A DNA stretch of 64,000 bases. It comes from Styela clava (lineage: Eukaryota). Numbering within the stretch: position 1 is the stretch's first letter; every line of letters begins with the position of its first letter. The stretch spans positions 15,810,001-15,874,000 of the forward strand of contig NC_135252.1 in assembly GCF_964204865.1 (NCBI RefSeq), in the 5' to 3' direction. The translations under genes were made by a program, and so were the position numbers. The notes below the pieces were generated by a model. It saw only the letters and a list, made by a program, of their open reading frames with translations, was not told where the DNA came from and ran no database searches. Shown here in pieces: positions 1 to 64,000 of the stretch.

Positions 1-36
1 TGTTTAGATTTAGATAGTGCTCCAGGTCCATTTTTT

Positions 37-141
37 GCGCTCCAGAAGTATGTGCACCAAGATGGCGCACAACCTGATAACCCTAACGTGGCACACATGC
101 TATGTTCGGGTTGTGCGCCATCTCGGTGCACATATGTTTGG
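37..141. mobile_element. Short palindromic MITE, family A
   Basis: Arms TATGTGCACCAAGATGGCGCACAACC and GGTTGTGCGCCATCTCGGTGCACATA are inverted around TAACCCTAAC; same terminal motif as the copies at 13762, 27762 and 56377. Confidence 0.7.
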
Positions 142-1214
142 CTGTACAGTTCTGATAATTACAAAAATCTGATTTTCTTAAAACATTGAAATGTTGGTTC
201 TACTGAGGCGAATATATTATGTAGGCCACGCATGGCATTTTTGTTTAAAACATTAATACTGGAGATTATATATATTCATCATGATTTTATGTATAGTTTT
301 TTCCATACGTCGATCTGCAACAGAAAACGTTTCAGTAAAAGTGACTTCTCCTAATTTTACCGTGTAGACTGTGAGAATAAGTAACCGATTATTATCAAGC
401 AAAGGGGGGAAACGGGAAGGAACAATTCGTATTGGCTTTATCGAGAAAAATGCCAGAGCGTAATTATTCGTTAATGAATGGTATAGAAATGAAGCAGGGT
501 CGTCGTTTCTCTACTCAATCATGGAAATACATATTTTGTTTAGAATGACAAGATATTTTCTATTTATCATAGCTCATTTTTTGTGTTTTGATGAGATGCT
601 TGATTTGTTTAAATATTAAAAGACATGGTCCATTTACGATGAAATGCAATTAAATTGCGTATATTTTGAAAAACCGAAGGCCAGCATCGAGAACATAACA
701 GAAACAATAAGATTAGAATCTAATTACCGCATCTACGCATACATGACAAGCGTAGAGTTTCACAAACCTTTTGCTTGAGGCTATTATTGGTTTCTCTCAT
801 AGAAGGTTCAAGCCAGTGAGGCAAATTTTGACCTTCTGAAATGACAACAGCAAGAGCAGATTGTATTAAGTTTTGATAAAAAGAAAATTAAGCTGATATT
901 TAATCAGTATTAAGGTTGTGAATATACTTTCAACATAGAACAAAACAAGGACCTAATGGGAACTATAAGCATGCAGAGAATAGTTTTGGAAGATATAAGT
1001 ACGCATTTTAATGTCATATCACATTGATAATAATAACATATCGTAAGAGGATTGCCACAGTGCGGATACAGGTTTCAATAGTATTACTACAAAGTAAGGT
1101 GCATGTGGCATAAATGACCGTGTTCCATATTGCTAAATACATACTATTTACACATTTTCAAAAGGTAATAAAAACTAGAAAATTTATATAATTGTATATC
1201 TTAATAAGTGAAAA

Positions 1215-3243
1215 ATGAATATTGTCACCCTGTGCAGCGTGATTTTTTTAATTGTATCATGCGAGGCTTTTTGTCCCGCGTCAGAGAGTGGAGATTTACC
1301 AGCGGGTATTTCTGAAGAGGATTTTATCGATCCCGATGACACTATATCGTATGATGAGGAATCTCCTGAGTTGCCAGAAGGTCTGCAGGAAGCCTATGAA
1401 ATGCACGGTGAAAATGCAGGGGGTGAACCAGTCGAAGACGATGACGTATTAAAAATGAGCAAGGTAATATAATTTCCACATCGATTTATGCCAAGAAAGA
1501 AAGAACATTTTGGTTTGACTGCTTGACAAATAATTAGAATAATAGTCTCAAATTTGCACATGTGGTGTATAAAAATTATAAAAGCAGTGTGTGGACTAGA
1601 TTACCAAATTGACGTTTCACCTGGATTTGAGGCAGTCAACATAATAATTAAATAAACAAAATGTATCACAGACCGGCATCAGTATTTTAAAAGACTTTTT
1701 TTTAAATCAAAATTCTATAAGCAATTAATTACAGTGTTTAAAACATTTGGATTGATGCATTTCCTGCTCTATTTTTTAAACCTCCAAGCGCAGTCTGATG
1801 AACTTTATTAATTTTTTTTTCATTTTTCAGTCAATGCAGGAAATCGTCGATGCAAGTGAGTTAATTTCATTATTCTATGAGATCTGAAGTATCTAATATT
1901 TGTATTCAATGTCAGATAAAGAAACTTTTTGATATTAAATTTCTTTAACCCGTAGCTGTAGGGCATGGTACAACATATTCTACTGTTAATAATGCTTGTA
2001 TCCGGTTACTATATCGCCACGTAATGACATATAGCCTACAAATGGGTAGAATAATACTTAACAAAAGTTATATCTTCTGTCCTACTTACAATATTCAACT
2101 TATCAAATAGGATCTTTAAATTATACGATTTGTTTTGTAATTAATGATCATAAAAATTTATTTTCAAAGATTCAGTTTCTATAATATATATAATGCAAAT
2201 TATTTTCAACAGCCATGAAAAACGGTTTTTCAAAGTTATTCAAAAAAAGGACAGACAAAAGAGCCACAGCTATGGAACTCCTGCAATATACATCACATAA
2301 TACAAACATTGAACCCTCATATCTGTCAGGTGTTTTCATTAGTGCCACCAAAGTCGACAGTCAAAAAGGTAATGTTATAAAAGTAAAAAATTTACAACGT
2401 TTTCCAGGTTACGTTTATTTCAATGAAACGAATACTGAAGATGGTGAATTCAACTATAACATTGACTGTGATTTTGGCGTGAAAATATCTAGGATAGGCA
2501 ACTGAATCTATTATTAAAATGGCTGAATACCAATTTCAATATCATTTCCTAAAATTTTGATACTTTTTATATCAATAAGTTACTTCCTCTACAAAACTTG
2601 CAGCTGAAGGATCATTGAAATCAGTATGTAATTTTAAACCCCACTTCATTCATAATTGTGCTTTCGTCTAATATCCAATCTTTGAACCGCCACTTGCAAA
2701 TCAATATCCGTTCAAACGATGTCACAGAGAATATATATGAATCGGCAAAAAGCATTCATTTGTTATACCATGCCAAAAGACTGGTAGAAAACAATGGTTT
2801 ATCTCATAGCAATGCATTAAAACGCTATATTTTATTGTTAAGATTTGGAAGAAAAAATGTATGTTGAAGAAAAAGCACTAAAAATATTGTCTAAAGTTTT
2901 GCAACATTTTCAAAGGTAAAATTTAAAGAGTCGATTTTGGAAAACTTGCAAATAAATATTCAGAAGAAGCTTATGATGATTATGATGAAACTTAAATATC
3001 ATTAATCGTGTTTAAACTTTCAGTAAAGTTACTTTTTACGTACATTAATCTTTTGTAAACTTTCGTCGAGTTTTTGATTAAATTAAAATTAATGTTGTTT
3101 TTAGCAATCCTTTAGCAGGAAGACCCAAAGAAGAGTTGGAAGAAGCTAACAACGGGGATACAGAAAGTAAAGAAGATAGAAAGCTAGAAGACATACAACA
3201 AGAACGTAGTTCCAAAGAAGACGAAAGCAAAGAGGAGCTTTGA
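1215..3243 (+). CDS. ER-lumenal orphan family protein, paralog 1 (213 aa; signal peptide, acidic N-region, C-terminal KEEL)
   Basis: Exons 1215-1463, 1831-1855, 2213-2368, 2843-2915, 3105-3243 join via GT-AG introns into an open frame. It begins MNIVTLCSVIFLIVSCEA-FCPASESG, the core reads SMQEIVDATMKNGFSKLF...LSKVLQHFQ, and it ends SSKEDESKEEL*. AATAAA at 3276. Exon sizes and phases match the other three paralogs. Confidence 0.9.
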
Positions 3244-5631
3244 AGCAACATTATATATCTCTCAAAACAAACATAAATAAAATATACCAGAGCATATAGT
3301 CAAGCCTTAGGTTAATGTTGTTTCTTGATAATTACATTAAATCCATCATCATTATCAATGCAATGATCGACCAAACTGCCTTTTGGTATAAAATTTTGCT
3401 TTCGTGCAAATACGAGATGGGTTTCTGAAGATATTTTGAATAATAGTCATCGCTGTGGAGGCTCGAGGCGAGCTCGAACTACCAGGATCTAGTCAGGTCA
3501 AGGGCGAAATCTTCTCGATGACTTCTTGTCACTTACTGTCGCTGGCCACATTAGCATGTATGAAACAGGAATGTTTCTTTAGACGCTAAACCTTCATAAT
3601 TGAAATTTTGCTTAGTGGCTATACAGCGGCACATTGCTGATATTTTTAGGGATTTTAGGATTGAATTTACACCATTTCTCCGAGCATGACTTTGAGGTGG
3701 ATATTTAGTTATACCCAGGGGAATGAAAAGGATTGAATGTTGTCATGACCAAACTTTCTCCGATTTGAGTTTAAACAAACAATTATCCTGTAAAAGAGTC
3801 GCCCGAATCAAATTCATGATCGGTAACCCACGAAACCGATAAATGTAGACCCGATCCCTGACATTACAGTATGTGACAGAGACAGCAAACAATAATTATT
3901 GAATAGGAATTACAATCTTGATTCTCTTTGTAAATTGCTATCAAATTAAAATTTCGTAATCGTAATTTACATATTTTTCGCATTTGTGGCCCCAAAACCT
4001 AATAGAAACTCAACTATTTTCAAACTGCCCTTGTAAATGAAATACCTTTTTTACGTACTCGAGATGAGTTGAATTCAGAACTGCAAAAGAGAGTGAATGT
4101 AACAATAATATGATACTTGAGCATATATCACACCGATAAGGTTGGTAACGCGTTGTACATATACAGTCGAAAATGTGCATATACATCCAACTAATTTGGA
4201 CTGACATGCATATATAACCAAGGCCATATCCATTCAACACAATATACATATACAGTCAATAAACAACGGATATATCCGATCCGATCTATTATTCAAAGAA
4301 ATTTAAATCAAATCCTTGCACGGCCGCGTGTATGATATCAGAGAGTTACCTATTCGCTTCGGGAGGCATCGCGGGAGTGAGACATAAAACATTTTGTTAG
4401 AGCGAGTTTTCTTTCTTTCGTTCAAAATAAATTTTCATAATGGTTAATGATAATAATATGATAGATGACATATCACAATTTTATATATTGTTATAACCAA
4501 AACAAAAATCAGAGGTTGCCTCATGCAGATTAATGCATCCAAGGTTTCATGGATATATGCTGTATTGGCTGATTTATGATGTCATAATACTTGGCTACAG
4601 CTGATCACGGGCCAATATCGTTAGGTTATACTTTGAGAACGCCTAGGCCAGTGGTTCCCATCATTTCGTGGCTCGTGGATCCCTTCCGGAGGCTTTTTAG
4701 AACTCATGGCCCCTAATGCCATCATTTTATTTCCATTGATATATATATATATCCGTAAAAAAGCTACAAATTTCGATTCTCATTAGCCCGAAAAGTTTAT
4801 TTCTCTAAGTTTAAGAACAAATAAGCAAAAGAACATAATAGTATATAACATAAGTTATCAAGTGCATTGCGCTCACCTGCATATTGTTTCAAAAGCAACA
4901 ATATCATCGAGTAGACTAAGTACAGCCTACAACAGAAAGCAACCAGCATGCCATCACGCGATTCCGCGACTGACAAAGTATGACACAACTGAAATGCTTG
5001 CTTTCCGTGCACACTAATAATGAATCAAGTAAATTAGATAATGGCCCACTCCCGCTATTCTTCGCGGAGCGCCTAGGCACCGCTTTGATATTAAACATGC
5101 GGTCATGTATGAATTTGGTTTAATGAATTGATCCTTTGTTTAATGGCTGTATATGTATATTGTGTTGGATGATTATGACATTGGTTATATATGCATATGA
5201 TATCTGACTACTATGTTTGAGTGATGGATTCTATGTTTTCAGTAATTCATGCATTTGGAGGACCCATCACAAAAAAGTCACATACAATTGCGTATCTTCC
5301 AAGTATTCGGGATTCGATTCTGAAATCATCAGGTATTTGAAAAATCCCATCCCTAGATGACCTACCTACCTATTAGTATATCGCAGAATAAAGATCAGCC
5401 GCCTTGTCTTTGTTTTTTTGACGATTGAAAAATATAATTGCCCCTGATTCACAAGAGGATTGTCGAGTCGGGTGCGTTCAGTCAAAGAGTTATGTTTTTG
5501 ATACCAATTACAAAAATAATAGACAAATAATATTGTGCGCAAACACCTATTACGTAAACACTTACTTGAATTTATGTCTGTATTGAATTATTGAGTAAAT
5601 ATAATTATACGATTGGTGGAATATATTCTTT

Positions 5632-6505
5632 CTGAGGATGGCCAAACATGGGTCGCGGAAGGTTTAAAAATGGGTCGCGACAAGGTCGTCAATGCAAGGG
5701 CAATCTAAGAGGAGAAGGAAGAATTTTCAGCTTTCCCAATGTTTCAATTTAGCTTCTAAACTCTGGTATTTAAAAATAATGAAATGTAAAATTTCATTCA
5801 CGGAAAGAACTGTCTTGAGCTCATTGTTACATCACAATTCTGATATGCCAGTCACGTGTATTATTTTTATGGTATCGGTAACCATGCACGTCGCTTGTCG
5901 TTGTGTTGACTGCGTGGAATGTCGTCTTAGTGGATTAAAATAACCAAAAATGGGTGTATTTTTGGTAATGTAAATTGTAATAGACGACGCAATGAAAAAG
6001 CTCGCTTCTCGACATTAGATTATTCAATATCTAGAGAAAATGTGACTTCATCTCGAGGCACCATTTACCGCAAACGAAGCAGTGTGTGAACATTTGATGA
6101 GTAAAAAGTTTTATATTGCGAGAGATACCGAAGGCCAGCTAGGATGTCGTGTTTGCGACGGACAGCGGGCGCCTTTTCTGCTACAATTCGCGACAAGGCA
6201 CTTGTGCGAGCGAGGATATTTGGCACTGAAGGTTATCAAAACTAAGCTCGCAATCGCCTCGATACCCGTGACAACTTGCGTATTGCGTTAAGTAAAATAG
6301 AGCTGTGTATTGAAGATATAATGAAAAGGAAATTTCAGTTTCATCAATCTCACTGAGTCAATGGACTGTTTCTAATAAATAGTTGTCTGTATTTGAGTCA
6401 AACTGTACTAACATTAAAAACACATTTTGCGTTATTTAGGATTGGGTCGCTAGTATTCATAAAACTCAGATTTGGGTCGCGCTCGAGAAAGTTTAAGAAC
6501 TACTG
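5632..6505. mobile_element. Decayed non-autonomous hAT-like element
   Basis: Degenerate termini CTGAGGATGGCCAAAC ... GTTTAAGAACTACTG with repeated subterminal TGGGTCGC motifs at both ends; no TSD recognisable. Confidence 0.45.
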
Positions 6506-8363
6506 AACTATACGATTAATATACCCAAAGTTAAAACGGTGTGAAAAAATACGTAAGTCACGATTGCAAGAAGTGTTTGGCCTGCACTCGGTTGTATGAT
6601 TTGATCTGCGTGCTTTATGAAATGTTCAACAATAATTTAAGGTTGATTTGTTTTCACTGCTTAATTATCCAGGAGAGCACCTGTCACAATGATGTTGTCA
6701 AGTCAAGTTTTTATCATTCTTTACAGCACTCTGAATTGATATACCACCATACCAGAGCATTTCCGACTCGGTTTGGATGACAACCATGTTATATTGCTTT
6801 TCTTCGTCACAGCAGGATATGGCAGATATTCAAACAAGTATGGTTTGCAAGGGTGGCCATTGTACCCCAATAAAATTAACCGCTAATATGACCATACTTA
6901 AAGTTTATCGTTAATAATAATATTAGAAAATGATGTCATCATTATGATGATATTATTATGATCATTATCGCCTGGTTATCAATAGGGAAATCGGCGAGTC
7001 GCACGCATAAAATGTAATATATAAATGAGCATAGTACACGTGAATTAAAATGTCTCTTTGCCTCTTTCTGATAATTAAGAACGAATATTGTTTAAGTTAA
7101 AGAAATTCTACTTGAGACTTACGTTCTTATTTTAAAGAGATTATACTTCAACCTACTATCCGGACATCATTTTGCTTTAGACGTTTTCATCGTAGGACCA
7201 AACAAACCAGATGGGTTCAATGTACCGCATTTTTGTGTACGTGCACCAGATTATATCGATACATTGCCAGCGTGAAAATAAGTTAATTTAACTGAATTTT
7301 CTCATTTATTTTTTTGCCGGAAAATAAATTATCAAGCTAATCCTGTTTTTTCGAATACCGGCAATTGAACTTACTCACAGTGTTGAAAATATTGTGAAAT
7401 AAACAGTATATATATTATTTTAACATAACATTTCGTTAACGATTTTTCTTGTGAATGATAATATTGGTGAACGTGGCTGCTATGGCATGATATATGATTT
7501 ATAAACTAGTTGTAGATGGATGTGATATTTTTTATAAAGTATGTTATTATTAAAACGGCAAACGATTCAGAATAACACAAACATTGTGGTCAAAGCTTAA
7601 TCATCACACTTTCACAAAATATAGGACACGTGCAAAATCCGATGAAACTTTCTGCTTTAGGCTACTATTAACTTGTTGTGTCGTTAAAGACACATATAGA
7701 GACGCGTCATCGTTTTAATTTGTCTAAAACAGCAGCAACAACATGAACTAAAAACTCGACGATTGCAGATAACGACAGAATTCAGGACGTTAAGCTGTTG
7801 CTTTAGCATTAGATTCTTAGTATTTTGATCAACAGAAAGTTAGAGTTTTGCTAAAACTGCAGTAAATAAACTGAAACAAATTTCATTTTATTATTTCGCA
7901 CGTAAGATCGAATATTTAGAAAAGCATTCGCTCCAATATAGTATGAAAGAGAAGGATCAGTCAAGGTTACGAAGCATCAGTGCAGGTTCATGAAAGAAGA
8001 TACAAACCCTGTTTTAGCATTGGTGTATGCATAAACGTGGTTTTGTTATTTTCCTTGTGAACTAACTTGTTTTGCCCCAAGCCTAATCCTTACAATTTCG
8101 AACACGTTTATCTCGGCATAAGATAATTATTATTAGTCAGGTACAAACTGTGAGTTAAAATGGTATCACGTTTTCAAAATTTGGTAAAAAATTTAGGACA
8201 TATAATACTGTAAATGTAGTACATTTTACACGTGAATCGCATTTGAACGATATTCTGTAGCATTCGAGCACCGACTATATTTAACTAATATATATTTTAC
8301 ACATATTGCACAAATAAGCAAAAGCCATTAGAAACAAATCATCAAATTATAAATAGTACAACA

Positions 8364-10561
8364 ATGAAGACCAATATTCTGTGTTGCATCGTTTTTCTCT
8401 TTGTCACGTGCCATGCTTACTGTCCTGCGGAGCATACTGGAGAGTTACCACCAGGTGTTACTGAAGACGATCTGTTGGATCCCAACGTCGGAGTCGCATA
8501 TAACGAGGATTCTCCAGACCTACCGGAAGAATTGAGAAATGCCATTACACTAGATGAATTGGATGATTTAGAACCCCCATCCATAAGCGGGGATATTTTA
8601 GAGAACAGCAAAGTAACCTAGGCTACTTGCTTTTATATATAGGAATGATTCAAAATAATTTTACAAAACTGCACAATAATTGCGTATAAAAATGATTAGT
8701 ATTATTTTTAGAAATTTTTATCGTAATTAACGACAAATAAATATGCGGTATGTGTAGAAATTACAATAGTATATGTTTGCCAGAAACGTTTCTAAATTAA
8801 AACAAAGCCTTTAAATGGAAAAACTAAACTAACAGTGATAATTTGTCTAGCATTCGCATCGAACATCAAAATATTTATGCAAAGTTTTGTGCTGATACTG
8901 TTTTTAGTATTAGCTCGAGGCAAGGTAACAAAAAATTACACAGAAAGAAATACCGAAATGATGACCACAGTCCACGGAACTAAATTATCGAGTTATTCCT
9001 TGAAATTTTCGCATTCCAGTAATATATGGTCCCTACAGAGATAGCTTGATTAGGCAAAAATAAAACAAAATGTTAGGAGTTAAAATGACCATGTCATATA
9101 ATTCTCATCATCAATACTCAATGATTTTAATTTTATTTTACAGTCGATGCAAGAAATCATGGATGCAAGTAAGTTAATTTTTCAAAGAGCCGCATGTGAC
9201 TAATATAATGATACAGCGATTTTAGCCTTTCCAGATTGTTAAACTTTCGAAAATTTTGCAAGGTTGTTGCATTGCATATAGTTATATATTTTGTTTTATT
9301 TGGTCTTGACGTACCTAAAATCATATTAGTCATAGATAAGCATTGAACTAGAATTTTTATAATACTCCAATCACCATATGTCGATACATTATCCGAATTA
9401 TTTTAACAGCAACGAGCAAAGAATTCTTAGAATTATTTGGTGTAACACACGACCAGAAAGTACCAGCTATGGAACTCTTGAAATTTGTATTGGAACATAC
9501 AAAAATTATACCTGGATACCTGACAAATGTTTTTTCAGAAGTTACCAAAGTGAACAGTCAAACAGGTAAATTTATTGAAACATCCGCATGTTACGTTGTT
9601 GACATTTCATTTTATCATTCAATACACTAAACGTACCGATGAATAGATTTGCTAAATGTCTCTGGAGATGAAAGAAATCTTCACTACTACTGGAACAAAG
9701 CTTTAAATTATTCAATCGCCAAAGAGTGTGCAGTGTCCGATATGGTATTAATTTTGTCAACTATATATAGTCTCCTTGGGGCAATTTAAATTTTTCTACT
9801 TATGAAACACTGCGCCATCGCGTGGCAATTTAACACTTTCAAATATTTTCTCATTTGTTCCCCAAACCATCCATTTAAATTGCTTCGAATGAATTTATTC
9901 AGAATTTGAAGAAAAAATGTACGATGAAAATGGAGCAATGATATTGATGTCTAATGTTTTGAATCATTTCCAACAGTAAGTTGTTATTTGCGTGAAGATA
10001 GTAATAGATCTATAAAAACGGACAACGATAAAACAAAAATATGGCCAAAAAGTTTATTGTTAGTTCTTCATTTGTTGTTTTTCGACAAATGCTGCATCCA
10101 CAATGTTTGCTGAAGAACGTCGAAGGCAAAAACAAAACTGAATACGTTAAATCACCTCGCACATATTTTATATATATGTATATCTCTAGATACGGGCAGA
10201 CTTACATAGGGTAATAATAATTGCTGCCATTTCGCTATACGTCAACTGATACATAACTAATTTATTTGGCACATAATGATAAGCAAGTGAAAATCAATTG
10301 CTATAAACAGCAACCATGGAACAAAGCAGAAAGACATTTCTTTTATTTTTTCTTGTAAATCTCTTCACCGTTACGTTATTATTAAGAAATCCCTATGGCG
10401 GAAGACCCAAGTCTGAAGATTTAGGTGTAGAGGAAAAGACCAAAAAAGAAGGAGAAGCTAAAAACAAGAAAGCATTAGAAGATGAACCCAAATCGACTAA
10501 AAAAGACGAACCGGAACAAGAGCAAAAGGCTGGAGAAAAACAAAGCAGAATCGAGCTTTGA
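8364..10561 (+). CDS. ER-lumenal orphan family protein, paralog 2 (225 aa; signal peptide, acidic N-region, C-terminal RIEL)
   Basis: Exons 8364-8612, 9144-9168, 9410-9565, 9903-9975, 10387-10561; the first four are the same sizes as in paralog 1 (249/25/156/73). It begins MKTNILCCIVFLFVTCHA-YCPAEHTG, the core reads SMQEIMDATTSKEFLELF...MSNVLNHFQ, and it ends EKQSRIEL*. AATAAA at 10634. Confidence 0.9.
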
Positions 10562-11830
10562 TAAATGACATCTTGTTATGTGCCGCCACAATCAACTATA
10601 TTACTGACTCCTGGATCTGAAAAGAATAGACTCAATAAAATTAGACAACGCAAATACTGATATTATACTTACTTGAATTTACCTATTTCAGCAAAGAGTT
10701 TCGTGTGTGTGTGTGTTTTTCATTTGCAAAGCATGCCATGTGTCTTGATGCTTAACCGTTGATCAGTTTAGACTGATCGACGACCAACTATTTACTGAGG
10801 CCCCTAGAATGGAGTAGGTTATTATTATTTTAATAAATATCAATTCATTGCATTCACGTGTAATATTACTTTATTTGGAAAACAACGCATCATGTGTTTG
10901 AACGAATTATCGAGAAAGAGATTGAGTAAACGCGACTCAATCAAAAGACTGCCTTTATAAAACTCAAATTAGCTTATTTCAGTATCTATTGATCCCATAC
11001 AAAAACGACAGTTTTTGACAAACTTCTTGTTCAGTCATGACCTATTTATTACCAGTAAGCTGAAGAAATTTTTCAGATTAGTTTCAGCTGGCATGGGAAA
11101 AAGCATTGAGTTACAAAGTAAGAAAAGTGTTAAAAAGCCATTCTGCCAGAGCTTTTCACCGAGATTAAATGTTGGCAATAACAACCTGAAAAAGAACGGT
11201 TTCATAGACGCCATGTACATACAGTGATTAATTAAACATTAGATAATAATACAATTTCAACAAGATATGCATGGCTTAAAAGGCGAAACTCGATATTCTG
11301 ATTAACGTATTGCGTTACGTCTATGTGCTACCGTATTTGCATAGTACTAATAAAAAAAAACAATGACTTGATTGGCGCCTTAGTGTCGATTTCAATAATT
11401 AGTGTTTGTTTGACATTAACGTAAAAAACGATGGGTGTAGAGTCATAGATACAGCATGCCAGTGTCGCAAAATCTAAGTTGTCTTCAGCGCCATTCTGCA
11501 TAAAATTGTTTCGCCGGATGTAAGTTTAACTTATACAATTGTACAGGTAACTTATACAGTTAACTGCTGCGTGCTACGTTGTTTGGAAAGTGACTTAGTT
11601 TTTCCCTGACTTACACGTGCTTCGAACTCGTTGTAACACGTCATCACTATACCGGCGTGCCGAAGCTAAAGTTCATTGCCTCAGGCAACAAGCAGCTGAA
11701 TCGAGTACTGGTGTAATCTTGACTGACAGCTTTAGTCTGATATAGCCAATATCAATTTACGTTATTTGAGAAATAGCTGCAAATACAGAAGATTTGTTGT
11801 TTATGCAAAGCTGTACCTTAGCTGTTGACC

Positions 11831-13185
11831 ATGAAATATATTGTTTTTACCGTTTATGTATTATTCTATTTATGTAATACGTCAGAAGCAGGCCCAGAAA
11901 CAAAAATAGTAAGTAATGCATATTAATTGCCCTTTTTCGCTTCATTATGTCTGTTGTTCATCAATTGAATTTATTTTATTCATATTTTTCAGTCACTCAA
12001 CGAATTTATAGATGCAAGTAAGTTATTTTTAACATAATTTACTATCACATTTCTCCAGCAAGTTTGCCTTTATTTATAAGATATATATGTACTGCTTGTT
12101 TGTAGGATGACAAAAGAAATTTTAAACGACAAAGTATAACCTCATTGAATTATCAATGTGGTATTTCAAAATACGGAGAGTGAAAGGCTCTTAGATTGTA
12201 GGGCATATACGAGATAAACAGGACCAAAGATATACTTAGTATATATACAAAAATAGGCCTATATCTTAACCTCTCTGCAGTGACCTGAACTGCATCATTG
12301 AGTTGAAGTGCTTCACTTATGTTCTTCCCGTTCACTTGTAACACATTTCTGTTTTTAATTAATATATTTAATTTTCTATAGCACTTTCCTCAAAATTTGA
12401 TGACAATTTCTTTGGAGAAGAAAAAGAAGCAACAGCTTTAGCTATTCTTGAATATTGCACAAAAGAAACTAACATAGATCCAGAATATCTTACTAATGTA
12501 TTCTATGAAGTCCTTGAAGTGGAATCAAAAGAAGGTAAAAAATACGAATCCTACATACTCCATAATTCTTGTTATGTTGTGGGTTGAAAGTTTTTGATAA
12601 TTTAAATAAAAGCTTTTGATGAAAACTAAACGGTGGTTATAACTACTCAGACGAAATATTTAGAAACGGCTATTTAGTCTTGATAAGTTGGCGGACACCA
12701 AAATATATTATCTGAATTGTCCGCAGATGCATGACTCTTCCCGAAATAAACATATATCACCCCCTAAACATTACTTTCAGAACCCAGCAAACAGCCAAAT
12801 TGTAATACTGCAAAACGGTATAGTATTCGGTAGATTTTCACAGTCCGTACTAGAACAAATTTTCTGTTTACCCCGTACAAAGCGTCTGTACCCTCAAAGC
12901 TATAACAACTGATAAATTGCTGATTTTTCAGAGCTGGAGGGAATCAAGTACAAATTAGAAAAAGCTGTCGATATTATGAACTTGGTGATCAAACATTTTC
13001 AAGGGTAAGTACATTGATTTTGCTATCACAAAATTTTGAAAGAGGTTACTTGTTTTTTATACATAATATTGGCAAACCCCACACCATAAATATTCATTCA
13101 TCGGTTTTATTTCAGAGCACCTAACGATGCTGGACGGCGGCCATCGGAAAAAACTAAAGAAGAAAAACAGAAAGACGAATTATAA
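11831..13185 (+). CDS. ER-lumenal orphan family protein, paralog 3 (132 aa; signal peptide, C-terminal KDEL)
   Basis: Exons 11831-11908, 11993-12017, 12382-12534, 12932-13004, 13116-13185. Translation MKYIVFTVYVLFYLCNTSEAGPETKISLNEFIDATLSSKFDDNFFGEEKEATALAILEYCTKETNIDPEYLTNVFYEVLEVESKEELEGIKYKLEKAVDIMNLVIKHFQGAPNDAGRRPSEKTKEEKQKDEL*. Absent from the ORF track. Confidence 0.9.
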
Positions 13186-13761
13186 TTGCACAAAACGTTT
13201 TATTATTCATAAAAGCACAACCATCTAGTGTCCGTTTATAAATAGTAGCTGTTTTTTTTTGTATTTTGTACTGCTGTACCAACTGGCTTTCGCTCATTAT
13301 TTCTACATAACAGATTTGTAAAAAGACTGAAATAACTAGCGCCAACGGCGACATGATAAGAATTTAAATCTCAAGAGTTTATTGGTAAATAGCATATATA
13401 TACTGTTGGAAGTATAATAATAATTTTTGTATACCTCAATTCAACCCCATATTTCCATGTGCAGTGTAATAAATAAACAAACAAAATGTATTATATGTTA
13501 TGATAGAGGTAGTATACCTTCGAACCGTAACACTGGCAAATATTTATATGTAGGGATAGATTAAGTTAGTAAGTAGTCAGTGGAACAGTTGGAGAGGAAA
13601 TAAATAGTAAATTCAGAGAATCCGAAGGAACAAACCTTCAATCAGATGTCTGTCATCTTCAAACACATTTCCAGCAGATGACAAGGCGTTTAAGAAAGAT
13701 AAACTAAGATTTTTCCAAGAAAATGCTCATATAGATATTACATAATACTTGGAAAAAGGAC

Positions 13762-13867
13762 CTCCTGAAGTATGCTCACCAAGATGGCGCACAACCTAAA
13801 CTCGGGTTGTGTACCAGGTTAGTGTTCAGGTTATGCGACATCTTGGTGCGCATACTTCAGGAGCACC
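13762..13867. mobile_element. Short palindromic MITE, family A
   Basis: CTCCTGAAGTATGCTCACCAAGATGGCGCACAACCT ... AGGTTATGCGACATCTTGGTGCGCATACTTCAGGAG inverted arms. Confidence 0.75.
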
Positions 13868-14772
13868 TAAAAAAAATATAGAATCAGATATACAATGTGC
13901 CTTACACAGTCTCTTCTCAGGGTCAAATGAGACTTTTTGCACACCCTGCAAACGACACCCAAATGTGATTGTGATGCTGATTGAGGGAATAGACTAAAAA
14001 ATCTTTTTGTTCACTTCCCTCTTTAAACGATATGGAATAACATGAATTTAGGACATTTCAATGACTATGTTTTCTTTGCATTTACCTGTTTTCGTTTCGT
14101 TTGTAAACACTGAACATGTCAAAATCGTCGTTGGAACTTGGGAAATTTGAAATAATAAAAATTAATGGGCACTGTTGCATTCGATTCTAAATAATAACGA
14201 AGATTTCATGTCAAGACTATGTGCTTGGAAAAATCTTTTTGCGCGATTTCTCGGTAATATATCCAAAAATACAGAAAAGACATAGAAGACTATTCTGTCG
14301 AATTGATTTTGAAGTTTTAGAATGACTTGAAAATAGTGAAACGATATACTTAAATCAGCTACTGCTGTTTTATTTCATTCCCTGTAGTCACGAACTTTGT
14401 AGTTACAAATACACCAATAAAATTGCCAATACTTTTTGGCACATTATTCAATAGATTATGCGATTTGTCTGATGTATGCGATTTAACAATTTGCAGAGTA
14501 CAGGGGCGACGCAATTGCACAGTGGAAGAAACTAGCCGTGGGCGGTGGTCATTACTACCAATTATCACCATTGTTCAAAACAAATTTATATTTCTAATCC
14601 CTGATCTTCTGTATAATAGATATTAAATTTTGAGCACTGCTTTTGTTGTTTTGGTCTGCATGCCTCGAGGCGTGATGCGGCCCAAAATCTGATGTGTCCA
14701 ACAGTATTGTAGCTTGAACCATGTTTTCACGTTAGTATTCGATTGATCAGTCTTGACAAATACCAGATAAGA

Positions 14773-17240
14773 ATGATACGCACAGGAAAGAGTTATGGTT
14801 TACTATTTAGTGCTGTTATATTGCACGTAGTCTCATTATGTATTGGGATCGATATATCTTTTATAAAGGAGGTAAGTACAGTTCTTGGTATATTATAATC
14901 TGTGATACCGTTATGGTGGCGGTGTATAGATCGCTTCGATTCTAAACATAACAAAATAGAAAATGACTTACCTAGACCGTGAACATCCATAGCTCAATGG
15001 CTTGGCCTGTTATACTTTTTTCTTGTTCATGTCCGTAATAATTAACCAATCAGAAAAACGTTTACGGTGACGTAACAATGAAATTTATGTAGCGGCATTT
15101 TTCACGCAGACGAATTCGAGCATGGTTGTGGATTTGGACTCGTTGTCATAGTGTTGCATAAACTCCATAAAGCATAATGCATACTATATCACAGTTTAGA
15201 GTTGTGTTTTCACATGAGTTAATTGTCATTTTATTTTCGAAGAGTTTTAGTCTAGTTATCGCAATCAAAAAGTATTTCCGGAAAAGCTGCGGCTGTTCCA
15301 CCCTAAAATTAGTTTAGTACGTCTGAATGACAAATGGTTAAATATTTTCAATCGAACTTATGGCTATGAACATGCCAACCATATTGCAAGCGCAAACCCG
15401 AACAAAAATTTATCAACGGTGAGGCGTAGGAAGAATATTTCTGACGACACGGGTCGGGGAAAAACATCCGTCCAACTTCTCATCTTCGTAAAATAAAAAC
15501 AAAATACCGGAAACTTAACCTATTGCTGATGACGTGTCCCATGGTAGAAATTTTTCAATTCTATTTTATTCGGGAAGTTTTGCATCGATCGTGTTTCGAC
15601 GCCTGGAATACGTGTTTTGGGCAATAATATAGCAAAGTTTACAAGTGGGCCCTACATATTCGCATTCATAAAATCCAAGTCTATTGTTTGTTCCAAATTC
15701 AGTACAACAAATGAAATATGTGGTATAGTTCCTAAACGAGTGACATAATATAGAGAAATTTATTACCATTTTTAATACTGAACATACTAATTTATACAAT
15801 TTAATTTACTTTTTTAGTCGGGGGACTCATTGATTGATCTTGGTGAGTTTTTATTATATTTAGATTTCATTTTATATCTATATATATATTAATATTGATC
15901 TCGCAAATATTCACCAATTGAAATTATTCCACAATTGAGCCAATAATAATTGATCAGAAACGTCCAAGTTACCGTAGATGTTTCAACCTTCTTTGTATTA
16001 TGAGGTTCTAATAACACAGGCAATGTTGTTGAATTTTACTTTAGCAGATGAATTTGTTTCCTATTTTTTGCCCAAATAGTCAAATGTTTCGTTTTTTGCT
16101 TCAGTTTTATCCGACGAATTTGAGGGTCTGTTTCGGAGGGGAAATGGCGAAACTGACGGCATGAAGCTCTTTCGACTTATTGAAGCTAACACCAAGCTTA
16201 AAGGTCCCGACTTCGAAGAGCTGTTTTATAAAATGCTTGGGGCTCGGTCGTTAGAAGGTATATCGCCGTTTCATGATTTATATCTATTATACGATTTTAA
16301 ATATTTACATCGAAATAGCAACTTAATGTTAACATTGTCAAGTTTATTAACTTAATATCCAGATAAAGAAACACATATTTATCGCGTATATGTTATTCGC
16401 TGTTAAAATGGTACACAACCACGATTTACATGTGATTCTGCTATACCTCCCACCCTCTGTGCCGTGCCAATTCATTCTTGGCCCTAGGTTTTCAATGATT
16501 GTGCTTGAATAAGCTACATATATCCAGTCAGTATATTCATCTATTTAAATTGCCATTTTTCCCATTTTTCAGAATTGCAACAAACAAAATATGATATGAA
16601 TAAAGCAACAAACGTAATAAACTCATTGATAAAATTGGCAGATAAGTATGTATTTTTTTTCGAATAACTAGATACTGAATAGTTCAATACTATTATTTAT
16701 TATGATAATTGTCTCGAAGCAAATTATTGTGCACTCACTCTGAAGTGAACTTACTTCTGAGGTAAAATCTCTGACATGCCAAGATCTAGAGGGTGGATGC
16801 TCAAAAATTTGTTTTTCTGTCGAGCATCCGTCTATGCCTCAACTATGTAACAAAGATAATTCTGTAATTATTTAGATTATATTATGATTGATAATCAATT
16901 ATGCAAAGTTCTTGCCTTGAAAACGATTTCAAAAAATTGTCACCTTAAAATTGGGTATACTCAACGGATTTCAGGCAGCACGATGATAAAATTAACCCAG
17001 ATAGGACAAAATCAAGAGCTGTCTCTTAGAAAAATTTGTGATTTGTGCATTTTTAACATTTATTTCAAGCGAGTTTTGAATTCTTAACCAATAATATAAT
17101 ATTCAATTTACAGCATTTCAGTAAACCAATCAAGAAAACCTGGTTCGAAATATAAACATGAAGATGAAAGAATTACTGCAGCAAAGAAATTATTAAAAGA
17201 CAAATTAAAAGGCTCAGTCCAGTTCAAAGAAGAACTTTAA
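14773..17240 (+). CDS. ER-lumenal orphan family protein, paralog 4 (158 aa; signal peptide, C-terminal KEEL)
   Basis: Exons 14773-14871, 15818-15842, 16105-16257, 16573-16645, 17114-17240 (internal exons 25/153/73 nt as in paralog 3). It begins MIRTGKSYGLLFSAVILHVVSLCIG, the core reads SGDSLIDLVLSDEFEGLF...INSLIKLAD, and it ends GSVQFKEEL*. AATAAA at 17287. Exon 1 is the least certain assignment (phase-0 GTAAGT donor and signal-like sequence). Confidence 0.85.
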
Positions 17241-19783
17241 TTGAAAATGACGTTGTTTTTGTTATTTCTGATTGAGCAATTATTCGAATAAATCCTTGGA
17301 TATTTAAATAAAATTACAGTAAGCAATATGTTTGGTGTATATTTATGGGTTGGCTCGTTGAAATATAGCAGGCTAGCCAACTCAGTTAGGATCTATATTA
17401 GTTTCATGACCAGCCCATATATACAGTTCTTGTCGGAAAATGTCGGACATTCCTGGCTGTTGGCCTGGCCCGTATGTGGTAAACAGTAATTGTCAATCCT
17501 AGAATGTCCTGGCGCCTGATCATCGCATGCTGCATTCTAAGGATACTTTATCAAATAAGGCTTCATTCGTATTCTGATTATTATTTTTATCTGCTTGTTG
17601 TAATTGGCAACAATATGTGAATTTTCAAATCTTTGTAATAGTTACTGGACACATAATATGAATATCCTATCTTCAATAAAATTTTCGCATGTCATTGGCA
17701 CCCTCGGCCTGCATGTATATACGCTACATAATAATTGACATATTTAATGTAATGCAAGCCCCTAATATATATATATATATAAACAAAATGTAGATAGCCA
17801 AAATGCCAGCAGACTATTTAGGCAACATTATGTCTGCTGATAAAAAATTTAATGTGGAAAAAAATAATCTTGATAACAATAAGTTCAAGAATTTGATAAT
17901 GTGTCCTGCCATCTAACGACACGCACAACAGAAATTATCCTCACGTTAGAAAAATGCATTATTTTGCGAGAGTAATTAGAATAATGGCAATGACCTGATA
18001 CTTTACACCGGACGTCATTAAGATAAAATTGTGCGCAGTAGTTATTAATTCATTGGGATCAAGACCTGAGGGAAAAATAGCCTAAACCTAGATATATATA
18101 GGTACCTAGAGAGTAATGCCTAAATATATACAAGGAGGTAAATGTCCGAGCAAAATAAGATTAATGTTAAAAGAATTGTACTGAACGTGTATCGTGAATT
18201 ATTGTCGTGCCATATTTTGGATGGGTAAAAATTTCTAGCGACTTTCTCATTTCAGTAAGGAAAATTTGTAATGGATTGGTTTATTAAATTTGAAGAAAAA
18301 CAATTTTCTCAACAACAACAACAACAAACAGTTTAGCAAAACGATATGATCATAAACATAAATATCATTCTATAATTGTACGCAAATAGCAGCACGCAAC
18401 GTCTAAGAGTAAGAAAGGCAGCTAAAATTCCTTGCAGTCTTATCTGAATAAAAAACCACATGTTTTCTATTCACCACTCAAATAAACCAGTACGCTGACT
18501 GTGTCCAAGCCCTGGACACTGATAATTCTTCCTTAGTGCTCGCTTTGGTATATCGAGTAAATTGAACTTATCGACCCACTAGCGAGTTTTACGGCATAAA
18601 TGAGACAAAACATGGGTTCTCTATTGCATTTGATATATTTATTTCAAACAAGTTAAAACGGTACAAATATTCTATATTGAGAGATTGAATTTTTCATATT
18701 AAGAGTCTGTTACTTTTAGTTGTTTCCGTGTGATTATGCTGTGGCAGAGAAATCATGAAATTACGATAATCTGATAATGAATGCGAAACTGTGAGAATCC
18801 AGTAGAACTCTGTATCTAAGGATAAAAAAATTTCGTGTTTTAAAACCGACTATGTTCAAATTCCATGTTGCTTTAGAATTCAATTTAGCAGTTTGTTTTC
18901 ATTCCAAACATATCAGTTGTTCAGTTGAATCATGATATATGTGAAATTATTTTAACTGCTTTGAAACATAGATTCATAAACACACTTAGTAATCGCAAGA
19001 TGCTAAAATTGTCAAATGAAAATCGTCACTTCTGGACCTACATTTATCAAGTAAAAGTGGGTAAAATTGTTCGTGCTTCCACTCTCTGAACTATGAAGAA
19101 ATCGTAAGATAAATATAACAATTTTTTTTTTACATTCCGGGTAGTTTTTTTTCTCAAACCGAATCGAACTAGAAGCCACACGTTGGTCGACACGCAACGC
19201 ACGTGTTTAGAAAGGCCCTTGCTTCCACCGATATTTCTTCGTGTGGTTCGAAACCTCTTGTTGGACGATTTCCTGATCTGAAGTTGCCATTTAAAATGTC
19301 TTCATCGGACTCTGGGGCTGATAAGATAAAAAGATAAAGAGGCGTATATTAGTAAACGCAAGGAATAGGAATACAAATTAAAATCGCTGTTTCAAGCCAA
19401 ATTTGGTCATCTATCAATGTTTTTGGTTAGCTTGACATTCAACATGAACTGTAAAGTTTCTAATAAAATGTCGTTCAGGGCGACTGACACAAACGCTCTG
19501 ATGACAGAGTTGGCAATCCCAAAAGTCAGTTGATCGGTTGCCGATTTGATTTGGCACAACTTTTAACAATATAAACCATATGTACATCGTGGACAATGAT
19601 ATAGTTTTGCACATTTTACTTTGTATTCTATTTTTTATGACATATTTGAAAACTAGACAATTTTCAATTTATTTTACATTGGTGCAAATTATTGTTCTTC
19701 ACTTATTAAATTCATTATTCCGATCGGTTACGAATCATTAATTTCTTATCGTTATAGGCTAGCAAGTTTGAGAACATATTTGC

Positions 19784-21435
19784 TCATTTACCAAATCGTT
19801 TTCTTCTTCCAGACATTATAATATCACTACAATGATAGCAAACTGAAGCTGAGCAAGAATAACCAAATCCATAAGCTTTTTTATCGAACAAATATTCTCG
19901 TAGTCCTGATCTTCGTTGTTCATTCTCAAAATCTGGTAGAATTCTTCCCTCTGTATTGGTGATCAATACAGCACAGACGATAACAATGGACAACATCAGC
20001 ATGGTTATCTGATAAACAGCGTTAGAAGTTTGATAACGTGCTTGAAAAAAACTTTGCTAAAGCAAAAACACCATTTAAATCTGTCATCTACAAACTGAGG
20101 CCAATCAAGTAATTCAATCTGGCCCACCTGATGCTGCCACAATCAAGGTAAAACCAAATTTTGATGCTTCAACTAAAAAAATAGCTCAAGGAATTTATTT
20201 AGATTGCGATTAAATTTAGTTTAGGTACGACGAATCAAGATCGATGGCATTTATTCCATAGAACCAGACAATGACTTTGTGAAATTTGCACGAGGTCGCG
20301 CTTAGTAACCGAATTATAACATCATAAAACGGGCCAACATTTATTATTGTGAAATGTTCAAATGGCAGCGTTGAAAGGGTTCAACTTTATAAACAAATTC
20401 TCAACATTATTTAAAATATGATTATTTCATTGACATTTGAGCATTACATCAATACGCGTATTCTTAAGCCAATCCAATTTTAATTTATTTATTTTGATAT
20501 AAATAGCAAGCTAACAGAAAATATTTACATCCCACAAAATTTTGTACTTACTAAATATTTATGTTATTTTTTTTATTCGATTGGTTAGAAAAATATTTTA
20601 TATCAACATTCGATTTTGGAGAGATGTTACTATATGTCATATACTATACCACGCAGTTACTGTACCATGTATGCAAGTGTAGTTACAAATTTTACAAATT
20701 TTCAGTGACCGGAAAAAGTCGTTGACTGTCATTCACGGTCATAACACGTCATTTCGCGATTATCCTACTAAATTGTTATGACATGAAGAAAAGTAACGGT
20801 ACACAAGTGAAGTTATAATGGAACTAAAAATATACAATAAAACAGGGGTTCTCAACACGCGGCTCGCACTACCCTTAGTAAAACGGCGAATACAAAAGTA
20901 CAAATACGCCCCTTCTCTGCGAAGACAAAACATAAATCGCCAATTTGGCTGTTTTTCGGGTCCAGTATGAACCTGAAACCGAAACAAAGTGTGTGGTCCA
21001 AAGACGCAGGATTAAAGTATAGCCATTATCTTGAATAATTTTTAAAATATGATATTTTCACAACTGTTAAATTACAAACTTCTAGTCGACAAAAATCTTT
21101 TCGTGACAAATATGTCAGTTGTATGTATATCCTTCATTAGAATCGAATCAATCGAATACGCTTAACTATCAATAAAAAACGTTTTTGAATTTTCGATTCT
21201 GCATAGCGATAACATTATTCGTCTCATTGATGAGATAATAAAACGAGGCGGAATATCTATAGCACGACAATTACAATTTATAACTAAATATGGAAAAATA
21301 ATTCATTCGTGCATGAATTTTGCTAATATTATCACTATCAACGAGTTTTACAAGACAATTTCACTAATAAAACAAATGTTTAAATTACTAGAAGATCCAT
21401 GCGACATATATACTTACGACAGACTTGAATTCCAT
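19784..21435 (-). CDS. Secreted prepropeptide (80 aa) predicted to yield an amidated Cys-containing 22-mer
   Basis: Exon 1 21435-21418 (MEFKSV, donor GTAAGT) joins in frame to exon 2 20008-19784 (acceptor TTTATCAG). Translation MEFKSVITMLMLSIVIVCAVLITNTEG-RILPDFENEQRR-SGLREYLFDKK-AYGFGYSCSASVCYHCSDIIMS-G-RRKR-FGK*. Minus-strand AATAAA near 19670. Confidence 0.8.
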
Positions 21436-22900
21436 TTTCCAAAATATCTTTACTTCTGATGTATCGCAAAACGTTTACAAATATGTTTTACTGGTTGCTT
21501 GAAATTTATTAAATATTATTTTTATCTATAAATCAGTAAACCTGGGAGTGAAACCAAAAGTAATTAGTGTTATAGATTAGGCCTTTGTGATAAAAAATGA
21601 AACGTTTAAAATGAAAAAAATATATATAGATAAAATTATTAATAATGAATGAGTCCATGAAATGCTCTACAAAGAAAATTTGCTCAATACAATGTAACTC
21701 GTATTCACTCAGAAGTAAATCAGAGTCATCTTTGAGCAAAGTAACGGGCGGCTACCCGTACCAAGAAGTACTGAAACTACGTGACAAACCAGCAGCAAAT
21801 GCCAATCGACGCAAGGCATGAGGCAGTTTAAGTTAACGAGCCCGAAAAAAAGCAATGAGTAATTGAAGATAAACTTTGGGGTATAACCCGCGGAGAATAT
21901 TTATATAAGTTGAAAGAACTTCTTCGGAAGCCAATGTTAAATTTATTGTTAAAGAAATCTACGGCAAAATTTTTCATTTTGAGCTCGTTGTCGAAAATGT
22001 ATATTCCGGTATAATTTCCCATCTCCGTTTGATCTCATTCATTCACTATCACATCAATGATATCGCGATAACACATTTTGCCACGCAAATTTGTAGCAAT
22101 CTCTTCTGACGAGGAGTAACCTAGTTGGCACATGTCATTTTAAAGTCATCGAGGTTTACATTTTTCTTGATGTCATCGCGAAAATGCGATATGACGTCCT
22201 AGCTATAGATGATCATCAATGCGTATACCAATTATTCTCACGGCTCTCAAGATGGTGCTTCGTACCAGAAGTGGTGGCGTACTGCGCAAAATCGGTATTA
22301 ATGTTACCTTTTATATATGGGTATCAAGCTTCCAGCAAACATATCCAAATAATGGCAAAACAATTATCTATAATGAAATATGAATGAATATTGTCAAAAA
22401 TATTTTAGAAAATAAATTAAACAACAGAAACAAAATAATCAGTTTCTTCGAAATTCAATGACTCACAAAACGCGTGATATATCATTCAGGGTTGTAACTT
22501 GTGTCTGTACACTCGGCCAAATCCAGAATGACGTAGCACGCTTGGGTCAATGTATTCCATTTTCTACGATGCTGTCAAGTACAGGCACGCTCCATTACCT
22601 TCGGAAATTGAATAAATGAATAATAACTAGCCATAATTGAAACATTGCGCACCACAACACGGTTTAGCACTAAAATATATCTAGTATACAGTTAAGTTAA
22701 TTTAAGTTGTCGCTTTTAATAAGATTTTTACTTTAAAAACGACTGCTGCGGTCCCGATAGAATGAGGTATTTTTTGTAAATATAAAATCTCATAATGTAA
22801 TTGAATAACTTGGCCAGGCGTTCCGATCCGATATCGTTAATTTCTGCGGTGAGCATCAGTACCGATTATGTAAAATTACCAATTACGATTGAATTTTCCG

Positions 22901-23056
22901 GTCCATGTTCATGCTTCCGAAAGCAAATAACTAACTAATCCCATAACCGACATGGAATGGTACCTGGACGAGAGACCGTGGTTCGCCATATGGTTAAGCC
23001 GTCTTATCGACGTTCCTCTTCCCTGGGATAAATATGTAAATCCTATCCTATCCTAT
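22901..23056 (+). mobile_element. 5'-truncated SINE copy with (ATCCT)n tail
   Basis: Aligns to the 3' half of the element at 27223-27564 (CCGTGGTTCGCCATATGGTT.AGCCGTCTTATCG ... AAATATGTAAATCCTATC) and ends in ATCCT x3. Confidence 0.8.
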
Positions 23057-25308
23057 TTGAAAAGCGAAATATGTACAACTGTCATACAATAAAATATGCG
23101 GATTTCCAGAATGCTTTTTATTTGCTCAAATCTATCCTGATTTCCAGATTTTAATTGGGTTGTCAATTGGCGAGATGAATATGGGAGATATTAGCTTTCC
23201 AATTTGATTGATCTAATACCGATATAATCAATAGATGAATACCGATGTATCGGCACAAAGGATTTGTTTTGATAAGCCCAATAAGTACTGATAAATACAA
23301 ATCTACAACTGACAGTTTCTAGATTATATTAAAAGCACAGTAATTTCAATAATACATGTAATACATATGAAAATACCCAACTATTTGGGAAGTGCTATCT
23401 CCAGCCCTCTCCCATTTTGGTAGTCGGATACCACACGCATACCTCGCACACGTAGTGCACTTTATTCCCGTTCTCAATATGATAATTTTCTTTCAAGTCA
23501 CAACACATGTTACTAAGTTACAAACTAAACAAGAATTTGAAATCTCGTTGAAAGTATTTGGAATCCTAATTTTCTAAATCGACTACATTTCTAGTAGTTG
23601 AACTGCAAAAGTATGAAGAAGTGGAGTACAGCCAAAATCTCCCTTTAATGTGAGATGAGGATTAAAGGTTAATCCAGTTATTCCAATACATCGTGATAGA
23701 GATTTTTTCGAAACACATTATTGATCTATTACATAAGTACAACAATCCCCTACTCTTATATATTATAAGCAAGCTATAATTTAGTTGAAATAAATGGATT
23801 TACCTTTGGATTAAAATTATCTGAAAAATACATTTTGATGACGGCGTGACCCATCAAGCGCATATAGTGCCATATGTCTCATATCACTTAATATTAAAAT
23901 GTGTATATAATTGTTCTGCACGGAATACACCGATTAGTTCAAAATTCCAAATTCAGTCCATTGCCTAAGATTGGCCAGACAAATTGCAATTGTGTTTGTA
24001 AACAGACAACATATTGCAAATACATTCAGAGGATCCCCAGAGATTCATCAATAAATCTTCGATACTTTACCAATTCGCTGTAAAATCCTTCTGTAAAACC
24101 TAGGGTTACAATACCGTAACGTGCACCAATGCGTGAATCTGTACTGAAAAAAATTCACTTCACACGATATAGTTATAGATAGTGTTTCCAAACACTTGAA
24201 AGTATCGAAGAAAAACGTATTTATTGGCAAAATTAATAACCTCCTTAGAGAACACATTAGCTTCGAATTGGTGAAAACGGATGCGAAGTGGGCGGGGGGG
24301 GACGGGGGGAGGAATTCAACTGGTCTCCGAATTTGACTGTAAGTTCGTTTATGATTTAGTATATGATTTATAAAACTGTTTTTTAACGAAAAAAAATCAA
24401 ATTTGTAGCATGCAATGTTATAATACCTAAAAATTTCTGACAGAAGATTGGGCGAAGGTTACACCTAAAAATAGAAATTACACCGAAAATTTTTAATCTA
24501 AAACGCTGTTGTCGCACTGGATTGGTTATTGAATGCACCTCTGGCGATTTCATTTGTCCCATCTATTAAATGAATAATCTACTATTTCTAAAATAACGCC
24601 AAAGATCTGAAAAAGAGCGAACCCAAAATTTAATTGAATTTTTTTTTTCGCAAACTGATCAGACTCATAACTTTCGATGCCATATATCCATAAATAATTA
24701 TGAAGATGGAAGTATTGATTTTACTGTCACTGGTAATACGCCATACATTAACAGTCAGTGCGATAATGTACGTTTCCCGCTACTCGATTATTACTTCCAA
24801 GAAAGTGATTGAAAATCTTCGTTAAAAATTGTATTTGATTTATTTATCGGTTTTTAAAAAGCTAATGTCTGTCGAAACAAGAATTCTTTTTAACAGCATG
24901 TTTTTGTATCTGTCATTTTTTTCTATTTATTATCCCTAACATTACTGCGAAAAAGGATTTCCTCGATTACAACTCTTATGTTGTCTGCTATATGGATGAT
25001 CTATATAAAATCTATATAATTATTGAAAATCTCAAATATTATTGACATGACACCAACTGATATTGATACTAAGGAATACCATTTCAGAAAATTCAAGCAA
25101 TCACCTCACCGCCAGTTCACTAGTCACGAAATAAAATGAGGATACTTTGTGAACAAATTGACTTTATTCACAATTGAATTTAAAAGTATATACAAACTTT
25201 CTCTGTAATTGACACTAAGGTCACTTTTGGCCGTTCTGATTTTTATAAGTTCATCCGAAGTGCTACATTTTGGAAAAATTTACCACAGATTTCAAGATGT
25301 TCACGTAA

Positions 25309-25495
25309 GGTTCCATTACATTTGAACCCACGACAATTGCACCTGCATACTATTGCACTTGTGGAATTTTTTTTGTTTTACGGATATTTGAACCCATACT
25401 AACCCTAACCCATGGGTTTTACCACCCGCACATAGATTGAACCCGTGGATATACACATGGGTTCAAATGTAAGTGGGTTCGAATGTACGGGCACC
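25309..25495. mobile_element. GG-terminal MITE, family B, with internal CTAACCCTAACCC
   Basis: Termini GGTTCCATTACATTTGAACCCAC / GTGGGTTCGAATGTACGGGCACC; flanking direct repeat GTTCACGTA at 25299-25307 and 25496-25504. Confidence 0.75.
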
Positions 25496-26386
25496 GTTCA
25501 CGTAGTCAAAATACAAGAACGTAATTTCATTATGAAGTATAACCAATAGCCTACAGTTAACCCCAAAACAGAAATAAGTACCAAGTAGTCTACTCCATTT
25601 ATTTGAATTCCACGTCGACACATAGGCGCTCTTATAGTCAAATCAAAACATTATGTTTACTCTCAAATTAACACACTTGACTAGGCACAGTTAGTGTGTA
25701 GTCATCAGCGTTAATTTGTGCAAATGATACCCAAACGTTACTTGAAAATTTCCTAAAATAAGCCTGTACGAATTCCCCATACAATTATGCATAACTCTTA
25801 TGGACTGTCATTTTGAAAACCCCTTAATATGGGCGGTTAGTAATTTTGCGAAGTGTAACATGAAATCCCTCATTAGCAGCCATTCGTTCGCAAATTCGAA
25901 TCCCGTGGGATATGATTATGTGTAAAAATCTTCTGGAATTTTCAGTATACATTGTATTCTGTGTATATATTTGGAAACTACAATAAAGCATCTATTCGGA
26001 ACCGAACATTTCTTGCCATTGTTGTAAACTGCTTCTCTGAGGAAGTCTGACTTTGGTCGGACGGAACGTTACAGAAATACGTTTGTGTTGTGACTCTTTA
26101 ATTGAATAAAAACCACTTCCCATTTGTGGCATCATAAGGTCATCGTCAAATATGACGATAGGAATGGCCAAACCCAATTCGAATGCAACTCGGCACCGGT
26201 ATACTTGTTTAAGACAATTTAATGCACTATAAATGTAATTTGGCAAACATCATAGAATACCAACGTGTTCGGCTAACATTCTCCTTCAAAACGCGACTTT
26301 CATAATCTTCCTACCTAAAATATTAATGAAAATAATATGTATGTTTCAATAGTTGTGCGAAATTCCCATAAGGCGTCGTGCTAGAT

Positions 26387-27192
26387 TAGTGGTTGCAAAC
26401 CGCCGATCCGCGGGAAATTTCGTTTTGTTGATTTCTTACCGTCTCAATCGCTTTACCGAAGCCGAAAGGACGAAGTTACGTCGGTTTATTGCGAAATTTC
26501 TCTTCCGCCGCCATATTCGTGTTTGAAAAGTGCGGTAATAATGGCCCAGCGACGTCTTGATGCCGAGTTATCACATTTTTTTCCTTTTCGGTTCCGATTC
26601 ATCGCGAAAGCGCTCCGTCAAATCTGGCAAGATTCAGAAACCTGGAACTCAGCATGCGTGCTGTTTCCGCTCTGCATGCTTTTCTTGATTGATATTACCA
26701 TCCAAATAAAAGGTTATGAATATTTTTTTGTTTGAACCAGAAAACTGTCAAGAACAGTATAATATTCCAGGGCTTCACCATGACACCCAGCGAGATATGA
26801 ACTTGTTGCGACCCTGCTGGTGGTCACGAGACGCGTCACAAGAGCGGGGGCAACTGAGATATTTTCCGGGTGATGCACAGCGGGATTTTGAGCCGGGTGC
26901 CAAGTTAGCAACAACTTTATCATTGTAATACAAATTAATTTTGTTTGGGGCGTCGATCAACCTCAGAAGGATTGATATGATGAACCCGATAAAACCTCTA
27001 TACAGTCCAGATTTATAAAAGAATCATTGTCACAATTCATTCTTGAGCTCTCTTGATAACGAATACCAATCGCTGAGTAATCAAGCAATCAGACAGTTCA
27101 TCAGAATTTTCACCAGTTACTTCTAGCTTTAATTAAAACGAAGCAAATAAATTGACTGCGAGCCGATGCAGAGCTACGTGTTGCAAACCCTT
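26387..27192. mobile_element. Decayed non-autonomous hAT-like element
   Basis: Degenerate termini TAGTGGTTGCAA / TTGCAAACCCT; segment ~26410-26510 is clearly similar to ~57883-57985 inside the TSD-flanked element in the P450 intron. Confidence 0.5.
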
Positions 27193-27222
27193 TTTTTAAT
27201 GCCTCTTTGCCAATCCTGTATT

Positions 27223-27564
27223 GGATGAGATAGGATTTACATATTTAACCCGGGGGAGAGGAATGCCGATAAGACGGCTCAACCATATGGCGAACCACGG
27301 CCTCTCGTCCGGTTATCATTCCATGTCGGGTTACTCGGGTATGGGTTTATTCAGTTATTTGTTTTCGTTAGCATGGACTTGATGGTGAGAAGGCCATAAC
27401 CGATCAGCGGTCACGTGGACCACCCTACGGCGGCGAGGAGCCCAGCAATCCTCTCGAGATAATTATCCCCGCATGGGATTCGAACCTGCGAACCCGTGCA
27501 GAGTAATCAGAGATGCGGTGGTGAGCGTATTCCGAACGCTTAGCACGATGAGCCACACCGCCGC
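27223..27564 (-). mobile_element. Full-length tRNA-derived SINE (~340 bp)
   Basis: Minus-strand A-box-like TGGCTCATCGTG (27555-27544) and B-box GGTTCGAATCC (27486-27476), a unique body, and a 3' end shared with the copy at 22901-23056; head fragment also at ~36781. Confidence 0.8.
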
Positions 27565-27761
27565 GAAACAGTAGTGACAAGCAGTGGAAACGAAATAAAA
27601 TAGTAGCAAAATTCTCACTGGAGTTAATTGTGTTTGTACATGATCTGGCATGTACATGTTTTTTATGTGAGATGTGTGCCTTTTTACGCATAATGGGTTG
27701 TTATTGTTTTATGTTTCACCCATTTCCATTTTTAGCCGGCACATTATTTGGTAGTTATTTC

Positions 27762-28017
27762 GGTGCTCCCGAAGTATGCGAACCAAGATGGCGGACATCG
27801 GAACGTAACATGGGTAACAGGTTAGGGTTAGGCAATAGGGTTAGGCAATAATTTTTTTCCAATTTTCCTTATTTTAGTCCTATTATCAGTTCGAAGACTA
27901 GCCAAAAGCCTCCCGTAGTATTTATACCTAACGGCTAACATTATGGCCTAACCCTAACCTAGTACACATATTACATTCCGATGTCCGCCATCTTGGTTCG
28001 CATACTTCGGGAGCCCC
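27762..28017. mobile_element. Family A MITE, long form, GG termini and 8-bp TSD
   Basis: Long TIRs GGTGCTCCCGAAGTATGCGAACCAAGATGGCGGACATCGGAA / TTCCGATGTCCGCCATCTTGGTTCGCATACTTCGGGAGCCCC extending into GGTTAGGGTTAGG / CCTAACCCTAACC; perfect TSD GTTATTTC at 27754-27761 and 28018-28025. Confidence 0.9.
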
Positions 28018-28429
28018 GTTATTTCTCATGTGAAATGTTTTTAGGTGTATCTTTTTTTCTAAAAACATGGCGATTGTCCGACATCACGCAAATATATATA
28101 ATATGTTATTATTTTCTGTTCCACTTATTTCAATTTTTGCCGGTACGCGAGTACATTTTATTTAATTTTCCCGGTCAGCCAGGGTAGAAAGGATGGGAAC
28201 CACTGTGCTAGAGGGCCGAGAACAATTGGCACAAGATGGCGTTCATTGCCTCGCTTATACATACGCTTTGGCGCCGGCGGGCTCATCTCCACGTGAAAAA
28301 GCATCGTGATTCGTGACGCAACAGTCACGGTCGGTCCCATCATTGCGTAAGAAATGTTTCCCTAAGGAGCAGAAAACTAGCGCTTGTAGGCGACTTAAAA
28401 ATATTTTTAAAATTAGTTGGGATCATCGT

Positions 28430-28489
28430 ATAGTGTTTTGAACATTTTTCCGATTTTCATAGTGTTTTGAACATTTTTCCGATTTTCAT
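28430..28489. repeat. Perfect 29-bp tandem duplication
   Basis: ATAGTGTTTTGAACATTTTTCCGATTTTC present twice head to tail. Confidence 0.9.
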
Positions 28490-29663
28490 GGTATTAACGT
28501 TTAATTACTATTTGTATGCCCACCTATCAAGCATTGACACAACAGTCATACAAGAAGCGACCGCATACCTTCGACCAACAAAACAAATATCAACTAGCCA
28601 AAATATATTTTGAAAGTCTACCAAATCTCCTCCTGTCAGCTTTCGTATCAGATGTTGAATGCATTCAGAAAACGAGAAATAATGTAAAAGCATTAGGCCA
28701 AAAAAAAATGTAAAAGTCCGTAGAGTAGAACAATTGTACACCAAGTATTGCGCATACCGGTATATCATTTTCCATCTTTCTGTATATAACAGTTAAGCAT
28801 GGTGGATAAACAGTCAGTCCTCTCGCAAATGTAAATAAAGGAGAATATTTCACAGAATCAAAACCAGAGCTATGGTGCTTCTGTTGATGCGTCTCAATCC
28901 CAACTGTATCATCAATCAAACTTACCAATATGAATTCGGAGTCAAATTGAACAAATAGGTCAAAGATCCTCTCAGATAAAATTATGAGCAAGCTATTCCT
29001 AGTAGGAACAAAATATTAGATTCATATTGAAAAGAGCACCTCGTATTTTGAGTTAGATGAATAGAAAATTAAAGCATAAAAAGGTAACAACACAAATATA
29101 AAGCTAAGGTTATTTCAAATTCATTATGGAGACCATCTTGTATTTCATATTTATATACAGACACATGGCTGACATTTCTTTAAGGTATTGAAGGATGTGA
29201 AAGATTGATATTTCATCATAGATGGTTATTTCAGATTACACATCTCTTACAGATTGAATACCACTGCCCTAACAAGGGCAATAAACTCTGTTTATCTAAA
29301 TTTAGTTGAATATTGATTTATTAGTCGAGTATCTTAACTATGAGCCAAGTAATCAGTAATGAAGGAGAATATAATCATATGATCTACAATATTGAGCAGA
29401 TAACAGCCATGGTTTAACAAGGATTCATCAACTGTTTTAACAATATAAGAGCTAACCACCACGACACAAAAGTACAAATATGTTTGGCAACTGCATTAGT
29501 GAAACAAAATGGAATCATATCATGTAAAATAGTGAGATAAATCACATCACCACCCCCTGCGAAAAAAGATCTCGAAGTATTGTTAAATATCGCAATACTC
29601 AATTTTTCCATGGTTCGTGTTAGTATATTTTTGAGGTTTTTGGTGCTTTTTTTCAATTTTCTG

Positions 29664-36392
<6,729 letters not shown>

Positions 36393-37913
36393 AACAAAAC
36401 TATTAAACAGATCTACTGTCTGACTGTTGTAATGCAGTACCGTACAGCAAGCTGGGCTTATTAAAGTTTACAAAGTTCTGCCTACTATGGTCCAATTACG
36501 GAATTATTCATCAAAATTATCTTCTGTTAAAAATATGCGACACAGAAACAAGTCACAGAAGCCAGATTCCCGCGACACCGAGATATTTCAGTTGGCTTGG
36601 CTGATTTTCTAATTCCTACATACTTCCAATATCATGTCGGTGTGACGTCACGTCTTCTACCGCACACGATAATGCTTCAGCGTACCAATGAGCATATATA
36701 CATACATATACGGTACGAAATGAAGCATTATGATTTTGCCTTGTAATTAAATTAGATACGTGTATCTCTCTAAGGTAGGTTGGCGTATCGTGCTAAGCGT
36801 TGGGAACAAGCTTTTCATCTTTACATGATATGTTTACCAATTGATTTAACTTGGGCTACATTGTATGGAAGGACGTCCCTGTCCCACTTAGATACTTGTC
36901 GATCACGTTTCCATCTGCGTCAGCCCGGGCATTTGAAAAAATTAACTGAACAACTATTCCCATGACATATTTGGACTGGTAATCGCAAAGTGAAACTAGA
37001 CTGGCAGTGTGATTAAAAGGGAAAACAGACATCTCTTTTCTGGGATTTAGATAGTCAAATCTTTATCATAAGAGTAACTGGAATCATGTAACCTTGAGTC
37101 TACAAAAATTAGCCCTCATAAGCATATATGCACCCGTGCAATCTTCATCTTGAATATATCCCACTTTAAGACATATTTCGGTCTCAACTATTTTGTTTCA
37201 AATGTTTAATCGTAAATGTTTAATTCATGACGAAGATGAAATATCTGGTTAGATTGAGATATTTATTTTCGTCGTGCAACAAACATCAATGGGTTTCAAT
37301 GTTTCAACTGCAATGGACAAGGTGTCGCGAAAAGACTATCAAAGTCATCGGTCAACGACACCATTTTCCAGCAGCAGATGACGTCAAATATTTACGAAAG
37401 TATATTGACATAAATAAATACAACACAATTTGGGAACCAAAATTCAAGAGAAACGATTGATTCTATGAGAGAAAACAAAAAAGATTGACGAAATATGTCA
37501 ATTTTGAGCTCTATCGCCAATAGATACTATAGCATGGACTTGGACCGGTTATATGAACTACGAAACAATTCTTTCGCACATCATTATCTCCCACAGCATT
37601 CGATTTCGAACATAAAAACCCACATAGCCATGACGAGTGTATTCATAACCTCACGCAAATCGGCAAGCTTGAAGTTGTTCACGGCCGAATAAATTGGCTT
37701 TTTCCCTGTTCTACGCCTCCCCTCGAATTCACTCGGGGCTAGTTGGGAGTGGGAGTGGTGATTCCTCTAAGGCTCATGGCCCTTCAAGTTGTGTAAAGGG
37801 AGTGATCCCCCCCCCCCTAATTTTGAGGTGCGATTCAACACTGTAATTCCTAACTCAAGTTCCTAACTCCTGTATTCAAACATAACGACTATGACATATT
37901 CATCAGTGTAGAT

Positions 37914-38345
37914 GAGGGGTTCCAACCCGCAGTGTGCGGGCCAATTACGGCTCGCGTAACGATTTAAAATGGCCCGTCGAACTTGAGTGAAATAGTTTTA
38001 ACACTTCACGTGATACCTTTTGAGTTTTAGATATCGTCTATCGTTACATCATTATCACAGTTTAAGCACGTTTATTTCGTAACAATTGAATTATACCGAT
38101 ATCTTATGTATAAGTATGGGTATTGGGATTACCCACTGCAGTATTTTAGATATCAGCCGTATATTAAGAAAGTTTAAAGATGTCACAAAACGAAAACTAG
38201 GCACTGAAAACAGACGTTTTTCATGTGGATGCCAGCGTTTTCATTTCCTTATTGAAAAGAATCAAACTTCAGCGATTTGTCTTCCTTGCCAACAAAATAT
38301 TTCAGTTCTGAAGGAATACAACATTATGCGCCATTATGATCAGTT
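37914..38345 (+). mobile_element. hAT transposase 5' remnant (SPIN/GTF2IRD2-type N-terminus)
   Basis: Translation KRKLGTENRRF...AICLPCQQNISVLKEYNIMRHY matches the KRK...CLIC...SV.KEYN..RHY zinc-binding start of SPIN/Charlie-type transposases, downstream of a degenerate GAGGGGTTCCAAC terminus with GGCCC motifs; truncated. Confidence 0.8.
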
Positions 38346-39978
38346 GACGCGCGTATTTCAAAATTTAATTCATTGTGCCTAAGCGCCCCGAACCCAAGCC
38401 GTATCGTCGCGCACTTTTCCTTGCTCCCTTTTTCGGGCCTTACAATTTTATTCCGTGGGTATTTTGGCTCGCTGTCAATCAACTTGGGGGACCCCCTCGT
38501 GTACATCATTTCTTAAATACATACCAATTTTTCAAGAATACAAATAGTTTTATCGCTAATAGCAAATAATTTACCACCCCCCTGTTTTCGAAATAACCCC
38601 CCCCCCCCCCTAAAATGAAAAGCTGGGGAACATACTGTGTGAAGGGACTATTCACTTGGCTAACACAGTCAGTCCCCGAACTCATAATAGAACTATAATG
38701 TGAAAAATCTGAACAAAATTTGGTCATAACCCTAACCTGGTACACATACTACAGGAGTATCCTTTTCTGTTGCTTGGTATTTTGCTTTATTTTTATATGA
38801 AGGCTTATCGTAAGAAAAAAATTTGGTGGCATCCCGCGATTTTTTCGGTTCAAATAATGACAATTTCGTAAAAATTGAAAATTTTGGTAAGATAATTGAA
38901 TTTTTTCCTTACGGGGTCGCGGCCCATAGCTTGATGGGCCACGGCCCATGTGGCCAAATCAGATGGGCCGTGGCCCCGGACCAGGGCCGTAGAAGAGTCA
39001 CCAGTAGCTAGGCAGTTCCGGATTTCTTGTTGAGGGTCGCGAACTTTCACGGCAAATATCCCATATGCACAATGACCAGTCGTCGATGTGGAAACAGAAG
39101 TGTGAATGAGCAAGGTGTGCGAAAACCTGGCAGCGCATCAAAATCCTCTATTTTTGGAAATGCAATGTATGACTGAAGAATGACAAACGTATTCTCAACA
39201 AGTATGTATCCACAAATCTTGTCTCACCACACATAGAATGACACTTTAATCTTCACTCCCCACATTTCCAGTACTAAATGGAAAAATGCCAGCATGCAAC
39301 TTTACAATACTGTTCCAAACAACCTATCCCCATATAACTAAGATGTTTTTTTTTTATTTTCAACTTCACTAAAAACACAACTGTTAATAAAATGCGAACT
39401 CATAAGGTCATGTACAATCTAAAGTTAACGATATTACTGAAACAGTATTATGGAGTTGGGCAGTAAAGTTTAATAGGTGAAACAAACCAAAAGAAAAACA
39501 ATTTTAACAAGAGTATGTGGGGACAGGGATTCGTTTTCTACCTAACAAATATAATATACATTCTGGGGGTGAAAGTTCAAGCCACCTGTCAAGAATGAAT
39601 AAAACTTGAGAAACTAGTTATTTTCAACAAATAACTTTTAAAAAAAATAAAAAATATTTCAGTTTAAAAATCGATATATCCAGCAATCGACATCCAGTGA
39701 GGAAAAAATTAATTGTCAAATTAACAAACTAAATTGCGCAAATTTTTCTATTTTACATGGCTCAATGCTAAACATATTCAATTATTGAAACGGTAAAAAA
39801 TAATACAGAATTCGTTCGAAATCACAAATAATTCGAGTTCCAACACCCCTGACAAGTGATCCAGTATATCACCTGTGTAAGCACCTAATTTAATTACAAA
39901 TGAACCAGAATAGTTTACAGAAATTGCACCATTCTCAATGCTAAATACATGCTCAAAACAATGTTGACTTTGTACGTA

Positions 39979-42900
39979 TTAAGGAGAGAATGCTGGTGGT
40001 GGACCAGATGCAGAAAAATTGAAAGTAGTTGGCACATTAGTGGTGTTAAATTGATAACCTCCAGTCTTTTCGATTTTTTTAGACTCTGCCTCTGCTTGCC
40101 GCTGGTCCGCAGTTGTGAAAACTTCCTGAAGGTTCTTCCTTTGATCGTCAGTCAAACCAGAAACAAGCTGATTATACCATCCATTGTTATTTAATTCCAA
40201 TTGTTTTAAGACTTGCTTGAAAATGAAATATTCACTGCCAACATTATCTTCATCATCAAAAGAAGATGCGTAAATTTCAAGCGGCGTCTCTCCATCACTG
40301 ATATCACTGTCGCCATCAATACCATTTAAAGAACTCTTCTCCAGCATTTCTAAGTATTCAGCAGACTCTTCATCAACCTCATCCTCGCTTGATTCAAGCT
40401 CCTCACGTTCATGATCACTCTCATCTTCTTCCTCATCAGAATTCGAGCTTTCACTGCTGTTCTCTTCCCCTCTACTTCTGTAAGCTTGAGTCAGTCCTTG
40501 CAACATTAAGATTAAAGAAGGTAAAATGTCTGGTGCAAGTTCAGATATGATTTTTGGTCGTTCCGCAGAATCAATCACAGTACATAGGCCAAGTACAGAT
40601 ATCCGTCTATCATGAATTCCGAGAAAGCAATCTGCATCTTTAAGCCACTGGCGAAAAAATTGCTCAGTAACAGTTTCCGTTGTGTTTGGGAACTGCATGC
40701 TTTCCAATGTTTGAAAAAGTAAGGTGGGATTGTAATAAAGGGCAGCAATTACAACTTGAAGGCACATGGTTCGAAGTTCACTTGTTTTCACTTCTTTGGT
40801 GAGTCTTTCAAGAGCAAGCTGAACAAATGAAGGGATGCACTGGTCAATTTTTCCATGGCATTGCAAAATGATTACTTCCAGAAGTTTTACAGCATGACTT
40901 TCTGCATCTTCTCCATTTTGTTCTTCAAGAATTTTTTTGCACATTTCAAATACTGTTTCCATATTTTTTGTGTTTGACAAAAATACATCTGTATCAACAG
41001 TGCAAAAGTTGTGCACGACAGGCATCATTTCGGAGAAATAATCAAAGCCGTCATCGTCGAAAATAACTTTAATCAATGGCAATGCCTCCCACATTTGTGG
41101 TGAAATTGCTTGGCAAGTTAAAGAATACATTAACGATAAGATTTCTTCATAAAAATCCATAATTCTATTCTTCAAAACATGGGCAACCACAGGAACAACA
41201 ATACTTTCTAATTGTACTGTAATATCTCTTTGTTCCTCCATTGTATCCAAAACTGTTTCAATTGTACTTAACACTCCCATAGCAGCCACTGATCTGTTGT
41301 CAGATGCCTCATCGTCATCATCTCCAGTACCATTGATTTGTCCATTTTCATCCGTTAATAGTTTGAAAAACGTCATCACCAAACTCTGTGTTATGTCTAC
41401 TGCATATGGTATCACTTGCTCGCAATAAAGACAAATAATTTTATGCACAACTGAAGTCAACTCATCATTCTCTGTTTCATGCACAAGTTGAAGTAAACTC
41501 TGAATCATGACATTGATATAAGGTTCACAACGCTTCTCAGCTTTTTCCTTGTGCAACAGTAGAGTCTGAAGAGCAAAAGCAGCCTCAACTCGAACTGGAA
41601 GTTCAGGGTCATCAATAAGAAGTGTACGTATTCCATCAGCCACTGCAAATATATTCGAATCCTTTTTGAATGTGATTCGGCTGAAATGCTGAGTGACCCA
41701 TACGGCTCTTGCTCTCATGTATCCAAGTGTACTCTTGTATTCTGGAATAACATGGGTAAAAAGCATGCTTTCTAGTTGACTTTTGTATACTTTTCTTTTT
41801 CTTAGGGTTGATGATAAAGATCCAATAATATGCAAAGCTCCTTCCTTGCGACGAGGTTCCGTTTTTGTTTCATTGGCAACCAGAACTTTATGACAAAAAC
41901 CCATTGTTTTTTGCACAACTTGCTTTCTTTTAGTACAAGCGGACTGCAAGAAACACTGAGCTGCACTCGATGGAGAAAAGAAATCTTCCTTGAAATCAAA
42001 TCTTTCACGAACAAACTCATGTGGGTCATCGCTCCACAATTCTTCGTCTTTTTCTGAGAAACACATCAGAGGAAATATTACATCTTTCAAAACTTCGTCA
42101 TAAACTCCTTTCATGACTTTCCAAGTTTGAGAATGGCTAACTCCTTGTTCCAAAAATTGCATTGTCTGTTGTAAGACGCGAGGTGATACATATTTTCCCT
42201 TGCTGTAATCACCCAATACTTTCAGAAGAACATGAGTTGCTCCGACAGCGTACCTTCGCAAGAAAAATTCAGAAAATTGATTATATTCTTGACTAACAGT
42301 CCCAGGACTACCATATCTTTCAAAAACTCTGGTTAAAATATGCAGAGCCCACTTTTTACATTTCCACCATGGTAAATCGGGTCTCTCTAATTCATCCACT
42401 TGTAGAGTTTCTTCAGGTGGTGCCTCTTCAATCACAATTTGAATGTATTTCATCCAGGTATCCAAAACTGCACCTTCAATCAATTTGAGAGGCAGAGAAT
42501 ACTGTGTAAGAGCGTAAATCACTTTCAAACACTGCTTTTGAATAAGCACAGACTGAGCAGACCCATCATTGAGTGCATGCTGAAAAAGTTGTCCCAGAGC
42601 GGGTAGAAATATTTTCATTGCTTCCAATAATGGTACCCTCTCTTCTCGTTTCTTGTACTCATATTTTTTAACCAATTGATACAAGGTCTGCAAAGCTCCC
42701 ATCCATGTATTTGGATCACCTCCCAAGTAGTTGGCAATCTTGTCTATGATTCCTGGCCATCGCTCTGGAAAGTCTTCCCTAATGATTTGATAAACAGTGA
42801 CGCTCATTTGACTTCTGATAACTTCAGGAGCATGTATAATGGCCTCGACAATATTCTCTCTTATAATTGCTTTATCATTTTCATGAATGAAAAAGACATC

Positions 42901-43134
42901 GGTAGATTCGTCATCTTCTGGGTCCTTTCTCCACCACTTGGTACACATATTTTTCATATAAATCGCACCAGCTTGCCTGACTGCCATTGGTATTTCTTCA
43001 GACATTACAATTTGCAATAGAAGAGGAGCAAATCCACTGATCTTGTGCATTTCATCTAGTTTGCTTTCTGCCTCTTGTCGAAGTGCTGGATGCATTGTCC
43101 CTTCAAGGATCTCAACAACTTTTTTTGGATCCAT
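39979..43134 (-). CDS. IPO7: Importin-7 (single-exon CDS, 1051 aa)
   Basis: Continuous ORF from ATG 43134 (MDPKKVVEILEGT). Contains an importin-beta N-terminal domain (VRQAGAIYMKN), WWKCKKWALHILTRVFERYGSPG, GYMRARAVWV, FLGIHDRR, an acidic loop and C-terminal IEKTGGYQF...FNF, all characteristic of importin-7/8. Confidence 0.96.
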   Translation of the reverse strand: MDPKKVVEILEGTMHPALRQEAESKLDEMHKISGFAPLLLQIVMSEEIPMAVRQAGAIYMKNMCTKWWRKDPEDDESTDVFFIHENDKAIIRENIVEAIIHAPEVIRSQMSVTVYQIIREDFPERWPGIIDKIANYLGGDPNTWMGALQTLYQLVKKYEYKKREERVPLLEAMKIFLPALGQLFQHALNDGSAQSVLIQKQCLKVIYALTQYSLPLKLIEGAVLDTWMKYIQIVIEEAPPEETLQVDELERPDLPWWKCKKWALHILTRVFERYGSPGTVSQEYNQFSEFFLRRYAVGATHVLLKVLGDYSKGKYVSPRVLQQTMQFLEQGVSHSQTWKVMKGVYDEVLKDVIFPLMCFSEKDEELWSDDPHEFVRERFDFKEDFFSPSSAAQCFLQSACTKRKQVVQKTMGFCHKVLVANETKTEPRRKEGALHIIGSLSSTLRKRKVYKSQLESMLFTHVIPEYKSTLGYMRARAVWVTQHFSRITFKKDSNIFAVADGIRTLLIDDPELPVRVEAAFALQTLLLHKEKAEKRCEPYINVMIQSLLQLVHETENDELTSVVHKIICLYCEQVIPYAVDITQSLVMTFFKLLTDENGQINGTGDDDDEASDNRSVAAMGVLSTIETVLDTMEEQRDITVQLESIVVPVVAHVLKNRIMDFYEEILSLMYSLTCQAISPQMWEALPLIKVIFDDDGFDYFSEMMPVVHNFCTVDTDVFLSNTKNMETVFEMCKKILEEQNGEDAESHAVKLLEVIILQCHGKIDQCIPSFVQLALERLTKEVKTSELRTMCLQVVIAALYYNPTLLFQTLESMQFPNTTETVTEQFFRQWLKDADCFLGIHDRRISVLGLCTVIDSAERPKIISELAPDILPSLILMLQGLTQAYRSRGEENSSESSNSDEEEDESDHEREELESSEDEVDEESAEYLEMLEKSSLNGIDGDSDISDGETPLEIYASSFDDEDNVGSEYFIFKQVLKQLELNNNGWYNQLVSGLTDDQRKNLQEVFTTADQRQAEAESKKIEKTGGYQFNTTNVPTTFNFSASGPPPAFSP

Positions 43135-45519
43135 GACTATTGTGGTTTTGAGTTTTAAACCATACAAAACAGAATTTCAATTTTTTCTCCCTTTCTCAGG
43201 TAAATAAAAGTCAAAACTATTTTGTTAATATTGTAGTTGATAATAGCTGAAATTAAAACGTAGAATAATTTTAGATATGATGTGAGATTGCCTAAGTAAT
43301 ATGAAATTAGGGATTAAAATAAATTTTGGCATTTGAAATAAAAAAAAATTTATGGACCTATAGTAAGTCTGAGGGAAATCTTTATTAATATCTAAAAATG
43401 TAAAAAGGTTCCATATAAATTAACAGAAATACAATAAAATACAGTTTAATATAGATTTCAGATCATATGAATATTCTCAACAACATATGTGTATTCAGAC
43501 CATATTATTCCAAGGAATCTCCGAAAAAAGTATGATACAATTACATCTAGCATTGGCAATTTTTCTTCCTTCAGTAAATCGAATTTTTTTTTTTGAAGAA
43601 TCCAATGGTGACATTTTAGATTGCGCTTCCTTTTAGTTTGTTTCGCAGTTCTGGTCTGCTGATTTTTGCCGGTATGGAGGGCCAGACTGTCTCGTAAAGG
43701 AGAAATTTGCAATCACTGTTATAATTATGTAGCCTAATTCAGGTCTTTTAATGAAGGGGCTATTCTTGAAATCGGAAAACTGTGTTGTATTAAAATTATA
43801 GAAGAGAAAATAAACACAGAAAACGCTAAGTGATGCTAACAAGAAACAAGGTACCATACAGCTACCGTAATGTACAATGACAGATTGGATATTTTGCTCA
43901 TATAGGCCTATTTATTTGTAGTTGGCCGGTCACAATACAGCAATAATTTTGTAAATCCAGTTAAACAGACACTGAGACATGATGTAAATGTGACAATAAC
44001 TAAATTCACATTACTGCATTAGCCTACCATGTTCCCGGTATCACACTATTTTTATGCTCTAGAATGCAGGAATGAGATTAGGCTAATTTTGCTAATTTCA
44101 ATGCACCATTCAATTTCAGTGCACCATTCATCCAATAAAAACTGAAAAGACATGAAAGATAGATACAAAATTCCGCAATTGAACCTTTTTTTTTCGGAAT
44201 CTAGAAATCAGTACGCTACATGTAACTTATTGATTCTTTTGTTCTTTCGTTGCACAACCTGACACAGCTGCACAGTGACAACTGATCAGTCCAAAATCTG
44301 CAAATTAATTTTGACAATTTACAGATTTAGCAGGTCTGCAGGTGTTCTAAAATATAAAGGCACAGTACTGTCAATTATTCTTTGTTCAACCCTATTATGT
44401 TTATTTATTTTATCAGCAGCAGCGCTGCAATATTAGAATACCTAATTCTACAGTAGTTCTATCTAACATTAAATATTCCTGTAATCAGACAACGAAAGAC
44501 AAAAACGAGTTCATAATTTCTACGCGCGGAAACATTTCATGATAGTCATGTTTTCTCACGTGTAATTCCACGCGGAAAAATGAACTTGATTAGCGCAAAT
44601 ACAGTGAAGAGAACCAAAAGTATCAAGCATTTAAGTGCAATATTTGATAAAAACTGTTCCCGGCAACTCACAATAAGAACTTATACATAATGCCCTTCAA
44701 CCTCTTAGGTATTGCGCAGGATTTTTATCGCTCGCATACTACAAAATAAGTATAGCCTCACTTGCAAGTGTCGCGGACCATAGCGTCCGCTTTTGTATTG
44801 TGCGTATATATATTTTTATGTTTATAGACAGTTATGTTGACCCTTGTTTAATGCTGTTTTGTCGGATCTGAACTCCGACCACTCACTACACGTGAGAGGA
44901 AAACTATATCTTTCGACCTTTCTTCTCCGGCTGCCGCGCCGGCAGTCGGTCCTGTTCCCAGTTCTCTGGTGATGTTTTGTTTAGTCTGTTTGGCTGCTAT
45001 ATGCTTTGGAGTTGCCGTACAATAAACAACCAATCCGGAATCCTTGAGTCTTCTGATTCATCTACAACCACGGTAGCAACACCTTCAGGCCGTGACACAA
45101 GCATGATAGTGTTAGCACGATTTATGTTCATATTTCGGCATCCTTGATATTAAGAAAGCCAATCAAATCAAAACGCATTCGTATTTGAGTCAAAAAATAT
45201 ATATTTTAGGAATTCAATGTCTATCTATGACTAGGTATAGGTTGGAAATAAAAAGTATTTTAATTTACATTTCCGTGTTTACCCGAAAATAAGACCGAGC
45301 TTGAATTTTAAAAATGACTTTAATATAAGCCCTTCCCTTAAAATAAGACCTTGTCGATGGTTATTTATAAGAAAAATGGATATCGGTTTTCATATTTTGT
45401 ATATATCAAAAATTTCGTAATTCTCCACTTTGTAATTTCGTATTTGACGAATGAAAATAAAAGACATTCTTCCAAAATGAGCTCTAGTGTTATTTTTCGA
45501 AAGAAAATTAAAATAAGAC

Positions 45520-48500
45520 CAGTGGCGTAACTACCCATTAGATCTTGTGGGTAAATCCAGGGGCACGTTGCTGGAGGGCGGCCAAACGAAGCGGAAAAAC
45601 GTTTTAAATGAATCAAGGCAGTCACATTAAACGACCTAATTTACCAATGAAGCCAAAAAATTACACAAGATATACGTCTAAACCAGGTGTTTTATGGCTC
45701 GTGGCCCCCTTCCGGCGCATTTTTGCACTCGCGGTCTCCGTGTTCGCCATTCCAAAAAACGAAACGTGTTGGATTGTATTATGTGTTTACGACCTATTAT
45801 GGAATGCAAAAACAAACCACAGACTAGAAAGTAAACGCTCTCCAGTATACAATCAAAGAGAATTTATCGTATTAGGCGCAGTCTTTTTTATAGCTAGACG
45901 AATGTCAACATCAAAACGGTTTATAAATTTTGTTTTTGTGGTAAGAAAAATTGGCTTTTGCTCCGACAGAAACCCGAACTTAGTCAATGTGCGTTCCTGT
46001 CAAATATAACTCGCTTGGCAGCAAAGAAACCGATGCCAACGTTTTTCACCGGGGGTGATTTTTTCGCGGTATTTTGGAGTTCAGATGGACGTAATGATTT
46101 ATTGCTCATTACATACGAGCAATGCCAGCATTAATCATATTCTCTGGCATCTCACTTTACTTTGGTAAAGTCAACGGAACTGTTGTTGATACATCTTGAA
46201 GTTGTGCTTGAAGGCCCAGGAACGCAGCTATTCATGTGTTCATCCAAAACGGAACTGTAGTTCAATTTTCGTAATTGCGTCTATAATACGCTAGCAAAGG
46301 TTATCTCGCAGTCGAGTGGAACTGCCGTTCTGTAGGACCAGACGGCCTGCCGGCAAACTATTTTCCTTGGTAGATTTCAAATTCCATTATGATCAAACAA
46401 TTCACGCACAAGAAAGTGAATACACCCTGTGATCGCAAATAATCCTATTCAGGTAATGAAACTGCCGTGGAAAGTATGCAAACGAAGTCGCTATAAAATA
46501 GATTATTAGTCTTGTGTCGTGCCCCCCCCCCCACGAACTGCTTCGTGGCCCCTGTAGGGACCCCCCGGAGGAGAACCGCTGCACTAGTACAATCAAGTGA
46601 TTTTACATTTAAAAATGACGCTACAGCGCTGGACGTCCTGTGGTGGTTTGCAAACATCGTTTATGTGAATCAACACCTTATTGGACACGTAGTGGACATA
46701 ACGATCGTTTCAAAATTTTGTTGTTATTGTTATTATTTGTCTCCATCAACACGTTTTGAAGAAATCGCTTTTCTCTTCGAATACTGGACCAATTGCTTTG
46801 AAATTTTCAGTGGTTAAAGATAAAAATTTTCTCCAGAAGGCTATTACTTTTTTTTTCGCTATGACGTCATCAAAATTATGTGACGCTACGTGTCCATATA
46901 TTTGAGCATAGCTCTATTGTTTATTCATGAATCTCAAGCTTTACCTCACTGTTGCCGTTTCTTTCACAAGCTGCGAATAACGAAGTCAAAACCTAAGTTG
47001 ATAATGTTTTACTTGAGATCGACTATGGGAGAAAGCAGACTGTCTGTGCCAGCAATACTGCCCATTGAAAGTGATTTAGTCGAGACATTATCTTTTGACG
47101 ATATAATTTCTGAATTTGCTTCAAAGAAAACTAGACATTGAATTTGGAACTTTCGATAAAATTTACTATTCACTGCTTCAATTCTTCTGTTGTGTGGAAT
47201 TTTATTCAGCTTTTACGACGGTGTTGAGGGGGCGGCATTTCGCGCAAAGATCCAGGGGCGCCACATTGCGTTGTTATGCCACCAATGACATTAAACAACA
47301 TGATGCGCAACTCCGGCATTTTTGTCCGAAGATCGTATTCGATAGCACGCTCCAATGCACATACTTGACGAGACGAAAACGAGCGGATGTGTGCTGCTTT
47401 CAAGGCGTAGCACGAATGGTGTTCGTGCCTGCTTTGACAGTTGTTGTCGATTTCAATGATATTTTTGAAAGTTGGGGTAAAAAGAAATCGGTAAAAGGTA
47501 AGGTGAATACTATTGTTGTATATCACACCCGGGCATCGCACTGTTAAGTACACGTGGGAAAGCCAGCCTTTGTCAAATACTACGAAGTTATTAATTCAGT
47601 ACGGTACGTAGTTGCCCATTTGCCGAAATTACATATTTACTTATCCCTTATGGTTTCAAATAGTTCATGCACCTCCAGTTAGATTTTTTTAATCAGTGAG
47701 GATATATACTCATTGTTGATTGCTGCTCATTGTAACATACTATTACGCATTCACTTTTATTTGCGTATTGAATCAAAGTGTTAACAAGTTCACCTAACAT
47801 TTCACTCATACCGGTCTATATTGTATAGTCTGATTTCTCAAGTATTTGGAGCCACGAATGCTTGTAATTTTCTGACTAAACCCTTTTATTAGTTGGTTTA
47901 TATACCAAATTCAGTAAAATATTTTTTAAATAAAACATGAGATATTGGATTTATTAGCTTTTCCATTCTGAATCATATAGACTGCTTTATTTATTCTTAA
48001 CGAAAATTAATAAATCTCCTCTCTTTCTTCAGATGTGAAAGTTGTGGACAAACCTGTCTAAGCATTGTGAGACTCTTGCAGCACAAGAGGCAATAGCAGA
48101 AATAGTAAGTATATCAATCAAGAAATTAAGCCGACATAAAGCAAAACTTTCAACTATTCGTCTAATCTCAATTTCCTATCATTTATTCACAGGACAACTA
48201 TAGCAGACGGGGAGATATCAGAAGTCTGGCGACATATCAGTGACAGTGTGATTCCAAGAAATATAATGCAATTGAAAATAGAAATTTGCAATAGAAAAAC
48301 AACCTATGGAGGCATGCAAAGACATTTGACCCTCCGGTAGAGTTGTGTATGGCCCCCACATCCTGCAGGGCTTGAGGAAAATAATAAAAAATTCCAAAGC
48401 GTAAGATTGCTTAAGCGGTCTTATTTGTAAAAAGGCACAAAACACGCCAGACATACTTAAAACAGCTTTGGAAATGAGGATTACGGGTACCTCACTGCAC

Positions 48501-51100
48501 CTGTGTTATATTTGGTTCATCAACTTTTGGTAGTACTATAGAAGAAATTCCGGAAGGGGTATAATCATCATTCATGATAAAATACTATCATATATTTTTT
48601 GAACAACTTCAATCTAGACCAGGGATCTCGAACTCGCGGCCCCAGAGAACTTCCAGTGCGGCCCTCGATTAACAATAATTGTAATAGTATTTTGGAAGTT
48701 TTTTATTTATCTAAATGTAATAGATTTTTCAAACCTTCTAAAGTGAAATTGATTATTCACACAGAAAACAATTTACTGAAAGTAGTTTTGGAATATTGAT
48801 TTTTTTTGTCCACATTTTGACCCAATTAAGAATACACATCAAGCTAGCAAAAGAATACTTGAATAAAACACTTGAGTAATTAAATTAAACGCAAAGTACA
48901 TGAAGAAGGTGGCATTTTCGGAGAAAATGGGAGTTGTAACATTTCTGCTCTTCACAAAATTCTGAAGCACATTGTTTAATTTGTCATATTTCCATCAATA
49001 CAATCAAAAAACACAATAAGCTCAGCAGTCAATATGACAAATTCGAAGACCAACTTCGAACAGAAAATTTCCATGTGTTTGTATATTAATATAATTATAC
49101 AACGACTTAGTTACTAAAAATCAATATCAATAATAATTCAAGCAATCCTATGCCACGCAATGTAGTGCGAAATGTCTTGTCGAAAAAATCTGTCATTTGT
49201 TTTTTTACTGATCTATACATGAAATGATAAAAGTAACTTTTTTGCATTACTGGTATTAATTAAACATTCGTAAAGATCCAGATAAACCCATGATCATGTG
49301 GCCTCGTTAGTTAGAGTTGGTACTATAAAATCATTTCAGACTGGCCTTAGTATGCTGGTGACACAAAAAAAGATGCCAAACGCCAGGACAAATGTAATTA
49401 TTAAAACATTGAGTTTATACTGTAGTATTTTTGTTAATTTTAGGTTCATATATTTAGATTAAGTTATTTTTAGTGTATGTATTATTCTTTCCTTATTCAA
49501 AGCTTGTTCAAAAATGATTTTGATGGTTGTACATAGAATTTTACAATTTTTTATAATAAATACTGTAACTTGCAAATGTTGCAATAATAGTGGAATGCAA
49601 ATATTAATATGTAATTGCATTTGAAATTGAAGAAAATAATAAAACTTAATCCAACTGTTTAGTTGCATCACAATATATGTCACAAACTAAAACTATCTTA
49701 AAAATATCTTTTAAGTATACATTATCAAAAACTGTTTGCGGCTCTTTTTACAATTTTCAAAATGCAATGCGGCTCTCGAAAACCCATGAGTTTGACACCA
49801 CTGATCTATTCTAGACGATTCAAGCATTGCTTTGGGAGATTAAATTGAAATTGACTTCAATTAAATTGAAATAATCTCGCTATATTAAATACAAAATCGT
49901 TGCTATCATAAAGGTAAACCAATTCAGCCACTCGAAATATATTGGCCTTCACAAAGCAATGGAGGCAAAATTGAGAGTTCATGAGCTATGAACATTTGTC
50001 TTTTTCTTGAACTTTCCATACTCCACAGCCCCTATTATTTTTTTTTAATTTCAATTACCATGTGATGGTCATACATATCTTTAACTTGTATTTTCTGTCA
50101 TGATGTATTATCTCAATGTGCCAAACTATTAATTAGTGCGCATATTTTGCTTCCAGATGACATAAATGTATTGTCATGTTTATTACCTCAGCTTGGAGTA
50201 TTAACAAGAAAAAGGTGCCAGTAAATTAGGTAAAAAAATTTTCAACTCATTGTTATAATCAGAATTCACAATCAATAGGAATTATAAACAGCCAACAATC
50301 AGTGAGAATTATATGCGAAATCCCTCAGAATAAATTTGTCTAAAATCGGAGGAAGGCAAAAAATATAGGTAGTTTCCATCCACACAAGCATTTCAAGGAG
50401 ACTTGCTCGAGCCAAACTAAATGAGCATCGTCAGGTGATCGGTAAGGCTGCAAGTTGAAATCAGCCCTGCAACCTCCTGCATAGAAGATAATATTAATTA
50501 GTGGGCTATGAGCTAAATTCCTAAATTTAAACAAACCTCTATGATGCATTATGTACCAGCAATGTTACCTACGATTAACTGAATATGTAATATGTCTAAT
50601 AAATTCACCTACAAAAGCAAGTTCGATAGGTGCAAACTTTGTGTTATGGAATTGTATCGCAGCACAGTTTTGTATGACACCCTCTTTAAATGAAATTTCA
50701 ATGATTAAGCGCAAACATTAAAATTACTAACTTTGAACTTTGTCATTATCTGCAAAATGTTCCACACAAATCTTTCCGCTATCGCGTTTGTAATCTTCTC
50801 TGATAAAAAAAACGTCTATGATGTCCAGAATTGCTCTTTACAGCTTGCCTGTTATTCCAGCTTTCCAAGTAAGCAAAATTTCTTAGATATAGAGATTATT
50901 TTGTTTCGTTACAGGCGCAAAAAGGCAGGTACTACACGTAAAAAAGACGCCGAGTAGCAAAAGCGAGCGGAAAACGGACGCGAAAGGCGACGAGAAATAT
51001 GTGCATTGGAGCGTATCATGAAATACAATGTTTTGCCTGTAGTCTTATGGAGTGACGTCAGAGTTGCCTATCATGTTGTTTAATGTCATTGATGCCACTG
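45520..51100. mobile_element. Composite hAT insertion with 8-bp TSD and transposase dimerisation-domain remnant
   Basis: Termini CAGTGGC / GCCACTG and perfect TSD AATAAGAC (45512-45519; 51101-51108). The + strand at ~46960-47141 translates YLRSTMGESRLSVPAILPIESDLVETLSFDDIISEFASKK, the C-terminal hAT dimerisation motif of Tip100/ZMYM1-type transposases. Confidence 0.88.
48620..49803 (+). mobile_element. Charlie/SPIN-like hAT derivative nested in the composite element
   Basis: Termini CAGGGATCTCGAACTC / GAGTTTGACACCACTG, left flank ATCTAGAC (NTCTAGAN-type target) with degenerate right copy, decayed KRKVHEE...CLIC transposase start at ~48888-48990. Confidence 0.75.
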
Positions 51101-52285
51101 AATAAGACCCTGTCTTATTTTCGGGGAAACACGGTAGCTGATGAAATAGATCCGTGGATACGTATTCGATGAATTACCCGACCGAATCGCTGATTTGTGT
51201 TAAGATATATTTAGCGCTCGTGGGCATCATGATATAATGCAAAAAGTGGGCTGTAAGGGAATTTGTGAAATGTCAAAATAATTATGTAAAAAAGAAATTT
51301 TTCGATATGAGTAATCCAATAGAATATAAGAATGTAAATGAAGATTACATATCCGTTTGGAAAGAAGTTCCATAGCAAGAACTCTATAAAATGAGAGAAT
51401 TCCAGGTAATTAGGGTGTTTTGGAGTCTTTGGACTAGTTGTGTCAATTCCGATTTCAGTCTGAAATTATTATATTCAAATGCATCGTATCGCGCGAGGTG
51501 ACAAAATATATGCGATGGTGAACGTGATTTCAGGATTCAAAAGTGCATATCCAGACGCTTACTTATTTGTTTCATGCAGTATGCACGTTTTATTGTGCCA
51601 GTTTTGTGATCGGAATCGGTTTCTTCCAATGAAAAGAGCAATACTGAAAATACCCGGTCGTCAAATTTCGTTAATGTTCTGTATTTTTACCATGGAAATT
51701 TGTTGTTAAACTTTGTCATAGGTGTCGCTGCTCGATCTACTCTCACCCTGAAATGCAATTGTTTACTTTGATCTGTATGTATAATGTGTATATTCAGTAT
51801 GGGGAAAAGAAAACTACCGATTGATTTACTGAGAAAATCCATCAAGCAATTTTCATAATGCATTGACCGCGAATATAATAACTCTCGTAGGCACTAGGCA
51901 TACTGAGATATTCGGCCATATATGATATTTAGCCGCTATCTTCACACATCAGTGTACAAATGTTGTTACAAAACCACACTATTCTATAACTAATGTTTTG
52001 TTTTTGTATAAATATTTTAACTGAAAATAAATAAAACTTCAAAAACCGTATCCCGAGGCCACCTCGGCTTGTTTAACGTGGGAATAATCTTCTACGTGAA
52101 GGAATTATTAATTAAACAACGGATGCAATATTTTATAATTCCTAATTATGCCATTATAGTTTCAGTATTTGATATTTGAAGAAAAAAATAATAATAAACA
52201 CAGACACGTTGTTTCACGTTATAAAAACCGGTTTGGTTGCAGATTTTATTGAAAAATAACCTTGAGCCGAGGACTGTTAGACAAA

Positions 52286-59618
<7,333 letters not shown>

Positions 59619-61329
59619 AGTGTCTTTTTTATTATTGAAATGTATGAATATTAACAATAGAAAAATACTAATTACATTCCAAAATATAATGCAAATGCTA
59701 ACGAGTTGCTTGAATCTTGGAAATAAAAAAGAATCGGAGTTGTAGCTGACTAGAACAATGCAGTGCCGTACACTGCTGACCGCGTGAGTAAGCCTTACGT
59801 TTCTAGGAAGTTCAGCAGATTGTAGAAAATTATGTCAAAGATACCAATATGTTAAAACACACCAACTGGAAGGATGTTTACAAGCAATGAAGCAAAGTTT
59901 CTCTTTATTTACTTGCGTATTTCTTTTATCAATATCTGGGCCGCTTTTTCGATGACATTCACTAGTCAACATTACCTATTCTAAATTTTTAGTGGAGAGA
60001 AGAATGACCCGAATACACCTTGAAACTGGTATTCACATTTTAGACATCGTTGGTCTCACGAATCACTTTCGAAATAGGGTAACTTTAACACAGAATTGTT
60101 GAAGACTTGTGACAATGACTTAAATGTAACAAAACTCCTTGTTTTGCGATATAATTTTGTATTTTCGGAAACGGGGGGTCGTAAAAAATAAAATCTAATT
60201 AATCGAAAATAATGTTTTAACATCTAACGTCTCTGTACACATCTTTTTTTCAAGAGAACTCGTAGGCCACGAAAAATCATTTAATTTAAAATAAAGCATG
60301 TTTCACGACTGTATTCCCAAAATACAAAATTGTTGCAATCAGGTGATCGGAAAATCCCCAGTTGGCAACAATAATAATATTATTATACGCTAACTAGATA
60401 AGTAAATTTGTAAAGCGCAAAAATGATGCAATAACTCCGCCATCGCGTTCTGATTATGCATGCTGAAATTATGGTGTTTGATGTATGCCGCTTTTGTGGA
60501 TCCATTACGAGAAAATTCTCGTCACTGATTAATAATCCAAAATACAAAAATTGACGCACGGCGCCAAAGAGGAGGAAACTAAATCCTTTTATCGGATCCT
60601 TTCGGAATCGAATACTTTGAAATTCGGTATTCTAAAAACTGAATTGCCCAACCATAGTTGAAGTGACATTGTAACATTCCTTACCCCCGTTTAGTGCTCA
60701 ATTTTAACAGAAAAAATCACTGTTTAATCGGAGGTGTGCGACCTCTCAACTCACAGTTCTCAACACTACATCCATCACGATTCCCATCAGAAGACAGTTG
60801 GTCTTGTATGGTATTGACAACTCAATTTTTTTTTAGAGTAATCACGTCTTGGATGAAATATGAAATTTATGTTCGCATGTATACATTTGGTTGAGAAGGG
60901 TCATTTCGTCATATACGTCACCAATAGTTAATTATTTGATATACATACAAATGTTAAATTAACGTTTCCCTATTGGCCCGCAGATCGCATAACCATGAAC
61001 ATGATACATACTTAAATTCCTCGACAGGCAAATAAAACTGTCGGTATTTATGAAAAGTTCAAAACCTATATATATATATATAACTTATTGAAATATTAAA
61101 ATAAAATATCTTATATTTTATTCTCTCTTTGAAAAGATAGCGTGTAGCATTTTGAAATGATTCAAACAAATAAATACTTTCGTATTATAATATTCTAATT
61201 ATCTACACAATTCTTTAAATATAACCTTTATCCATCACAATCGCAAACAAAGTGGCCATTTCTGCTGTATCCAATAATGACTAGTCTTCTTTGTTCTTTG
61301 AAGTGCAAACGAATAAAAATTCTTCTGTT

Positions 61330-63722
61330 TCATACATTTCCACAATACAAAAAATAATCATAATATATTCCCACTTGCAATAGGACTGAAAACACTGCTG
61401 CTGCAATATTTACAGTTTTCCTTCTTGTACCTGTATCAAATTATAACAAAGTAGTTTACGGTGACTCTTCAAAATATGGCGTTTCATGTGTCTGACTGCT
61501 ATATCCTCTAAACTTACAATGTGCAAAATATCAGAAATATTACAATGCGGATGAGGAGATAGGCATGGGATTTGAACTCGAGATTTAACTTGCAATCATA
61601 GTTAAATCTAATGCTTCAATCCCAAGGCCGCCATACCCACTAAAGTTGAAACAGACTGTCGAAAAAAACAGCTTTTATAAATTTCGCACATATGTTCGGT
61701 CAGAACATTAGGACTAACTATATGGATTATATCCATCACCCAGAATGGTTATAATGCCAAACTAAAAGAATTTTTCATAGTAAGGTATAAAAAAAAGCCT
61801 TATAAGAAATATCAAAACACTGCATACCAGAATCATCGATAATAACATCAGATTCCTCAAGATGACCTTCAATCTCTTCTTGAACATTTGCTATTGATGA
61901 TCCAAGTTCTTCAAAACTTTCAACATCAATGATACTTCGAGTTGCTCCAGATATTTTTTGGAGTTCTGTTCTATCAAATTTCCCAATACCAATAGGTATT
62001 AGTTTGATGTCTGAAATGCAGAATTACTTTCATTAGAAGAAGTATACTAAATATTGGCAAAACTTAGTCTCATGAATGCAGTCTAAGCAAAAAATTTCGA
62101 ATCGGGAATATCAAATATATTCTCATGGCACAATTGTTATATCTTCATGGTTATATATTGAATTATAAAATGTGGAGTTTCATAAAACTGACGACGAGTA
62201 TGAATGTTCAGAACCAGGGCAGTGCAGTCAAGAAAAACTCAAACTCCAGGTAGAGAAAAATTACACTCTTACTCCGACACTTTACTCAGACTCCGAACTC
62301 AAATTTTGATGGCGAAAACTTCCTCGTATGTGAGCTTTCTTTAATAGAATGTTAAAAATGCTAAGTGAACTTTTTGAGTTTTTGTAGAAAACCAATTTTA
62401 GTGGAAACATGCCAAATACAGACCGCACAGGAACATAAGCAAATAAAAACAATAAAAATTACTCTTATTCCTAGCTTCTTCAGCAGGACCTTCTACATCA
62501 TCATTTGATTTTCCGTCAGTGACAATTATCATAACTCTATCTGATTCAAGTCTTCCAAGAACTTCAAAGTGTTTTGTAGCCCTTGATATTGCATCCCCCG
62601 TAGCCGTACATCCTTTCAAATGACCGATATTCAAAATCTTTTGCTGGACTTCATAGAAAGAATATTCTGATAAATCAAACTCAATCTGAAAACAAAAATA
62701 TAGGAAATAAAATAGAAAAAATTGACTTTTATGACATGTATGCTACAGACAAAGAAATCACGAATAAAAATTTGAAACATGTTTAGGAATGCTATATCAC
62801 AGCATATAATGACAACAGGGAGCACTAACGACAGTAAATCAAACATGGACTTTTGTTTCAGCCTGAGCATGATTGGAAATAAACCACCCTGTTCAAATTA
62901 ACATAAGTGTGGGTGGAAATGATGGGAATCTGTATAACTTCAAGTTGAATTTGGACAAATTGATGGTTCAGCTAATATGGAAGTCTAAATTGAAGGTTAC
63001 TGCAAATCAAATATAACGTGTAAGATGTATAATCAATTTTCACAAATCTACTCACAGCATATTTTGGTATTAATTCACCAGAATCACACATGAATGTAGC
63101 TTCTCCACTGTACTGTATCAAGCCAACCTAAACATAATAACACATTACCAATGTATTGCAATGGAGATATCTTTGAAACATGATAAATAAAGTTTCTTTT
63201 TTGTAAATTGAACCAACTGCAATTTGACAACGTGAAGATATGCATAGTATATCTACTAACTTTCTGTAGTGATAACGCTATTTATAAGCATACATTGGAG
63301 TCTCTTAACCAGTGTTGTATAGGACAAGTCATCTAAACGGACTCAGATTCATTATCAACTAACTGCCAGTAAGATTAATCCAGCTATTGATTCAACTTCG
63401 GACTCGGGAGTCCAGTAACTAGACTTAACTCGTGACTCGGGGTTCGAGGACTTCTACTGCTCTTAACTATACATAATAGAGAAAGCTCTATCGAAACCAG
63501 TTGAGTTGTAATGCGACTTTTCAAATTATTTATCCTTGTCTGGCTGCTACAATGATAAAACCTATGCTTATACCCATGTTCCTCCACTGTCTATTGATCC
63601 TTTATATTCGTTCAATATCTCAAGTATATATTCCTTCATCTGAACAAACTCTTTCATTTGTAAACTTCCTGATCCATCCATAACAACCATCAAATCTAAC
63701 TGACAATTATCAGATTTACAAG
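61330..63722 (-). CDS. von Willebrand factor A domain protein, 3' portion (5' exons outside window)
   Basis: Exons 63722-63574 (DLMVVMDGSGS), 63127-63056 (VGLIQYS), 62685-62463 (GCTATGDAI...IIVTDGKSND), 62010-61828 (IPIGIG...ELQKIS). MIDAS residues DxSxS, T and D are intact. The terminal exon 61385-61330 is tentative. Confidence 0.88.
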
Positions 63723-63824
63723 CTGCAAAAATTTTAAATCAAGATGTACTAATCTCATAGGAAGGATTTAGGATGAGAAATTTATCAGTTGGAATTACGC
63801 AAGACCAACTAACTAACTATCCTC

Positions 63825-63987
63825 CCATTTTCCTTATTTTAGTTCTATTACGAGTTCGGGGACTGTCTGTGTAAGCCAAGTGAATACACCCCCTGCCCAT
63901 AGTAATCAGTCCGTGTACAAACTTGATGTACAGTAGGCGAATAAAATTAGTTACCTCCATATTGGTACACAAACTTCTGGAGCGCCG
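63825..63987. mobile_element. Family A-related MITE (right part)
   Basis: Body matches 33645-33785 and ends ACTTCTGGAGCGCC, the family A terminus. Confidence 0.75.
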
Positions 63988-64000
63988 TTTTAAGGCTAAT

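What the first reader, a model, noticed from the sequence alone, without database searches (positions are those of the whole stretch)
1215..17240. Tandem cluster of four unrecognised ER-lumenal proteins (signal peptide + conserved core + KEEL/RIEL/KDEL/KEEL)
Seen: four same-strand genes share one architecture, namely a phase-0 signal-peptide exon, 25-nt exon, 153/156-nt exon, 73-nt exon and charged last exon. All splice in frame with no stops despite strong divergence. The cores align (F..LF ... A(M/L).(L/I)L ... T(N/K)I.P.YL..VF ... S..EL....Y...KA..(I/L)...V..HFQ ... GR.P), and every protein ends in xxEL immediately before the stop. Established: signal peptide plus C-terminal KDEL-type tetrapeptide defines KDEL-receptor-retrieved ER residents. 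Such proteins are usually conserved chaperones or enzymes (BiP, PDI, calreticulin, CREC), and I see none of their motifs here (no CxxC, no ATPase, no saposin Cys pattern). Inference: a lineage-specific, expanded family of small ER proteins, possibly ion-storage proteins or client-specific chaperones for a specialised secretory cell. Intact frames with low identity imply long-term selection on all four copies.
Basis: partly seen in the sequence, partly recalled or inferred. Interest (0 to 1): 0.88.

Follow-up and report, generated by a model that had tools for sequence, protein, structure and literature searches.

The report
Four orphan ER-retained sea-squirt proteins
Four neighbouring genes of the sea squirt Styela clava encode small related proteins with a secretory signal peptide and a KDEL-type ending that should keep them in the endoplasmic reticulum; they fit no described family, so the family is real and lineage-restricted but its function is still unknown.

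Summary
Four + strand genes at 1215-17240 share one five-exon layout (x / 25 / 153-156 / 73 / y nt, all GT-AG, same phases). They encode proteins of 213, 225, 132 and 158 aa ending KEEL, RIEL, KDEL and KEEL. All eight junctions of genes 3 and 4 are seen in spliced contigs from three studies. All four models correspond to RefSeq "uncharacterized protein" records of Styela clava.

The family is an orphan. Pfam and PDB sequence searches find nothing. A profile search of 1.84 billion protein representatives finds three of the genes plus three short fragments from unidentified sources. The 377-Mb genome holds no fifth copy.

Two AlphaFold models and an ESM Atlas model give the 85-residue core as helix-loop-helix twice. 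EF-hand lobes are its most frequent structural neighbours (myosin light chain, S100, calmodulin). Scores are in the noise range (best Z 7.3, Foldseek E 0.07), the Ca2+-ligand positions are not kept, and profile comparison with EF-hands fails.

Best reading: soluble ER-lumenal residents retrieved by the KDEL receptor, whose core is a binding module rather than a Ca2+ sensor. ER residence and function are inferred, not shown.

The parts
1215..1463 (+). gene 1 exon 1: signal peptide plus acidic N-terminal extension (83 codons, phase 0)
   Evidence: joined model read by eye as identical to P0002 (XP_039267034, LOC120342319)
1831..1855 (+). gene 1 exon 2: 25-nt microexon
   Evidence: AG/GT; P0002
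2213..2368 (+). gene 1 exon 3: 156 nt, first half of the conserved core
   Evidence: 95 bits to the exon-3 profile
2843..2915 (+). gene 1 exon 4: 73 nt, last helix of the core (..HFQ)
3105..3243 (+). gene 1 exon 5: GRP motif, acidic tail, KEEL, stop
8364..8612 (+). gene 2 exon 1: signal peptide plus acidic N-terminal extension
   Evidence: joined model read by eye as identical to P0003 (XP_039267267, LOC120342492)
9144..9168 (+). gene 2 exon 2: 25-nt microexon
9410..9565 (+). gene 2 exon 3: 156 nt, core
9903..9975 (+). gene 2 exon 4: 73 nt, core
10387..10561 (+). gene 2 exon 5: GRP motif, charged tail, RIEL, stop
11831..11908 (+). gene 3 exon 1: signal peptide (26 codons)
   Evidence: junction 11908>11993 in X1 contig; P0001 (XP_039267268, LOC120342493) differs by one residue
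11993..12017 (+). gene 3 exon 2: 25-nt microexon
   Evidence: junctions 11908>11993 and 12017>12382 in contigs
12382..12534 (+). gene 3 exon 3: 153 nt, core
12932..13004 (+). gene 3 exon 4: 73 nt, core
   Evidence: junctions 12534>12932 and 13004>13116 in X1 and X5
13116..13185 (+). gene 3 exon 5: short basic/acidic tail, KDEL, stop
14773..14871 (+). gene 4 exon 1: signal peptide (33 codons)
   Evidence: junction 14871>15818 in X1, X5, X6; P0011 (LOC120342277), 158 aa
15818..15842 (+). gene 4 exon 2: 25-nt microexon
   Evidence: three runs
16105..16257 (+). gene 4 exon 3: 153 nt, core
16573..16645 (+). gene 4 exon 4: 73 nt, core
   Evidence: three runs
17114..17240 (+). gene 4 exon 5: basic tail, KEEL, stop

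Best explanation
These are four tandem paralogues of a family known so far only from Styela clava and a few unidentified relatives.

Shown: the genes are spliced as predicted (genes 3 and 4 by RNA contigs; all four correspond to RefSeq models) and are homologous to one another. Each has a hydrophobic N-terminal segment, no other hydrophobic segment, and a [K/R]-x-E-L end.

Inferred step 1: the N-terminal segment is a cleaved signal peptide, so the proteins are soluble in the ER lumen.

Inferred step 2: the terminal tetrapeptide is read by the KDEL receptor, whose gene is present in this genome. Escaped molecules would then be returned from the Golgi, which makes the proteins ER residents.

Inferred step 3: the conserved core of about 85 residues (the 25-nt exon through the 73-nt exon) folds as one EF-hand-like lobe, that is, two helix-loop-helix units joined by a short two-stranded sheet. 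Its loops have lost the Ca2+ ligands. It would therefore act as a small protein- or peptide-binding module, as Ca2+-free myosin light chains do in the cytosol, or MCFD2 in the early secretory pathway. A likely role is an escort, adaptor or regulator for particular secretory clients.

Inferred step 4: the acidic extensions of genes 1 and 2 (20-23 % Asp+Glu) may add low-affinity cation binding.
For: Gene structure and reading frames.

Splicing: all eight junctions of genes 3 and 4 are in contigs of three studies, with intron depth zero in X5 and X6.

Public full-length records match the models: P0002 and P0003 read as identical, P0001 differs by one residue, P0011 has the same length.

Homology of all four.

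Signal-like N-termini: the highest 12-residue Kyte-Doolittle mean is 2.5-3.1, with small residues at -3/-1 of the likely cleavage sites. No later 19-residue stretch exceeds 0.7.

Tails: after the conserved (G/S/R)-R/K-P motif they are 38, 50, 13 and 32 residues and not alignable, yet all end in [K/R]-x-E-L.

Motif: KEEL and KDEL fit PROSITE [KRHQSA]-[DENQ]-E-L. For RIEL, the reporter screen in PMC2140024 found K and R effective at -4 and every residue except Pro accepted at -3.

Receptor: a KDEL receptor locus (PF00810, 70 bits) is present in the genome.

Fold: AF2 of gene 3 has pLDDT 83-91 over residues 31-110, and AF2 of gene 4 has 79-89 over 31-110. Both show H-loop(E)-H twice. Foldseek lists are dominated by EF-hand lobes. 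The VIA second look gives myosin ELC N-lobe Z 7.3 (rmsd 2.8 over 73), S100A12 Z 7.0 and calmodulin Z 6.9. The ESM Atlas's own model of gene 4 has mostly EF-hand families as neighbours.

Selection: genes 1 vs 2 dN/dS 0.43 at dS about 1.
Against: ER localisation is not tested. A KDEL-like end is neither necessary nor sufficient in every protein (PMC2140024 reports Prosite-matching motifs that retain poorly).

No signal-peptide predictor was available, so cleavage is judged from hydropathy and the -3/-1 rule.

The EF-hand resemblance is weak. No Foldseek match reaches E 0.001 (best 0.069). All Z values are under 8, which the tool itself calls the noise range for helical models. In the unbiased searches, unrelated helical chains score alongside the EF-hand proteins.

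Both AF2 models rest on a 7-row alignment.

Pfam EF-hand models do not match at E up to 10. hhalign of the core against 19 EF-hand pairs from this genome gives P 0.35.

The binding-module function has no direct evidence.
Confidence: 0.6

Rival explanations
1. They are extremely diverged members of a known ER/ERGIC EF-hand family (CREC proteins such as reticulocalbin or calumenin, or MCFD2). They would be reduced to one lobe and still work through Ca2+.
For: The fold neighbours are EF-hand lobes. CREC proteins are ER-lumenal with an HDEL-type end. MCFD2 is a 16-kDa lumenal protein with a disordered N-terminus plus two EF-hands (PMC10317151). In genes 1 and 2 one register of loop 1 keeps Asp at position 5 and Glu at position 12 (read).
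Against: No Pfam EF-hand or other hit at E up to 10. Profile-profile comparison with 19 EF-hand pairs of the same genome, one of which reads like a CREC-type pair, gives P 0.35. Loop positions 1 and 3 are Lys/Gly and Arg/Thr. Loop 2 has no acidic ligand pattern in any paralogue. CREC proteins have six or seven EF-hands. MCFD2 has no retrieval signal.
Confidence: 0.15
2. They are mainly ER cation (Ca2+) buffers. The function would lie in the acidic low-complexity extensions, as in the calreticulin C-domain or calsequestrin, with the core only a scaffold.
For: Genes 1 and 2 have 49 and 46 Asp+Glu of 213 and 225 residues, with net charge -26 and -23. Gene 3 has net charge -11.
Against: Gene 4 has net charge +2 and a basic tail, and gene 3 has a tail of only 13 residues. 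The part shared by all four, and by the fragments from other sources, is the core and not the acidic segments.
Confidence: 0.12
3. They are secreted, or conditionally released, factors. The xxEL end would retain them only partly, as with MANF/CDNF-type proteins that leave the ER on Ca2+ depletion, or would not work at all.
For: They are small, soluble and charged, and tandem lineage-specific expansion is typical of secreted effector-like families. Contig depth of gene 3 relative to gene 4 differs strongly between runs (contigs only, a weak hint of condition-specific expression).
Against: All four copies keep [K/R]-x-E-L at the very end, although the tails before it differ in length and cannot be aligned. 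There are no dibasic processing sites flanking a conserved peptide, and no cysteine framework.
Confidence: 0.1

Closest known systems
Soluble ER residents retrieved by the KDEL receptor (functional class; PROSITE ER_TARGET, extended code of Raykhel et al. 2007, PMC2140024)
   Same: N-terminal signal-like segment, no membrane segment, C-terminal KEEL/KDEL/KEEL (Prosite-conform) and RIEL (fits the extended code). The receptor gene is present in the genome.
   Different: This is a class, not a family. None of the catalytic or chaperone domains usual in it (thioredoxin, Hsp70/90, lectin, FKBP, multi-EF-hand) is detectable.
MCFD2 (soluble co-receptor of LMAN1/ERGIC-53)
   Same: Small lumenal protein: signal peptide, disordered N-terminal stretch, then a single pair of EF-hand-type helix-loop-helix units used to bind partner proteins (PMC10317151). 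This is the closest analogue in size and layout.
   Different: MCFD2 binds Ca2+ through canonical loops and needs it to fold. It has no retrieval signal and is held by LMAN1. No sequence similarity was detected, and MCFD2 is not among the listed structural matches.
CREC family (reticulocalbin, calumenin, Cab45, ERC-55)
   Same: ER or secretory-pathway lumenal, acidic, EF-hand-based, HDEL-type end in several members.
   Different: CREC proteins have six or seven canonical EF-hands and are recognised by Pfam EF-hand models. Here there is one degenerate lobe, no Pfam hit, and hhalign P 0.35 against EF-hand pairs of this genome.
Ca2+-free EF-hand lobes (myosin essential light chain N-lobe, S100 apo forms, 'defunct' EF-hand domains)
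   Same: Best structural neighbours of both models: ELC Z 7.3 (rmsd 2.8 A over 73 residues), S100A12 Z 7.0, calmodulin N-lobe Z 6.9. Like them, the loops lack the full ligand set.
   Different: Those are cytosolic proteins. Similarity is at the level of predicted fold only and within the noise range. Homology is not shown.
MANF/CDNF, canopy (CNPY), ERp29/Wind D-domain: other small helical KDEL-type ER proteins
   Same: Similar size, helical, ER-retrieval end (ERp29 itself ends KEEL, from established knowledge).
   Different: The saposin-type cysteine pattern is absent: the mature proteins have 0-1 Cys. There is no Pfam match to ERp29_C or saposin-like families.

Membership tests
KDEL-receptor-retrieved soluble ER residents (class) | Cleavable N-terminal signal peptide | tested here: inconclusive
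   Hydrophobic core with 12-residue KD mean 2.5-3.1 within the first 30 residues, and small residues at -3/-1 of likely sites (CEA|F, CHA|Y, SEA|G, CIG|I). No SignalP-type predictor was available, and cleavage is not shown.
KDEL-receptor-retrieved soluble ER residents (class) | C-terminal tetrapeptide matching [KRHQSA]-[DENQ]-E-L or the experimentally extended code | tested here: met
   KEEL, KDEL and KEEL match Prosite. RIEL fits Raykhel et al.: R is effective at -4, and any residue but Pro is accepted at -3.
KDEL-receptor-retrieved soluble ER residents (class) | No transmembrane segment in the mature protein | tested here: met
   The highest 19-residue KD mean after residue 30 is 0.27-0.68.
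KDEL-receptor-retrieved soluble ER residents (class) | ER localisation that depends on the tail | not testable with these tools
   Needs tagged expression with and without the last four residues.
EF-hand superfamily | Paired helix-loop-helix fold with a short sheet between the loops | tested here: inconclusive
   Both AF2 models show it. EF-hand lobes are the most frequent neighbours, but the best scores are Z 7.3 and Foldseek E 0.069, both under the tools' significance levels.
EF-hand superfamily | Sequence match to EF-hand profiles (PF13499, PF00036, PF13405 and others) | tested here: not met
   No Pfam hit at E up to 10 for exon pieces or for P0001-P0003, and none at E up to 0.01 for P0011. 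hhalign against 19 EF-hand pairs of this genome gives P 0.35.
EF-hand superfamily | 12-residue loop with ligands at positions 1, 3, 5 and 12 and Gly at 6 | tested here: not met
   Read from the alignment and the DSSP register. Loop 1 has Lys/Gly/Phe at position 1 and Arg/Thr at position 3. Only genes 1 and 2 keep Asp5 and Glu12 in one register. Loop 2 has no acidic pattern.
CREC family | Six or seven EF-hands recognisable by sequence | tested here: not met
   One lobe only, no Pfam hit.
MCFD2 | Two canonical Ca2+-binding EF-hands and no retrieval signal | tested here: not met
   Loops are degenerate and a retrieval-type end is present. No MCFD2 sequence was available through the tools for a direct comparison.
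Saposin-like ER proteins (MANF/CDNF, CNPY) and ERp29 D-domain | Conserved cysteine framework, or a PF07749/saposin-like profile match | tested here: not met
   Mature proteins have 0-1 Cys. No Pfam match.

The most novel reading that the evidence does not exclude
A taxonomically restricted family of ER-lumenal single-lobe pseudo-EF-hand proteins arose in styelid or stolidobranch ascidians. Its members serve as KDEL-tethered adaptors or escorts for lineage-specific secretory cargo, for example tunic or blood-cell products. This would be an ER-retained counterpart of the MCFD2 principle. The paralogues would be specialised by their N-terminal acidic extensions and by a single free cysteine that could form mixed disulfides with clients.
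Probability: 0.2. Interest if true: 0.65.

Novelty: new variant of a known kind. Interest (0 to 1): 0.45.

Why it matters
The set of soluble ER residents is thought to be old and conserved. A lineage-restricted, tandemly expanded, transcribed family that keeps a retrieval signal on four divergent copies would show that the ER lumen can gain new resident proteins in one animal lineage. It would also offer a compact test case for what a Ca2+-ligand-free EF-hand-like lobe does in the lumen.

The practical value is modest. It gives four RefSeq "uncharacterized" proteins a testable localisation and fold hypothesis. It also flags them for ascidian expression atlases.

Tried and rejected
Searches that found nothing useful:
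- Pfam on ten exon translations and on P0001-P0003 found nothing at E up to 10, and nothing for P0011 at E up to 0.01.
- A PDB sequence profile search gave only chance rows, E 0.075 or worse.
- The search for homologous proteins with gene 3 alone and gene 4 alone returned only the query. With the family alignment it returned only the family.
- P0006 (3347 aa) and P0007 (ankyrin repeats) from the representative search are spurious.
- The ESM Atlas feature search gave no usable hit. Its structure neighbours for gene 3 come from a poor model (pLDDT 0.44) and are meaningless.
- A full-text search for the LOC ids and for Styela plus KDEL found nothing relevant.

Ideas rejected:
- ERp29 D-domain, saposin-like, J-domain-like, RAP and MESD were each considered. 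None has a profile match, the cysteine pattern is absent, there is no HPD motif, and none appears among the top structural rows. RAP domain 1 reaches only Z 4.0.
- hhalign of the core against EF-hand pairs taken from this genome gave P 0.35, so homology to EF-hands is not claimed.

- Run X10 (another organism) laid nothing on 11500-17400.
- No complex-prediction job was sent, because no specific pair is claimed to bind.
Full report
**What is there**

The window is from Styela clava: the public proteins that match the models are named so. It lies at G000:C3:15810001-15874000 of a 377-Mb assembly.

Between 1215 and 17240, four + strand genes share one layout:
- a first exon ending in phase 0 (249, 249, 78 and 99 nt)
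- a 25-nt microexon
- an exon of 156, 156, 153 and 153 nt
- a 73-nt exon
- a last exon of 139, 175, 70 and 127 nt

All sixteen introns are GT..AG. The joined frames are open and give 213, 225, 132 and 158 residues ending KEEL, RIEL, KDEL and KEEL.

The joined models were built only inside local scripts, for translation, alignment and dN/dS. Searches were made exon by exon by reference, and afterwards with the public full-length proteins that the exon-level search returned.

**Are the models real?**

- All four junctions of gene 3 are present in spliced contigs: 11908>11993, 12017>12382, 12534>12932 and 13004>13116.
- All four junctions of gene 4 are present: 14871>15818, 15842>16105, 16257>16573 and 16645>17114.
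- Gene 4's junctions are seen in three runs from three studies.
- Single contigs of 618 and 565 letters span the gene 4 exons from 14712 or 14666 to the last exon.
- In X5 and X6 the introns have zero depth, so these runs behave as RNA.

The exon-3 profile search, however, returned public proteins of exactly the predicted lengths. P0002 (213 aa) and P0003 (225 aa) read letter for letter like my joined models, and P0001 (132 aa) matches gene 3 but for one residue. Gene 4 is P0011, 158 aa. All four are RefSeq "uncharacterized protein" records: LOC120342319, LOC120342492, LOC120342493 and LOC120342277. So the genes are annotated, but nothing has been said about them. No paper in the library mentions the LOC ids.

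**One family, four copies**

- Genes 1 and 2 are 45 % identical, and gene 3 is 37-41 % identical to them.
- Gene 4 is 23-30 % identical to the others but clearly homologous. BLASTP against gene 3 gives 8e-12 over 103 ungapped residues. hhalign against a profile that excludes it gives 95.5 %, E 1.4e-8.
- The identical exon sizes and phases are independent support.
- Searching the whole assembly with the exon-3 profile and with the full alignment finds only these four genes.
- dN/dS between genes 1 and 2 is 0.43 at dS of about 1, and it is below 1 in every segment. The other pairs are saturated.

**Distribution**

hmmsearch of the exon-3 profile against 1.84 billion representatives gave eight hits at E up to 0.001:
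- three S. clava proteins
- three short ORF fragments, P0004, P0005 and P0008 (ENA and Logan, single contigs of 0.7-3.2 kb)
- two spurious hits (a repeat protein and an ankyrin protein)

The fragments are nearest to gene 3 (48-52 % over the exon-3 segment). Each runs on with a Gly exactly where the S. clava donor GT lies, which fits a conserved intron position. No protein of Ciona or any other annotated animal reached significance. On present data, the family is restricted to S. clava and a few close relatives, or it evolves too fast to be seen further away.

**Targeting signals**

- Each protein starts with a hydrophobic stretch (12-residue Kyte-Doolittle mean 2.5-3.1), followed by small residues at -3/-1.
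- No later 19-residue stretch exceeds 0.7.
- After a conserved (G/S/R)-(R/K)-P motif, the tails are 38, 50, 13 and 32 residues long. They are of different charge and not alignable, yet every one ends [K/R]-x-E-L. Keeping that end through such divergence is the main argument that it is used.
- KEEL and KDEL fit the Prosite pattern.
- For RIEL, the reporter screen of Raykhel et al. found K and R effective at -4, and all residues except Pro acceptable at -3 (PMC2140024).
- A KDEL-receptor locus is present in the genome (PF00810).

ER residence is therefore a well-founded inference, not an observation.

**The core**

Pfam, the PDB sequence search and the ESM feature search are blank.

AlphaFold2 with the 7-row family alignment gives confident cores for gene 3 (pLDDT 83-91 over residues 31-110; mean 72, pTM 0.61) and gene 4 (79-89 over 31-110). 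The signal peptides and tails are disordered. Both cores read helix, short strand, helix, helix, short strand, helix. That is the pattern of one EF-hand lobe.

Structural neighbours:
- Foldseek lists are dominated by EF-hand proteins, but the best E-values are 0.23 and 0.069.
- The second look with VIA-align on the gene 4 model gives myosin essential light chain N-lobe Z 7.3 (rmsd 2.8 A over 73 residues), S100A12 Z 7.0 and calmodulin Z 6.9.
- The unbiased searches give best Z 5.7 and 6.2. EF-hand proteins are frequent but mixed with unrelated helical chains.
- The ESM Atlas's own single-sequence model of gene 4 also has mostly EF-hand families as neighbours, at TM 0.38-0.43.

Against homology:
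- No EF-hand profile matches.
- hhalign of the core against 19 EF-hand pairs cut from this same genome gives P 0.35.
- The ligand positions of both loops are not kept. Only a hydrophobic or aromatic residue at loop position 8 of the second loop is conserved (the invariant Tyr).

I therefore call the core EF-hand-like by prediction, with degenerate loops, and I do not file the family under EF-hand proteins.

**How it most likely works**

Steps 1-2 are supported by motifs. Steps 3-4 are inference from a weak fold resemblance and from composition.
1. The proteins are translocated into the ER and the signal peptide is cleaved.
2. Molecules that escape are retrieved from the Golgi by the KDEL receptor.
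3. The core acts as a small binding module. This resembles Ca2+-free light-chain or S100-type lobes and, within the secretory pathway, MCFD2, which is a 16-kDa lumenal protein with a disordered N-terminus and two EF-hands that bind LMAN1 and cargo (PMC10317151).
4. The acidic extensions of genes 1 and 2 may bind cations. Their one mature cysteine, two residues after the predicted cleavage site, could form mixed disulfides.

**Surroundings**

The neighbours are unrelated housekeeping genes on the other strand: CDK8/19-like exons at 29.6-36.4 kb, and an intronless importin-7/8-like ORF at 39979-43167. Nothing suggests an operon-like functional cluster.

**Verdict**

This is a new, narrowly distributed protein family within the known class of KDEL-tagged ER-lumenal proteins. 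It is of moderate interest.

Noticed in passing
window 13758-13870 and about 20-130: Palindromic MITE-like repeat (two arms around ...caccaagatggcgcacaacc...). In the RNA-type runs it draws hundreds of contigs with summed depth 9,000-41,000 and 'opposite strands' joints. It is therefore a very abundant, transcribed, hairpin-forming element of this genome.
   Followed up: no
window 39979-43167 (-): Uninterrupted 1062-aa ORF that reads like importin-7/8 (RanBP7/8). An intronless copy of a normally multi-exon gene may be a retrogene.
   Followed up: no
window 29664-36392 (-): Exons of a CDK8/CDK19-like kinase: an N-terminal exon with the [11 protein letters not shown] glycine loop at 36135-36392, a kinase C-lobe end at 32449-32688, and a Gln/Ser-rich end at 29664-29981.
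   Followed up: no
window 1269-1277 and 8418-8426 (codons 19-21 of genes 1 and 2): Genes 1 and 2 keep a single Cys in the motif (F/Y)-C-P-A directly after the predicted signal cleavage site. It is the only Cys of the mature proteins, so it could be a site for a dimer or a mixed disulfide.
   Followed up: partly
window 11831-17240: Contig depth of gene 3 and gene 4 is similar in run X1 (about 2,000 each). In X5 and X6, gene 3 is about 3-5 against 60-130 for gene 4. This hints that gene 3 is expressed in a stage- or tissue-specific way. The data are contigs only, so they are not a measurement.
   Followed up: no
It was not examined here.
   Followed up: no

Follow-up and report, generated by a model that had tools for sequence, protein, structure and literature searches.

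A spliced Styela clava gene encodes an orphan precursor with two three-cysteine segments that may yield a two-chain, disulfide-linked peptide

A minus-strand gene of Styela clava, spliced from three coding exons according to transcript contigs and a RefSeq protein match, encodes a 127-residue precursor in which the six cysteines beyond the signal are all packed into two clusters separated by a furin-type site. Its three-exon translation is identical to XP_039267222.1 (127 aa, Styela clava), which is annotated as “uncharacterized”; the gene model is already in RefSeq, with no function attached. That this is a real gene is virtually certain. The amidated three-cysteine 22-mer on which the first-pass annotation centered probably makes up half of a six-cysteine product with two chains. 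Our preferred reading, which we hold tentatively, is that this product is disulfide linked and that its most likely role is signalling. Positions given here are those of the window, the whole 64,000-nucleotide stretch of DNA that was analyzed.

Among the public runs, none was recorded as RNA and seven were guessed to be RNA; six of these RNA-guess runs were examined over the locus. The examined runs derive from mRNA, since their contigs carry spliced joints. The first-pass annotation had proposed a tiny first coding exon (MEFKSV, 21435 to 21418), and the lack of a transcript joining 21418 to 20008 had been named beforehand as a result that would refute it. That joint, spanning a GT donor and a 1,409-nt GT..AG intron, is present in contigs of four of the six RNA-guess runs (X1, X2, X3, and X7), while contigs of X5 and X6 stop short of it. 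The other end of the annotated gene was mistaken. In all six runs the contig over exon 2 breaks off precisely at 19792, the joint 19792/19317 occurs in each of the three runs examined over exon 3 (X2, X6, and X7, from three studies), and all three exons are found in single contigs from two studies (X2, 646 nt; X7, 972 nt). The precursor therefore does not end at 19784, and the tail that had been read after RRKR is read-through into intron 2. The two-exon, 81-residue product proposed at first missed a third exon, which brings the protein to 127 residues and adds three cysteines at the C terminus. The last 49 residues of the 127-aa RefSeq protein map to 19318 to 19172, and the stop codon of the three-exon frame lies at 19171 to 19169. 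An AATAAA starts at 18643, and the longest contig (X7) ends 13 nt beyond that first base. Intron-2 bases 19593 to 19791 were without coverage in the six RNA-guess runs. A DNA-like run, X8, covers intron 1 unspliced and is no control for the exon 2/exon 3 joint, because it has no coverage over exons 2 and 3.

Table 1. Exons, introns, and predicted processing segments of the precursor gene (positions in the window)
Feature	Positions	Strand	Evidence
Exon 1: 5′ UTR and 6 codons	21418..21524 (coding 21435-21418)	-	Contigs X1, X2, X3, X7; GT donor; 5′ end provisional
Intron 1: 1409 nt, phase 0, GT..AG	20009..21417	-	Spliced joint in contigs
Exon 2: 217 nt; rest of signal peptide, pro-piece, chain A, amidation/furin site	19792..20008	-	Contigs, sequence
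Intron 2: 474 nt, phase 1, GT..AG	19318..19791	-	Joint 19317/19792 in X2, X6, X7; donor and acceptor
Predicted signal peptide, residues 1-27	residues 7-27: 19946..20008	-	Hydropathy; small residues at -3/-1; cut after Gly27
Acidic pro-piece 28-37, RR 38-39, 9-residue spacer 40-48, KK 49-50	19877..19945	-	Sequence
Predicted chain A, residues 51-72; Cys58, Cys63, Cys66; predicted C-terminal amide	19811..19876	-	Sequence; processing inferred
Gly73 amide donor and RRKR (residues 73-77), furin-type R-x-K/R-R	19796..19810	-	Sequence
Predicted connecting peptide, exon 3 part, residues 78-112	19217..19317	-	Sequence; pLDDT <50 over residues 71-106
Predicted chain B, residues 113-127; Cys118, Cys121, Cys125; free C terminus	19172..19216	-	Sequence
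3′ UTR	18630..19168	-	X7 contig 18630-19317

In the 5′ region of the gene (21456 to 21527, minus strand), one X7 contig matches from 21519 and continues on its 5′ side for 46 letters that are unplaced. Those letters could stem from a trans-spliced leader, from an allele, or from an untranslated exon farther upstream. Near the 5′ end of the X7 match, at about 21526, there is an AG with a pyrimidine-rich run. Intron 1 carries a repeat of about 120 nt (20109 to 20230) that has 2,948 first-look candidates in the genome, 40 of which were scored (86 to 90% identity), and that is very abundant in RNA-guess contigs. A second repeat lies at about 21652 to 21740.

The rest of the window holds genes of several kinds. 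Two clear tandem copies of a multi-exon secreted protein with a signal and an acidic N-terminal part lie at 1212 to 3240 and 8289 to 10558 on the plus strand, and further plus-strand pieces at 11958 to 12584 and 16080 to 16352 are probably more such copies. One tandem-copy exon weakly matched a Scabin-like ADP-ribosyltransferase (E = 0.0025), its 18.2 bits falling short of the cut-off of 27, and no comparable match came from the paralogous exons. A multi-exon protein kinase gene at about 29667 to 36467 (minus strand), which its motifs lead us to take as CDK8-like, lies upstream of the peptide gene and is a possible synteny anchor. An intronless 1,065-residue frame of the importin-beta family at 39982 to 43176 (minus strand; IBN_N, E = 1.8e−14) may be a retrocopy, the genome being rich in introns. 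Cytochrome P450 exons occupy 56544 to 59615 (plus strand), a VWA-domain exon occupies 62401 to 62742 (minus strand), and short palindromic or inverted, MITE-like repeats are found at 31 to 134, 4206 to 4385, 5041 to 5196, and 13762 to 13874.

The precursor has the features of a convertase-processed, amidated prepropeptide: a spliced intact frame, a signal stretch, basic sites, and a Gly before a basic site. Each exon-2 element first noticed, from the signal-like stretch ending in TEG through RR, KK, and the three-Cys 22-mer to G-RRKR, was confirmed on the minus strand. The signal-like stretch reaches an 11-residue hydropathy of 3.4, and small residues at −3 and −1 are the established rule for signal peptidase cleavage. 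Very probably, the precursor is secreted and cut at G-RRKR. The genome gave 11 convertase P-domain matches in a profile search. Matches to the copper type II monooxygenase family (PF01082) numbered 46 at the exon level, spread over many contigs with clusters on C5 and C13, and none was identified as PAM. This family covers PHM but also DBH/MOXD, and it looks expanded in the genome. The original description of the gene as an orphan amidated prepropeptide stands insofar as it is transcribed, is an orphan, and carries a convertase/amidation signal after the 22-mer; the amide itself is a prediction.

The length of each predicted chain depends on which sites are used. Chain A would be the 22-mer, with three Tyr and with Cys at 22-mer positions 8, 13, and 16, or a 33-mer from residue 40 if KK is left uncut. 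The first-pass suggestion of DOPA or halogenation at these Tyr gained no support from the analysis. The linker consists of 35 residues, 8 acidic and 4 basic, the latter being single Arg at 92, 96, 99, and 112, with residues 96 to 99 forming an R-x-x-R site. Chain B would be a 15-mer, or a 28-mer from residue 100 if the linker is cut only after Arg99 of that site. The N terminus of chain B is uncertain because no basic residue occupies P4, P6, or P8 relative to Arg112. According to one survey of cleavage sites (PMC2976990), KR is the commonest, and KK, RR, and single Arg are also used.

The arrangement of these elements was compared with 200,000 shuffles of residues 28 to 127. G-R-x-[KR]-R occurred in 1.4% of shuffles, two three-Cys clusters in 0.16%, and two such clusters flanking a furin-type site in 0.01%, all three patterns having been chosen post hoc, which overstates their significance. 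The Cys clusters are hydrophobic (GRAVY of 0.62 and 0.89), and the linker has a GRAVY of −1.14. Approximate net charge is 0 for the 22-residue chain A and +1 for the 15-residue chain B, and the 127-aa precursor contains no Trp. In the RNA contigs, whose depth cannot rank expression, five coding variants were found, four of them synonymous and the fifth Thr117Ala; none affects a Cys or a basic site. The variant pattern (P of ∼0.05 for four of five synonymous, hand-calculated from a synonymous share of 0.34 among transitions) hints at purifying selection.

Single-sequence AlphaFold models place the Cys clusters in helices that have the highest confidence outside the signal (block pLDDT of 73 and 79/72 versus 47 to 59 for the linker). 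Both models are of low confidence overall (mean pLDDT of 56 and 61, pTM of 0.33 and 0.40), and no Cys contacts were reported. Cys118, Cys121, and Cys125 are spaced i, i+3, and i+7, on a single helix face. The Cys spacings of the two clusters mirror each other, with position sums of 183, 184, and 184, a pattern expected by chance in 14 to 25% of cases. With the low-confidence models as queries, Foldseek found no match at E values up to 0.001, and fold searches gave best Z scores of 4.9, on the signal helix, and 2.7, none of them usable. A prediction of the A-with-B complex scored 0.02, with no controls folded, and is not evidence for or against.

The two-chain product that we favor would arise as follows. 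The signal peptide would be removed after Gly27, and the six Cys would pair while A and B were still one chain, with the acidic linker serving as a folding tether, like the C-peptide of insulin, to be excised later. A-amide would then result from cleavage by a furin/PC-type enzyme after RRKR, trimming by carboxypeptidase, and the action of PAM, while the remaining ends would be freed by cleavage at RR or KK and at either Arg99 or Arg112. A-amide and B would remain joined by disulfides after removal of the linker. The number of Cys in each chain is odd, so at least one A-B bond would be needed for all six to pair without dimerization, and we consider it fairly probable that the two chains are linked. 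The first-pass suggestion that an odd Cys takes part in an interchain bond is plausible, with the exon-3 peptide as its likely partner in place of another 22-mer or a thiol modification; with a second three-Cys peptide in the same precursor, the odd Cys of the amidated 22-mer would have a natural partner.

The favored pairing would be an antiparallel ladder (58-125, 63-121, and 66-118), and the alternative would combine one ring within each chain with one A-B bond. Given the rate at which mirrored spacing arises by chance, the low confidence of the models, and the lack of reported Cys contacts, the ladder is a preference, not a result. A more specific proposal, that the gene encodes a non-insulin two-chain chordate hormone folded as a helical hairpin with three interchain disulfides, its 51-residue loop excised, and acting through its own receptor, appears rather unlikely. 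Peptidomics restricted to reduced samples would show two seemingly unrelated short peptides. With the corrected gene model, the question is open to direct test by exact masses.

Searches for relatives returned the protein itself. Word-indexed protein searches gave self only with the exon 2 query (targets of 40 to 130 aa), self as the one of four candidates that passed with the full protein (targets of 69 to 223 aa), and nothing among proteins of 30 to 68 aa. phmmer against 1.84 billion representatives found self only at E values up to 0.001, a bar that short peptides could miss, in a set with possibly few tunicate proteomes. Queried with exon 2, exon 3, and the full-length protein, the Styela clava genome returned this locus and one stop-interrupted match (E = 0.13), and the chain B Cys pattern was found at four places, the three others in closed frames. 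Pfam gave only DUF2689, under the cut-off, for the precursor and nothing for exon 3; the PDB sequence search had a best E value of 0.32; and phage tblastn found nothing. In the Atlas feature search, 6 of the 10 rows listed were neuropeptide precursors of different families (0.81 to 0.85), but all scores were below 0.9, and a score of 0.8 is attained by one-third of shuffled proteins; residues 46 to 127 alone reached at best 0.79, with unrelated clusters. We treat this search as a lead toward signalling only, one that indicates no particular family. The gene identifier LOC120342459 was in no paper searched, most subscription papers and supplements being outside the search. Nor was any title or abstract start found that describes the peptide, although Styela transcriptome tables could carry the gene under another identifier. 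Across these searches the precursor is an orphan in the sense that no relative was found, and the many lineage-specific peptides of ascidians are its background class.

Signalling is favored over defence by the near-neutral chains, the lack of any paralogue found, the mostly silent variants, and the classical neuroendocrine-type processing sites, and we regard it as the likelier of the two functions. Ascidian peptides that are confined to one lineage and act on GPCRs of their own have been well documented (PMC6475428), and a signalling peptide derived from hemocytes has been documented in an ascidian (PMC10888236). Charge is not decisive for function, given that weak antibacterial activity is described for neutral, amidated ascidian peptides rich in Cys, the St-CRPs (PMC13208793).

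Alternatively, this six-Cys product, whether cut into two chains or only partly cut, could be a host-defence or tunic peptide of hemocytes, similar to the turgencins, St-CRPs, or centrocins. Its chain B has the Cys spacing (3, 4) of the second half of turgencin A, Cys26/29/33 (PMC7432809), and the six Cys of turgencin are described as a 1-6/2-5/3-4 ladder in a helix-loop-helix (PMC7024374). The chain A spacing (5, 3), however, differs from that of the first turgencin half (4, 5), and turgencins are cationic, with pI values of 9.24 and 8.33 (PMC7024374), against a charge of 0 to +1 here. The precursor layout is likewise common to the centrocins, but a centrocin pI of 10.04 is reported (PMC4805251), and the Styela chains are near neutral and free of Trp. 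The St-CRPs are the neutral, amidated precedent for this reading. Orphan status would suit a fast-evolving defence gene, and the neighbors include the tandem secreted-protein genes with their weak Scabin-like match; against this, no paralogue cluster was found in the genome itself, and four of the five coding variants are synonymous. We rate a defence role as unlikely, though well short of negligible.

Somewhat less likely still is a polyprotein from which A-amide and B are released separately, each with one ring and with its third Cys homodimerized or modified, which extends the first-pass idea to chain B. Several distinct peptides per precursor are the norm (PMC2976990), and covalent homodimers occur in ascidians, for example dicynthaurin (PMC10608444). 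The polyprotein reading needs separate explanations for two odd Cys counts, both of which are covered by one A-B link. Rings of the C-x4-C, C-x3-C, and C-x2-C types are all feasible, but in the ER, pairing within one precursor is favored over intermolecular pairing. Should the product prove to be a defence peptide or a pair of independent peptides, it would add one more lineage-specific ascidian peptide and be of modest interest.

A short isoform with intron 2 retained, in which translation would end two codons past the exon-2 boundary, would yield chain A alone, as in the first-pass gene model. An in-frame stop does lie just past the donor, an AATAAA is present at 19673, and one 172-nt X2 contig lies inside intron 2 (19421 to 19592, depth of 3.2). 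Since the exon-2 contig stops exactly at the donor in six of six RNA-guess runs and is joined to 19317 in three of three, we consider this isoform very improbable, although contigs drop rare variants and a minor form may exist. Least credible is a metal-chelating or ferredoxin-derived peptide with Cys clusters that would coordinate a metal ion or an iron-sulfur cluster. The [2Fe-2S] ferredoxin motif is C-x4-C-x2-C, and seven of nine PDB sequence matches (E values up to 10) were ferredoxins or the ferredoxin-bearing pectocin M2, aligned on chain A, but their E values of 0.32 to 1.7 are at chance level, the matched proteins are mutually related, PF00111 was not reported for the protein and had none of its eight genome matches at this locus, the signal peptide directs the product to an oxidizing compartment, and the furin-type site splits the would-be domain.

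Several known families share single features with the precursor. The [2Fe-2S] ferredoxins were set aside for the want of a significant PF00111 match and for the internal convertase site; nearby in the genome, four near-identical exons on contig C3 (contig positions 15538650 to 15626152) carry C-x4-C-x2-C and match PF00111, and from this motif they presumably belong to a cluster of xanthine dehydrogenase/aldehyde oxidase-like genes. Endothelin is a 21-mer that carries four Cys and ends in Trp, whereas chain A has three Cys and no Trp, and the 13 genome matches to PF00322 (E values up to 10) included none over the cut-off and none at the locus. Guanylin and uroguanylin are C-terminal peptides with C-x2-C-x4-C-x2-C, and chain B has only C-x2-C-x3-C; the three PF02058 genome matches are all on another contig (C1). 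Those three, one of them at the cut-off, are false positives: they represent a repeat at least 1.8 kb long, in three copies (95 to 97% identity), with in-frame stops. A link to orexin was dropped, as Ci-orexin-A has four Cys at 6, 7, 18, and 25 in 43 residues (PMC10987541).

The precursor shares with calcitonin, CGRP, adrenomedullin, and amylin an amidated peptide, cutting at dibasic sites, and a possible C-x4-C ring. The adrenomedullin/CGRP likeness drawn in the first-pass annotation extends to ring size only. Members of the family have a long helix and tail after the ring, and CGRP and adrenomedullin have an aromatic amide end, whereas chain A has a third Cys, only 9 residues after Cys63, and a Ser-amide end, and is followed by a second Cys-rich peptide. 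In the account of PMC12638048, one N-terminal Cys pair is the only ring in this family, and the calcitonin type ends in a Pro-amide. PF00214 did not match the precursor, but this profile is insensitive here, as its genome search matched nowhere, controls included.

Halocidin and dicynthaurin, the other models proposed at first, are ascidian disulfide-linked dimers of short chains, described as helical with a single disulfide (PMC10608444). That type does not fit the Styela precursor, which has three Cys per chain, near-zero charge with no cationic character, and two unlike chains from one precursor. Of the orphan ascidian peptides, Ci-LF, Ci-YFV/L, and Ci-NTLP are short and linear. These Ciona peptides and CiEMa have no likeness outside their lineage (PMC6475428, PMC10888236), just as none was found for the Styela precursor in the database searches, and many lineage-specific Ciona neuropeptides are described as acting on lineage-specific GPCRs (PMC6475428). 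CiEMa differs in being a linear, Cys-free hemocyte 14-mer (PMC10888236). Turgencins A and B of Synoicum turgens are closer in Cys content, each being reported as one cationic chain of 35 to 36 residues with six Cys, an 8-residue loop, and a C-terminal amide (PMC7024374, PMC7432809). They share with the Styela precursor an ascidian origin, six nonadjacent Cys, a C-x2-C-x3-C second half as in chain B, and the ladder proposed here; they differ in that the six Styela Cys span 68 residues with a 51-residue loop that carries convertase sites, in the near-neutral charge, and in the spacing of the first half.

A family with the 3+3 Cys frame was not found in the databases and literature searched, and the closest parallels are in layout. 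In the insulin/relaxin family, the first chain has two Cys and the second has four with an adjacent CC, and the chains remain disulfide linked after the C-peptide is excised. The sequence of the Styela precursor fits this plan, with a predicted signal, a first chain, a connecting peptide that basic sites delimit and that would be excised, a second chain at the C terminus, six Cys in all, and predicted linkage of the chains. It differs in having 3+3 rather than 2+4 Cys, with other spacing and no adjacent CC, an extra N-terminal pro-piece, and a first chain predicted to be amidated; PF00049 did not match the precursor, and its three genome matches all lie elsewhere. The centrocins of sea urchins derive from precursors of 119 to 121 aa consisting of signal, pro-piece, heavy chain, 24-aa interchain, and light chain, with one interchain disulfide, a pI of 10.04, bromo-Trp, and an amide on the light (second) chain (PMC4805251). 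The order of segments, the similar size of the single precursor, and the amidation of one chain via Gly and a basic residue are common to both, whereas the Styela precursor has three Cys per chain, a charge of 0 to +1, no Trp, and its predicted amide on the first chain, and no sequence likeness to centrocins was found. The predicted layout of the precursor is of the insulin or centrocin type, and the precursor is a member of neither family.
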